A program made the translations under genes and the position numbers. Below the pieces are notes generated by a model. It worked only from the letters and a program-made list of their open reading frames with translations. It was not told the origin of the DNA and ran no database searches. This document shows, in pieces, positions 1-36,488 of a stretch of DNA of 36,488 nucleotides (positions within the stretch are counted from its first letter, which is position 1; each line of letters opens with the position of its first letter). This DNA is from Deltaproteobacteria bacterium (GTDB taxonomy: Bacteria > Desulfobacterota > GWC2-55-46): NCBI GenBank assembly GCA_016218095.1, contig JACREV010000086.1, positions 1 through 36,488 on the forward strand. The letters are read 5' to 3'.

Positions 1-747
1 GCGCTCGTAATTTCTTCGCTCTCCCGGAAGAAACTCATATTCGACGACCTCGCGACGGTCTCGTTTGCCGCGCTCATCGTCGTCCTCGGCACCGGGGCTA
101 TCGCCTTCGTATACCTCACTATCATAAAGAGGCGGGACTTAAGGGGCTTTTACCTGCCGACGATGTTCATGAACTCCGGCAACATGTCGTTCCCGCTCGC
201 GCTCCTCGCATTCGGGCAGGAGGGGTTGACGGTCGCGATACTCTACTACATAGCGATAAGCCTCCTCGTCTACTCTCTCGGCATATACATCGCCAAGGGC
301 AGGGGCGGGTTTTCCGAGATGTTCAAGCTCCCGCTCATATACGCCTCCATCATAGGGCTCGCCCTGAACTTCGGGAACATCGAGATACCCGGCCCGCTCC
401 TTACGACTTTCGAAATGCTCGGGGCCGCGACCATCCCCATCATGCAGGTGAGCCTCGGCTACAGGCTGCATTCGGCGAAGCTCCAGTACCCGTGGATGTC
501 TGTGGCAGGCTCTATCATCAGGATAGGCGGCGGGGTCGCTATCGGCTGGCTCGTCGTGACCGCGCTCGGTATAGAGGGCTTGAACGGCAAGATAATACTT
601 TTATCGTCCGGGATGCCGTCTGCGGTCATAAACTTCGTCGTCAGCCATCGTTACAACGTCCACAGCGACCTTGTGGCCTCTACCGTGGCCATGTCGACCA
701 TCATAAGCATATTCACTACCCCCCTCCTTCTCATCTGGATAATGTAG
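1..747 (+). CDS. AEC (auxin-efflux-carrier) family permease, 5' end outside window
   Basis: Frame 1 is stop-free from nt 1 into the listed 163..747 ORF. The sequence is uniformly hydrophobic and multi-TM, with a GMPSAVINFVVS...TPLLLIW C-terminal half typical of AEC/MleP-type carriers. Confidence 0.75.
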   Translation, partial: ALVISSLSRKKLIFDDLATVSFAALIVVLGTGAIAFVYLTIIKRRDLRGFYLPTMFMNSGNMSFPLALLAFGQEGLTVAILYYIAISLLVYSLGIYIAKGRGGFSEMFKLPLIYASIIGLALNFGNIEIPGPLLTTFEMLGAATIPIMQVSLGYRLHSAKLQYPWMSVAGSIIRIGGGVAIGWLVVTALGIEGLNGKIILLSSGMPSAVINFVVSHRYNVHSDLVASTVAMSTIISIFTTPLLLIWIM

Positions 748-786
748 GACGTACTCTGGTATACTGGGTGCGAAAGGTTTGCCCGT

Positions 787-1719
787 ATGCACAAGATGCT
801 TCTGTCTGCCTCCATAATCCTCATCCTCGCATTCGCCTTCGTAAGCCCTTCCCCTGCCGCGGTCATCGAACACCTAAGACCCGTATTCAAGCCCTACAGG
901 GACTCGAACAAAAGGCTCAAAATCGCGATAAGGAGCCTCAAAGAGGACGGCCACGCGCGCCTCGTATCGGTCGACCCCGAGACATTCACGACAGAGGTCG
1001 TCGATGATAGGGCCATAGCCTCGACCGATGTAAAGATAAAGGAGTGGAAAGGGACGCGGTTCGTAGAAGCGCTCTACAGGTACACTGAGCCTGCCGAAGG
1101 GATCGAGAACCAGGGGATGAGGTCGGGAGAGTCCAGAACAGGCGGCCTCTTTCTCACGATCGACCTCTGCCCGTCTACAAAGGGGTTTGACAGGAACGCC
1201 TTCGAGGCTACCGAGGCCCTCGGGACCCCGGCTCCTATAGCCGTCGCCGTAAGCGGGCTATGGATCGAGCGCCACAGGGGGGAGTTCGATTGGATACGGA
1301 AAGAGGAGTCCGAAGGCAGGCTCGCAATCACATGGATGAACCACTCGTACTCACACCCTTATGATAAATTAAAAGAGTTGAAGGAGAATTTCCTTCTCAC
1401 CCAGGGCGTGGATTTTGAAGACGAGGTCTTGAGGAACGAAAAGCTCCTGCTTGAAAACGGCATAACGCCGTCGGTCTTCTTCCGCTTTCCGGGTCTCATA
1501 TCGGATGCCGGCCTCCTCGAAAAACTTAAGACACTCTCCCTCATCCCCGTAGGCGCGGACGCCTGGCTCGCCAAGAATGAAGCGCCCAAGCCAGGCTCGT
1601 TCATATTGGTCCACGGCAACGGTAACGAGGAGGGCGGGATTGAGAAGCTGCTTAAGTTCTACGGGGAGAACAGGGGTGTGAAGCTCCTGCCTTTACGGGA
1701 GGCGTTCGGCCATAAATAA
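787..1719 (+). CDS. secreted polysaccharide deacetylase (NodB-like) family protein
   Basis: N-terminal signal peptide (LLSASIILILAFAFVSPSPAA). NodB-like motif series TIDLC / HSYSH / RFPG / ILVHGN. Confidence 0.6.
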   Translation: MHKMLLSASIILILAFAFVSPSPAAVIEHLRPVFKPYRDSNKRLKIAIRSLKEDGHARLVSVDPETFTTEVVDDRAIASTDVKIKEWKGTRFVEALYRYTEPAEGIENQGMRSGESRTGGLFLTIDLCPSTKGFDRNAFEATEALGTPAPIAVAVSGLWIERHRGEFDWIRKEESEGRLAITWMNHSYSHPYDKLKELKENFLLTQGVDFEDEVLRNEKLLLENGITPSVFFRFPGLISDAGLLEKLKTLSLIPVGADAWLAKNEAPKPGSFILVHGNGNEEGGIEKLLKFYGENRGVKLLPLREAFGHK

Positions 1720-1727
1720 AAAAAGTA

Positions 1728-1961
1728 GTCATTGCGAGGAGCGTGCCTGCCGTTCGTTACGGATTTGCCCGCCCCCATGCAGGGTGAAAAACAGCCCCCT
1801 CACCCCAACCCTCTCCCTCAAGGGGAGAGGGGGCTGAAGACAAACTTCAGAAGGCGGGGCTCGTTAGTGGATGTAACTTCCCCCTTTTCTAAAGGGGGAC
1901 TGAGGGGGATTATAAAGGGCTGAAAGATAATCTCCCCCCTCCCCTCTTTAGAAAAGAGGGG
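1728..1961. repeat. intergenic repeat cluster: solo family-A arm plus three family-B G/C-tract hairpins
   Basis: GTCATTGCGAGGAGCG at 1728-1743 is identical to the reverse complement of 15117-15132. Hairpins: CCCTCTCCC/GGGAGAGGG 1809-1831, TCCCCCTT/AAGGGGGA 1879-1899, CCCCTCTT/AAGAGGGG 1941-1961. Listed ORF 1732..1923 is just a translation of these repeats. Confidence 0.65.
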
Positions 1962-1982
1962 CTTAAAGGCCCTGCTCAGTAT

Positions 1983-2504
1983 TCAACCTATCTTCAGCTC
2001 CGTCTCAAGCGGTATCGGGTTCGTGAGGCAATAGACCGCCGGGCACCTCTCCTTCGATAGCTCCTCTATCGCGCGTATCTTCTCAACGGGCGCGTCGCTC
2101 TCGACAAAGAGCGTGAACTTGACCTTCTCGGCTATCGGGTTGTTCGATAGGCCGAATACGCGCGAGAAGTCTATCGAGCTCTCGGCGACTACCTTGAGCT
2201 TCCTTAAATTTATCCCTTCCATCGCGGCCATCGTGGCGAATGTCGCGGCGTAGCATGAGGCAGAGCCGTAGAGGCAGTATATCATCGGCCCCGGCTGGGT
2301 CCCGCCGCCGCCGAGAAACGACGGCTGGTCGGCCTCAAGCGTAATTTTGCCGCCCTCGAACTGGACAGTCGCCCTGAACTGGCTCCCGGCCCCGAGGTTC
2401 CACTCGCCCTCTATCTTATTTACCTTCTTCGCCTTGGAGAGGTCCTTGCTGACGTCCGCTACCGTCGCCTTTATCTTTTCAACATTGATATTGTTCGTCC
2501 CCAT
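1983..2504 (-). CDS. OsmC/Ohr family peroxiredoxin-like protein
   Basis: 173-aa ORF with an OsmC-like core (...GGGGTQPGPMIYCLYGSASCYAATF...ERCPAVYCL...) containing the conserved Cys pair. Confidence 0.75.
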   Translation of the reverse strand: MGTNNINVEKIKATVADVSKDLSKAKKVNKIEGEWNLGAGSQFRATVQFEGGKITLEADQPSFLGGGGTQPGPMIYCLYGSASCYAATFATMAAMEGINLRKLKVVAESSIDFSRVFGLSNNPIAEKVKFTLFVESDAPVEKIRAIEELSKERCPAVYCLTNPIPLETELKIG

Positions 2505-2521
2505 TACAGCCTCCTTAAAGG

Positions 2522-3565
2522 TTATTCTATGTGTATACGAACCCTGCTTTTTGCAACGACGCTCCCCACCCTGAAGGCGTCGACCTTTTCCCTGAGCTTC
2601 TCTATAAACGCCGTCGCCTCCTCCTCGCGTATCGCAATGAGGAGGCCGCCCGAGGTCTGAGGGTCGTAAAGGACTAATTCGAGCTCCTCACGCACAGACG
2701 CGCCGACCTCGACATCGGGTCTCAGATACTCCCTGTTCGTAAGCAGAGTCCTCGGCCTGCACGATTTTTTAGTCACGAACTTCAATGCGTCGGGAAAGAC
2801 CCTTACCGAGGGCGCGTCTATTATGATGGAAACCCCAGACCCCTTCGCCATCTCCATCGCGTGTCCTACGAGGCCGTATCCGGTAATGTCCGTGCATCCG
2901 CTCGCGCCGAACTCGACCATGCAGGCGGAGGCGTGCCTGTTGAGAGTCCTCATTGAATCGAAGACGGCTTCAGCATCCTCCTCGCGTATCTTCCCGGCCT
3001 TTATTGCGCTCGTGACCACACCCGTTCCGAGCGGCTTAGTCAAGATGAGCGCGTCGCCTGGCCGCGCGCCGGAGTTGGTGATTATCTTGTCGGGGTGGCT
3101 AAAGCCTGTAATAGACAGGCCGTACTTTACCTCGCTGTCCTCAATAGAGTGGCCGCCGACGAGGAGCACCCCGGCCTCGTTGAGCTTCGCGAGGCTCCCC
3201 TTGAGTATCTCGTTCAATACCTCGTGCGGGAGCTCCTTCGGAAAGCATACGATATTCATCGCGAGCCTCGGGCTCCCGCCCATGGCGTAGACGTCGCTTA
3301 AGGCGTTCGCCGCGGCTATCTCGCCGAAGGTGAACGGGTCATCCACAATCGGCGGAAAAAAATCGACGGTCGAGATCACAGCGGTGTCGTCGGAGAGACG
3401 ATAGACCCCCGCGTCGTCGGCGGTCTCTATGCCTACAAGGAGGTCTTTGTCTTTAGTGACCGGCAGCTGATGCAGGACCTGCATCAGGGCGTCCTGGCCT
3501 ATTTTGGCCGCTCAACCCGCGCAGCTCGCCCAGCTTGTGAGCTTTATCTTTCTTCCGTGGCTCAA
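2522..3565 (-). CDS. selD: selenide, water dikinase SelD, selenocysteine-containing (in-frame UGA at 3514-3512)
   Basis: Listed ORF 2522..3484 is SelD-like (PurM-type fold; DDAGVY, GGHSIED). The same frame upstream reads TTG(3565-3563) S H G R K I K L T S W A S C A G U(TGA) A A K I G Q D A L M Q V. That is the N-terminal G-[C/U]-x-x-K catalytic loop with UGA at the Cys/Sec position. AAGGAG lies 5 nt before the TTG. Confidence 0.85.
3467..3487 (-). promoter_or_regulatory. candidate bacterial SECIS hairpin for the selD UGA
   Basis: mRNA CUGAUGCAG-GUC-CUGCAUCAG is a perfect 9-bp inverted repeat with G/U in the apical loop. The stem starts 24 nt 3' of the UGA. A smaller GGCC-AAAAUA-GGCC hairpin lies directly after the UGA. 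Confidence 0.45.
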
Positions 3566-3620
3566 AGGGGCTCCTTTATTATATAGGCCGGGTTGGAAAA
3601 CCCGCCTATCGTAGATGCCT

Positions 3621-4355
3621 CTATATATATCCGTAAACCCTGTACAACACAAGGGCGGCGTACTCCCATAATACCTCCCGAAGGAGCGCGAGCCGGTCGA
3701 GGGCGCCTCTCCTCAAGGCCGTGTAGTCGTCGACCGGAGCGGCGTCGCAGTCTATCTGCAAGGCCCTTGATACGAGGAGAGCCCGCTTCATGTGCGTAGG
3801 GGAGGTGACGAGGATGCACTTTTTAAGCCCCTTCGCGTCCATGTACGACTTTATGTTTCTAAGGTTCTCGTACGTATTCGTCGAGGCAGGGTCCGCCTCG
3901 ACCTTCTCATCAGGTACGCCGAATATGAGGGCCGTGTCCCTCATTATCTCGGATTCCTGTATGCCTATGGAGCCGGAGCGGTCCCGCTTGAATACCGTGT
4001 GTATGAATTTTTTGGAGGGCTCGACGATCGTCCCGCCCGAAAATATTATCCTCGGAGCGTTCCCGGATTTGAACAGTATGAGCCCCTTGATGAGCCGCTC
4101 ACTCGACGCCGCGCCGAGTACGCCGTTTCTGTACGCGCCGCCTCCGAGGACGGCGATTATATCGGCCATACCCGGCTCCGGGTGGCGATTGATAAGCGTT
4201 TTAGCCGCATAATTAGCGACAGGCGTGTACATGATAATGAGGAAGACCGCCGTGAACGCGACCGAGAACCATCGGATGGACCTATTGAACCACTTGAATC
4301 TCTCAGGCAATATAATAACCCTCTCTTTACTTGCGGAGAATCCCCCCCTTGACAC
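3621..4355 (-). CDS. DUF218 / YdcF (ElyC/SanA-like) family protein with N-terminal membrane anchor
   Basis: Motifs IIAVLGGG, ERLIKGLILFKSGNAPRIIFSGG, LVTSPTHMKRA. One N-terminal TM helix. Start is uncertain: the listed start lies inside a repeat element, and an alternative TTG at 4310 follows GAGAGG. Confidence 0.7.
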   Translation of the reverse strand: MSRGGFSASKERVIILPERFKWFNRSIRWFSVAFTAVFLIIMYTPVANYAAKTLINRHPEPGMADIIAVLGGGAYRNGVLGAASSERLIKGLILFKSGNAPRIIFSGGTIVEPSKKFIHTVFKRDRSGSIGIQESEIMRDTALIFGVPDEKVEADPASTNTYENLRNIKSYMDAKGLKKCILVTSPTHMKRALLVSRALQIDCDAAPVDDYTALRRGALDRLALLREVLWEYAALVLYRVYGYI

Positions 4356-4407
4356 CCTCCCCTCGATCCCCTCCCGGCTATCGGACTTGGGGAGGGGAAG
4401 TTTAGGC

Positions 4408-6396
4408 TCATTTACGGAGTACCCGCAAATCCCCCTGCCGTAACGTGAACCTTTCCTTATCGAAATATTCGAGTATCTCTATGGCGAGTTTTCTGCCGCA
4501 CCCGAGGATATCCCTGAAATCCGCGGCCTTTATCGGGCCCTTTGAGCTGATATGAGAGGTGAGCTTTTCGCGCGCAGTTTTCAGGTCATCGCCGGAAAGG
4601 TAACTCCCCTCCTTGAGCCTGACGATAGAGCCGTTCTTGACAAGGAAGCTCAGAACGCGCGCGATCTCATCCTTCCTGGACTTGAGCTTATCGAGGTCCT
4701 CTTTGTGGGGCGGCGAAAACGGGGTTCGGAAAAGCGCGAGTATCTCTCTCTCGGTCTCTGCGTCCTTCCCGGATGAACCCGGCGTATGGTTAAGGAGCGC
4801 AAGCGCTGAAGCGTCTCTCTTAAGCGCCTTTGAACAGACGAGCCCTTCGCACAATCCTTTCAGGAAAAGCCGCGCCGTGCGCGCCGGGAGCCCCGTCTCT
4901 TTTTTGAGGACAGAGAAGAGCGCGTCCTCGGATAAGCCCGTCTCCATAGGGCGCGCCGCGTGATGGGCAGAGACCGCCTCGACAACCCTTTTTTTCAGAC
5001 CCCCGGCCCGCCCCTTGTCAATAACGAAATCTCCGACTTCCTCATAGCCGCCTCCGAAGGCTTCCCTCAACCCCTCGCGAGAGAGGTTAAGCATGAGGCT
5101 GGCCGTCCCGGACTCTATCGCCACCCTCTCCCCCATGAGCGCGCTGAGCGCATCGTTGTCCGTCGGGCCGCAAGGCGCAAGCTTTCTTATCTTAGGCGCA
5201 AGCGTCGGGTCGAGATACGGGAATACGACGGTCCCGCCGCCGACGGTTGAGTTCCTCGAAGGGTCCCTTATTATGAACCTGTCCCCACGCAGCATCAGGA
5301 GCGGCTTTTTAAGGACGAGCCTTCCGAATGCCTTTCGGTCGCTTGCTGCGGTGAGGCGGATGACCGCGAGGGTCTCGTCCGTCAGGTGGTGGACCTTTAC
5401 GATGGAGCGGTCTTTTAAGGGTACTTTAGACTTGGTATCACCAAGGAACTCGAATGCGCAGTCGACGACAAGGCTTTCTTTGGCCCTGTCGATAAAGGGC
5501 TTAAGTGAAGCAGAGCAGAGGAGCGCGCCCCTCTCCATCTCCTTGTGGTTGAGCCCCGAGATATTGAGCGCCGCCCTCTCGCCTCTTGACGCCGCATCCG
5601 CGTCGATGTGCATCGACTGTATGCCGCGCACCTTTACGGATGCGCCGGATGGAAAAGACAGCGCCTCATCCCCCTTTTTGATGGAGCCGGAGGCGACGGT
5701 CCCTGTGACGACCGTACCGAATCCTTTTATCGCGAATGACCTGTCCACCGGGAGCCGGAAAAACGGCCCGCTCGCCGACCCTTCGGTCTTGACGACCCTT
5801 GCGCTTATGAGGGATTTAAGGGCTTCCATCCCGTCGCCTGTGACAGTCGAAACGGCGATGAGAGGCGCGTCTTCGAGCGCGGTCCCTCTTACGAGCGCTG
5901 AGACGTCTTTCCTTACCTCCTCTACCCTCTCGCCCGTCACGAGGTCGCATTTTGTGATTACTATTATGCCGTCCCGCACCCCGAGGAGCCGGACGATATC
6001 GAGGTGCTCCCTCGTCTGCGGCATGACGCCGTCGTCTGCCGCGACTACGAAGAGTACGAAGTCTATGCCCGTCACGCCGGCGAGCATGTTCCTTATGAAA
6101 CGCTCGTGGCCAGGGACGTCGACTATCGCGGCCCTGCGCTTCTCGCCATTGTGGGTGATATCCATATGGGCGAAGCCAAGGTCGATGGTGAGCCCGCGCC
6201 TCTTTTCTTCGATGAGCCTGTCGGTATCCATGCCGGTCAAGGCCTTCACGAGAGAGGTCTTGCCGTGGTCGATGTGGCCTGCTGTCCCGATTATCGCGGT
6301 CCGCTTCGGCAAACGCGCCCCTTTAAAGAAGGATTGAAGCAATTTTTCGAAATACAAGATAAAATATCCCTTATAGGGGGGTTTGTCCAGAGGCAT
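4408..6396 (-). CDS. selB: selenocysteine-specific translation elongation factor SelB
   Basis: G-domain motifs [11 protein letters not shown] / DVPGHERF / ITKCD, followed by EF-Tu-like domains and a long C-terminal winged-helix region. The ATG at 6396 gives an unusual 28-aa leader with no SD. A TTG at 6312 ([13 protein letters not shown]...) preceded by AAAGGGG is the more likely start. Confidence 0.9.
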
Positions 6397-6402
6397 TTTT
6401 TG

Positions 6403-6431
6403 TTTTCATAATCTGGCCCCTGTGATATAAT
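6403..6431 (+). promoter_or_regulatory. candidate extended -10 promoter for the hydrogenase genes
   Basis: TGATATAAT (TGn + TATAAT, 6423-6431), with a weak -35 TTTTCA at 6403-6408 and a 17-nt spacer, about 50 nt upstream of the small-subunit ATG. Confidence 0.35.
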
Positions 6432-6481
6432 TCTCAAGTAATCTTAAGCACTTAGCATTTTCAAGAGAGGTTTGGTCCGTT

Positions 6482-7240
6482 ATGGAAGAAAAGGAACTCC
6501 CGAGGCTCGCGTTCTTCTCCTTCACCTGCTGTGAAGGGTGCCAGCTCGCGGTATTGAGTTGCGAGGACGAGCTCCCGGACATATTGAGCCTTGTGAAGAT
6601 AGTCAACTTCAGGGAGGCGATAGACCAGAAGTCCGACGACTACGACATCGCCTTTGTCGAGGGGTCGATTACGAGGAAGGAAGAGGTCAGGAAGCTAAAG
6701 AAGATCCGGAAGCACGCCAAGATTGTGGTCGCCTTAGGCGCGTGCTCCTCTACTGGCGGCCTCAACTGTCTCAAGAACCGCTTTACCATGGATGAGGTAA
6801 AACGCGAGGTCTACGGCAAGGACGCCGGAAAGTCCGAGCGGTTCGACACCCTTCCCACCCGCGCCATAGACGAGATAATCCCGGTAGACTACTACCTCCA
6901 CGGCTGTCCTATCTCGAAAAAGGAATTCCTGCACTTGACCACATCGCTCCTCCTCGGAAAGAGGCCCGACATACCTAACCACCCGGTCTGCGTGGAGTGC
7001 AAGATGGCAGGGAACATCTGCGTGTTTGAGAAAGGGATGACCTGCGTGGGGCCGATAACGCGCGCGGGTTGCGAGGCGATATGCGTCACCTACGGGGCGA
7101 TATGCTGGGGGTGCAGGGGGCTTGTTGACAACCCCAACGCAGACGCCCACGCCGAGACCTTGAAGAGGCACGGACTTACGGTTGAGTCCGTCATGAGGAA
7201 GTTCAGCCTCTACGGGGCCTGCAAGACGCATAAGTGCTGA
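6482..7240 (+). CDS. [NiFe] hydrogenase small subunit, cytoplasmic group-3-like (delta/MvhG/HoxY-like)
   Basis: Proximal-cluster motifs CCEGC, GACSSTGG, HGCP. Cys-rich C-terminus (CVECK..C..C..CEAIC..CWGC) for further FeS clusters. No Tat signal. Confidence 0.85.
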   Translation: MEEKELPRLAFFSFTCCEGCQLAVLSCEDELPDILSLVKIVNFREAIDQKSDDYDIAFVEGSITRKEEVRKLKKIRKHAKIVVALGACSSTGGLNCLKNRFTMDEVKREVYGKDAGKSERFDTLPTRAIDEIIPVDYYLHGCPISKKEFLHLTTSLLLGKRPDIPNHPVCVECKMAGNICVFEKGMTCVGPITRAGCEAICVTYGAICWGCRGLVDNPNADAHAETLKRHGLTVESVMRKFSLYGACKTHKC

Positions 7241-7296
7241 GGCACCCAAGCCCTCCCCCTTTAAAAGGGGTAAAAAAGCAAAAAGGTTTGAGGATA

Positions 7297-8583
7297 ATGA
7301 AGAAAGACCTGAACATAAAGATACACGAGATAACGAGGGTCGAGGGGCACGGCAACATCGTCATCGACGTGAAGAAGGGGAAGATAAAGGAGCTTAAGCT
7401 CGAGATCATCGAGTCCCCGCGCTTCTTCGAGGCGATGCTCCGTGGAAGGCGCTACGACGAGGCACAGCACATAATGTCCCGCATCTGCGGCATCTGCGCC
7501 GTCAGCCACACCTCGGCCTCGCTCAAAGCCATCGAATCAGCGATGGACATAAAGATCTCGAAGCAGGCGGAGCTTCTAAGGAAGCTCGCGTTTTACGGGG
7601 AGACGCTCCAGAGCCACATACTCCACCTCTTCTTCCTCGTCCTCCCTGACCTCGCGGGCGTAGGCTCGATTGTCCCGCTCCTCACCTCGCACCCTGATAT
7701 GGCGAGGACCGGGCTCGAGCTCAAGAGGCTCGCGAACGACATCTGCGCGACCGTCGGCGGCAGGCACATACACCCCATTTCGCTCTTCCCAGGAGGTGTC
7801 GTGCACACGCCTAAGCCGCAGGAGCTCAAAAGGCTCCGGGAGGCGCTCGAAGGGTCTTTCGAGGGGTTGGAGATGATGCTTGCATTCCTTAATGATCACC
7901 CGTTCCCGGAGTTCAGCTTGAAGCGCGAGTATATCTCTTTGAAGGACAGGGGCGAGTACGGGCTCTACAACGGAAACCCGGTATCCTCCGACAGTTACGC
8001 CTTCAAGCCCGAGAGCTACACGAGGAAGATAAAGGAGTATGTGGTCTCTCACTCCGCGGCAAAGCACGCAAAGACAGAGGGCACATTCATGGTCGGGGCG
8101 CTCGCCCGCGTCAACAACAGCTACAGGCAGTTGAGCCCGAGGGCGAAGGCCGCGGCGAAGAAGGCGAAGCTCACGGTCCCCTCTTACAACCCGTTCCTCA
8201 ACAACATGGCCCAGCTCATCGAGTGCTATCATTCGACCGAAGAATCCATCTCCCTCATTGAGAAGCTCCTCCTCATGGGCCCGAAACCCGAGCCCGTGAA
8301 AAAGCCGAAGGCCTGGGGGCGCGGCTTCGGGGTAGTCGAGGCCCCGAGGGGGACTCTGTACCACGAGTACAAGATCGATAAGGACGGGCTCATCGAGAAG
8401 GCGGTCTGCATCATACCGACGGCTCAGAACCTCCGCTCCATAGAAGACGATCTGCGCGCTCTGGTGCCCGGGCTCCTCGGCAGACCCAAGGCCGAGATAG
8501 CCCGCGCGGTAGAGACGCTTGTCCGCGCATATGACCCCTGCATATCATGCTCTACGCATATCATGGACGTGGAGTTCGCGTAA
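7297..8583 (+). CDS. [NiFe] hydrogenase large subunit (Cys, not Sec, at the C-terminal Ni ligand)
   Basis: N-terminal RICGICAVSH and C-terminal DPCISCSTH Ni-Fe ligand motifs. ATG 7297 is preceded by GAGGA. The listed 7234 start would begin inside a repeat hairpin. Confidence 0.9.
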   Translation: MKKDLNIKIHEITRVEGHGNIVIDVKKGKIKELKLEIIESPRFFEAMLRGRRYDEAQHIMSRICGICAVSHTSASLKAIESAMDIKISKQAELLRKLAFYGETLQSHILHLFFLVLPDLAGVGSIVPLLTSHPDMARTGLELKRLANDICATVGGRHIHPISLFPGGVVHTPKPQELKRLREALEGSFEGLEMMLAFLNDHPFPEFSLKREYISLKDRGEYGLYNGNPVSSDSYAFKPESYTRKIKEYVVSHSAAKHAKTEGTFMVGALARVNNSYRQLSPRAKAAAKKAKLTVPSYNPFLNNMAQLIECYHSTEESISLIEKLLLMGPKPEPVKKPKAWGRGFGVVEAPRGTLYHEYKIDKDGLIEKAVCIIPTAQNLRSIEDDLRALVPGLLGRPKAEIARAVETLVRAYDPCISCSTHIMDVEFA

Positions 8584-8740
8584 ACGCCGGCGCCCCTTTC
8601 ATCGATGAGGCGCTGGCGTTCAATCCCCCAAAGCCCTTGTAAATTCCCTTTTTGTGTAGTATATTTCAGTCTCAAGCCTATGCAGGCCGCTTAACGGCCT
8701 GCCTTCTCAAAAACCGGTTTCAGGCTCCCGTTCAACTCCG

Positions 8741-9838
8741 ATGCAAATAAATATAGCCCCGAAATACATACTGGATAAGACCCTCGAGCGGAAGAAAAAG
8801 GACGCCTACAGGCCGGAGTACATAGACCTGAAGGCGATGCTCAAGGAAATACTGACGCTCGCCAACAGGTTCGTCCCGTCTGAGTCCGGTTCGATACTCC
8901 TCGACGACCCCATACTCAACCAGAACAGGCAGAAGGCCGGGGTCCTCCACTTTGTCGCATGCTTCGGCAAGGGCTCGTCCGCTCTCATGGAGACTATACT
9001 CCCGGTAAAGATAGGCATAGCCGGGAGGACCTATTCCTCGGGAAGGGTCTACATAAGCAAGAAAGCCCGGGAGGACAAGCACTTCTTCCCGGCGATGGAC
9101 CAGAAGACGAAGTTCGTGACCAAGTCCATAGTCTGCGCCCCCATAAGGATAAAGGGGGCGACCATCGGCGTAATAGAGCTCATAAACAGGGTCGACCGCA
9201 TAAACTACGACCAGACCGACCTGAACCTCTTGAAGATCTTCGCCGAGTACACATCGACCCTCATCCAGAACCTTCTTGACGCGAGACGCTTCGGCGAGCT
9301 CTCCATCAGGGACAACCTGACCGGCCTATACAACGACAGGTACTTCTACGACAGGCTCACAAAAGACATCTCCAGGGCACTTAAAAAGAGGTCTGATCTC
9401 AGCCTCCTCTTCCTCGACCTTGACAGGTTCAAGGAGGTGAACGACTCCCATGGGCACTTGGCCGGCAGCCGCGTGCTCGTCGAGGTCGGCGCCCTGATAT
9501 TCGAGTCCGTCTTCAGGTTAAGGACCGCTACGGCCGCGAGGTACGGCGGGGACGAATTCGTGGTGATACTCCCCGGGCTCGACGCCGGGGCCGCGGGAGA
9601 GGTAGCCGAGAGGCTCCGTGAAACGATTGAAAAGTCCACTTTCCTGAAGACCAGGTTCCACGGCGGGAGAGCCATAAAACTCAAGGGGCACATAACGTGC
9701 TCCATAGGGGTATCCACTTTGAAGTCCTGCCCCACGGGCCAGATGAGGGATGTCCGCGAGTCCATCATAAAAAAGGCCGATTCAGCCATGTATCGCTCGA
9801 AAGAGTCAGGCAAGAACAGGGTCACCATTTCGGACTGA
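8741..9838 (+). CDS. GAF domain-containing diguanylate cyclase (GGDEF)
   Basis: N-terminal GAF-like region (...CAPIRIKGATIGVIELINR...). C-terminal GGDEF domain with an intact RYGGDEF active site. No RxxD I-site 5 residues upstream (RLRT instead). Confidence 0.85.
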   Translation: MQINIAPKYILDKTLERKKKDAYRPEYIDLKAMLKEILTLANRFVPSESGSILLDDPILNQNRQKAGVLHFVACFGKGSSALMETILPVKIGIAGRTYSSGRVYISKKAREDKHFFPAMDQKTKFVTKSIVCAPIRIKGATIGVIELINRVDRINYDQTDLNLLKIFAEYTSTLIQNLLDARRFGELSIRDNLTGLYNDRYFYDRLTKDISRALKKRSDLSLLFLDLDRFKEVNDSHGHLAGSRVLVEVGALIFESVFRLRTATAARYGGDEFVVILPGLDAGAAGEVAERLRETIEKSTFLKTRFHGGRAIKLKGHITCSIGVSTLKSCPTGQMRDVRESIIKKADSAMYRSKESGKNRVTISD

Positions 9839-9930
9839 TTCGGTCCCCCTTCGCCGTCTCCCGCCCCTGCCGCCCTCATAACTATTTGATTTTATTTGAT
9901 ATTTTGTCCATCCCCCGCACCCGCCCCATC

Positions 9931-9959
9931 TTGACACTTCAAAACCCGAGGACTATAAT
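9931..9959 (+). promoter_or_regulatory. consensus sigma70-type promoter upstream of hsp20
   Basis: TTGACA (9931-9936), exactly 17 nt, then TATAAT (9954-9959). An A/T-rich tandem TATTTGAT x2 (9883-9890, 9893-9900) lies upstream. Confidence 0.55.
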
Positions 9960-10022
9960 AATTTTAGGGTCAGACGGATCATGAGATGAAGGTGGAGGAT
10001 TGACTGAACGGAGGTGATATGT

Positions 10023-10502
10023 ATGTTCGAGCTGAAGAAATGGGATCCTTTCAAGGAGCTTTCAAGCATCCAGAGAGACATGGATGACCTCTTCAGAAGG
10101 GTCTTCGGCGGCTTGACGCCCAGTATCCTGAGGAGAGAGGCGTTCAGGGGCGAGTGGTATCCGGCGATCGACTGCTACATGAAGAATACCCAGTTCATAG
10201 TGCACGCGGACCTGCCGGGCGTAAACCCTAAGGACGTCGATATCTCGATTGCGGGTAATGTGCTCACCATCCGCGGCGAGAGGAAGTCCGACGTCGAAGA
10301 GAAGAAAGAGGGGTATCTCTTCCACGAGACCTCTTTCGGGACGTTCGAGAGGGTGCTGACGCTGCCGGAGGGCGTAGACGCCTCCAAGGTGAAGGCCACC
10401 TACAGGAACGGCGTCCTTGAGTTGACCATGCCCGCAAAGGCCGAGGCGCTTCCGAAGAAGGTGACGATCGAGATCGAGGCTGAGACAAAGAAGGCCGCCT
10501 GA
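10023..10502 (+). CDS. Hsp20/alpha-crystallin family small heat-shock protein
   Basis: Alpha-crystallin domain (DLPGVNPKDVDISIAGNVLTIRGERK...FERVLTLPEGVD...NGVLELTMPK). ATG 10023 lies 8 nt after GGAGG (10010-10014). Confidence 0.9.
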   Translation: MFELKKWDPFKELSSIQRDMDDLFRRVFGGLTPSILRREAFRGEWYPAIDCYMKNTQFIVHADLPGVNPKDVDISIAGNVLTIRGERKSDVEEKKEGYLFHETSFGTFERVLTLPEGVDASKVKATYRNGVLELTMPAKAEALPKKVTIEIEAETKKAA

Positions 10503-10550
10503 CCTGAATAGCAAAACCGAAAGGCCACCTCATCTCGTAAAGTGAAAAAA

Positions 10551-10581
10551 CCCTGCAATGGAGCTTGCGGGGTTTTTGTTT
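10551..10581 (+). terminator. rho-independent terminator after hsp20
   Basis: CCCTGCAA (10551-10558) / TTGCGGGG (10565-10572) stem followed by TTTTTGTTT. Confidence 0.6.
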
Positions 10582-10613
10582 ACATTTCTTAATCTTTTAG
10601 ATTTTAATACTCT

Positions 10614-10642
10614 TTGACAATTAACCTATTTTAGGTTATCTT
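10614..10642 (+). promoter_or_regulatory. methyltransferase promoter with embedded palindromic operator
   Basis: TTGACA (10614-10619), 17 nt, then TATCTT (10637-10642). The spacer contains the perfect palindrome TAACCTA-TTT-TAGGTTA (10622-10638). The ATG at 10649 is only 6 nt past the -10, so the transcript is probably leaderless. Confidence 0.5.
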
Positions 10643-10648
10643 CTTCAT

Positions 10649-11410
10649 ATGAAACAAACCCCATTACCTTTTACCGCAGAAAAGAATTCCAAAAAACGCA
10701 TACAAGGTGGCGAAGCCACTACAAATGTACTGCTTTCAGCTTATACTGGAAGCAACGCAGATATATTTCCACATATATTATCATTGCATGTCCCTGCCGG
10801 TGCTCATATCGCTGATGTCACCTACGGCAGAGGAGTTTTCTGGCGCAATGTAAATTTGTCCAAATATGTACTCTACCCAACTGACATCTCACACGGCATT
10901 GATTGCCGTGCGTTGCCTTACAATGATGCTTCGCTTGATGTGGTCGTGCTTGACCCACCCTACATGGAAGGATTATTTCGTAATCAAATCCAGCATAAAG
11001 CTGGCGGAGGTTCTCATTCTGCTTTCCGCAATTATTACAGCAACGGCGATGAAGTTTCTTCGGGCGCAAAGTGGCACGCGGCAGTAACCGATTTATATTT
11101 CAAGGCAGGCTCAGAAGCTTACCGTGTTCTAAAGGATAATGGAGTTTTGATAGTTAAATGTCAGGATGAAGTTAGCGCAAATCGCCAATGCCTTACCCAT
11201 GTCGAGATTATTAACGAATATGAAAAAAATGGGTTCTATACTAAAGACCTATTTATCGTAGTACGCACAAACAGGCCTGTTATCACACGCTTAAAAAAAC
11301 AAGTACACGCAAGAAAAAACCACAGCTATTTTTTGGTTTTTATAAAGCTTTCGGTAGGGAAAAGTAGTTCTCGCTTCCGTTCGCGCACAAACTCTTCTAA
11401 AAGCAGATAA
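10649..11410 (+). CDS. DNA methyltransferase (amino-MTase, DPPY motif) of a type II R-M system
   Basis: AdoMet motif I-like [11 protein letters not shown], followed about 45 aa later by catalytic VVLDPPY. Low-GC gene, convergent with the C-R pair. Confidence 0.7.
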
Positions 11411-11979
11411 GGGTCCTCATGATATGGGGGTTTTGGAGGCCATGTTACATCCATTAGCGTTGCAAGTAAATATTGCCGCTGCTCATATGTATAGCCTTTC
11501 CAAGAACTACGGGGAAGGTTTTCATTTTTAGCAAATACAAATCTCCATTTTTCCTCGAATGCAAAAAGATTAATTGCAAGCAAATCAAACTCGCCTGCTA
11601 CGAGACAAGTCGTTTCCAGTTTTTCACCATTTGGCAAGCAAACAACGCGCCTGTCACTTGCATCCACCTGTGTTTTCCCATACCACGTACCATCATCCAG
11701 TTTTCGAATAGTATTCGTTTGCAATGATTTAACCTCTATGACTATGTCAACCCCCTTATATACGATATGTCTGTCACCTTTACGCTTACGGTCATGATCG
11801 TCGGCTTTGCCGATTTTAGATATTCCTTCATGCCCAAGAAACATATCATGGAACTTTTTTTCGGCCACATATCCTAACAACATACCTCTGAGACTCGGAT
11901 TGTTTTCAACAATAGATGTCAGCTCACGAGCTGTTATCTGCCACTTATTCAATATTGTTTTTGGCACAATGATCCTCAA
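11326..11979 (-). CDS. putative type II restriction endonuclease (PD-(D/E)xK-like)
   Basis: [17 protein letters not shown] fits D-x14-E-x-K. The gene is immediately downstream of, and overlaps, the C-protein gene. I recognise no family by eye. Start is uncertain (TTG 11979, GTG 11967). Confidence 0.55.
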
Positions 11980-12202
11980 GTTCTTTTAAAATTTTATATG
12001 GTTCCAAGCCCAGCGCCTTTGCAACTTCTAGAAATTCCACTATATCAAGCCTACGCTCACCACGCTCATATTTGGAAACATACGACTGAGGTCTCCCAAG
12101 CCGCATAGCCACATCAGCCTGTGCTAAACCTTTCTTTTTTCGGGCTTCAACCAAACGAGTTCTAAACAAGTTATAAGTATCTGAAAATATAGATTTGCTC
12201 AT
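11945..12202 (-). CDS. XRE-family HTH controller (C) protein of the R-M system
   Basis: HTH_3-like LAQADVAMRLGRPQSYVSKYERGERRLDIVEFLEVAKAL. 85 aa from ATG 12202. Its 3' end overlaps the nuclease ORF. The listed GTG at 12211 abuts the -10 box and is rejected. Confidence 0.75.
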   Translation of the reverse strand: MSKSIFSDTYNLFRTRLVEARKKKGLAQADVAMRLGRPQSYVSKYERGERRLDIVEFLEVAKALGLEPYKILKELEDHCAKNNIE

Positions 12203-12211
12203 TGGACCCAC

Positions 12212-12249
12212 ATTATAAAACCCAAAACAGAATAACCCAAATCGGGTTA
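12212..12249 (-). promoter_or_regulatory. C/R operon promoter with C-box-like operator
   Basis: Minus strand has TATAAT (12217-12212) 9 nt before ATG 12202, so the transcript is leaderless or nearly so. The weak -35 TTGGGT overlaps TAACC-CAAATCG-GGTTA (12233-12249). Confidence 0.45.
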
Positions 12250-12258
12250 TTCTGTTTT
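12224..12258 (-). terminator. 15-bp perfect hairpin; probable terminator of the DUF488 gene (bidirectional), also carries the C-box-like site
   Basis: AAAACAGAATAACCC (12224-12238) / GGGTTATTCTGTTTT (12244-12258), loop AAATC. T-runs follow on both strands. Confidence 0.5.
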
Positions 12259-12311
12259 ACAAATAGAGTTGTTATTTCAGATTTTTTACTAAGAAAAAAC
12301 AAGAAAGATTT

Positions 12312-12656
12312 TTAAAGCATCTCCTTAAGGAGTTTCCTGTGGCATGGTTCATTTTCTTTGCAGGTGCAAAGGAGTGTCACATCCTTACGGGCGGTCTTGA
12401 CGATCGATTTGAGTTCGGCAAGGAGCTCCCTTTTGCGTGGGTCTTTCTTGAATTCTTCCTTGTATGCGCGGGTAAACTCCGTCCACTCCATCTCTCCGGC
12501 CTTCCATTTCTTAATGAGCGCGGCCTGCGGCCCGAGGTCTTTTATCCACAGGTCCTGCGCCTCTTTCCTGACGCCCCTCGGCCAGTACCTCGTCACGAGC
12601 ACTCGTACGCCGTCCTTTTCATCCGGCTCGCTGTAGACGGACTTTGTCTTGACCAT
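12312..12656 (-). CDS. DUF488 (YeaO-like) family protein
   Basis: Characteristic VRVLVTRYWPRGVRKE...WIKDLGP...LLCTCKENEPCHR sequence. GGAGG lies upstream of the ATG. Confidence 0.8.
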   Translation of the reverse strand: MVKTKSVYSEPDEKDGVRVLVTRYWPRGVRKEAQDLWIKDLGPQAALIKKWKAGEMEWTEFTRAYKEEFKKDPRKRELLAELKSIVKTARKDVTLLCTCKENEPCHRKLLKEML

Positions 12657-12667
12657 GACCGCCTCCG

Positions 12668-12699
12668 TAAAATAAAGCGGCCCCCGGAGGGGGCCGCTT
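12668..12699 (-). terminator. rho-independent terminator after the DsrE-like gene
   Basis: AAGCGGCCCCC (12675-12685) / GGGGGCCGCTT (12689-12699), loop GGA. On the minus strand it is followed by TTATTTTA. Confidence 0.65.
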
Positions 12700-12718
12700 G
12701 CGGCTGATTAGAAGCAGC

Positions 12719-13141
12719 CTAGATGTATAGGACCTGCTCCGCGTCCTTCACAAGGTTCAGAAAGTATACGAGCCCCATGGACATGTCCACGTGCTCGATG
12801 AGCTCGTCACGCGCGATGTTGAGGACGGCCATCGAGCCGGTGCAGGCGTAGATCTTGAGCCTTCCGAACCGCTTGGCCGTCTCTATCATCTCGCTTATGG
12901 AGTCAAGGGTCCCGCGCTTAAGGTTCCTCTCTATCTCCTCCTTGAAGAATACCGGCTCCCCTTCTATTACGACCTTGTCCGTGTTCCCCTTGACAAGCCT
13001 TTTAAGCGCCCCGTAGCTGAAGAATATATGGACTTCGTAACCGGTGGCGAGGGCGACGTTCGTTATCGACATCGCCTGATAGACCCTGTCATAGGAGCCG
13101 GAGTGGAGGAATATGCAGTACCTCTTTTCCTTACCTGACAT
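12719..13141 (-). CDS. DsrE/DsrF-like (DrsE_2) sulfur-relay family protein
   Basis: 140 aa; YCIFLHSGSYDRVYQA...HIFFSYGAL...IYACTGSM pattern of the DsrE-like fold. Confidence 0.6.
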   Translation of the reverse strand: MSGKEKRYCIFLHSGSYDRVYQAMSITNVALATGYEVHIFFSYGALKRLVKGNTDKVVIEGEPVFFKEEIERNLKRGTLDSISEMIETAKRFGRLKIYACTGSMAVLNIARDELIEHVDMSMGLVYFLNLVKDAEQVLYI

Positions 13142-13625
13142 AGGTCTTCCTTATGGTCTCCGCCCACTCCAGGAGCGGCACGCCGGCCTTTCTCGCGTCC
13201 GCGAACTTGTCCGCGAGGTTGTCCATCTCCTTCTGGTTGAAGCGCTCGGAGAGTATCGCGAGCCCGTCGCAGTTGCTTACGTGTATGAGGAGCTGCATCG
13301 CGGCCTGTGAGGCGTCCTCCGACTCCTTGTCGTTCAGCGTGTCCTTGGCGAGCAAACCCGCGCAGACCTTGGCGGTGCCTACGACATTGTCGTGCTCGCG
13401 GATGAGCTGGTCGACGTACTCCCCGAGGAATTTGCGGAGCGCGGGGTAGAGGACCTCTTCCTCGTACCTGAAGTGCGGGCCGACCATGGTGTTCAGCTCT
13501 CCGAGTATCTCTCTCGCCTTTTTTACATCCTTGGCACGGAGGGCCTCGGTTATGGAGAGTATGCCGTCGCGCACCTTCCTGTGGTCTTCCCTGAACTCTG
13601 CTATGGGGTCCATCTTTGAAGACAT
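13131..13625 (-). CDS. hemerythrin-like (HHE cation-binding) domain protein
   Basis: DPIAEFREDHRKV...HFRYEEEVLYP...LIREHD His/Glu ligand pattern. ATG 13625 follows AAGGAGG. Overlaps the DsrE-like start by 11 nt. Confidence 0.75.
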   Translation of the reverse strand: MSSKMDPIAEFREDHRKVRDGILSITEALRAKDVKKAREILGELNTMVGPHFRYEEEVLYPALRKFLGEYVDQLIREHDNVVGTAKVCAGLLAKDTLNDKESEDASQAAMQLLIHVSNCDGLAILSERFNQKEMDNLADKFADARKAGVPLLEWAETIRKTYVR

Positions 13626-13748
13626 GGCTTGATCCTCCTTTATGCAAATATGTGTTTTTCGACTTCCATATTTAATGATTACACGGGACATGGAGAAAAG
13701 TCAAATTGTACGGAGCGGGATGCAGGGAGGGAGAGGGCTTGCGGTCTT

Positions 13749-14450
13749 TCAGGGCTCGGAGTTGCGCCTTCCGAGCTCCTTTATCTCGTCCTCGTCGAAG
13801 AACTTGTTCCCGCTTATCATGCTGGAGACAAGCCCGCGTCTCTCGAAAATATCGTGGAGGGCGAGCGCGGCGAAATGCGAGACTACGAACCCTATGATGA
13901 CGACGGCGCCGATGACGTGGACCACGAGGAGCCACTCGGGCCCGTGGGCCTCGTCGTGAGCGCTCGTTCCTAGGCCGTTAGCGAGCGCGACGCTCCCTTC
14001 GCCCTCCACGTGGAGGAGGAACATCGCCATGCCGCTTATCGCCTGGGTCGTCATGGCGAGAAATAGGACCGTGTCGTAGATGCCTGCGAGCGGGTTGTGA
14101 CTGAAGTAGAGCGGGGCCTTGCCCTTGAAGCCCGAGAGGTAGTATTTGACGGTAGCGGCCCCGAGCGCCCACTGCGCTTTCGTATGGGGGATGGTGTCCC
14201 TCCAGAGGGACTCGGGGGGACCTATGAAGAGGTATAAGAGCCGTGAGGCGGCCCCGATGGCGAATACGACGCCGATTGCGCCGTGGAGGTCGATGACCGC
14301 GTCCTCACCGGCCTCCGGGAGGCCGAGGAAGGCAGCGGAAAAGATCAAAGCGCCGAGCGGGATCAAGAGGAGGACCGTGCCGGCGACTACCCAGTGTATG
14401 ATCCTCTGGTTCCTGGACCAGACCCGGAGCGGGCGGAACGCACCGCTCAT
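13749..14450 (-). CDS. cytochrome b561 / Ni-Fe-hydrogenase b-type cytochrome-like membrane protein
   Basis: Four TM helices with His placement like PF01292 (RIIHWVVA..., HGAIGVVF, HNPLAG, HVIGAVVIIGFVVSHFAALALHD). ATG 14450 overlaps the upstream stop (ATGA). Confidence 0.7.
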   Translation of the reverse strand: MSGAFRPLRVWSRNQRIIHWVVAGTVLLLIPLGALIFSAAFLGLPEAGEDAVIDLHGAIGVVFAIGAASRLLYLFIGPPESLWRDTIPHTKAQWALGAATVKYYLSGFKGKAPLYFSHNPLAGIYDTVLFLAMTTQAISGMAMFLLHVEGEGSVALANGLGTSAHDEAHGPEWLLVVHVIGAVVIIGFVVSHFAALALHDIFERRGLVSSMISGNKFFDEDEIKELGRRNSEP

Positions 14451-14911
14451 TTTGCCAGCCTCTGCCCCAGAATCCCGAAAAAGACGATTGAGAGTGTTGC
14501 GGCTATTATGAAGACCCCGAGGGGCGCTACAGACGCTCCGAAGGGCAGGAGACCGAACCCGACGGCGTAGAGCGCGCCGGAATGGAGGAGAGCCCCCGCT
14601 ATCATGAGCGTCGATACCGTCTTTGAGAGCCACTCCACGAACGGGAGCCTCGCGAGCGTATAGCCGACGCCGATGTTAAGGGCGGCGTCTACGTTGGAGT
14701 AGAAGAGAGCGCCTCCGAGCACGGACCTCTGGAACTGCGAGAGCATGAACCCGTGCTCGAGCGCCGCGTTAGCGTTCATGTAGAGTCCGAGCGCCATCGT
14801 CAGTACCAGATAGACCGAGCCGAAGGCCATGTTCGTCCTTCCGGCGGCCCAATCAGGAGATTGTCTCCTCGCGGAGTTGTATTCCAGGTATTGTCTCCTT
14901 GTCCTTATCAT
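14447..14911 (-). CDS. hypothetical 4-TM membrane protein
   Basis: ORF trimmed to ATG 14911, preceded by GGGAGGG. Hydrophobic segments. Stop overlaps the cytochrome b start codon. No family recognised. Confidence 0.5.
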   Translation of the reverse strand: MIRTRRQYLEYNSARRQSPDWAAGRTNMAFGSVYLVLTMALGLYMNANAALEHGFMLSQFQRSVLGGALFYSNVDAALNIGVGYTLARLPFVEWLSKTVSTLMIAGALLHSGALYAVGFGLLPFGASVAPLGVFIIAATLSIVFFGILGQRLAK

Positions 14912-15044
14912 AAGACCCTCCCGGGAACTTTGGTTAAGGAAGAGCTTAGCACCGAAATCCCCGGTGTCAAGCGAAGGGAGGGTTTCTGTCAATGAGGGCG
15001 TAAGGGGGGGTATATTAAAAAAAACGCCAAAAAACCCCGGGGGT

Positions 15045-15132
15045 GTCATTGCGAGCGCGGCGAAGCAATCTCATCTTTTATCGCAATCATGTGAGATTGC
15101 TTCGTCGCAAGAAAGCCGCTCCTCGCAATGAC
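15045..15132. repeat. family-A 88-nt nested inverted repeat (REP/MITE-like)
   Basis: Outer arms GTCATTGCGAG...CTCGCAATGAC. Inner perfect 13-bp arms CGAAGCAATCTCA (15061-15073) / TGAGATTGCTTCG (15092-15104). Confidence 0.75.
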
Positions 15133-15170
15133 AAAAAGAGCTTTTCACCCCTCTCCCACAAGTGAATGCA

Positions 15171-15206
15171 TAAAAAAAGAGGCGCGGCTTTTAAGCCGCG
15201 CCTCTT
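15171..15206 (-). terminator. rho-independent terminator after the UDP-glucuronate decarboxylase gene
   Basis: Perfect palindrome AAGAGGCGCGGCTT/AAGCCGCGCCTCTT (15177-15206). On the minus strand it is followed by TTTTTTTA. Confidence 0.65.
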
Positions 15207-15227
15207 AAAAAGCAGACTATGGGCAGC

Positions 15228-16181
15228 TCAGAGCGCGAAGGACCCGGAGCCGTTTATCCGTTCGCTGAAGTAGGGGATAGTCTTTTTAAGGCCGTCCTCA
15301 AGCTTTATCGTCGGGTTCCAGTCGAGGGTCTTCCTCGCTATCGTTATGTCGGGCCGCCTCTGTACCGGGTCGTCAGGGGGCAGAGGCATATGGATCACCT
15401 TTGAAGAAGAACCGGTGAGCCTCCTTATGATGTTGGCGAGCTCGAGCACCGTGAACTCCCCGGGGTTCCCGAGGTTTACCGGGCCCGTGACGTCGTTATT
15501 CTCCATCATCTTTATGATGCCGTCGACAAGGTCGTCCACGTAGCAGAACGAGCGCGTTTGGGACCCGTCGCCGTAAATGGTGATGTCCTGGCCCCGGAGC
15601 GCCTGCACGATGAAGTTGGATACCACCCTGCCGTCGTTCTCGAGCATCCGGGGCCCGTAGGTGTTGAATATACGTATGACCTTTATGTCGACCCCGTTCT
15701 GCTTATTATACGCGAACATGAGGGTTTCGGCGCACCTCTTGCCCTCGTCATAACACGCCCTCGGGCCTATGGGGTTGGTGTTCCCCCAGTAGTCCTCTGT
15801 CTGAGGGTGGACCTTCGGGTCGCCGTATACTTCAGATGTCGAGGCCTGGAGGATACGCGCCCTCACCCTCTTGGCGAGCCCGAGCATGTTGAGCGCGCCC
15901 ATGATGTTCGTCTTTATGGTCTTCACCGGGTTGTACTGGTAGTGTACGGGGGAGGCAGGGCAGGCGAGGTTGTATATCTGGTCGACCTCGATGAGTATCG
16001 GCTCTATCACGTCGTGCCTTACTACCTCGAAGACAGGGTTGTCCATGAGGTGCGCGATGTTCTCTTTCCTGCCCGTGAAGAAGTTATCGAGGCAGATGAC
16101 CTCGTTGCCCTGGTTCAGGAGCTTTTCGCATAGGTGGGAGCCTATGAACCCGGCCCCGCCGGTGACAAGTATCCTTTTCAA
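15228..16181 (-). CDS. UDP-glucuronate decarboxylase (UDP-xylose synthase-type SDR)
   Basis: [13 protein letters not shown] Rossmann motif; STSEVYG and YDEGKR catalytic motifs; near full-length resemblance to UXS/ArnA-decarboxylase-type enzymes. TTG 16181 follows AAGGAGG. The longer listed ORF would overlap the upstream gene by 150 nt. Confidence 0.9.
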
Positions 16182-16195
16182 AAGAAGCCTCCTTC

Positions 16196-17317
16196 TTACC
16201 TGTTGTGAAATTCCGCGATCTTCGCGACGACGTACTCCTGCTGAACTGGCTTCAACTCCGCGTAAATGGGGAGCGCCAGCACCTCTTTGGCGGCAGATTC
16301 GGAGGCCGGGAAAGAGCCCTTCCCGTAGCCGAGGTACTTGAAGCACTTCTGCATGTGGAGGCTTAAGGGGTAGTAGACCTCGGACCCGACTCCCTCGCCT
16401 CCTAGCCAGGCCCTGAGTTCGTCCCTCTTTTTAACCCTTATCACGTACTGGTTGTAGACCGAGCGGTTCCACCCTTCGACATGCGGGAGCGCGACCGCGC
16501 CTTCGAGCCCCGCCTTTTTAAACAGCCTCGTGTACCGCTCCGCGTTCTTTATGCGCGCCTCCGTCCACTTTTCGAGGTATTTGAGCTTTACGCGGAGGAC
16601 TGCGGCCTGCAGTTCATCGAGCCTGCTGTTCGCGCCGACCTCTTCGTGGTAGTAGCGGACTCTCGAGCCGTGGACGCGGAGCATCCTGAGCTTATCTGCC
16701 AATCTATCGTTATTGGTCGTCGCCATGCCTCCGTCGCCGAAGCAACCGAGGTTCTTCGTCGGGTAGAACGAGAAACAGCCGATGTCGCCGATAGCCCCCG
16801 CTTTTTTTCCCCTGTACTCGGCGCCGATCGACTGGGCCGCGTCCTCGATGACGGCAATGCCCTTCTTTTTGCAGACCGAGTTTATCGGGGCCATCTCGGC
16901 GCACTGTCCGTATAGATGGACCGGTATGACGGCCTTTATGGACTTTGTCTTTTTTATGACGGACGCAAGCGCGTCCGGGTCGATATTGTATGTGCGCGGG
17001 TCTATGTCGACGAATACCGGGATTGCGCCGAGACGGGCGATCGAGCCGGCCGTGGCGAAGAAGGTGAACGGGGTCGTAGCCACCTTGTCCCCCTGCTTCA
17101 CGCCCGCGGCCATGAGCGCGAGGAGTATCGCGTCGGTCCCGGAGGCGACGCCTATCGCGTGCCTTGCGCCGCAGTACGAGGCTATTTCGGCTTCTAACCC
17201 GGCGACGTTCTTTCCGAGGACATAATGCTGGGAATCGCAGACGGCCTTTATTTCCTTGAGGACTTCACTTTTTATCTTATTATATTGAGCGGCGAGATTG
17301 AGCAGCTGTACTTTCAA
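16196..17317 (-). CDS. DegT/DnrJ/EryC1/StrS-family PLP-dependent sugar aminotransferase
   Basis: Typical N-terminus ([15 protein letters not shown]...[11 protein letters not shown]...[14 protein letters not shown]) and the [12 protein letters not shown]-lysine motif. Confidence 0.9.
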
Positions 17318-17343
17318 AACCCTGTCTCCTGTATATTTTATTT

Positions 17344-17775
17344 TCAGACCCGCTTCGGCCTCGCGGGCTCTTCCCTCTCGATGGCCTTGCGGGCGTTATC
17401 GACTATGCCGTTTATGAACGCGCCGGACTCGGCTGACCCGAATTTTTTCGCGAGCTCGACGGCCTCGTCTATGACCGCCTTGTACGGGACGTCGGAATAT
17501 TTAAGCTCGTAGACGGCTACCCGGAGGATGTTCCTGTCCACGACCGCCATCCGCTCGACCGTCCAGTTGTCGGAGTGCGCCTCAATGGCCGAGTCTATCT
17601 CCGCCCTATGGTCGACTACGCCCTTTATGAGCCTCTCGCAATACAGGCGCGCCTCCGTCCCCTCGGCGAGCCCTTCCATCTCGGAGCCGTAGTATTCGGA
17701 CGATGCGTCCGCGGCCACGTCCATCCTGTATAGGACCTGGAGGGCTGTTTCCCTCGCCTTTCTTCTTACATTCAT
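17344..17775 (-). CDS. nusB: transcription antitermination factor NusB
   Basis: [15 protein letters not shown]...ILRVAVYEL...[14 protein letters not shown] signature. Conserved position after ribH. Confidence 0.9.
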
Positions 17776-17801
17776 TCTTTTTTTCCGGAAAGCCCCTTGG
17801 T

Positions 17802-18275
17802 TTATTTCTTCTTTAAAGTCTTCAAAAGATTAGCCATCTCCATGGCGGTCAACGCCGCGTCCCTGCCCTTGTTGCCGGATTTGGTCCCGGCACGCTCTAT
17901 CGCCTGTTCGAGGTTGTCGGCGGTTATGACGCCGAAGGATACGGGGGTGCCTGAGTCGAGCGCGACCCTCGCTATGCCCTTTGCGGCCTCTCCGGCGACA
18001 TAGTCGAAGTGGGGCGTGCCGCCCCTGATGACGCACCCGAGACAGACTATGGCGTCGTACTTGTTCGACGCCGCGAGCGCCTTGGCGACCACGGGCATCT
18101 CGTAGGAGCCGGGGACTTTTACGACATCGACGTCGTCTTCAGCCCCGCCGCTCCGGAAGATGGTGTCGAGCGCGCCTTCGAGGAGCCTACCGCTTATGAA
18201 GTCGTTGAACCTGCCAACCACGAGCGCGAACTTGAGACCCTTTGCTGTAAGGTTTCCTTCGATCGTCCTCGGCAT
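17802..18275 (-). CDS. ribH: 6,7-dimethyl-8-ribityllumazine synthase
   Basis: [12 protein letters not shown]...VPGSYEMP...[15 protein letters not shown] signature. Confidence 0.95.
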
Positions 18276-18382
18276 AAAGCCAGCCTCCTTGTGCTCGGCG
18301 CGCGGCCAGTTTTCGTTTCGGCGGGATTTATCCGGTCGAACGACTTTGCCGCTCCGGCAATGGGATAATGTTTCCTGATTCC

Positions 18383-18426
18383 AAAAATAAAAAACCGGAC
18401 CCGCCCCCCGTCAAACGGGGGCGGCC
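18383..18426 (-). terminator. hairpin plus U-run between ribBA and ribH
   Basis: CCGCCCCCG (18401-18409) / CGGGGGCGG (18416-18424). On the minus strand it is followed by TTTTTTATTTTT. Confidence 0.5.
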
Positions 18427-18511
18427 CCTGGTCACGGTCCTGAAATGCCGACGGCCTAAAGCATGTGAGCCGATGAAAAAAGCCCTCTGCCGCTCCTCCG
18501 CCCCTCTGCCC

Positions 18512-19753
18512 CTACTTCGTCGTCTTTCCCGGGACCGCTTCGAACGAGTCGAGGTTCGTGAGGAGGTGCCCCATCTTCTCTTTCTTCACGCGGAGATAAT
18601 TGACGTTCTTCGCGTGAGGGGTCGACTCTATCGGTACCCTTTCGACGACCTCCAATCCGTAGCCTTCGAGGCCGACTATCTTCTTCGGGTTGTTCGTGAT
18701 GATGCGCATCTTGCGGACCCCGAGGTCGAGGAGTATCTGCGCGCCTATGCCGTAGTCGCGCAAGTCCGCCTTGAAGCCGAGCCTCTCGTTAGCCTCAACG
18801 GTGTCGAGCCCCGCGTCCTGAAGCGTGTACGCCTTCAATTTGTTCACAAGCCCTATGCCGCGCCCCTCCTGGTGCATGTACAGGAGGATGCCCTTGCCCG
18901 CCTTCTCTATCATCTTCATCGCGCCCTTCAACTGCTCGCCGCAGTCGCACCTCTCGCTCCCGAAGACGTCTCCTGTGAGGCACTCGGAATGCACGCGGAC
19001 GAGCACCGGCTCATCCGGCCTTATCTCTCCCTTTACGAGCGCGAGGTGCTCGTGAAAGTCTATGTCGTTGGTGTAGGCTACGGCCCTGAACTCCCCGCCG
19101 TACCTCGAAGGTATAAGCGCCTCGGCGGCCCTGTGGACGAGGAGGTCTTTCTTCAACCTGTACTCTATTATGTCGGCTATGGTCACTATCATGAGCCCGT
19201 GCTCTTTGGCAAAGACCTCAAGGTCCGGCATGCGGGCCATGGTGCCGTCCTCGTTCATTATCTCGCAGATGATCCCCGCGGGACGCAGGCCCGCGAGGCG
19301 CGACAAGTCTATCGAGCCCTCGGTCTGGCCCGTGCGGACCAGCACCCCGCCCTTTCTCGCGCGTAACGGAAATATGTGGCCGGGCCTCGCGAGGTCTTCC
19401 GGTCTCGCCTTGTCCTGTATGGCGGTAAGTATCGTCACCGCCCTGTCGGAGGCGGAGATGCCGGTCGTGACGTCCTTCTTCGCGTCGATAGAAACCGTGA
19501 ACGCGGTCCTGTACAGCGAGGTATTGTCCTCGACCATGGGTTTCAGGTCGAGGACGTCGGCCTTCTCTTCGGTGAGCGTCAGGCATATGAGGCCGCGCCC
19601 GTACTTGGCCATGAAGTTTATCGCCTCGGGGGTGGCGAGCTCGGCGGCCATGCAGAGGTCGCCCTCGTTCTCCCGGTCCTCGTCGTCGACGAGGATGACG
19701 ATCCTGCCTTCCCTTATCTGCCTTAAGGCCTCTTCTATTCTCTTTATGGACAT
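18512..19753 (-). CDS. ribBA: bifunctional 3,4-dihydroxy-2-butanone-4-phosphate synthase / GTP cyclohydrolase II
   Basis: DHBP synthase N-half ([11 protein letters not shown]) and GCH-II C-half ([21 protein letters not shown]). Confidence 0.95.
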
Positions 19754-19757
19754 GCTT

Positions 19758-20408
19758 TTAAAGCTCCTGCTTTTTTAAAAAACCGTGCTCGGCGAGGAAG
19801 TCTTCAGTGACGCCTTTTTTCCCGGCTGAAAAATACCTCTCGACATACTTCCCGATGACGTCGGTCTCGATATTCACCTTTGCGCCTTCGGGCTTGTCCA
19901 GGAGGGTGGTCTTCTTGAACGTGTGGGGGATTATCGCGGCCCTTATGCCTTCACGGGTTATCTCCGCGATTGTGAGGCTTATCCCGTCTATGGCTATCGA
20001 GCCCTTCTTTACGACCTGGCCCATGAGAACGGACGGGACCTCGACCTCGAGGTCTATCGCCTCCCCCTTCGGCGTTTTTTTGAGTATCATTCCGATGCCG
20101 TCGACGTGCCCCGAGACCATGTGGCCGCCGAGGGGTTTCGAGAGCGTGAGCGCGCGCTCGAGGTTGACTCTGCTCCCGGCCTTCAACTCCGCAAGGGTCG
20201 TTACAAGGAGCGTCTCTTCGCTCAAGTCGGCTGTAAAAGCCCCGTGTTCCTTGCCGACTACCGTGAGGCAGGCCCCGTTTATGGCGACGGAGTCGCCTAA
20301 GCAGACTTCATCGAGAGGAAGGGCGGTCTCTATGGTTATTCTACCAAATGCGCCCCTTTTTTCAATGTTTTTTACTCGTCCTACGTCTTCTATTATGCCT
20401 GTGAACAT
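19758..20408 (-). CDS. ribE: riboflavin synthase alpha chain
   Basis: [10 protein letters not shown]... start and the duplicated lumazine-binding repeat ([13 protein letters not shown] / [11 protein letters not shown]). Confidence 0.95.
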
Positions 20409-20496
20409 GGCGAAAACCCCGTTTTAAAGCCGATAGAAGGCCAAATACGCTTCCAAACCGCCCCACAAGGCCTTCACCTTGTCAATGGGAGGAGAT

Positions 20497-21582
20497 CTAA
20501 ACCGGATAACCTTCTATCAATATATCGCAACCGGACCTTTTTACAACGACATCCTTCAACTTTGGGGCGGCCTCAAGCCTTCTCAAACCTAAGCTTCCGA
20601 TCGACGGCCTCCCGTCTGCCCCGATGAGCATGGGAGAGATGAAAAAGAGAAACCTATCGACGAGGCCGGCCTTTACAAGGGAGGCCGCAAGAGTCCCGCC
20701 GCCTTCGACGAGGAGGCTTGAGACCTCCATTTTGCCGAGCTCTTTGAGGACCCGTCTGATATCGAGCCCGTCGTTTTTAGCGGGTACGACGACTACCCTC
20801 GCGCCGAGTCCGCGCGCCTTTCTGACCCTTGACGCGCTTGCGCCCATGCCGGTGAATATGACGAGCCTTTCGGGGTTATTTAAGACCTTTGCGCTGAATG
20901 GGGTCTTAAAAGAGCTGTCGAGGACTACTTTCAAGGGGGCCCTGCCCCTGACAAGCCTCACCGTAAGCTCCGGGTCGTCGCGCAGTAGCGTATTGACCCC
21001 GACCATGACGGCGTCGGCCTCAGAGCGTAATCTATGGACCGCCTTCCGGGATGCCTCTCCGGTTATCCACCTCGATTCGCCGGTTGCAATCGCTATCCTG
21101 CCGTCGAGGGTGGAGGCGAGTTTTAAAGTGACGTATGGGGTCTTCGTGGTGATAAACTTCTCGAAGGGCCTGTTTATCGCACGGCATTCTGATTCAAGAA
21201 CGCCGCTATCGACCGCGATGCCGGAGGCCTTGAGCTTCTTTATGCCCCTGCCCGCGACGAGCGGGTTCGGGTCTTTCGCGCCGATTACCACCCTTTTTAT
21301 CCCGGCGCTTATTACGGCGTCGCCGCAGGGCGGAGTGCGCCCGTAGTGTACGCACGGCTCTAACGTCACATAGAGGGTGGCGCCTTTGACGCCGCCTTTC
21401 GCGGACCTTAACGCCTCTATCTCAGCGTGCGGGAGCCCCGCCTTCCTGTGCCAGCCGGACCCGATAACCTTTCCGTTTTTTACTATGACCGCGCCCACGG
21501 CGGGATTGGGGGATGTTTTTCCGATGCCCTTTTTGGCGAGCCGGAGGGCGAGGCTCATGAACAGTTCGTCGTCAGGCTTCAC
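20497..21582 (-). CDS. ribD: bifunctional riboflavin biosynthesis deaminase/reductase RibD
   Basis: CMP/dCMP deaminase zinc motif (HAEIEAL...[14 protein letters not shown]) plus the RibD C-terminal reductase domain. The GTG start overlaps the nrdR stop (GTGA). Confidence 0.95.
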
Positions 21583-22046
21583 TTCGACCCCTTCTTCACG
21601 TCGAGGAGGTCCTTCAATTCCTTCATGAACTCGTTTATGTCGCGGAACTCCCTGTAGACCGAGGCGAACCTCACGTACGCGACCTCATCGAGCCTTTTGA
21701 GCTCTTCCATCACCGCCTCCCCTATGGAAGACGAAGGTATCTCCCTCTCGCCGGAATCCAGAAACCTCATCTCGAGCTTGTCGGCGGCCTTCTCCATCTC
21801 CTCCATCGACACCGGCCGTTTCTCGCAGGCCTTCACTATGCCGCCGAGTATCTTGCCCCTGTCGAATGACTCCCTCGTCCCGTCTTTTTTAACGACGAGG
21901 GGGAGGGTCTCCTCGACCCGCTCGTAGGTGGTGAAGCGTTTGGCGCACCCGAGGCATTCTCTGCGCCTCCGGGTGGTGGAGCCGTCCTGAGAGAGCCTGG
22001 AATCTATGACCTTGTCTTCGAGAAAGCCGCAGAATGGACACTTCAT
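21579..22046 (-). CDS. nrdR: transcriptional repressor NrdR
   Basis: MKCPFCG...(zinc ribbon)...[12 protein letters not shown] plus an ATP-cone domain. Confidence 0.95.
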
Positions 22047-22141
22047 AATGGGGCAATATACAAAAGAAAGGCGGAAAAGACAAGAGGTTTGAGGGGTTCG
22101 TGGCGGGCCATCTACGCTTGCCCATTATCGAAAGCGCGGTC

Positions 22142-22220
22142 GTCATTGCGGGGAGCTTCAGCTCCGGGGACCCGCTGGTGCCGTCTCTTAAGGATAAGAT
22201 CGCCTTGCACTCGCGATGGC
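22142..22220. repeat. degenerate family-A inverted repeat
   Basis: GTCATTGCGGGG (22142-22153) ... CTCGCGATGGC (22210-22220), with inner palindrome GGAGCT-TC-AGCTCC. Diverged relative to 15045-15132. Confidence 0.4.
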
Positions 22221-22334
22221 TGCATTCACCGCACCGAAAAAACGGATCTCCCCGACAGGGGTCGGCGGTCCTCAGCCCCCCCCCGGACAGCCTATCCATC
22301 ACCAGACAGGAGTCTGGTGTTTTATCGGCTAAAT

Positions 22335-22363
22335 AAAAAAGGGCCCCCTTAGGGGCCCTTTTG
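22335..22363 (-). terminator. rho-independent terminator after hup
   Basis: AAGGGCCCC (22339-22347) / GGGGCCCTT (22352-22360). On the minus strand it is followed by TTTTTTATTT. Confidence 0.6.
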
Positions 22364-22404
22364 TCTATGTGCGATGGTTAGATGAGTCCGCGCGCGTAAC
22401 GAGG

Positions 22405-22692
22405 TTACTTATCGCCGAGCACCGCGTCCTTGCAGGCCTTGGCGACCCTGAACTTCACCACCTTCTTTGCGGGTATCTTTATCGCGGCGCCGGTCTGGGG
22501 GTTCCTGCCCATGCGCGCCTTCCTCTTCACGAGCACGAGTTTGCCTACCCCGGGTATCGTGAACGAGTTCTTGGCTTCCTTGTAGGAGAGCTGGGCAAGC
22601 TGATTGATCATCTCGCCGGCGATCTTCTTGGTAACGCCCACCTTCTTTGCCAACTGATCCGCGATCTGTGACTTCGTTAGTGCCTTTCCCAT
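22405..22692 (-). CDS. hup: HU/IHF-family nucleoid-associated DNA-binding protein
   Basis: 95 aa; GFGKF-like arm (IPGVGKLVLVKRKARMGRNPQTGAAIKIPAKKVVKF) typical of HU. Confidence 0.9.
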   Translation of the reverse strand: MGKALTKSQIADQLAKKVGVTKKIAGEMINQLAQLSYKEAKNSFTIPGVGKLVLVKRKARMGRNPQTGAAIKIPAKKVVKFRVAKACKDAVLGDK

Positions 22693-23090
22693 CTGAACCT
22701 CCTGTTTTTTTAATAAGAGATTTTTGAAATCCGCGCCGCGCCTGCCCCGCGGTCCGCACCCTTGAACGCCGACGGATGTATTCTCGATGTTGCGCCCGCG
22801 GCCATTGTGCCCCTCTTTTCAAACGCCGCCCGGCCCTTCAAGATCTGCCCGGCTGTTCATGATTCGCGCCCGTTCAGGCTGCGCCGCCCCTTTGTTTACG
22901 CGGTCTCTGTAATTTAGGGTTACTTATTCATACAATTTTTTTTAACCATTTGCAAGAACAAAAGTAGAAAAATTTTTTCCGTCACGGTGCGCTAACCCGC
23001 GCGCGCCGGGCCTCGAAGGCCCCTTTCCCGCAACTCATCCCCGCCCCTTTCCGCCTCTCAAGAAAATCGGCGCGTCCATTTTATTTTTCA

Positions 23091-23120
23091 TTGACACGCC
23101 GCCCAACGAATGTTAATAAT
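23091..23120 (+). promoter_or_regulatory. candidate promoter for tRNA-Ala
   Basis: TTGACA (23091-23096), 18-nt spacer, AATAAT (23115-23120), preceded by a T-rich UP-like tract. About 50 nt upstream of the tRNA. Confidence 0.45.
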
Positions 23121-23172
23121 AGCTATTACGCCCCCGGCGGCTACTTGAGCCGAAGGGGCTTCGACAATTCAA

Positions 23173-23248
23173 GGGGCAGTAGCTCAGTTGGGAGAGCGCA
23201 AGGCTGGCAGTCTTGAGGTCAGGGGTTCGATCCCCCTCTGCTCCACCA
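23173..23248 (+). tRNA. tRNA-Ala (anticodon GGC), CCA encoded
   Basis: A 76-nt cloverleaf folds by hand. Acceptor GGGGCAG/CTGCTCC with the G3:U70 Ala identity pair; D-arm TAGCTCAGTTGGGAGAGC; anticodon loop CT-GGC-AG; T-arm GGGGTTCGATCCCC; 3' ACCA. Confidence 0.95.
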
Positions 23249-23258
23249 GTAAAATAAA

Positions 23259-23294
23259 GGGGTTAGCCAACATTGGTTAGCCCCTTTTCTTTTG
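23259..23294 (+). terminator. rho-independent terminator after tRNA-Ala
   Basis: GGGGTTAGCCAA (23259-23270) / TTGGTTAGCCCC (23274-23285): 12 bp including 2 G-U pairs, followed by TTTTCTTTT. Confidence 0.55.
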
Positions 23295-23295
23295 T

Positions 23296-23460
23296 ATTGT
23301 ATAGTTTTTGTATAGTTGGTTTTTCGGTCAAGGCCGCTTCGAGTATTTCAACTGCCTTGACCTTATGCGCCGGGGCAAGTGTGCATAGCGGTGGGTCATT
23401 GTAAGGGTCTTGTGGCCTAATAGCCCCCTGTAAAGGCATGCGGAGGAGCGATCCTCCTTT
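23296..23460 (-). pseudogene. C-terminal remnant of a tyrosine recombinase (phage-type integrase), frameshifted and 5'-truncated
   Basis: Three pieces in alternating frames join into ...GGSLLRMPLQG | LLGHKTLTMTHRYAHL | APAHKVKAVEILE.... This is the integrase box II with the catalytic Tyr. Frameshifts lie near 23424 and 23378. The N-terminal ~80% is absent. Confidence 0.65.
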
Positions 23461-23494
23461 AATATGAAAGGTACCGCCTCGCCAAATCGTACTT

Positions 23495-24565
23495 TCAAAC
23501 AGACTCCCACTCGAGTTTTCTTTTTCTCTGCTGACAATCCCGGCAAAGGCCGTCAATCATCCCGATCGAGATCCCGCCGCACCCCCCGCACTCTTGCGCC
23601 TCAAAACCCATAAGAGTTTTCGTGAGCCGCAATTCTTCGACCTGTCCTGACTTTAAAGTGAATGACTTCACGGCGGCATTACGGCAGGCTGACTCGCATA
23701 GCCCGCATCCGATGCATCTGCATGCCTTGAAGGTTATTTCCGCAGACCCGCCTTCCGCGGAGTACTCAAGGGCGTCCGTCGGGCAGAAGCTCACGCACCT
23801 AATGAGGCCGTTGCAGCCGTCGCACTTGTCCGCGTCTATCTCCTTTCCAATAAAAGGCAGGGGCACGCACGGGTCTATATTGCGCTGTCCTTCCTCAAGC
23901 TCCCTTATTATTTCAAGGGACCTTCGTTGTCTGGCAGGGACCGGGCCGGGGTCACGGTCCCGTTCGGGATCCTCCGGTTCAGGGACGAACCTTGAGATCG
24001 CCCTACCTATCCCCCTGAACATCTCCCGCCTTGGACCGCTCTCAAGGTCATGCCGGTCAGCCGACCTTGTCAGAAATATCCTCTCCCTCCTTCCAAATAG
24101 AAGGAGCAACCTGTTCGCGGCATCGATATTGGACCGGATGATCCCGCCTCCCGTGGCCCTGCCGCAATTTTCGCAATCGCCTGCAAGGAGCCCCAGGTCT
24201 TTCGCGCTCTTTAAACAGAGGGCGTCAAGAAAGGCGTAATCCAGCGCCCCGAGGCAAGTGACTGCGGCAGAGCGCCCTCCCGCACTGGAACACCTGATGC
24301 GCAACTCTTTGCCGGTATCCGAAACCGCCTGGCTGGCTACTTCCGCTAGAAAACTCTCCTTAACGCTCAACGCTCCTGCCGGACACGCGTTCGCGCATAT
24401 GCCGCAGTCGTCGCAAAGGCCGTAGTCTATCTCAAGCGGATTTAGAGTGATCGCCCGCTTGGTGCAGACGTCCAGGCATGGATGACCGGAATAGTCCTTG
24501 TAACGGCCAGGCAGGCACTTCCCTGGCGCAACCCTGAGCTTATCGAGAAAACGCATCTGACTCAT
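23495..24565 (-). CDS. cytoplasmic multi-[4Fe-4S] ferredoxin-domain protein (NapF-like polyferredoxin)
   Basis: CDDCGICANACP, CDGC..C..FCP and CIGCGLCESAC motifs, plus further Cys groups and a C-terminal CGGCGG...CRDC ribbon. No signal peptide. Overlaps the TorD-like gene. Confidence 0.7.
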   Translation of the reverse strand: MSQMRFLDKLRVAPGKCLPGRYKDYSGHPCLDVCTKRAITLNPLEIDYGLCDDCGICANACPAGALSVKESFLAEVASQAVSDTGKELRIRCSSAGGRSAAVTCLGALDYAFLDALCLKSAKDLGLLAGDCENCGRATGGGIIRSNIDAANRLLLLFGRRERIFLTRSADRHDLESGPRREMFRGIGRAISRFVPEPEDPERDRDPGPVPARQRRSLEIIRELEEGQRNIDPCVPLPFIGKEIDADKCDGCNGLIRCVSFCPTDALEYSAEGGSAEITFKACRCIGCGLCESACRNAAVKSFTLKSGQVEELRLTKTLMGFEAQECGGCGGISIGMIDGLCRDCQQRKRKLEWESV

Positions 24566-25196
24566 GGAATATCCACTCCAGCTCCGAATCGATGAATTGC
24601 CCGGTAAAACAGGCTATCTCCCTGTAAAAGGCATGCACCATCGCCCGTTCCACCTTCTGGAGGAAAGGCCTGCACCATCTTCCAAGGTGCGCTTTCATGA
24701 ATTCCGACTGGAGCCTTTTTGCATGCCCGGCCCCCTCCGCGTCGCCCTTTTCAAGCGACGAGGCTTCCATCGCGCACAGATGTCCCATGAACTCAAGCTC
24801 TATGCCGAAGTGATCAGGGAACAGGGAACATGCTTCAGGCATGCTGAAGCCGCTCTTCTTATAAAACAGGAGCACACGGCTTGAGGCATCCCCGCATAAC
24901 TGTCCTTCGGTCGAGGCCTGGACCGATTCGTATGGCGAAAGAAATGCCCCTGAGGAAAGAAGACACGACGCAAATTCGACCGCAAGCTCTTCTATTATCT
25001 CATCGTCTTTTCTGCCTTCAAACCCCTCCAGCAACCTCTCGGAGAAGGCCCCGACGATGTTCCCGTCCCTCAACGCCTGAAGGAACGGCAGGTCCACTTC
25101 TCTCAAAAATACCCTTGAGGCGAGTGAATAGAGGCCCTGCCTTGCCTCTGCCTCCGTTATCGCCTCAAACCCTGGACGGGTAGCTGTCATTTGCAT
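24540..25196 (-). CDS. TorD/DmsD/NarJ-family redox-enzyme maturation chaperone
   Basis: 218 aa, all-helical. N-terminal ...RQGLYSLASRVFLREVD..FLQAL... and central ...PDHFGIELEFMGHL... as in TorD-family chaperones. GGAG lies upstream of the ATG. Confidence 0.7.
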   Translation of the reverse strand: MQMTATRPGFEAITEAEARQGLYSLASRVFLREVDLPFLQALRDGNIVGAFSERLLEGFEGRKDDEIIEELAVEFASCLLSSGAFLSPYESVQASTEGQLCGDASSRVLLFYKKSGFSMPEACSLFPDHFGIELEFMGHLCAMEASSLEKGDAEGAGHAKRLQSEFMKAHLGRWCRPFLQKVERAMVHAFYREIACFTGQFIDSELEWIFHESDAFSR

Positions 25197-25687
25197 CCCT
25201 TTATCTCCGGTTCCGGCGGCGGGAGCTCGGCGTCAGGCCGTACCGGCCTGCCCTCTTTGCCGTATCTGAAATAGGGCGCGCCCTCGCAGATCCCCTCAAG
25301 GTGCCTGCCGGTGTTGTAGTAGGCCCTTATCCCGCCGCTCAAGTTGTAAACGTTAAGGCCCTGCTTTTCAAGGACGAGGCAGGCATTCTCGCTACGCCTG
25401 CCCGAGGCGCAGTAGACGATTACCGTCTTTTCGCCGTCAATCCCCGCCGCCCTTTTTGTGAGAACGGACACAGGGATATTTATGCTCCCCGGTATCCTGC
25501 AATCATTGTACTCGTGAGGCTCCCTCACGTCGACCAGGACCGCTCCACCTTTGGCAAGCATCTTATCCGCGTCAAAGACATATATGTCCTCGCAGGCGGA
25601 CAAGGCGCGCGGGACCAAAAAACCTGCCAGGAGAGCGGCTATCGCGCCCATCGCTTGCACAAGCCTATGCGCTCTTTTTCTTTCCAT
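25187..25687 (-). CDS. rhodanese-domain sulfurtransferase, predicted lipoprotein
   Basis: Rhodanese fold with active-site loop CASGRRS (VLVDVREPHEYN...IVYCASGRRS...NLSGGIRAY). From ATG 25687 the N-terminus MERKRAHRLVQAMGAIAALLAGFLVPRALSAC ends in the lipobox L-S-A-C. Confidence 0.8.
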   Translation of the reverse strand: MERKRAHRLVQAMGAIAALLAGFLVPRALSACEDIYVFDADKMLAKGGAVLVDVREPHEYNDCRIPGSINIPVSVLTKRAAGIDGEKTVIVYCASGRRSENACLVLEKQGLNVYNLSGGIRAYYNTGRHLEGICEGAPYFRYGKEGRPVRPDAELPPPEPEIKGCK

Positions 25688-28148
25688 CCTTCTTCGCGCC
25701 CGGAGCCCGCCCCCTGAAATCCGGCCCGGAGTATGTGTATCTGAGCGTCTCCTCGTAGGCCTTTCTTGCGGCTTCCATGTCGACCTTGTAGTCCTGGTAT
25801 CTGTCCCCGGGCTCCGCCTTCCCAACCGTTACGACAGTATCATACCAGCCCTGCGAGCCGCCTATCGGGTCCGTGGAGACCGGGATGATGAAGTTGGGGT
25901 GCGCCCCCTTGTCCTTCCAGAATACATGCAGGTACTCCGGGTCGTCGGACGTTGCCCACTCCGGTTTTTCCTTGAGTTTGAGGGATGCGAGCCTCCCGTA
26001 CTCGGTATGGCCGAAGGAATTCGAGACGGCGACCACCCTGGGATGGATCCCCTCGGTTACGAAGGCCTTGGTCACCATATATCCTATCCTCGATGTTATC
26101 CTCACGAGGTCGCCGGTCTTTATGCCTTTCTTCTCCGCGACCTTCGCGTTTATCCAGACAGGGTTATAGTGGATTATCTCGGCAAGCCACTTCTGGTTCG
26201 CTGTCCTTGACTGGACATGGACGTTCCACTTGAAGGTTATGAGCACCAGATCGTCCTCTTTCATCTTTTCGTGCGCCGGTATCGGCTCATAGTGGGGGAG
26301 CGGGTTGAACCCGTGCCTGGCCCACTCCTCGGCATAGATGTTTATCTTCTTGTCCTTCGTGCCAAAGCCGTTTTTCTTGTATAGCCCGTATTCAGGCTCG
26401 GCGTCTACGGGCTTCGGAGACCAGACGCCGTTCTTCTTGAGATACGCCCACCCACCGGCCTCCTTGACCCCCGGCACGCTCTCGGCCATATACTTGATAT
26501 AGTCCTCGGTCGTGCCGTAGTCGAAGTACTTTTTTACGCCCCTGCCGCCCGTGGGGTCGAGGTGCTTGGTCACCAGCTCAAGGACTATGTCCCTGTAGCT
26601 TTTGCATTCTCCAAGCGGCTTTACGACCGGCTGTCTTATGCCGACCCACGGCGTCTCGATTGAAGACGGCATATTCTCGATGTCGAACCGCTCAAGATAG
26701 GTCGTCTCCGGGAGGATGAGGTCCGAGAGCGCGGTCGCCTCGCTCATGAAGGTATCCATGGACACATGGAACGGGATGAGCTTCTCGTCGAGATAGACCT
26801 CGCGCCATGTCTCCGCGTCAGGGTTTGAATAACACCCGTTGTAATAATGCCTGATGTAGACGGATATCTTCTGGCGCCCCTCCTTTATCATCTGGGCCAC
26901 GTGGTGGCTGACCTTGTGCTCCGCCAGCGGATATTCGCGGGGGTGCGCAAGCTCGCTTTTTTCCTTTGGAGCCGGGGGCTCGGGCTGCGGGTGCTTGAAG
27001 GAGACCCCCCTCGGAAGGCAATAGCCGCCTTTCTCTTCTATGCTGCCTGTCACGATGTTAAGTAGCATCGTGCACCTTTCGCTGTACGCGCCGTTGAAGT
27101 GCTTGGCCGGCCCCCTGTACGTGTACGTGGTGCACCTCGGGGCCGCCAGCGCGAACTCTATCGCTATCCTCTTTATATCCTTCGCCGGAACGGAGCTGAC
27201 CTTCTCCGCCCACTCGGGCGTGAACTGTTCGAGGTACTTCGCGAGCTTGTCCGCGGGATAGTTGGTCCATCTGTTTATGAACGCCTCGTTATGGAGCTTG
27301 CTACTGACGATCACGTTGCACATGGCGAGGGCCACCGCCCCGTCCGTCCCCGGGAATACGGGGAACCATTCATCGGCCTTCCCAGCGGTATTCGACATCC
27401 TCGGGTCGAAATACACGAGCTTGGCGTGGTTATCGACCCTGCCCTCGACCACACGCTGGACATAAGGGTTGTGGAAATAGCCGGCTTCGTAGACGTTGCC
27501 GCCGAAGATCAGCATGTACTTTGTATTCGTGAAATCCGGGGTCTCGATATCCGGGCCCCATGTGGCCTGCATCCCGATCTTCTTGCTCGACTCGCATATG
27601 GAGGTATGGTTGAGCCTGGTGTCCGAACCGAGGGCGTTCATAAACCGATTGTCAAAGCCGAACCACCTGTTCCTGCCTATGTGGAGCGCTATCTCGTTCG
27701 GGCTCCCCTTTCCGGCCTTAGCCCGGTCAAGGACCTCATTAATCCTTGCCGCGAGCTCCTGGTAAGCCTCTTCCCATGTTATCCTCTTCCACTTGCCTTC
27801 GCCGCGCCTGCCGGCCCTCCGCATCGGATACAGGACCCTGTCGGGGTCATAGAGCTGATTTGTTCCCGCGTTGCCCTTTGCGCACAGCTTCCCCCTGTTC
27901 CCCGGGTGCTTCGGGTTGCCTTCGAGTTTTACGACCCTTCCGTTTTCTATGAACGCGAGCCCCCCGTCCTCGACATTGCACTGAAGGCACGTATACGGGA
28001 CGGCCTCTACCCTCGGAGCGCCTGTGACATGGGAAGCGGTGACGCCTCCGTCCGCGAACTCCATGGCCTTCAAGACCTTCGGCCCCAAAGCCACGGCCGC
28101 CGCCGCAACGGCCCCTATCTTCAGAAAGTCCCTTCTCTTAAGCCCCAT
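25665..28148 (-). CDS. Tat-exported molybdopterin (bis-MGD) oxidoreductase catalytic subunit, PsrA/PhsA/TtrA/SrdA-type
   Basis: Twin-arginine signal MGLKRRDFLKIGAVAAAA. N-terminal FeS motif C54-x2-C57-x3-D61-x27-C89. 827 aa with molybdopterin-oxidoreductase architecture. Flanked by NrfD and 4Fe-4S subunits. Confidence 0.9.
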   Translation of the reverse strand: MGLKRRDFLKIGAVAAAAVALGPKVLKAMEFADGGVTASHVTGAPRVEAVPYTCLQCNVEDGGLAFIENGRVVKLEGNPKHPGNRGKLCAKGNAGTNQLYDPDRVLYPMRRAGRRGEGKWKRITWEEAYQELAARINEVLDRAKAGKGSPNEIALHIGRNRWFGFDNRFMNALGSDTRLNHTSICESSKKIGMQATWGPDIETPDFTNTKYMLIFGGNVYEAGYFHNPYVQRVVEGRVDNHAKLVYFDPRMSNTAGKADEWFPVFPGTDGAVALAMCNVIVSSKLHNEAFINRWTNYPADKLAKYLEQFTPEWAEKVSSVPAKDIKRIAIEFALAAPRCTTYTYRGPAKHFNGAYSERCTMLLNIVTGSIEEKGGYCLPRGVSFKHPQPEPPAPKEKSELAHPREYPLAEHKVSHHVAQMIKEGRQKISVYIRHYYNGCYSNPDAETWREVYLDEKLIPFHVSMDTFMSEATALSDLILPETTYLERFDIENMPSSIETPWVGIRQPVVKPLGECKSYRDIVLELVTKHLDPTGGRGVKKYFDYGTTEDYIKYMAESVPGVKEAGGWAYLKKNGVWSPKPVDAEPEYGLYKKNGFGTKDKKINIYAEEWARHGFNPLPHYEPIPAHEKMKEDDLVLITFKWNVHVQSRTANQKWLAEIIHYNPVWINAKVAEKKGIKTGDLVRITSRIGYMVTKAFVTEGIHPRVVAVSNSFGHTEYGRLASLKLKEKPEWATSDDPEYLHVFWKDKGAHPNFIIPVSTDPIGGSQGWYDTVVTVGKAEPGDRYQDYKVDMEAARKAYEETLRYTYSGPDFRGRAPGAKKDGKKKSA

Positions 28149-28163
28149 CGCGGTACCTCCGGT

Positions 28164-29072
28164 TTATGTCAGGGGGATTATCTGCCCGCCGTAAACGATT
28201 ATGTATCTGAGGGCAAGGACCCCGACCAGGACCATCGCGGATATCAACGCCGTTGTCCCCGCCTTAGGCTCTGCCCCCTTCGCGAGCACGTTCGACCAGG
28301 AGACTATGACGGGTATTACGAGCCCGATGGTAACAAGCCCTATCCAGAAGACCAGCGACAACCCGCCGCTCAATATCACCCCCGCCGCCTCCCTGCTTAA
28401 GGGCGACGACGTCGACGCCGTTATGAGCATGAAAGCCACGAGCGCAAGCTGGAAGAGGAGGAGCACCGCGTTCGCGGCGTTGAGCGAGGAGAGCCCTTTC
28501 CTGCCTCCCGAGAGCGAGACGGCAAGGGATACAGCCGCTATGCCGGTTGTGGCCGAGGCCACCATGAATACGGGTATTACCGCCCCGTCGGACCATAGGG
28601 GCCTCGCGTTCGTCGCAACGTTCAGGGCAACGGCCGTGTACGCCGATACCCCGACGGCGCAAACCGAGCCTATGACGAGTATCAGCGCCTTTGAGCCCTT
28701 CACCGCCTCCACCCCTCTCTGCAGGGCTATGTTCAGGAGCGAAAACAGGCCCAGGCCGATAAGGAACCAGACACCCCATGTAAGCGGGGCCGTGACGCTC
28801 CCCCTGTAGAGGAGGGTTATGAATCTGAAGGGCCTGTCGAGGTCAAGGATGAGTATCGGGACGTCCACGATGATCGAAAGGAGCGCGAGGTACGCCCCGG
28901 CTGCGGCTATCTTCTTATACCTTTCGTCGTCAAGGTATGAGGCCGCCGCCGAGGCGATGAACGACCCGGCCGCCATGCCGCTCAGGAAAAAATGGACGAC
29001 TATCAGCATCCCCCAGGGGACCAGACCTTCCCCGAAAAAGTGGGGCACGTTATACGAAACCATACCGTTCAT
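28164..29072 (-). CDS. NrfD/PsrC-type integral membrane quinol-interacting anchor subunit
   Basis: 302 aa, about 8 TM helices, in the usual position between the FeS and catalytic subunits. ATGA overlap with the upstream gene. Confidence 0.85.
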   Translation of the reverse strand: MNGMVSYNVPHFFGEGLVPWGMLIVVHFFLSGMAAGSFIASAAASYLDDERYKKIAAAGAYLALLSIIVDVPILILDLDRPFRFITLLYRGSVTAPLTWGVWFLIGLGLFSLLNIALQRGVEAVKGSKALILVIGSVCAVGVSAYTAVALNVATNARPLWSDGAVIPVFMVASATTGIAAVSLAVSLSGGRKGLSSLNAANAVLLLFQLALVAFMLITASTSSPLSREAAGVILSGGLSLVFWIGLVTIGLVIPVIVSWSNVLAKGAEPKAGTTALISAMVLVGVLALRYIIVYGGQIIPLT

Positions 29073-29743
29073 ATTACCCCCTTCTGCTCTAACGCCCCTT
29101 CCGTTCCGGCAATCGATGTCACCCCGCCCCTCATCGCCTCCACATACTCCTCGAGCCCTATATAGAAGACCGAAGGGTCATTGCCTGTGGAGGGTTTGAG
29201 CTGCTTTACGGGGTTCCTTCCGACATAAAGGGATATCTCGCTGCCAGGGTCGTTGAGGTCGCCGAAGATCCTTGCCCTGCCCAGGCAGCTCTGGACGCAG
29301 GCGGGGAGCAAACCCTTCTCTATCCGGTGCACGCAGAAAGTACACTTGTCGGCGGTCTTCGTGACGGCGTTCAGGAACCGAGCGTCGTAAGGGCAGGCTG
29401 TCATGCACGAGCGGCAACCTATGCACTTGTCGTTGTCGACGACGACCGCGCCGTCACCCCTCTTATAGGTGGCCTTTGTCGGGCAGACCCTTACGCATGA
29501 AGGGCTTTTGCAGTGGTTGCAGAGCCTCGGCAGGAAATGCCTCGTCACGTTCGGGTAAGTACCCTTGTCAACATACTTGACCCACGCCCTGTAGACGCCA
29601 ACTGGCACATCGTTTTCCGCCTTGCAGGCGACCGAGCACGCATGGCATCCGATGCAGCGCCGGAGGTCTACGACCATCCCCCATCGGACCTTCCTGCCTG
29701 CCCCCTCCTTTTCACCTACATAATGCTGATCATCTCTTTCCAT
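29069..29743 (-). CDS. four-cluster [4Fe-4S] electron-transfer subunit (PsrB/TtrB/DmsB-type)
   Basis: WGMVVDLRRCIGCHACSVACKAEN, CNHCKSPSCVRVCP, CIGCRSCMTACPY and CTFCVHR...PACVQSC motifs. Confidence 0.9.
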   Translation of the reverse strand: MERDDQHYVGEKEGAGRKVRWGMVVDLRRCIGCHACSVACKAENDVPVGVYRAWVKYVDKGTYPNVTRHFLPRLCNHCKSPSCVRVCPTKATYKRGDGAVVVDNDKCIGCRSCMTACPYDARFLNAVTKTADKCTFCVHRIEKGLLPACVQSCLGRARIFGDLNDPGSEISLYVGRNPVKQLKPSTGNDPSVFYIGLEEYVEAMRGGVTSIAGTEGALEQKGVI

Positions 29744-29821
29744 AAAAAAACCTCCGCTTTACTGCCGCGACCATGCCCATAACCAATCGAGGCAAGTCAT
29801 CGGCACCTACCTCTCCATCAC

Positions 29822-31177
29822 CTAAAACTCGAGTTGCAGCCTTGAAAAAACGAGGGTCTCGTTCCTGGTGGACTGATTTGCGGCGCCCAGGGCGACACTG
29901 TCCGGATGTCCCTTGCCCAGCATCGCATAATCGACTCCGCCCTCGATGCTCACGCTCTCCCAGAGCAGGTACTTGAGCTGGGCATAAAGATCGGTGCCGA
30001 TATACTTTTCAAAGCCCGGGTCCGCGGCCGTATGCGTATACCAGCCGGCCCCTACATAGCCTTCAAGCTTATCCATTATGGGAATGGCCGCGTTCGCCTG
30101 GATGGTAACCAGTCCGTTGCCGAGGTTCGTATTATCCGTGGCGTAACCGCCGCCGTCTATGTTTACGAAGCTCGTGTCAATGCCGGTGTCCGTGGGACCC
30201 TGCACGTTTAGCTTCCCGGTGTACCCCCAGTACCCCGTAGTGCCGACGATCGACATCGGGGTAATAAAGGAATCGGCGCTGTCCTTTGCGGCGTCATCGA
30301 AGTCGTTGTCCCCGCTGGCGTAGATGCCCAAGAGGCCGACCCTGACCGTCCTGACGGGGACTTTCACCTCAGCCTTGACGGCAAAGCCCGAGTTCTTCCT
30401 CTCCGTGGGATCCCCTCCGGACGCCGGGACCGTCCTTTCTCCCCAATTATATAAGACGAACGCGTTGAAGTCGGCTGACTCGAACTTTCCGCTGTACCTT
30501 ACGCCCGTGTAATACTCGTTTGTCGTGCTTGCGCCGGTCACGGAGTTGGCCGGCTTGGTGTTGTCATTCAGGGCATAGAAGGACGCCCCGAACCCGGCCT
30601 TTGTGTCGGCGTCAAAAAACCACTGGTCCACGTCGTCTGCCGGATGAGAGCTCTCCGAGCCTTCGTCCAGGTTTCCATGGGCCATGCGCACCTCCACGTC
30701 CGCGACCTTGCCGAGGAGCATGTATGTGAGGGGGTTGTAGTCCCAGTCGCCGCTGAAAAGCGTGTCCCCGAATTTATCCGACATCGGCACCAGCCCGGCC
30801 ACTATGGTAAAATCCGTGTGGTTCGGTATGGGGGCTGAGATATAACCATGCCTCAGGGCGACCGCCGGGTCACCGCTGGATGAGCCGTCCAGAGTGTATC
30901 TTGCGTTGGCGACATTTGAATTTATATGCCCGATATTGAGCTGGATGTGAGCCTTTAAGCCGCTGTCCCACTCGAAATCAAGCGTAGGCCTGAACCTGAG
31001 CCTGGATGCCTGAATATCATCGCCTTCCGTAAAAGCATCGTCCTTGCCTGCGTCCTGATAATATGAATTGACCCTGAATTGCCCATGCCAGGCGGTTTCA
31101 ACAGCATACGCATTTTCCAGCCCGGTAGCGTAAATCGCGCAGAAAAACAAGACAAACCAAAAAATCCGCTTCGACAT
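29822..31177 (-). CDS. outer-membrane beta-barrel (porin-like) protein
   Basis: Signal peptide MSKRIFWFVLFFCAIYATGLENAYA. Alternating amphipathic, Gly/Tyr/Asp-rich strands. C-terminal ...FSRLQLEF with a terminal Phe. First gene of the operon. Confidence 0.65.
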   Translation of the reverse strand: MSKRIFWFVLFFCAIYATGLENAYAVETAWHGQFRVNSYYQDAGKDDAFTEGDDIQASRLRFRPTLDFEWDSGLKAHIQLNIGHINSNVANARYTLDGSSSGDPAVALRHGYISAPIPNHTDFTIVAGLVPMSDKFGDTLFSGDWDYNPLTYMLLGKVADVEVRMAHGNLDEGSESSHPADDVDQWFFDADTKAGFGASFYALNDNTKPANSVTGASTTNEYYTGVRYSGKFESADFNAFVLYNWGERTVPASGGDPTERKNSGFAVKAEVKVPVRTVRVGLLGIYASGDNDFDDAAKDSADSFITPMSIVGTTGYWGYTGKLNVQGPTDTGIDTSFVNIDGGGYATDNTNLGNGLVTIQANAAIPIMDKLEGYVGAGWYTHTAADPGFEKYIGTDLYAQLKYLLWESVSIEGGVDYAMLGKGHPDSVALGAANQSTRNETLVFSRLQLEF

Positions 31178-31559
31178 TCGGCTCCTCCGTTCTCTTGGAC
31201 CTTTTTAAAAGAGCGCCTTAGTCTCTTAACCTCCTTAAAGGTATTTGGGGTCTTGGATTCAAATCAAAAAGCCAGCACCGCCCGAAAGCAGTATGCTGTG
31301 ACACAGGATCAGAACGGGAAAAGGTATTTTCGGGAAACGAACGGGTTCAGCGAAGAGTTGTGGTTTTTACGAGAGTAAGGAGCAGTTGAAGGAAAGTAAT
31401 AAGAGAATGGAGAAACAAATAGGAGACCACTATTAGTCATAACAGTATCCTCTTCTGCCAGCGCACACGCGAGGGGCGCAGTGCATTAAAAAGTCACTAT
31501 CTCACGGACGTAGACCTTCCTTTTTGAGTAATTCAAGGTAAATTGTGCAGTTGCTGACA

Positions 31560-31588
31560 ATCATATCCGTGTTCAACTGCACTGTCAA
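31560..31588 (-). promoter_or_regulatory. candidate sigma70-type promoter of the barrel/oxidoreductase operon, flanked by inverted repeats
   Basis: Minus strand: TTGACA (31588-31583), 17 nt, TATGAT (31565-31560). IR TGCAGTTG (31546-31553) / CAACTGCA (31574-31581) and IR GCACTG (31579-31584) / CAGTGC (31591-31596) overlap it. Confidence 0.45.
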
Positions 31589-31650
31589 TACAGTGCGCTA
31601 TTCATAAGGCTAACGGCATACCCGCGAAAAATCCGTTCCAGGAAAATAAA

Positions 31651-31686
31651 AAGGGTTTGGCGGAAAAGCCAAACCCTTTTTATTTT
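31651..31686 (-). terminator. bidirectional rho-independent terminator ending the methyltransferase/mini-protein transcript
   Basis: AAGGGTTTGGC (31651-31661) / GCCAAACCCTT (31668-31678), with T-runs on both strands. Confidence 0.6.
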
Positions 31687-31747
31687 AAAAATGACTATGA
31701 ATTCCCTAGACTTCCCCTCTCCCATCAAGGTGGAGGGGGGTTAAACA

Positions 31748-31882
31748 TCAGGATTGCCGGTGTGAAATAGTCCTGCCCGGCGTACAGGTCCCGTGCCAAA
31801 GAAAGGTCAAGAAGCGGCTTACGAGCCTGTCCGCAAGGCAGACAAACGCTAAAAAAAGAATCCCGCCGACCAGATACCACAT
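31748..31882 (-). CDS. 44-aa single-TM mini-protein, paralog B (not in the ORF track)
   Basis: Hand translation gives MWYLVGGILFLAFVCLADRLVSRFLTFLWHGTCTPGRTISHRQS*. AGAGG lies 6 nt before the ATG. Paralogous to 31911..32072 at both DNA and protein level. Confidence 0.45.
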   Translation of the reverse strand: MWYLVGGILFLAFVCLADRLVSRFLTFLWHGTCTPGRTISHRQS

Positions 31883-31910
31883 GCAAGACCTCTTTTCTTT
31901 TACGCCTTGG

Positions 31911-32072
31911 CTAAAATCCGCCTGACCCTCCGGCGTTATTCCGCGAAGGCTTTCCCGGCGTGCAGTTCCCGTACCAAAGCAGGTTGCAAAAGCGGCTCAC
32001 GAGCCTGCCAATCAGGTATACGAACGAAAAGACGAGAGCAACACCAAAAATCCCGCCGACCAGATAATCCAT
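31911..32072 (-). CDS. 53-aa single-TM mini-protein, paralog A
   Basis: MDYLVGGIFGVALVFSFVYLIGRLVSRFCNLLWYGNCTPGKPSRNNAGGSGGF*. GGAGGTG lies 3 nt before ATG 32072, and the gene starts 34 nt after the methyltransferase stop. The longer listed ORF (to 32183) would overlap the methyltransferase. Confidence 0.5.
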   Translation of the reverse strand: MDYLVGGIFGVALVFSFVYLIGRLVSRFCNLLWYGNCTPGKPSRNNAGGSGGF

Positions 32073-32106
32073 GCGCACCTCCGTCACGCCTTGCCTTAAA
32101 CTCTTC

Positions 32107-33717
32107 CTACTCGAAAAAGTTTTTCTGGGTCGTCGCCTTCTTTTCGACCTTCGCCTTTTTGAATGTAAGGCCGCCGCGCTCAAGGTCGGGGTATACGGCC
32201 TCCTCTGTCCCGTTCAGCAGTCCAGCTATCGTCAACAACTGGACCTTGGGGAAGCTCTTTCCTATCGGAGATTCGTAGTACCCCGTTCCGACCGCCTCCT
32301 CGCGCATGGGCCTTGTCGGCTCGGAGAGGGTAATAAAGAGCCCCATCTCCGCGCCCTCGCGCTCGACGACGCCTACGAGGTCGCGCACCATGGAAACGCT
32401 CACGTTCTCGCCGCCCTTGACCGAGACGACTATCTTCTTTGCGTGGCCGCCGTTCTTTTCGTCCTGAAAATAGATGAGCCCGTCTATGCCTGAGTCGGCC
32501 CCCTTCTTTTTGCCCTGATAAGGTTGCGCGTTAACGAGCGAGCACGCCCACCACTGGAACTGGTATTTGTCGCGGACCGCAAGGTCCCTTGCGCCGTCGA
32601 GGTCTTTAGGCGTGCCGTGCACCTCGAAAGTGATATCCGGGAACGCGTCACGGAGGCGCTTTTCGATGAGTGAGATTGCGAGGTGAGTGATGTCGATGCC
32701 TATCCATTGGCGGTTGAGTTTTTGGGCCGCATGGACGGCTGTGCCGCAACCGCAGAAGGGGTCAAGGACGATGTCGCCTTCTTCACTTGAAGACTTAATT
32801 ATACGCTCCAAGAGAGAAAGGGGTTTCTGCGTTGGGTAACCCAGAGTTTCCACATTCGAGCCGTGCAAATGCTCTATGTCGTCCCAATTATCTGAAATAG
32901 GTTGACCGTGCATTTCATCAAGAAAACGCTTCAACTGCGGCACAGCGCCCGGTTTTGATTGAACAATCAAACCATTGTCGTAAGCTTTTTGCATACGTTC
33001 TTTTGTCCACCGCCATACTCTTGTCACACCAAGAAATTCATAAGTCAAATTTGGTCTGTTTTTGTTTGGATTTGTTAAATCACCGAGCCTGTATTTGCGT
33101 CCATCCTCATTTGTAAAACGATAGAAATTTTCAACATACTCAGGATCATGCTCAGTATATACTTTGAAAAATTTAGCATTGTCAGTTTTAGCATATCGAA
33201 AGATTATATCCCTGCAATTTGGAAAATTAGAAGTAGTATGGCTTTTGGGCTGTGACCGTAGCCATGAAATCTCATTCCTGAAGTTCTCATTCCCGAACAC
33301 CCCGTCCAGGACAATCTTCAAATAATGGCTCGCCGTGGGGTCGCAGTGCAGATACAGACTCCCGGTGGGTTTAAGGACGCGGTGGAGCTCAAGGAGGCGG
33401 TTCGCCATCATTGTAAGGTACGCCATCATGTCGTTCTCGCCGAGAAAATGCCGGATGGCCCTTATCATCTCGGAGACGTTCGTGTTCCCCTGACGGAGTA
33501 TCTCGGTATACTCGCGCTGGGCCTGCTCGCCCCAGTGCCAGCTGTCCTCGAAGGCGGTTATCTGCGCGTCGGACTGGTGCCCCTTGGGCGACTTGAAAAG
33601 TATGTTGTAGTCGCGCTTGGAGTTGAAAGGCGGGTCGAGGTAGATGAGATCGACGCTTTCATCCGCTATGTGCTCGCGGAGGATGTCAAGGTTGTCGCCG
33701 AAATAGAGTCGGTTCAT
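32107..33717 (-). CDS. beta-class N6/N4 DNA methyltransferase fused to a C-terminal Mrr-like (PD-(D/E)xK) restriction-endonuclease domain
   Basis: Motif IV DLIYLDPPF near the N-terminus; motif I IVLDPFCGCGTAVHAAQKL after a variable region. C-terminal ~130 aa with GIDGLIYF...IVVSVKG (D...S-V-K) resembles the Mrr_cat nuclease core. Confidence 0.85.
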   Translation of the reverse strand: MNRLYFGDNLDILREHIADESVDLIYLDPPFNSKRDYNILFKSPKGHQSDAQITAFEDSWHWGEQAQREYTEILRQGNTNVSEMIRAIRHFLGENDMMAYLTMMANRLLELHRVLKPTGSLYLHCDPTASHYLKIVLDGVFGNENFRNEISWLRSQPKSHTTSNFPNCRDIIFRYAKTDNAKFFKVYTEHDPEYVENFYRFTNEDGRKYRLGDLTNPNKNRPNLTYEFLGVTRVWRWTKERMQKAYDNGLIVQSKPGAVPQLKRFLDEMHGQPISDNWDDIEHLHGSNVETLGYPTQKPLSLLERIIKSSSEEGDIVLDPFCGCGTAVHAAQKLNRQWIGIDITHLAISLIEKRLRDAFPDITFEVHGTPKDLDGARDLAVRDKYQFQWWACSLVNAQPYQGKKKGADSGIDGLIYFQDEKNGGHAKKIVVSVKGGENVSVSMVRDLVGVVEREGAEMGLFITLSEPTRPMREEAVGTGYYESPIGKSFPKVQLLTIAGLLNGTEEAVYPDLERGGLTFKKAKVEKKATTQKNFFE

Positions 33718-33779
33718 TAGAGGCCCTGCCCTCGTGCCGGGATTTGAGGGACATGATATCAGGAATGCGCAATGGTTTG

Positions 33780-33960
33780 CAACCTTCCTCCATCCCCCTC
33801 ACCCCCCCCTCTCCCACAAGGGGAGGGGGGGGAATGAAACCCCTCGCGGAAGCCCCCTCTATCCCCTCCCCCATCAAGGGAGGGATTTTAAAGAAGATAA
33901 GCTCCCCCCGTCCCTCTTTGGAAAAGATGGAAACAGCCCCCCTCAAACCCCTCAAAAATT
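33780..33960. repeat. cluster of family-B G/C-tract palindromic repeats in a divergent intergenic region
   Basis: CCCCTCTCCCACAAGGGGAGGGGGG (33806-33830), CCCTCCCCCATCAAGGGAGGG (about 33864-33884), and a degenerate CCCTCTTTGGAAAAGATGG. The listed ORFs here (33734..33988, 33744..34004, 33686..34045) are translations of the repeats. Confidence 0.65.
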
Positions 33961-34112
33961 TTTGGACAACCCGCGGTCTTTTTGGTAGAATCCTCTTTAA
34001 ATAATATAATAATTGTAACCTGAAGAGGCCCCCCAGGGCCGGCAAGAGCAGTGTCTTTTCCGGGCGGGTATTGCAAATCCATCTTTATCAATGGAGTCGT
34101 TCCAAGAGAATT

Positions 34113-34928
34113 ATGCCCAAGGTCCTTTCCCTTTTTATCCTCCTCACATCCTTGCTTGTCGGAGAAGCCATTGCGGCGGACCTCCTCGTGCCGGAGTCCT
34201 ACAAGACCATACAGGAGGCGATAGAGGCCGCGGGGCCCGGCGACACCGTCCTCGTTAACGAGGGCGTCTACACCGAGAACCTCTCCATACGGAAGCCCTT
34301 GAAGTTGAAGGCCGTCAAGGGGCCGGAGCTTACCGTCATAAGGGCGGCTGTAAAGGAAGAGCCCGCGATACTCGTCTCCGGCACGGAGGGCGTCGTCATC
34401 TCCGGGTTCGCGGCTAAAGGGTCGCTGAGCTCCGGGATCACCCTCAAGAACGTAACGAACTCCGAGGTGAGCGGCAACGTCGCCGATGAAAACGTCTACG
34501 GCATCGCCCTCTACGACTCGAGCGAGAACTCCGTCACCGGCAACGCGGCGGACAGGAACGAATACTACGGCATTTACCTGGAAAAATCCCACCACAACAC
34601 CATAGAGGGTAACAACGCTAACAGGAACTACGACAAGGGCCTCTTCATAAGCTACTCGAACAGCAACGTCATAAGAGAGAACACCGCGAACCTGAACACC
34701 TGGAACGGGCTGACGCTCTGGTCTTCAAACGACAACGTTATAGTGGACAACACAACGCTCCGGAATATGTACGGCATAGTGGTAAGCGACTCCAAGGACA
34801 ACGAGATATCCGGGAACACGACCCTGCCGAACGTCTTCCTGATACTCCCCGTTGTCCTCATCTACCTCGGGATAGTCACTTACCTGATACAAAAGAACGT
34901 CCTTAAACTGGCGTACGGGGTAAGATAA
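34113..34928 (+). CDS. right-handed parallel beta-helix (PbH1/NosD-like) repeat protein with signal peptide and C-terminal TM anchor
   Basis: Signal MPKVLSLFILLTSLLVGEAIAA. Reiterated ~23-aa units (N.V.GN.A..N..GI.L..S..N). C-terminal VFLILPVVLIYLGIVTYLI helix. Confidence 0.75.
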   Translation: MPKVLSLFILLTSLLVGEAIAADLLVPESYKTIQEAIEAAGPGDTVLVNEGVYTENLSIRKPLKLKAVKGPELTVIRAAVKEEPAILVSGTEGVVISGFAAKGSLSSGITLKNVTNSEVSGNVADENVYGIALYDSSENSVTGNAADRNEYYGIYLEKSHHNTIEGNNANRNYDKGLFISYSNSNVIRENTANLNTWNGLTLWSSNDNVIVDNTTLRNMYGIVVSDSKDNEISGNTTLPNVFLILPVVLIYLGIVTYLIQKNVLKLAYGVR

Positions 34929-35308
34929 TGCAACGGATACTCAAAATGCTCGGCGTCTTCAGCACCGCTTCCATCGTGCTTGCGAGCTTCGGGCTGATAC
35001 TGGCTACTTCCAGCTTCATAAGCGGGTTGCAGCTCGTCAAGTCCGCCTCCATCGTCGAGAGGAAGATACACCGCTTCAACGGGTTTACGGCTCTCACCAT
35101 ATACGTCATACTCGCCATCCTCGCCTTCTGGTACGAGGGGTTCGGGTTTCTCCGCCTCCTCGGCTGGGTCTCGGGGCTCTGCGTATTCCTCCTCAAGATA
35201 CTAATAGTAAGGTCCAAGAAGAGAAGGGCGTTCAAGTACCTGAGCTGGCTCGGTGGCACCCTCATACTCGTCTGGCTCTATATGGTCTACATCCACATAC
35301 CGGTCTAA
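34928..35308 (+). CDS. hypothetical 4-TM membrane protein
   Basis: The start overlaps the preceding stop (TAATG). Four hydrophobic segments. No family recognised. Confidence 0.5.
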   Translation: MQRILKMLGVFSTASIVLASFGLILATSSFISGLQLVKSASIVERKIHRFNGFTALTIYVILAILAFWYEGFGFLRLLGWVSGLCVFLLKILIVRSKKRRAFKYLSWLGGTLILVWLYMVYIHIPV

Positions 35309-35358
35309 AAGGCCCGGCCTTTGTCGAACCGCATCACTTCCGGAGGACGGTTACTCGC

Positions 35359-36488
35359 GTGAGGAATGAGGACCCGAAAACGGGGAAGGGCCCGGCGATC
35401 GCGCTTATATTGCTTATCGCGGCCTTCGGGGCGCTCCGCGTTGCGTCTGCCTTGAACGACCTCTACATCGACGAGATCTGGTCTCTCCACTTCGCCTCGC
35501 GCGCCTCATCTGTTTTCGACGTCTTCTCGGTCCGCCACGACAACAACCATATCCTGAATACCGTCTACCTCTATTTCGCCGGGAGCGGCTCGCTCTTCCC
35601 GTCCATCCCGCCGACATTCATCCATCAGAGGCTCCTCTCGGTTGTCGCTGGGACGCTTTCGCTCGGCGTCCTCGCGTACATGGGGCTTAAGCGCGGATTC
35701 CTCGAGGCGGTGACGCTCGTGCTGATCGCGGGCGCCTCCTACCCGCTCGTCCTGTATTCATCCGAGGCAAGGGGCTACGCGCCGGCCATCCTGTTCGCGC
35801 TTTTGTCTTTTGCGCTCGCAGAAAGGTGGATTAAGACGCGGTCCTTTATCATCCTCCCCTTCTATTGGGCCGCCGTCGCGCTCGGCCTTCTCGCCCATTC
35901 GAGCTTCTTCTACGTTTTGCTCGCCCTCGGCGGCTGGTCGATAGCGGAGAGGCTTAAGTCCGGCATGGATAACAGGGCACTAAGGGACGTCATCCTTTTC
36001 AACGCCGTCCCGTTCGCGGCCTTCGCCGCCGTATACGTATTTTTCATAAGCGGCATCACCATAGGCGGCGGCACCGAGGGGGATATATTGGGCTCGGCCC
36101 TCTCTGCCTCCGCAAAGGCCTTCGGCGTGCCGGGCGGAGGAATGGCTTCGGGGATAATCGGCGCGATCGTCGCGATCTTTTTTTTCGCGGGAGGCGTGTC
36201 GCTGGAGTCGAGGCAGGGCTCACGGAGGTGGGTCTTCTTCGCGCTATGCATCGTCGTAGCGCCGGCCCTTGCTATCGCGGTAGCGAAGCCGGAGTTCTTC
36301 TACTTCAGGTACTTCCTCGTCTCTTTCCCGTTCCTCTACATCCTCGTAGCATTCGTCCTCGCCAGGGCCTTCCGCCGGTCATCAGCCGGAAAGGCCCTCT
36401 ACGCGGCGTGCATGGCCTTATTCCTCTTATCCAACTTATATTCGGACTGGAGGCTCGCAACAATCGGCAGAGGCGCATACTTTGACGC
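35359..36488 (+). CDS. GT-C-type (ArnT/PMT-like) polytopic glycosyltransferase, 3' end outside window; not in the ORF track
   Basis: My own translation is stop-free from about 35281 to the window end. It reads (GTG 35359) RNEDPKTGKGPAIALILLIAAFGALRVASALNDLYIDEIWSLHF..., with many TM segments and a D-E-containing first loop as in ArnT/PMT_2 enzymes. The start is tentative (GGAGGA 11 nt upstream). Confidence 0.55.
   Translation, partial: MRNEDPKTGKGPAIALILLIAAFGALRVASALNDLYIDEIWSLHFASRASSVFDVFSVRHDNNHILNTVYLYFAGSGSLFPSIPPTFIHQRLLSVVAGTLSLGVLAYMGLKRGFLEAVTLVLIAGASYPLVLYSSEARGYAPAILFALLSFALAERWIKTRSFIILPFYWAAVALGLLAHSSFFYVLLALGGWSIAERLKSGMDNRALRDVILFNAVPFAAFAAVYVFFISGITIGGGTEGDILGSALSASAKAFGVPGGGMASGIIGAIVAIFFFAGGVSLESRQGSRRWVFFALCIVVAPALAIAVAKPEFFYFRYFLVSFPFLYILVAFVLARAFRRSSAGKALYAACMALFLLSNLYSDWRLATIGRGAYFD

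Follow-up and report, generated by a model that had tools for sequence, protein, structure and literature searches.

A predicted operator shared by both promoters of a C-controlled restriction-modification cassette: EcoRV-family parts in Esp1396I wiring

Can one controller (C) protein act at both promoters of a small restriction-modification (R-M) cassette, that of the methyltransferase gene (M) and that of the genes for C and the endonuclease (R)? The initial annotation of the window (the whole 36,488-nt stretch of DNA analysed here) had noted the same TAACC-N7-GGTTA palindrome in the M promoter and in the C/R promoter, and had read it as a shared operator for an XRE-type C protein. We consider it probable that C governs both promoters through three predicted operators, with M occluded and with C/R stimulated from a distal operator (OL) and shut through a proximal one (OR). 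Control of both promoters by C is a known circuit. The locus is a new, well-supported example of it, with EcoRV-family parts (the C protein, its operator and the C/R promoter) in the wiring of Esp1396I.

The genes lie in an imported, AT-rich segment (10559..12315) between hsp20 and DUF488. M points rightward and faces R and C, which point leftward; the M promoter is separate and lies 1.6 kb from the C/R promoter. The GC content of the interior is 0.34-0.47, compared to 0.55-0.65 in the flanks. In four genomes of the same genus, homology to the window ends at approximately 10536-10558 and restarts at 12315/12316, with other content in between. The left edge is marked by the hsp20 terminator (10546..10577, plus strand; 13 pairs followed by a T run in a terminator scan). 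This 1.76-kb island is most likely a mobile type II R-M cassette.

The gene content is that of a C-controlled type II system. M (10649..11410, plus strand) encodes a 253-aa N6/N4 DNA methyltransferase with a DPPY motif (PF01555, E 9.9e-9; PADLOC MTase_II). C (11945..12202, minus strand) encodes an 85-aa XRE helix-turn-helix protein that matched HTH_3 (E 2.4e-12), PADLOC Control_protein (1.7e-10) and, among PDB sequences, C.AhdI (2.3e-8) and C.BclI (3.3e-5). Its recognition helix, PQSYVSKYERGERRLD, is invariant in six C proteins of 52-80% identity. The C gene lies just upstream of the endonuclease gene and overlaps its start by 26 nt, and the C promoter carries a strong distal and a weak proximal predicted operator, as described below. 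R (11326..11970, minus strand; 214 aa) starts at GTG 11970 behind the Shine-Dalgarno sequence GAGGA (11973-11977). Homologues of R begin at the codon aligned with this GTG, and TTG 11979 was dropped as a start in its favor. The R protein had no match in Pfam, NCBIfam, PADLOC or PDB sequences. Its AlphaFold model (pLDDT 78) gave I-Ssp6803I (E 1.3e-4), R.SwaI and Hjc/RecU as the top Foldseek matches, and by this model R has the fold of a PD-(D/E)XK nuclease.

The M promoter consists of the -35 hexamer TTGACA (10614..10619, plus strand; 10/12 in a promoter scan) and, after a 17-nt spacer, the -10 hexamer TATCTT (10637..10642, plus strand). The spacer is filled by a single predicted operator, which we call OM (10621..10639; core AACCTATTTTAGGTT, 10623-10637), whose last bases overlap the -10. 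The sequence TAACCTATTTTAGGTTA at 10622-10638 is a perfect 7+3+7 palindrome, TAACCTA-TTT-TAGGTTA. The ATG of M at 10649 is 6 nt past the -10. The C/R promoter, on the minus strand, has a perfect TATAAT (12212..12217) 9 nt before the ATG of C at 12202 and, across a 17-nt spacer, a weak -35, TTGGGT (12235..12240), made by the promoter-proximal half of OL. OL (12232..12250; core 12234-12248) reads ATAACCC-GATTT-GGGTTAT on the minus strand and contains the second TAACC-N7-GGTTA, TAACCCAAATCGGGTTA, at 12233-12249. The positions originally given for both palindromes and their promoters were correct. We also found a site that had been overlooked: OR (12217..12235; core 12219-12233, ATTCTGTTTTGGGTT on the minus strand), a weaker proximal predicted operator that fills the C/R spacer 15 bp from OL.

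We found that the palindromes are not a product of chance, in agreement with the original estimate. The exact TAACC-N7-GGTTA pattern occurs twice in the 36.5-kb window; in a shuffle test allowing one mismatch the expectation was 0.52, which is weak by itself. The relaxed core AACC-N7-GGTT is found at 11 places in the 2.43-Mb genome (8 for the reversed control), and 2 of the 11 fall within the 1.76-kb island. By our own arithmetic, approximately 0.008 would be expected there and the chance of at least two is approximately 3e-5. Matrix scores were likewise far above the null. We built a weight matrix from sites upstream of distant C homologues only and scanned the window; the training sites were picked with a pattern derived from the window's own clade and the scores are a rough proxy for affinity, with OL (25.2 bits), OM (22.7 bits) and OR (18.1 bits) as the top three matches and 9.3 bits for the fourth. 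For the null maximum, the median was 8.7 and the 95th percentile 14.4. A full-text literature search with the exact operator strings matched no paper.

The same arrangement recurs across the C family. A protein homology search with C returned 564 relatives, all under generic names, and supplied closer loci for the comparison. At least 548 genomic relatives were found and 80 were taken into the locus comparison, which covered approximately 90 related loci plus the EcoRV system. Upstream of 61 dereplicated C homologues, the top palindromes were AACC-N7-GGTT (22 loci) and ATCC-N7-GGAT (17 loci); by chance, approximately 0.1 loci would be expected (approximately 0.08 for the former). Of 77 distinct family loci, 72 have a second site at a distance of 15 or 16 bp from OL, and in 61/77 this site scored lower than OL. 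TTG occupied OL core positions 9-11 in 68/77, an orientation bias that the symmetry of the operator does not explain, and a TAnnnT hexamer began 1 nt past OR in 36/77.

Conservation at the M promoter points the same way. In 39 distinct loci from many phyla, a convergent PF01555 methyltransferase gene has a further site in its promoter spacer. The register is fixed: the -35 is followed by three bases and then by the 15-bp core, whose last base is shared with the -10. TTG was present at the -35 position in 22 of these 39 promoters, and a TAnnnT hexamer began at the last core base in 32. Over 36 loci, site quality was 22.1 bits for OM, which was also the most symmetric, at least equal to OL (20.9 bits), and both exceeded OR (15.6 bits). 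The similarity among nine close relatives sets in sharply, at OL on one side and at the M -35 on the other; TTGACA is conserved in all nine, and similarity begins exactly there. Together with the EcoRV comparison, the approximately 90 related loci support the proposals of a shared operator for C, repression of M by occlusion of the spacer, autoregulation of C-R and leaderless starts.

[quoted passage not shown] 2009), a placement made through the C.EcoRV protein, the EcoRV C-box of pLG13 and the QseC2 operators. A comparison of C-box motif groups had been suggested, and this is where it led; the PvuII/Esp1396I family did not fit. The C gene product of pLG13, C.EcoRV, is 52% identical to C over 50 aa spanning the helix-turn-helix (BLASTP, E 2e-19). 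On this plasmid, located with the R.EcoRV protein as query, the EcoRV C-box reads AACCCATTTTGGGTT-ATCCCATTTTGGGGT-G-CATAAT. Its OL (AACCCATTTTGGGTT) and OR (ATCCCATTTTGGGGT) occupy positions equal to those of the window's OL and OR, with the same 15-bp centre-to-centre distance, a 17-nt spacer, a -35 TTGGGT inside OL, and a -10 (CATAAT in EcoRV) one base past OR. In both systems C overlaps R within one operon. The operator is of the same type (AACC/ATCC-N7-GGTT), and in the window the pattern A(A/T)CC-N7-GG(T/A)T is followed downstream by a weaker copy. The two systems differ in M. The EcoRV methyltransferase gene is divergent and shares the C-box region, and it is controlled indirectly, by competition between overlapping promoters (PMC5333194). 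In contrast, M of the window is convergent and is served by a third predicted operator of its own; the window has no pair of divergent, overlapping M and C/R promoters sharing a C-box. The R and M enzymes are also unrelated to those of EcoRV (R without a PDB sequence match, M a 253-aa DPPY protein).

These features suggest the following course of events. When the cassette enters a cell that has no C, its strong M promoter (TTGACA-17-TATCTT) would fire and methyltransferase would build up. The C/R promoter (TTGGGT-17-TATAAT) would give a near-leaderless C-R mRNA from which C is poorly translated and R is made from a GTG inside the end of C. As C rises, its dimers would occupy the two best sites, OM and OL. 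Since OM covers the whole M spacer and overlaps the -10, RNA polymerase would be excluded and M turned down. By analogy with EcoRV, where the geometry is identical, C on OL, overlapping the weak C/R -35, would aid polymerase and raise both C and R. At higher C, the weaker OR, in the C/R spacer beside the -10, would fill, shutting the C/R promoter and capping R.

The activation step is the uncertain one. The centre of OL lies near -36 to -39, on top of the -35 hexamer, a position that on general grounds looks repressive. In a simpler circuit, C would bind all three operators and never activate. Both promoters would be constitutively active on entry; low C would shut M through OM and higher C would throttle C/R through OL and OR, and any delay of R would come only from the poor translation of a leaderless C-R mRNA, the GTG start of R and head-on transcription over the M/R overlap. 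We consider this circuit rather unlikely. It gains from the C/R promoter itself, whose -10 matches the consensus (a perfect TATAAT) and whose -35 is of the TTG type (TTGGGT), at the optimal distance of 17 nt; such a promoter may be active without C. Its -35 is covered by OL and its spacer filled by OR. The 85-bp M/R overlap (11326..11410, by ORF coordinates), with no terminator between the M and R genes of the window, is also in its favor. So is the precedent of QseC2, whose own promoter is strong without the protein and for which repression was the sole effect seen (PMC8789080); promoter and precedent together make the activation step uncertain. However, for EcoRV, which shares the operator and the layout of the promoter, activation from OL is reported: in the passages of PMC2175313 and PMC5333194 that cite Semenova 2005, C.EcoRV prefers OL over OR and OL suffices for activation. 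A restriction gene at full expression on entry would, moreover, put a mobile cassette at risk. Activation, as in EcoRV, and repression only, as in QseC2, are both compatible with the sequence of the C/R promoter. Of the suggested activation followed by repression of C-R, autoregulation and the second site that it requires, OR, stand, and the activation step stays in doubt.

For the family member QseC2, binding is documented. The purified protein, from ICEMlSymR7A of Mesorhizobium japonicum, binds paired ATCC-N7-GGAT operators in EMSA and SPR (PMC8789080). Like C it is of the C.EcoRV family, and it shuts one promoter at a low protein level and its own at a high level, as we propose for C. It differs in acting outside R-M systems, as a pure repressor of a constitutive promoter of its own, and in its second target, a divergent antisense promoter rather than a methyltransferase gene.

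Both transcripts appear to be leaderless, as had been proposed. The distance from the -10 to the ATG of M is 5-6 nt in the window and in eight relatives (L001-L004 and L094-L097), with no Shine-Dalgarno sequence. In four further loci (L026, L038, L055 and L065) the M start codon is 11 nt past the operator core, the same as in the window. The -10 of C/R is kept as TATAAT in the nine close relatives (TAGGAT in L004), 8-9 nt from the ATG in 9/9, and no conserved purine-rich tract precedes C or M. In the window, both start codons lie within approximately 10 nt of their -10 without a Shine-Dalgarno sequence. The conserved spacing supports leaderless starts of the M and C-R mRNAs, and the M mRNA probably starts at the A of its ATG. 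In AhdI and PvuII the C mRNA begins at the start codon or 1-3 nt before it (PMC2175313, PMC2632904); whether the EcoRV C mRNA is leaderless is disputed (PMC2691842 and PMC4824078 against PMC5333194).

The C/R palindrome is nested in a 15-bp perfect hairpin (12224..12258, minus strand; arms 12224-12238 and 12244-12258, 5-nt loop) followed by TTTTGGGTTTT on the minus strand, and the arms described earlier were confirmed. One might suppose that this palindrome is simply the terminator of DUF488 and that its likeness to the M palindrome is coincidental. The hairpin was scored terminator-like in the terminator scan, it dominates the fold of 12195-12320 (z = -4.2), and the native DUF488 terminator is missing: a relative (G001) has a GC-rich terminator in the hairpin's place that is not present in the window. 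Still, a role as terminator only is very improbable, and we rejected it on the comparative data. At approximately 75 distinct loci, EcoRV among them, whose neighbors are unrelated, the core palindrome is conserved ahead of C but lacks the long arms, and a stem of 4-6 bp would not terminate transcription. Only the extension of the left arm is specific to the window; that arm is missing from 8/8 close relatives.

The initial annotation had suggested that the hairpin may also serve as the DUF488 terminator. It is plausible that the extension of OL serves as a DUF488 terminator that insulates the C/R promoter and replaces the lost native one; in that case it would stop read-through out of the host gene DUF488 and so keep R under the control of C. 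With an AT-rich stem (5/15 pairs are G-C) and a GGG that interrupts the U tract, the hairpin may be a poor terminator. In an Rfam search the hairpin had only a meaningless match to a miRNA family (22 bits against a gathering threshold of 90).

That the palindromes are targets of the methyltransferase (AhdI- or CfrBI-like) or of a DNA-binding domain borne by M, rather than of C, is scarcely credible and was rejected: autoregulation of an M promoter by methylation is known for AhdI (PMC2691842), but here one palindrome accompanies four unrelated sequence classes of methyltransferase at the 39 loci, it also occurs beside genes outside R-M systems (a Mesorhizobium traR/qseM-type region is one example), its presence follows that of the C protein, it is missing from C-less cassettes (L006-L011) whose R and M are homologous, and a domain search found no helix-turn-helix domain in M. 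In the C-less cassettes, no conserved palindrome was seen upstream of the Xis-type gene.

We compared the circuit with that of Esp1396I, whose logic the initial annotation had invoked. The wiring bears this out: M and C-R units are convergent, and there are two predicted C sites on the C/R promoter and one on the M promoter. In Esp1396I, C represses the convergent M gene through one high-affinity site on its promoter (Bogdanova et al. 2009, PMC2691842). Of the three sites, the one on the M promoter is the best there, and it ranks first in the present family also, here by matrix score and symmetry over 36 loci. The C family, the operator and the leaderless state do not carry over. C.Esp1396I is of the PvuII family with GACT/TATA/AGTC operators, unlike the AACC-N7-GGTT operator of the window; its mRNAs have leaders of 27 nt and 20 nt with Shine-Dalgarno sequences (PMC2691842); and a bidirectional terminator separates its units, where the genes of the window overlap by 85 bp. 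The window shows none of these three traits. AhdI and PvuII resemble it in a C mRNA start near the start codon and in OL-OR spacing, with OL and OR 15 bp apart and the -35 in the OL/OR junction region (PMC2175313, PMC2632904). They differ in C family and operator, and they have no recognizable -10, in contrast to the TATAAT of the window. A further difference of AhdI is that methylation, not C, controls its M.

We tentatively propose, as a possibility that we would not yet favor, that control of both promoters, which published work has regarded as peculiar to Esp1396I, may be standard in a large group of convergent cassettes with EcoRV-type controllers. The 39 distinct loci from many phyla indicate that the wiring is common. 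If the proposal is true, the C gene, its OL/OR promoter and the operator-in-spacer M promoter would form a portable module, combined with at least four methyltransferase classes; in sister cassettes whose R and M are homologous, an unrelated helix-turn-helix gene of the Xis/MerR type, placed before M, would take the place of this module. Both mRNAs in the clade would be leaderless, and the genes overlap tail to tail without a terminator; leaderless translation and head-on transcription would then matter no less than C for the timing. The family offers a second, independent setting for testing direct repression of M by C, a natural series of OM, OL and OR variants for studies of R-M establishment, and a case of an apparently leaderless M mRNA alongside the C mRNA.

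The M/R overlap is 58-97 bp in L094-L098, the relatives with both genes called, and the R stop in most relatives is 13 codons earlier than in the window. The conserved start of C is ATG 12202. Gene callers use an upstream in-frame start, GTG 12211, which would give an 88-aa protein; it lies directly behind the TATAAT and is absent or out of frame in L002 and L004, and we rejected it. Gene callers start the C genes of this family too early; the annotated open reading frame of C.EcoRV on pLG13 takes in its own operators.

We found that the promoters of this type II restriction-modification (R-M) cassette share a predicted operator of the controller protein, C. The cassette lies in an AT-rich island at 10559-12315 (GC 0.34-0.47 versus 0.55-0.65 in the flanks), between an hsp20 gene on the left (10026-10502, plus strand) and a DUF488 gene on the right (12312-12656, minus strand). 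M (10649-11410, plus strand) encodes a PF01555 N6/N4 DNA methyltransferase with a DPPY motif. C (11945-12202, minus strand) encodes an 85-aa XRE helix-turn-helix protein, with PDB matches that include C.AhdI (2.3e-8) and C.BclI (3.3e-5) and a PADLOC 'Control_protein' match (1.7e-10). R (11326-11970, minus strand) encodes a protein with a predicted PD-(D/E)XK nuclease fold. Pfam, NCBIfam and PDB sequence searches found no sequence family for R; its AlphaFold model (14 homologues, pLDDT 78) resembles PD-(D/E)XK nucleases, I-Ssp6803I (E 1.3e-4) and then R.SwaI and Hjc/RecU. R most likely starts at GTG 11970, after GAGGA, where its homologues also begin.

The 3' ends of M and R overlap over 85 bp (11326-11410), without a terminator. 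R stops 13 codons earlier in the related loci L001-L005, L094 and L095, and that stop is lost in the window and L097. The extra R tail (…FTKTKK) looks conserved only because the other strand encodes the conserved C-terminus of M. C genes are called too early here and in L094-L098, from an (A/G)TG straight after TATAAT (12203-12211 in the window), giving 88 aa.

The M promoter consists of TTGACA (10614-10619), a 17-nt spacer and TATCTT (10637-10642), followed by ATG 10649. Its predicted operator, OM, is a perfect 7+3+7 palindrome (TAACCTA-TTT-TAGGTTA, 10622-10638) that takes up the spacer and runs two bases into the -10. The joint promoter of C and R (C/R), on the minus strand, consists of TTGGGT (12240-12235), a 17-nt spacer and TATAAT (12217-12212), followed by ATG 12202. 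The palindrome here, at 12233-12249, belongs to the distal operator, OL. A pattern search found TAACC-N7-GGTTA exactly twice in the window. The relaxed core AACC-N7-GGTT occurred at 11 places in the 2.43-Mb assembly, versus 8 for the control, and two of the 11 were within the 1.76-kb island (~0.008 expected).

We scored the window with a weight matrix trained only on sites upstream of distant homologues. The top matches were 12232-12250 (25.2 bits), 10621-10639 (22.7) and 12217-12235 (18.1); the next best scored 9.3, and the 95th percentile of the null maximum was 14.4. The third match is a weaker predicted operator, OR (core 12219-12233; minus-strand sequence ATTCTGTTTTGGGTT). Directly adjoining OL (centres 15 bp apart), it takes up the C/R spacer and stops one base short of TATAAT. 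The initial annotation had proposed the first two sites as a shared operator of C. Its coordinates all proved correct on re-reading the sequence, and its proposal is supported by the matrix matches and by conservation of the sites at the loci of C homologues, but it missed OR.

The wider family has similar sites. A search with the C alignment gave more than 548 genomic relatives, and the best 80 (46-64% identical, many phyla) were retained. For 61 dereplicated homologues, we made an unbiased tally of every gapped 4+4 palindrome within 150 nt upstream. The top two were AACC-N7-GGTT (22/61 loci) and ATCC-N7-GGAT (17/61), with ~0.1 expected from control DNA. Paired sites were 15 or 16 bp apart in 72 of 77 distinct upstream regions, the distal site outscored the proximal in 61, and a TAnnnT hexamer followed one base after the proximal site in 36. 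In 68 of the 77 the distal site has TTG at core positions 9-11, an orientation bias that fits a -35 embedded in the operator.

At 39 distinct loci a convergent ORF was immediately preceded by a further site, located 1.5-2.3 kb downstream of C. We took five of these ORFs, covering four size classes, as representatives; all encoded PF01555 methyltransferases. These M promoters keep a fixed register: 22 of the 39 have the TTG of a -35 hexamer that lies three bases ahead of the 15-bp core, and 32 have a TAnnnT beginning at its last base. Over 36 loci OM had the best mean matrix score (22.1 bits) and was most symmetric, followed by OL (20.9) and OR (15.6). Symmetric positions numbered 13.1/19 in M-promoter operators versus 10.7/19 in distal operators. 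The distal operators (L001-L098) have an asymmetric 7-nt centre, which almost always reads YRTTTTG toward the C gene and creates the -35 TTG.

A search with the R.EcoRV protein led us to the EcoRV system, carried by plasmid pLG13. Over the helix-turn-helix, the window's C shares 52% identity with the C protein encoded there (E 2e-19). The EcoRV C-box on pLG13 is AACCCATTTTGGGTT ATCCCATTTTGGGGT G CATAAT. As in the window, it has the same operator at 15-bp spacing, a -35 TTGGGT within OL, a 17-nt spacer filled by OR and a -10 one base past OR. Because of the C identity and the common C-box operator and promoter geometry, we assign the window's C protein, predicted operator and C/R promoter to the C.EcoRV family. 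QseC2, a family member from ICEMlSymR7A, binds two operators containing ATCC-N7-GGAT, by EMSA and SPR (PMC8789080). The pLG13 C.EcoRV CDS (L111:981-1280) is annotated as 99 aa, with a start upstream of its own operators.

The wiring is that of another system. EcoRV M is divergent and controlled indirectly via overlapping promoters (PMC5333194), whereas the window's M is convergent with its own predicted operator, as in Esp1396I (PMC2691842). The Esp1396I-type logic of the initial annotation holds for this wiring and for the operator on the M promoter, but not for the protein and operator family: Esp1396I has a PvuII-family C protein, 27- and 20-nt leaders and a terminator between both units (PMC2691842). 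Judged by sequence, the system is a set of EcoRV-family parts in an Esp1396I-like circuit. This design is widespread in metagenome-assembled genomes, and we found no description of it in the literature searched.

Without C, the M promoter would be strong. C at OM would cover the full spacer together with part of the -10 and should thereby keep RNA polymerase out. At the C/R promoter our best guess, guided by EcoRV because the geometry is identical, is activation and then repression by C. According to PMC2175313 and PMC5333194, which cite Semenova 2005, OL is bound by C.EcoRV more strongly than OR and is enough for activation, and filling both sites gives repression. Activation then repression had been proposed before; the autoregulation reading is supported, with OR supplying the second site, and the activation step is uncertain. 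It is possible, though rather unlikely, that C represses the C/R promoter and never activates it. The promoter has a consensus -10, and the QseC2 promoter is strong without its protein and only repressed (PMC8789080); the activation from OL reported for EcoRV, which has an identical C/R geometry, argues against a pure repressor. We therefore keep activation followed by repression as the tentative model.

Relatives of R are encoded at eleven loci. Five of these, L001-L005 (C 52-80% identical), match the window in C-R/M layout and in the sites at both promoters, and the recognition helix (PQSYVSKYERGERRLD) is invariant in C of the window and these loci. L006-L011 have homologous R and M; no C gene and no such operator site was found there. 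Five more loci, four of them distinct (L094-L098; C 77-83% identical), share the C/R promoter. L094-L097 also share the M promoter, and the L098 contig ends before its own. When nine loci were compared with the register anchored, similarity set in abruptly at OL and at the M -35. Sequence further upstream was unrelated, as expected if the cassettes were inserted at different places. In four same-genus genomes (L107-L110) hsp20 and DUF488 are still neighbours with different content between them, a 235-bp spacer in one and one or two PEP-CTERM protein genes in three. Homology to the window ends at ~10536-10558 and restarts at 12315/12316. Since it breaks at both edges, with other content between, we infer that the cassette is an import at a variable spot.

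The 12233-12249 palindrome is nested in 15-bp perfect arms (12224-12238 and 12244-12258). The right arm (GGGTTATTCTGTTTT), made of the right part of OL and the left part of OR, is conserved; among the close relatives compared, the left arm (AAAACAGAATAACCC) is found only in the window. The hairpin was terminator-like on the minus strand in a terminator scan and dominates the local fold (z = -4.2). The 235-bp same-genus spacer contains a GC-rich bidirectional terminator; in the relative G001 such a terminator lies just downstream of DUF488, and it is absent in the window. Plausibly, the operator palindrome was extended after insertion into a candidate terminator, curbing DUF488 read-through into C-R. 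The stem is AT-rich and the U tract broken, both of which weaken this terminator reading.

The M and C transcripts are probably leaderless, as previously suggested. The M ATG is 5-6 nt after the -10 in the window, L001-L004 and L094-L097, and, like the window, L026, L038, L055 and L065 have the M start codon 11 nt past the operator core. This puts the A of the ATG at the usual transcription start position. The C start codon is 8-9 nt from the -10 in 9/9 close relatives. No conserved Shine-Dalgarno sequence was found at M or C starts in the close relatives compared, which, with the conserved spacing, supports leaderless starts. In the wider family a -10 was recognisable for 48 C genes; 32 of these start >10 nt downstream of it and hence have leaders. 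Leaders of 40 nt, with Shine-Dalgarno sequences, are seen in other methyltransferase classes. Leaderless expression thus appears to be a trait of the window's clade, not of the whole C family. A leaderless EcoRV C-R mRNA is implied by PMC2691842 and PMC4824078 and denied by PMC5333194. On pLG13 the first ATG is 11 nt after CATAAT.

Some family members are organized differently. In L005 (2740-3594; C 52% identical) an in-frame fusion joins C and R into a single protein of 284 aa. The operator of this gene is ~77 nt upstream of the start codon and a GGAGG follows it, so here the mRNA has a leader. C-REase fusions are known in nature (PMC3850674; also mentioned in PMC4824078). L006 (3395-3655) and L007-L010 have, directly upstream of M and co-oriented, a 68-86-aa Xis/MerR-type helix-turn-helix gene and no XRE C gene. 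Their R and M are 52-57% identical to the window's. One controller gene seems to have been exchanged for an unrelated one. At the M start of these loci CTTGCG(Y)A(W)GCGTT is conserved, and a search upstream of the small gene in L006-L010 found no conserved palindrome.

A Mesorhizobium homologue (L082:684-3765, 56% identical) has paired ATCC-N7-GGAT sites and traR-like, qseM-like and other XRE genes as neighbours. This is the quorum-sensing/ICE-transfer setting described for QseC/QseC2, and therefore the C.EcoRV family is not confined to R-M systems. Very small plasmids also carry family members. On Vibrio aquimaris pTHAF100_c (4.8 kb) the annotation includes a convergent methyltransferase gene and omits the endonuclease gene; on Aeromonas veronii pAV7K the sole neighbour seen is a hypothetical ORF just downstream of C.

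Follow-up and report, generated by a model that had tools for sequence, protein, structure and literature searches.

A conserved seven-gene molybdoenzyme module from an uncharacterised clade, with a candidate arsenic-type substrate

Which substrate is served by a molybdoenzyme operon that also encodes an outer-membrane barrel and a lipoprotein rhodanese? The question is raised by seven minus-strand genes in a 36,488-nt window (the whole stretch of deltaproteobacterial DNA analyzed here), which the original prediction took for a candidate sulfur- or selenium-respiration module. The seven genes form one module, whose enzyme is a quinone-linked Mo-bisPGD oxidoreductase that faces the periplasm and belongs to a large, uncharacterised clade. 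With about even confidence, sequence evidence points to an arsenic-type oxyanion (As, possibly Sb), possibly sulfur-bound, as the most likely substrate, rather than to S or Se.

The operon and its products

The tightly packed ORFs of the original prediction and their B-C-A order were recovered at the same coordinates (Table 1), each gene with an ATG start and a GGAGG-like ribosome-binding site upstream. Adjacent genes are separated by gaps of 78 nt or less (barrel to B, 78; C to A, 15) or overlap by 4 to 26 nt (B to C, 4; rhodanese to TorD, 10; A to rhodanese, 23; TorD to polyferredoxin, 26). A candidate promoter precedes the barrel ATG by ~380 nt; a sigma54 promoter scan of the window gave nothing above chance, and neither an Rfam element nor a conserved leader was found.

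Table 1. Features of the module, in order of transcription, and its candidate promoter
Feature	Coordinates	Strand	Remarks
Candidate sigma70-type promoter TTGACA-17-TATGAT	31560..31588	-	consensus scan 11/12; low confidence
Barrel (outer-membrane, 18-stranded beta-barrel channel)	29822..31177	-	451 aa, signal peptide; first gene of the module
B, four-cluster [4Fe-4S] electron-transfer subunit	29069..29743	-	224 aa; Fer4_11
C, NrfD/PsrC-type integral membrane quinol/quinone subunit	28164..29072	-	302 aa, ~8 TM helices
A, Tat-exported Mo-bisPGD catalytic subunit	25665..28148	-	827 aa; Pfam and NCBIfam domains
Periplasmic lipoprotein rhodanese	25187..25687	-	166 aa; lipobox Cys30
Cytoplasmic chaperone, TorD/NarJ family	24540..25196	-	218 aa; Nitrate_red_del
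Cytoplasmic polyferredoxin, ArxB'-like architecture	23495..24565	-	356 aa, 26 Cys; Fer4 motifs

Subunit A carries a Tat signal (RRDFLK) followed by Molybdop_Fe4S4, Molybdopterin and Molydop_binding domains. Its FS0 motif is C54-x2-C57-x3-D61-x27-C89, its Mo ligand is Cys185 rather than selenocysteine, and its substrate site comprises G158-R159 and H181/T182/K190. B matches Fer4_11 (E 5e-30), with TtrB as its top NCBIfam model (259 bits vs a cut-off of 416), and neither a hydrophobic nor a twin-arginine signal was found at its N-terminus. The NrfD domain of C (E 7e-36) spans ~8 transmembrane segments in a hydropathy scan, the chaperone matches TorD/Nitrate_red_del (E 5e-21), and the polyferredoxin has no signal peptide. 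The rhodanese (Rhodanese domain, E 5e-21) has a lipobox, L-S-A-C30, behind a hydrophobic signal sequence, and a canonical six-residue, PspE/GlpE-like sulfurtransferase loop (C93-A-S-G-R-R-S); ortholog alignment reveals a conserved C-terminal extension with C134-E-G and a terminal KGCK. Its nearest solved structures are CoADR-rhodanese, PspE and GlpE.

The barrel protein begins with a cleavable signal peptide, and its AF2 model (pLDDT 88, pTM 0.85) has 18 strands and, inside the barrel, a long loop formed by residues ~288-355. AlgE is its best PDB match (TM 0.63-0.67), followed by 18-stranded MOMP, chitoporin and OccK; AlgE/OccK-type channels likewise have 18 strands and a constriction loop within the barrel, but are only ~12% identical in sequence, and no alginate genes lie near the barrel gene. 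An OprO/P-like identity was ruled out, OprO/P being 16-stranded. Basic invariant residues (R59-x-R61-x-R63) suggest anion selectivity. The barrel family is small: 261 of 5.8e9 proteins match at E<1e-5, every one labelled ‘hypothetical’. It occurs almost exclusively next to periplasmic molybdoenzymes, a Mo-bisPGD enzyme cluster adjoining the homologue in all 7 contexts sampled and in 34 of the 48 metagenome loci.

Two features of the surroundings had been linked to the operon. The selenocysteine genes noted in the window are real (SelB, 4408-6396; an AIRS/SelD-like gene, 2522-3484; a NiFeSe hydrogenase is also present), but lie more than 17 kb from the operon, past rib/nusB/nrdR/HU housekeeping genes, and are unrelated to it. 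A tRNA-linked island was also proposed: a tRNA-Ala(GGC) gene (23173-23248) does adjoin the operon and the context varies in relatives, but no tRNA-derived direct repeat or integrase was found, leaving the island unproven.

Conservation of the module and its place in the family

An identical seven-gene order occurs on at least six other contigs (L085, L093, L095, L003/L120, L091 and L108), with catalytic subunits 77-93% identical, and is partly visible on four more, truncated contigs; three further contigs hold the same seven genes in rearranged order at ~52% identity. This recurrence is far beyond chance. The synteny of barrel, rhodanese and B-C-A genes defines one conserved module. As had been proposed, its barrel, its lipoprotein rhodanese and its pair of TorD and cytoplasmic polyferredoxin are genuine, conserved partners.

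The original prediction further counted barrel, rhodanese and chaperone-paired polyferredoxin as three additions to the canonical enzymes. The barrel is indeed lineage-specific, as is the rhodanese in its lipidated, catalytic form, but TorD, the polyferredoxin and a rhodanese-fold partner are family-wide. The core of B-C-A, TorD and polyferredoxin is not special to the window and defines a large clade; TorD (at least 51 loci) and the polyferredoxin (at least 64 loci), which parallel ArxD and ArxB', go back to the ancestor of a family that spans hundreds of genomes. Cultured bacteria with the family include Thauera aromatica, Aromatoleum, Hydrogenophaga taeniospiralis, Sedimenticola and Allochromatium humboldtianum. 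The window polyferredoxin matches that of a Thauera family member (BLASTP E 5e-19) and, over ~200 residues including the middle domain, one at the ArxB' position of locus L055 (E 3e-10). The window rhodanese aligns with the proteobacterial s156 proteins (hhalign probability 94.7%, E 6e-8); most proteobacterial rhodanese-fold partners lack the catalytic Cys, and sulfur transfer is therefore not a family-wide requirement.

Equated by description rather than by sequences, the clade probably corresponds to a divergent branch (Azoarcus/Dechloromonas) of the ‘Unk’ clade, unkBCA, which in the tree falls between Arr and Psr/Phs, has the same B-C-A order as the window family, and was of no known function (Duval et al. 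2008, BMC Evol Biol 8:206). That paper makes no mention of XSR, polyferredoxin, rhodanese-fold or porin partners, or of an arsenic-type signature. The original prediction did not recognise the combination as a described system, and this stands: neither library models nor the accessible literature assign the clade a function, and no biochemical data were found for family members. The label usually put on the family in databases is ‘thiosulfate/polysulfide reductase’.

Candidate substrates

An arsenic-type substrate is favoured over a chalcogen by the active-site signature, AioX-type sensors, ars genes and Aio/Arx neighbours. In a residue-level alignment, G158-R159 and H181-T-S-x-C185-x4-K190 of A coincide with R165 and H189-S190-x2-C193-x4-K198 of ArrA, and these motifs do not vary among the family sequences (70 of 70). 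A strictly conserved Gly-Arg pair marks Arr, Arx and Ttr-like arsenate reductases, and true Ttr lacks it (PMC12949373); Thermus PsrA, the best solved structure for A, has G-H145 instead. Weighing against the arsenic reading, Gly-Arg could bind other oxyanions, and the position of ArrA Tyr166 is Asn or Asp in the family.

Fifty AioX homologues (X) in 49 family loci lie within AioX-type sensor/kinase/sigma54 trios (XSR). X of the Thauera locus L004 scores 225 bits against AioX (6esv), 132 against ArrX and at most 47 against PhnD/PtxB, and all seven pocket residues of AioX are conserved, the As-binding Cys106 among them, as is the hydrophobic arsenite-type loop. AioX and ArxX bound arsenite alone of 10 oxyanions in vitro; thiosulfate, tetrathionate and selenate were tested and unbound, and AioX did not bind antimonite.

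The closest orthologues with XSR (L003, L091 and L120; A 77% identical) are arranged arsR-acr3-X-S-R-barrel-B-C-A-Rh-D-pFd, with an ACR3 that passes its equivalog cut-off and a near-consensus sigma54 promoter ahead of the barrel gene. Across the family, 8 loci have ACR3 and 7 have an ArsP_1-type permease. L004 is adjoined by an ArsE-type thioredoxin, and in L052 and L055 an ArxA-type (FGRGWG) cluster directly adjoins the family cluster. A barrel homologue sits beside an AioBA-type arsenite oxidase cluster with XSR (L088; AioB passes its cut-off), and the barrel family also accompanies other XSR-linked Mo enzymes. No XSR, ACR3 or other ars genes were found within 9-10 kb in the window or its closest relatives, L085, L093, L095 and L001 (85-95% identical); for the window we thus infer the substrate from the active-site signature and from orthologues at most 77% identical.

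The chalcogen substrate of the original prediction is not favoured on this evidence, and we consider it unlikely. The enzyme would then be a polysulfide, elemental-sulfur, thiosulfate or selenite reductase fed by menaquinol, its porin admitting S or Se species and its rhodanese carrying sulfane (or selenium) to the Mo in the manner of Sud or SrrE. Psr/Phs and SrrABCDEF (the latter compared by description) share the A/B/NrfD plan, and C of the window is of the 8-TM NrfD/PsrC type, but Psr/Phs genes are ordered A-B-C and PsrA has His145 where the family has Arg, as in ArrA. Among named models, PhsA and PsrA come closest to A: PsrA is slightly ahead of ArrA in PDB profile matches (284 vs 252 bits) and PhsA is the best-scoring library HMM, yet at only about half its cut-off, no equivalog being passed (bits/cut-off: PhsA 375/694, ArrA 194/1600, TtrA 129/1750). 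The rhodanese, catalytically competent as judged from its loop and lipobox, also speaks for a chalcogen, as six-residue-loop rhodaneses are classic partners of polysulfide and selenite enzymes (Sud, SrrE/F), SrrD is a TorD-type protein, and srr is distinguished from psr only via additional rhodanese and chaperone genes. There is precedent for a rhodanese lipoprotein in the psr operon of Desulfurivibrio dismutans and for a porin next to a ttrBCA homologue in Dissulfuribacter, and additional periplasmic rhodaneses lie near gammaproteobacterial clusters of the family. The match to Sud is remote, however (23 bits), the catalytic Cys is absent from most proteobacterial partners, the linked sensors are of the type that left thiosulfate, tetrathionate and selenate unbound in vitro, and the neighbours are ACR3, ArsR, ArsE, Arx and Aio genes.

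An antimonate-specific respiratory reductase, AnrA itself or a close relative with a porin admitting Sb(OH)6-, is a slimmer prospect. The pnictogen-type evidence (active site, sensors, ACR3) holds equally for antimony, and ACR3 and ArsR systems handle Sb(III) too, but AioX left antimonite unbound and the family is widespread among organisms not known as Sb(V) reducers. AnrA is described as a respiratory Sb(V) reductase that belongs to the DMSOR family but differs from ArrA; it occurs in a deltaproteobacterium and is reported from Geobacter sp. SVR and Desulfuribacillus stibiiarsenatis.

A divergent tetrathionate reductase is very improbable: the B-C-A order, the TtrB-like B and the co-occurrence of Ttr-type enzymes with a porin in Dissulfuribacter are offset by the low TtrA score, a B without the Ttr-defining Tat signal, a C of ~8 rather than 9 helices, the Gly-Arg pair, and sensors (AioX, ArxX) that did not bind tetrathionate. 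TtrBCA and the Ttr-like arsenate reductases of Anaeromyxobacter PSR-1 and Pyrobaculum (the latter compared by description) share B-C-A order and a TtrB-like B with the window family; the Ttr-like enzymes set a precedent for ‘sulfur-type’ relatives that are As(V) reductases with Gly-Arg.

Relation to arsenic enzymes and proposed mechanism

Arx (Alkalilimnicola ehrlichii, Ectothiorhodospira) matches in gene content at the family level, {X, S, R, polyferredoxin, A, B, C, TorD} equalling arxXSR + arxB'ABCD. Both have a sigma54 regulator within an AioX-type sensor trio, a polyferredoxin homologous in architecture, a Tat-exported A with the Gly-Arg motif, a four-cluster B, a membrane C and a TorD chaperone, and their hosts are similar (nitrate reducers and anoxygenic phototrophs). 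They differ in gene order (B'-A-B-C-D in Arx vs B-C-A-D-pFd) and in A, which is ~30% identical to an ArxA-type protein, has GR(N/D)R in place of XGRGWG, scores 194 bits with the ArrA model vs 435 for the Arx-type protein, and has Asp for the third Cys of FS0; the window lineage also has the porin and a lipoprotein rhodanese with an intact catalytic loop, and no XSR. Arr (ArrAB(C); Shewanella ANA-3, PDB 6cz7) is likewise a Cys-ligated Mo-bisPGD enzyme that Tat exports to the periplasm, its R165, H189, S190, C193 and K198 each matched in A, and its loci are frequently ars-linked. Its profile match and equivalog score are low, however, Tyr166 is replaced, the gene order is different, and the window family has an NrfD anchor, a polyferredoxin and a rhodanese-fold partner.

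For an arsenic-type substrate, we infer the following roles. The Arg-rich, 18-stranded channel would let an anionic substrate into the periplasm, or a product out. A and B would be assembled in the cytoplasm with the aid of TorD and the ArxB'-like polyferredoxin, exported as a pair via Tat on the signal peptide of A (B having none), and docked on the 8-helix NrfD subunit, exchanging electrons with the (mena)quinone pool. Substrate would bind at the Cys185-ligated Mo via Arg159, His181, Thr182 and Lys190, like arsenate in ArrA. As the window rhodanese is lipid-anchored and retains its catalytic Cys, As-S (thioarsenate) chemistry is an attractive possibility, thioarsenates being structural analogues of thiosulfate: the rhodanese may strip or add sulfane sulfur on As-S species, or shuttle As(III) on its conserved thiols. 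Such a sulfur link is possible, and As-S chemistry fits better than polysulfide or selenium respiration.

In the strictly anaerobic host with its NiFeSe hydrogenase, the likely direction would be menaquinol-driven reduction, as by an arsenate-type reductase. In nitrate-reducing or phototrophic Proteobacteria with the family, the reverse, anaerobic arsenite oxidation as in Arx, would be equally plausible.

Layout of the operon and its surroundings

The original prediction placed seven minus-strand open reading frames in the window, three of them in the order B-C-A. All seven are present exactly where it put them, and B, C and A are successive on the minus strand (see table). Downstream of A, Pfam and NCBIfam identify a rhodanese with a single domain, a chaperone of the TorD/NarJ type and a polyferredoxin that has 26 Cys and no signal peptide. 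Each of the seven genes has an ATG start and a GGAGG-like site upstream; barrel and B are separated by 78 nt, B and C overlap by 4 nt, C and A are 15 nt apart, and the three junctions from A to the polyferredoxin overlap by 23, 10 and 26 nt. The N-terminus of B (MERDDQHYVGEKEGAGRKVRWGMVVDLRRCIGC) carries neither a hydrophobic signal nor a Tat signal. Within the 78-nt spacer between the barrel gene and B there is a weak hairpin (29789-29813) without a T-run, and no convincing terminator; co-transcription of the barrel gene with B-C-A cannot be proven from sequence alone. The region upstream of the barrel gene contains a sigma70-like promoter candidate but neither a Moco riboswitch nor any other Rfam element, sigma54 promoter matches in the window do not exceed chance frequency, and comparison of the barrel leader among relatives revealed no conservation.

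Core operon genes and selenocysteine-related genes in the window
Feature	Position	Strand	Assignment
B	29069-29743	minus	four-cluster Fe-S protein (Pfam/NCBIfam)
C	28164-29072	minus	NrfD (E 7e-36; ~8 hydrophobic TM segments)
A	25665-28148	minus	Tat-signal Mo-bisPGD catalytic subunit (Pfam/NCBIfam)
AIRS/SelD-like	2522-3484		selenocysteine toolkit
SelB	4408-6396		selenocysteine toolkit
NiFeSe hydrogenase, small and large subunits	6482-8583		beside the selenocysteine genes

Two proposals on the genomic setting fared less well. Sec machinery is indeed encoded in the window (2522-8583), but it is explained by the NiFeSe hydrogenase that SelB and SelD adjoin and is unrelated to the operon; a Sec link was rejected, with Cys185 of A found in 70/70 sequences. 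A tRNA-linked island is unproven: there is neither a tRNA-Ala-derived direct repeat nor an integrase, and the GC content of the operon (0.55-0.62) is unremarkable.

Elsewhere in the window, a gene for an N6/N4 DNA methyltransferase fused to an Mrr-type nuclease domain (32107-33717; 536 aa) is flanked by a 27-nt GC-rich palindromic repeat (31714-31740 / 33806-33832) and may be a mobile restriction-modification unit adjoining the operon. Just downstream of it lie two tandem paralogous small ORFs (31790-32090, minus; ~44 and ~53 aa) with a hydrophobic N-terminus and the shared pattern M[DW]YLVGGI...RLVSRF...LW[YH]G.CTPG; the two ORFs correspond to repeat D1 (31840-31884 / 32030-32074). The stretch at 10000-12500 has a low GC content (0.40-0.49 vs. 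~0.57 elsewhere), includes a second DNA methylase gene (10649-11410) and was probably acquired horizontally as a separate segment.

Conservation of the module and breadth of the family

The proposed co-occurrence of barrel, rhodanese and B-C-A genes is borne out in other contigs and loci with related genes (designated by L-numbers). The identical seven-gene order is found where A is 92-93% (L093, L095), 85% (L085), 82% (L108) or 77% (L003/L120, L091) identical to the window's A, and is partly visible in truncated contigs (L005, L006, L007, L098). Two further loci with an 85% identical A (L001, L002) keep the barrel, B-C-A and the polyferredoxin and have lost the rhodanese and TorD, which are therefore dispensable in some hosts. 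In both (L001:12457-12578, from GCA_040961595.1, and L002) the two genes are cleanly missing, leaving 120 nt between A and the polyferredoxin; in the GCA_040961595.1 relative the module adjoins narGHJI. More distant loci (L030, L090 and L100; ~52% identity) have the arrangement barrel-TorD-polyferredoxin-cytochrome c554-NapC/NirT-B-A-rhodanese, with cytochromes in place of NrfD. The same content despite a shuffled order argues for a functional link of the barrel and rhodanese to the enzyme.

Relatives of A number in the thousands. A scan of species-representative genomes yielded 593 candidate loci, the best 80 of which are 48-81% identical and derive from Beta-, Gamma-, Alpha- and ‘Delta’-proteobacteria, Nitrospinota, Nitrospirota and others, many of them from groundwater. 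Neighbors of this family (the clade of the window's A and its relatives) were typed both with the window's proteins as queries and by unbiased clustering. The core B-(C)-A-TorD-...-polyferredoxin extends across Beta-, Gamma- and Alphaproteobacteria, ‘Deltaproteobacteria’, Nitrospinota and others. At least 51 family loci have TorD and at least 64 have the polyferredoxin, and this spread makes both ancestral family traits rather than window-specific additions. Mrp/ApbC, MoaA and MoeA often accompany them in relatives; against the PDB, the polyferredoxin gave generic ferredoxin-domain matches only. Proteobacterial family clusters also encode s156, a small periplasmic rhodanese-fold homolog in which the catalytic Cys is missing (hhalign 94.7%, E 6e-8), so that a rhodanese-fold partner is family-wide. 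For three other small proteobacterial genes (s150, s231, s130), Pfam and NCBIfam gave no significant match. The original prediction had counted the barrel, the rhodanese and the chaperone-paired polyferredoxin as three parts beyond the canonical enzymes. The barrel and the lipidated, catalytic rhodanese are lineage-specific, while TorD and the polyferredoxin are ancestral and the rhodanese fold is not confined to this lineage. In an internal NJ tree the window's barrel and rhodanese lineage forms a tight clade, and a second group with both genes (L030, L090) is placed elsewhere in the family.

The catalytic subunit and its arsenic-type neighbors

A was placed by HMM scores, PDB scores and the internal NJ tree. 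It reaches none of the NCBIfam equivalog cut-offs: 375 bits for PhsA (cut-off 694), 263 for DmsA/YnfE (778), 194 for the ArrA model NF041714 (1600) and 129 for the TtrA model NF011567 (1750). In comparison with solved structures, the family profile is roughly as far from Thermus PsrA (284 bits) as from Shewanella ArrA (252 bits).

Profile-to-structure alignment places the family's G158-R159 on G-R165 of ArrA, and H181-T-S-x-C185-x-x-x-K-K190 on ArrA H189-S190-x-x-C193-x-x-x-x-K198. ArrA H189, S190 and K198 reportedly have arsenate-binding roles. In Thermus PsrA the corresponding position is G-H145 and the Cys context differs. R159, H181, T182, C185 and K190 are invariant or nearly so across 70 family sequences (G158-R159 in 70/70); the position of ArrA Y166 is not conserved (Asn/Asp). 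According to a 2026 comparative study, Arr, Arx and Ttr-like arsenate reductases strictly conserve the Gly-Arg pair, true Ttr lacks it, and R165 binds As(V) (PMC12949373). The FS0 motif of A is C54-x2-C57-x3-D61-x27-C89; PsrA and ArrA have Cys at the third position, which is Asp in 68/70 family members, implying an Asp-ligated [4Fe-4S] or a [3Fe-4S] cluster, the latter as in AioA.

Regulatory genes point in the same direction as these residues. A trio encoding an AioX-type periplasmic binding protein (X), a histidine kinase (S) and a sigma54 activator (R) is present in 49 family loci. X is a close AioX homolog (225 bits vs. AioX, 132 vs. ArrX, at most 47 vs. PhnD/PtxB); the seven AioX pocket residues, As-binding Cys106 among them, are retained in at least 47 of 50 X proteins, as is the hydrophobic loop that characterises AioX and ArxX as arsenite binders. 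Among ten oxyanions, in a panel that included thiosulfate, tetrathionate, selenate and antimonite, AioX and ArxX bound arsenite only (Badilla et al. 2018). Upstream of the structural genes, sigma54-type promoters are over-represented (15/47 loci vs. 18/237 control windows). The 77%-identity orthologs (L003, L091, L120) carry AioX/ArxX-type XSR regulators in the order arsR-acr3-X-S-R-[sigma54 promoter]-barrel-B-C-A-rhodanese-TorD-polyferredoxin-cytochrome c, and their ACR3 exceeds the equivalog cut-off. Across the family, 8 loci have ACR3 and 7 have an ArsP_1-type permease, and an ArsE-type thioredoxin adjoins the Thauera locus (L004). XSR and ars genes are absent from the window and its closest relatives, for which the substrate call is thus transferred from orthologs and motifs.

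In two loci (L052, L055) an ArxA-type enzyme (FGRGWG; 435 bits vs. the ArrA model) is encoded immediately next to the family cluster, and two As-type molybdoenzymes side by side suggest distinct substrates or directions. The ArxA-type cluster (L052:1568-10833, L055:708-12598) consists of polyferredoxin, cytochrome c554, NapC/NirT, A, B and C, and lies immediately upstream of the family's polyferredoxin-B-A set. The window's polyferredoxin aligns over its middle domain with the protein in the ArxB' position of L055.

The original prediction proposed chalcogen (sulfur/selenium) respiration for the module, and this is the main rival to an arsenic substrate. It is compatible with a predicted active rhodanese, and PhsA and PsrA are the nearest named models for A; the eight-helix NrfD/PsrC anchor is shared as well. 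A Psr/Phs identity was rejected all the same, as the PhsA cut-off is not reached, the order is B-C-A rather than A-B-C, and Arg159 occupies the position of PsrA His145. Srr of Bacillus selenitireducens, with Psr-like A/B/C subunits, the rhodaneses srrE/F and the chaperone srrD, is similar in gene content by description; SrrA is inseparable from PsrA/PhsA in trees, whereas the window's A is not PsrA/PhsA-like at the substrate site. The match of the window's rhodanese to Wolinella Sud (1qxn), a periplasmic transferase for polysulfide sulfur, is weak (23 bits, E 6e-4). The Geobacter ext clusters, by description, pair the ExtH rhodanese lipoprotein and ExtI barrel with multihaem cytochromes; the operon contains no cytochrome conduit genes. 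Chalcogen respiration appears unlikely to us: the module foreseen by the original prediction is real, conserved and functionally undescribed, and its assignment to chalcogens is probably wrong.

Other named enzymes also differ from the window's. Arx is similar in gene content, the family set of X, S, R, polyferredoxin, A, B, C and TorD equalling arxXSR plus arxB'ABCD, but the order arxB'ABCD differs from the window's B-C-A-rhodanese-TorD-polyferredoxin. The ArxA signature is reportedly XGRGWG; the window has IGRNRW and the family GR(N/D)R, so Arx was rejected on this signature, and the genuine FGRGWG proteins (L052, L055) are 30% identical to the window's A. The Arr equivalog cut-off is not reached, and the arsenate-binding residues R165, H189, S190 and K198 around the Mo ligand C193 of ArrA have counterparts in the window's A. 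The order ttrBCA is shared with the window, and Ttr is defined in the literature by a Tat signal on B and a nine-helix TtrC; it was rejected because B has no Tat signal, C has ~8 helices, the TtrA score is far below its cut-off and the invariant Gly-Arg pair is present. In Thioalkalivibrio, the enzyme put forward for ‘alternative arsenite oxidation’ is Soe-like and cytoplasmic and falls outside the family.

The ‘Unk’ (unkBCA) clade of Duval et al. 2008 lies between Arr and Psr/Phs, is distinct from both and from Ttr, has the order B-C-A, a Tat signal on A and no known function, and includes branches from Azoarcus EbN1 and Dechloromonas RCB. All of these descriptive features fit our family (a match by description), whose hosts include Aromatoleum and Dechloromonas, and the two are probably the same lineage. 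AnrA, the antimonate reductase of Geobacter sp. SVR and Desulfuribacillus (BHU72_07145), could be a member of the window's clade. A literature search for an AioX-linked Psr-like enzyme gave no result. Judged from sequence, the module is a novel form within the Arr/Arx/Psr/Ttr respiratory molybdoenzyme group, and the large, uncharacterised clade to which it belongs carries a coherent arsenic signature; the module's lineage-specific novelties are a dedicated channel family and a predicted active rhodanese.

The barrel, the rhodanese and a proposed mechanism

The barrel product has a signal peptide, and its AlphaFold model is a confident 18-stranded beta-barrel (pLDDT 88, pTM 0.85; 41 homologs) that is similar in structure to AlgE and further substrate-specific channels with 18 strands (TM 0.63-0.67) and is unlike the 16-stranded general porins and OprP. 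An invariant R59-x-R61-x-R63 and other basic residues suggest an anion-selective channel. The barrel family is very small (261 matches in 5.8e9 proteins) and found solely in MAGs of ‘Deltaproteobacteria’, Nitrospinota and Nitrospirota. A periplasmic Mo-bisPGD cluster or XSR stands beside the barrel gene in 7/7 sampled contexts and in 34/48 metagenome loci, the latter being nearly all contigs of judgeable length. The adjacent enzymes belong to the window's family, to an unknown A-B type accompanied by a cytochrome bd-like protein, to an ArxA-like type (L131) and to Aio-type arsenite oxidase (L088), the last with AioB over its cut-off, an AioA with a Rieske_3 domain and XSR upstream. That locus (L088:2597-13282) encodes XSR, an SBP, a radical-SAM gene, cytochrome c, barrel, AioB and AioA, with the barrel directly upstream of aioB; no description of an outer-membrane channel dedicated to arsenite oxidase was found in the literature searched. 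In 6 betaproteobacterial loci an unrelated Porin_4 gene has been recruited instead.

Barrel homologs also end a different conserved cluster (L089:1662-10317, L092:1141-10443, L086/L087, L107, L130), composed of a sigma54 regulator, an 874-aa A, B, a 155-aa protein, TorD, cytochrome c, a bd-subunit-I-like membrane protein, a further cytochrome c and the barrel. Its Mo-bisPGD A is 26% identical to the window's A and represents another uncharacterised enzyme type.

The rhodanese of the window (lipobox L-S-A-C30) and its lineage is lipid-anchored, predicted to be catalytically competent, and has a conserved C-terminal Cys tail (C134-E-G ... KGCK). The Cys-less relative s156 (L004:14758-15228 and homologs) has an N-terminal vicinal Cys-Cys in most cases and an invariant C-terminal T-C-E-x-G, a three-thiol layout that recalls As(III)-binding sites such as that of ArsD. 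Published work describes monothioarsenate as a thiosulfate analog and As(III)-induced rhodanese genes beside arx/ars.

The conserved module encodes a channel in the outer membrane, an A/B pair that is exported by Tat and anchored through NrfD, and a lipoprotein rhodanese of the periplasm. Its two cytoplasmic proteins, TorD and the polyferredoxin, act in maturation or electron transfer and probably load cofactor ahead of Tat export. The inferred substrate is an As-type oxyanion (As, possibly Sb), which would be bound at Cys185-Mo via R159, H181, T182 and K190. It is possible, and we propose it tentatively, that the clade is a third widespread bioenergetic arsenic molybdoenzyme family beside Aio and Arr/Arx, with a thioarsenate module in the window's lineage, so far hidden under ‘thiosulfate/polysulfide reductase’ annotations. 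The anion-selective channel would then admit thioarsenate or arsenate, the lipid-anchored rhodanese would remove or add sulfane sulfur, with monothioarsenate as the thiosulfate analog, and the quinone-linked Mo enzyme, with its Asp-ligated or 3Fe-4S FS0, would interconvert As(V) and As(III). As-S species are one possible target of the rhodanese, and shuttling of As(III) on thiols is an alternative role. In this host, an anaerobe with NiFeSe hydrogenase and SelB, reduction driven by menaquinol would be the likely direction; oxidation of arsenite would be equally plausible in carriers that reduce nitrate or are phototrophic.

Cultured carriers include Thauera aromatica, Aromatoleum spp., Hydrogenophaga taeniospiralis, Sedimenticola and Allochromatium humboldtianum, making the substrate question directly testable. 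If the substrate is As or Sb, surveys based on aioA, arrA and arxA would miss a major agent of arsenic mobilisation, and automatic thiosulfate/polysulfide reductase labels would inflate sulfur-cycle inferences. With the barrel family, an outer-membrane channel would for the first time be tied specifically to periplasmic metalloid-oxyanion enzymes, including the Aio type, and the active rhodanese would offer a concrete handle on enzymatic thioarsenate chemistry.

Follow-up and report, generated by a model that had tools for sequence, protein, structure and literature searches.

Tandem paralogous genes for predicted single-helix mini membrane proteins next to a methyltransferase-nuclease gene in a deltaproteobacterial genome

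Among described small membrane proteins, AcrZ, KdpF, CydX and MgtS come closest to the products of two adjacent mini genes located in the window, that is, the whole stretch of 36,488 nucleotides of deltaproteobacterial DNA analysed here. The mini proteins resemble them in length (40-55 aa) and in having one N-terminal transmembrane (TM) helix with a probable Nout-Cin topology, and this helix is predicted to run into a conserved cytoplasmic juxtamembrane segment, with which it forms a single long helix in an AF2 model. Like the genes of those proteins, the mini genes are chromosomal and appear to have ordinary Shine-Dalgarno (SD) sites, with no hint of toxicity in their sequence. Unlike AcrZ, KdpF, CydX and MgtS, the mini proteins yield no match to those families in Pfam or NCBIfam, a PDB search being empty as well, and their genes are not found with a recognisable partner complex, since the neighbourhoods differ at the four loci of the family. 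AcrZ-type proteins can be encoded apart from their partner.

Like the mini proteins, the type I toxins (Hok/Gef, Ldr, Ibs, TisB and Fst) are small peptides with one TM helix whose genes often occur as tandem copies, leader included, and their taxonomic spread is narrow and patchy, as is that of the mini-protein family. In contrast to type I toxin genes, the mini genes lack predicted antisense signals, a long structured 5' UTR and a promoter of their own, and their products match no toxin family and are conserved mostly around the juxtamembrane motif. Tandem small hydrophobic peptides are also typical of type I toxins, a counterpoint to reading such proteins as accessory subunits. With the small TM effectors and partners modelled in PADLOC, the mini genes share the proximity to, and probable co-transcription with, a gene of restriction-modification type, a methyltransferase (MTase) gene. 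They differ from these systems in that the mini proteins match no PADLOC model and that the adjacency to the MTase is not conserved. Judged from its sequence, the locus reads as an ordinary orphan small-protein locus and not as a new defence or toxin system.

Layout of the locus and duplication of the mini genes

The window belongs to the chromosomal core of an anaerobic respirer and encodes SelB, a NiFe(Se) hydrogenase, a riboflavin (rib) operon, and a Psr/Nrf-type molybdopterin oxidoreductase with its NarJ-like chaperone. The organism's only other contig (L003, 1833 nt) matches the window at 100% identity, and no exact match was on record for the porin-like protein of 451 aa encoded nearby, which had been looked up to find strain variants without the MTase. 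The features of the locus are as follows, in the direction of transcription.

33753..33782, minus strand: promoter-like site TTGCAA-18-TATCAT with extended TG (consensus match only)
33717..32107, minus strand: MTase ORF, 536 aa, stop TAG 32109-32107 (read from the sequence)
31741..32100, minus strand: tandem duplication, two units, each made of leader, SD site and ORF
32076..32082, minus strand: SD site GGAGGTG of mini gene 1 (read from the sequence)
32072-31911, minus strand: mini gene 1 (ORF1), 53 aa, ATG 32072-32070, stop TAG 31913-31911 (sequence)
31889..31893, minus strand: SD site AGAGG of mini gene 2 (read from the sequence)
31882-31748, minus strand: mini gene 2 (ORF2), 44 aa, ATG 31882-31880, stop TGA 31750-31748 (sequence)
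31714..31740, minus strand: G+C-rich REP-like palindrome (repeat search, pattern count and hairpin fold)
31643..31686, minus strand: intrinsic (bidirectional) terminator (inverted-repeat search and folding)

ORF1 starts 34 nt after the MTase stop codon, with a GGAGG core 5 nt before its ATG, and codes for a 53-aa product, MDYLVGGIFGVALVFSFVYLIGRLVSRFCNLLWYGNCTPGKPSRNNAGGSGGF. After a gap of 28 nt comes ORF2, whose AGAGG lies 6 nt before the ATG and whose 44-aa product is MWYLVGGILFLAFVCLADRLVSRFLTFLWHGTCTPGRTISHRQS. An earlier note on this DNA had described these 53- and 44-codon ORFs, both gaps and both SD sites correctly, and the peptide sequences that it gave are exact. It had also held that one of the two genes was invisible to the ORF track; one is indeed below the threshold, but so is the other, both falling short of the 60 aa that an ORF needed to be included.

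The terminator consists of perfect 19-nt arms (31643-31661 and 31668-31686, 100% complementary) followed by a U run, and its region folds with a z score of -4.3; the earlier note had placed it at 31651-31686, coordinates that lie inside this real structure. Between it and the mini genes, directly 3' of the ORF2 stop codon, is the REP-like palindrome, which reads CCCCCCTCCACCTTGATGGGAGAGGGG on the minus strand, folds as a hairpin and belongs to a dispersed element family (14 pattern matches where 0.49 are expected; four sites in the window). A three-gene transcript probably starts from the promoter-like site that precedes the MTase start by 35 nt, and a strong promoter-like site for the next operon (11/12 matches in a consensus scan) is found on the minus strand at 31588-31560. 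Since the gap between the MTase gene and ORF1 is only 34 nt, the consensus scan detected no promoter-like or terminator-like site between the MTase gene and the mini genes, and the sole strong terminator of the three-gene stretch lies 3' of ORF2, the mini genes and the MTase gene probably share one transcript that ends at 31643-31686, as judged from consensus scans only.

The two proteins are identical at 24 of 41 residues (59%; BLASTP E 4e-14), a similarity far beyond chance that bears out the paralogy proposed earlier. Nucleotide identity between the copies amounts to 71-76% (over 91 and 45 nt), and they have in common a perfect block of 17-18 nt, TATCTGGTCGGCGGGATT. They are set apart by an in-frame indel of 12 nt, which leaves ORF2 with a 4-residue deletion in its TM helix, and the tail of ORF2 has diverged from that of ORF1. 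The repeat unit measures about 184-190 nt and takes in some 25 nt of 5' leader, duplicated as TTTA[AG]G[GC]CAAGGCGT[GA]A, with a TTTA microhomology at the borders of the units. Because the repeat spans the 5' leader too, the whole gene and its ribosome-binding region were duplicated head to tail, as a unit of roughly 185 nt.

A rare family of mini proteins

When 1.84 billion representative proteins were searched exhaustively by HMMER, starting from a two-sequence profile, three further small proteins were recovered, all of the same architecture and with the same motif. Their lengths, E values and genomic contexts are given below.

P0122: 51 aa, E 7e-11; gene precedes a zinc-ribbon/GAF protein gene
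P0123 (locus L001): 45 aa, E 1e-7; gene 63 nt behind a 227-aa secreted-protein gene, apparently co-oriented, between polA and yraN/rnhB
P0125: 42 aa, E 6e-4; gene stands by itself, flanked by genes for a Liv-type ABC substrate-binding protein and a B12-binding radical-SAM protein

These homologs are 32-46% identical and come from different, unrelated metagenome or metagenome-assembled genome (MAG) contigs. P0123, from a groundwater Deltaproteobacteria MAG (JACRNO010000023), was also recovered independently by a DNA-pattern scan of GTDB species genomes, its locus being the one true locus in the degenerate-pattern scan of genome contigs. The neighbourhoods of the four family loci have no gene in common, and the homologs occur singly, among chromosomal housekeeping or metabolic genes.

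A collection of about 15 billion predicted proteins yielded only four family members, none of them with a name; ORF1 (P0001) is present there, and ORF2 was not called. No match to any of the five members was obtained in Pfam or NCBIfam at E<=10, none to the family in a sequence search of the PDB, and none to the five peptides in PADLOC. PHROGs gave no significant match, those at E 0.04-0.5 covering the TM helix only and being disregarded. A word-indexed protein search, run with the pair and with a five-member profile, returned the family itself only, while two degenerate-pattern scans of IMG/VR viral contigs and a tblastn search of plasmids and phage genomes yielded no relative. Nothing specific to the mini proteins was found in the literature. 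The family appears to be very rare, so far without name or description, and made up of 42-53-residue bitopic inner-membrane proteins. With it, the many small bacterial membrane proteins that gene callers mostly overlook gain a further uncharacterised family, ORF2 and several homologs being absent from, or nameless in, collections of some 15 billion proteins. Two other candidates were rejected. The sole match of a metagenome-contig pattern scan (L002) is a chance match or a remnant, a 33-aa ORF that lacks a TM helix, has a stop codon before it and sits within the 3' end of an opposite-strand gene of 447 aa, and the 203-aa P0124 from the representative-protein search is spurious, consisting of repetitive low-complexity sequence.

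The sequence evidence shows both ORFs to be true genes, paralogous to each other and encoding single-TM mini proteins, in agreement with the earlier view that they are real: dN/dS, codon-position bias, SD sites and three independent homologs all point this way. Between the paralogs, dN/dS is 0.36 (Nei-Gojobori, 36 core codons), many of the differences being synonymous, and substitutions at codon positions 1/2/3 number 6/7/14 (third-position excess, one-sided binomial p 0.036). The summed pairwise differences among the family genes are 174/127/260 at the three positions over 41 ungapped codons, statistics drawn from a family of only five genes. An SD-like purine run precedes the start codon by 5-8 nt in four of the five; in the fifth, P0122, an SD site fits only with a TTG start two codons downstream of the called ATG, and this TTG also aligns the N-terminus of the protein with those of the other members. 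The mini-gene mRNA is no more structured than shuffled sequences (z 0.17), and Rfam gave only sub-threshold chance matches, none of them over the mini genes.

All five members have an N-terminus of 2-4 residues followed by a hydrophobic helix of 17-21 residues, with maximum Kyte-Doolittle hydropathy values of 2.3-2.6. In ORF1 and ORF2 the maximum over 17 residues is 2.3-2.4 (for ORF1, 2.37 over residues 5-21), and a GGxxG motif, of the GxxxG type, is present in the TM helix of ORF1 and P0122. The best-conserved stretch of the five-member alignment is a juxtamembrane motif, [RK]-L-[VI]-[SG]-[RN]-F-x-[TN]-[FL]-[LFI]-[WL]-[YH]-G-[TN]-[CF]-x-[PG]-[GD], represented in ORF1 by RLVSRF..LWYGxCTPG; the tail behind it is short, polar and variable. 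Residues preceding the helix carry a net charge of 0 or -1, those following it one of +1 to +4 (+4 in ORF1), and on the basis of the positive-inside rule a Nout-Cin orientation is predicted, which would place the motif at the cytoplasmic face of the membrane. AF2 modelling of ORF1 with the five-sequence alignment gave a single continuous helix over residues 2-37, with a mean pLDDT of 72.

Accessory subunits or type I toxins

Taken as a whole, the reading that we favour, as a probable rather than an assured one, is that the locus encodes duplicated bitopic mini proteins of a rare family that act in the manner of accessory proteins, their adjacency to the MTase gene being incidental. According to this proposal, local tandem duplication of one gene unit of about 185 nt would have given rise to the two paralogous mini genes, and the pair would be transcribed from the promoter upstream of the MTase-Mrr gene as far as the terminator at 31643-31686. 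The helix of each mini protein might pack against a larger membrane protein, with the aromatic and basic juxtamembrane motif at the cytoplasmic interface anchoring or modulating this putative partner. The arrangement itself would be a lineage-specific accident, in which a widely dispersed, context-variable MTase gene lies beside the mini genes, and no conserved functional module. The mini proteins are probably accessory or modulatory membrane subunits, an idea that stems from analogy and from the conservation pattern, the four loci sharing no neighbour gene. This mode of action is favoured because conservation peaks in the juxtamembrane motif and not in bulk hydrophobicity, and because the homologs occur one per locus, on chromosomes, amid housekeeping genes.

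Stand-alone toxin-like or selfish membrane peptides in the style of Hok/Gef, Ldr, Ibs or TisB, independent of the MTase and held in check by an RNA antitoxin that escaped detection, represent an unlikely alternative. The size of the mini proteins, the one TM helix with a Cys-containing polar tail behind it, the tandem duplication that spans the leader, and the patchy, rare distribution of the family would all suit such toxins. However, consensus scans detected no promoter-like site that could serve the ORFs themselves, nor any on the opposite strand within or next to them. In the search for an antisense RNA antitoxin, the plus strand between 31700 and 32300 yielded no promoter-like site and no convincing terminator, consensus scans being weak evidence in this respect. 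The leaders are only 28-34 nt long in a region that is not unusually structured, and no toxin family of Pfam was matched at E<=10. In addition, the homologs, although as little as 32-46% identical, persist singly, on chromosomes and under protein-level constraint, and the gene of P0123 apparently follows, at 63 nt and in the same orientation, an ordinary gene for a secreted protein. As far as sequence can tell, these missing hallmarks lower the toxin readings.

The methyltransferase neighbour and the remaining readings

The earlier note likened the mini proteins to effectors or toxins that disrupt membranes in abortive-infection or addiction modules, here one that would include the MTase-Mrr fusion, a possibility that we regard as very unlikely. 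The tight, operon-like layout (34-nt gap, no intervening terminator, a common terminator) and the small size and hydrophobicity of the peptides are what one would expect of such a module, and the closest homologs of the MTase reside in prophage-like islands. The upstream 536-aa protein matches Pfam N6_N4_Mtase (E 1e-43), and its C-terminal domain matches Mrr_cat and NA-iREase1 (E 2e-10 and 9e-10, respectively); in PADLOC it matches generic type II, type III and orphan MTase models only. The protein comes from a very large and strongly conserved family that is spread across many phyla: more than 8000 homologs match it with E values under 1e-50 and identities of 66-85%, among them proteins of Betaproteobacteria, Nitrospirota, Kapabacteria, Fermentibacter and Pacebacteria, and their gene contexts vary and are prophage-like in part. 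From these more than 8000, seven different contexts were fetched, the homologs in them being 72-85% identical, and what lies downstream of the MTase gene in each is listed here.

L004-7: phage integrase gene, in a prophage-like island with CI repressor and resolvase
L008: contig ends 103 nt beyond the MTase gene
L011: unknown 188-aa gene, 410 nt further on
L012: convergent pmbA
L013-16: unknown 226-aa gene and phage CRI replication gene
L017: convergent nucleotidyltransferase gene
L018-20 (Humidesulfovibrio mexicanus): acyl-CoA dehydrogenase gene

Six-frame translations of the fetched loci, searched with the family HMM, contained no member. Small hydrophobic ORFs, defined as 25-90 aa within 700 nt, were looked for in the six contexts with at least 585 nt downstream (L004, L011, L012, L013, L017 and L018), whose MTase homologs are 72-84% identical, and neither a mini-protein gene nor any such ORF was found in these six. 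When the window was compared with the closest long MTase locus, DNA homology was limited to 32156-33671, inside the MTase gene. Similarly, starting from the peptide homologs, no methyltransferase gene was present near any of the three (L001, L009 and L010) in flanks of up to 6 kb. The proposed co-occurrence with MTase-Mrr fusions is therefore not borne out (0/3 peptide homologs, 0/6 MTase contexts), and the family has no conserved association with MTase genes. The MTase is probably a positional neighbour only, the adjacency to this mobile gene being incidental.

Because co-occurrence fails from both the peptide side and the MTase side, a joint MTase-peptide system is unsupported, and it was this two-way check that undid the proposal. 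Other observations also speak against it. The mini proteins match nothing in PADLOC or PHROGs, the family was not found in viral contigs, phage genomes or plasmids, and the window is chromosomal core. A constitutive toxin with a good SD site, unaccompanied by an antitoxin or a sensor domain, would be self-lethal, and what is conserved is the juxtamembrane motif, not generic hydrophobicity. The suggestion of an effector or toxin system formed with the MTase-nuclease thus fails on co-occurrence, on matches to PADLOC and PHROGs, on occurrence in mobile elements and on type I toxin hallmarks alike. Operon-like adjacency to a mobile MTase-nuclease gene is, by itself, no indication of a defence or toxin module.

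A more restricted version, according to which the mini proteins were recruited in this lineage alone to serve the MTase-Mrr protein as membrane-acting effectors or as membrane tethers, so that the three genes would make up an uncatalogued defence or addiction operon, is decidedly improbable as well. If it were true, the wider family would constitute a pool of small membrane peptides open to such co-option.

It is barely credible that the mini proteins are exported, as a tandem pair of leaderless two-peptide bacteriocin-like peptides or of RiPP precursors. Tandem paralogous genes of about 45-50 aa, the GxxxG motif in ORF1 and the conserved Cys would be in keeping with this, but transporter, immunity or modification genes are absent nearby at the four loci, the homologs are single genes, and the N-terminal 20 residues look like a classical TM anchor, with positive charges behind it. 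Equally hard to credit is that the repeat is a non-coding element (sRNA, leader or attenuator, or REP-type repeat) with fortuitous ORFs, for although annotated homologs are lacking for both ORFs, the repeat takes in non-coding leader sequence and the REP-like palindrome adjoins it, this reading is rejected because of the codon-position signal (third-position excess and dN/dS of 0.36), the 12-nt indel that keeps the frame, the SD sites and intact ORFs kept at four independent loci of highly diverged DNA, and the lack of excess RNA structure or of a match in Rfam.

With regard to the accessory-type reading preferred here, the juxtamembrane motif, in its consensus form R-L-V-S-R-F-x-x-F-L-W-Y-G-T-C, offers a handle for tracing the binding partner.

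The Mrr-like domain of the methyltransferase

Downstream of its N6_N4_Mtase domain, the methyltransferase (MTase; 32107-33717, minus strand) encoded ahead of the two mini genes carries an Mrr-like domain (residues about 384-477), for which the Pfam score of NA-iREase1, an 'inactive restriction endonuclease' family, nearly equals that of Mrr_cat. Read by eye, the domain has S-V-K (…KKIVVSVKGG…) where the (E/Q)xK motif is expected, and the acidic residue of helix 1 is replaced by Q (FQWW). Taken together, the near-equal scores and the two substitutions suggest that the 'nuclease' half may be catalytically dead and have a DNA-binding role. Members of this MTase protein family share 66-85% identity across many phyla, an unusually high degree of conservation for a mobile MTase. 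Midway through the gene (32950-33250), the G+C content falls sharply to 35%, against about 56-60% in the flanks; this stretch may be a segment that varies or serves in target recognition, or else a patch that has recombined.

REP-like palindromes bracketing the three-gene unit

A G+C-rich, REP-like dispersed palindrome, with a consensus of about CCCCTCTCCC-N4-6-GGGAGAGGGG, occupies four intergenic sites of the window, identified by pattern search:

1809-1832, REP-like copy
31714-31740, REP-like copy directly behind mini gene 2
33805-33832, REP-like copy upstream of the MTase promoter
33863-33889, REP-like copy upstream of the MTase promoter

In the pattern count, 14 matches were obtained versus 0.49 expected. 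With two copies before the MTase promoter and one after mini gene 2, the unit formed by the MTase and mini genes is bracketed by the element, and these copies may either delimit an inserted cassette or simply be ordinary REPs. No copy was found in L001, L009 or L010, the loci of the mini-protein homologs P0123, P0122 and P0125. The copies also give rise to spurious ORFs, with translations of the 'PLSHKGRGG' type.

Mini-protein homologs and a motif-like ORF

Two ORFs outside the window bear on the mini-protein family:

L009 372-527 (+), gene of the homolog P0122
L002 (a metagenome contig) 162-263 (+), 33-aa ORF containing …LLVGRMVGRFLTFLWF…

The called start of P0122 is probably wrong, judging from its sequence context: this ATG directly touches AGAGGAG, while a TTG two codons 3' of it has proper SD spacing and yields M-A-F-I-I-G-G, which lines up with M-D-Y-L-V-G-G in the peptides of the window. 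As for the L002 ORF, LLVGRMVGRFLTFLWF is strikingly close to the juxtamembrane motif of the family; lacking a TM helix and overlapping the 3' end of an opposite-strand 447-aa gene, the ORF was regarded as a chance occurrence or a degraded remnant.

Other genes of the window

29822-31177 (-), protein of 451 aa with a signal peptide; its match to Alginate_exp (outer-membrane beta-barrel) is no more than weak
31560-31588 (-), near-consensus promoter TTGACA-17-TATGAT upstream of the 451-aa gene
10649-11410 (+), short 253-aa ORF with a partial N6_N4_Mtase match (profile positions 2-106 of 221 only)
4408-8583, SelB (selenocysteine elongation factor) gene adjoining hydrogenase small- and large-subunit genes

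The porin-like 451-aa gene is the first of a Psr/Nrf-type oxidoreductase operon, a somewhat unusual leading position. The 253-aa ORF may encode a second DNA methyltransferase, truncated or divergent. The hydrogenase large subunit, a 449-aa ORF, matches NiFeSe_Hases in two stretches only, which could reflect an in-frame TGA (selenocysteine) that splits the gene in the mechanical ORF list.
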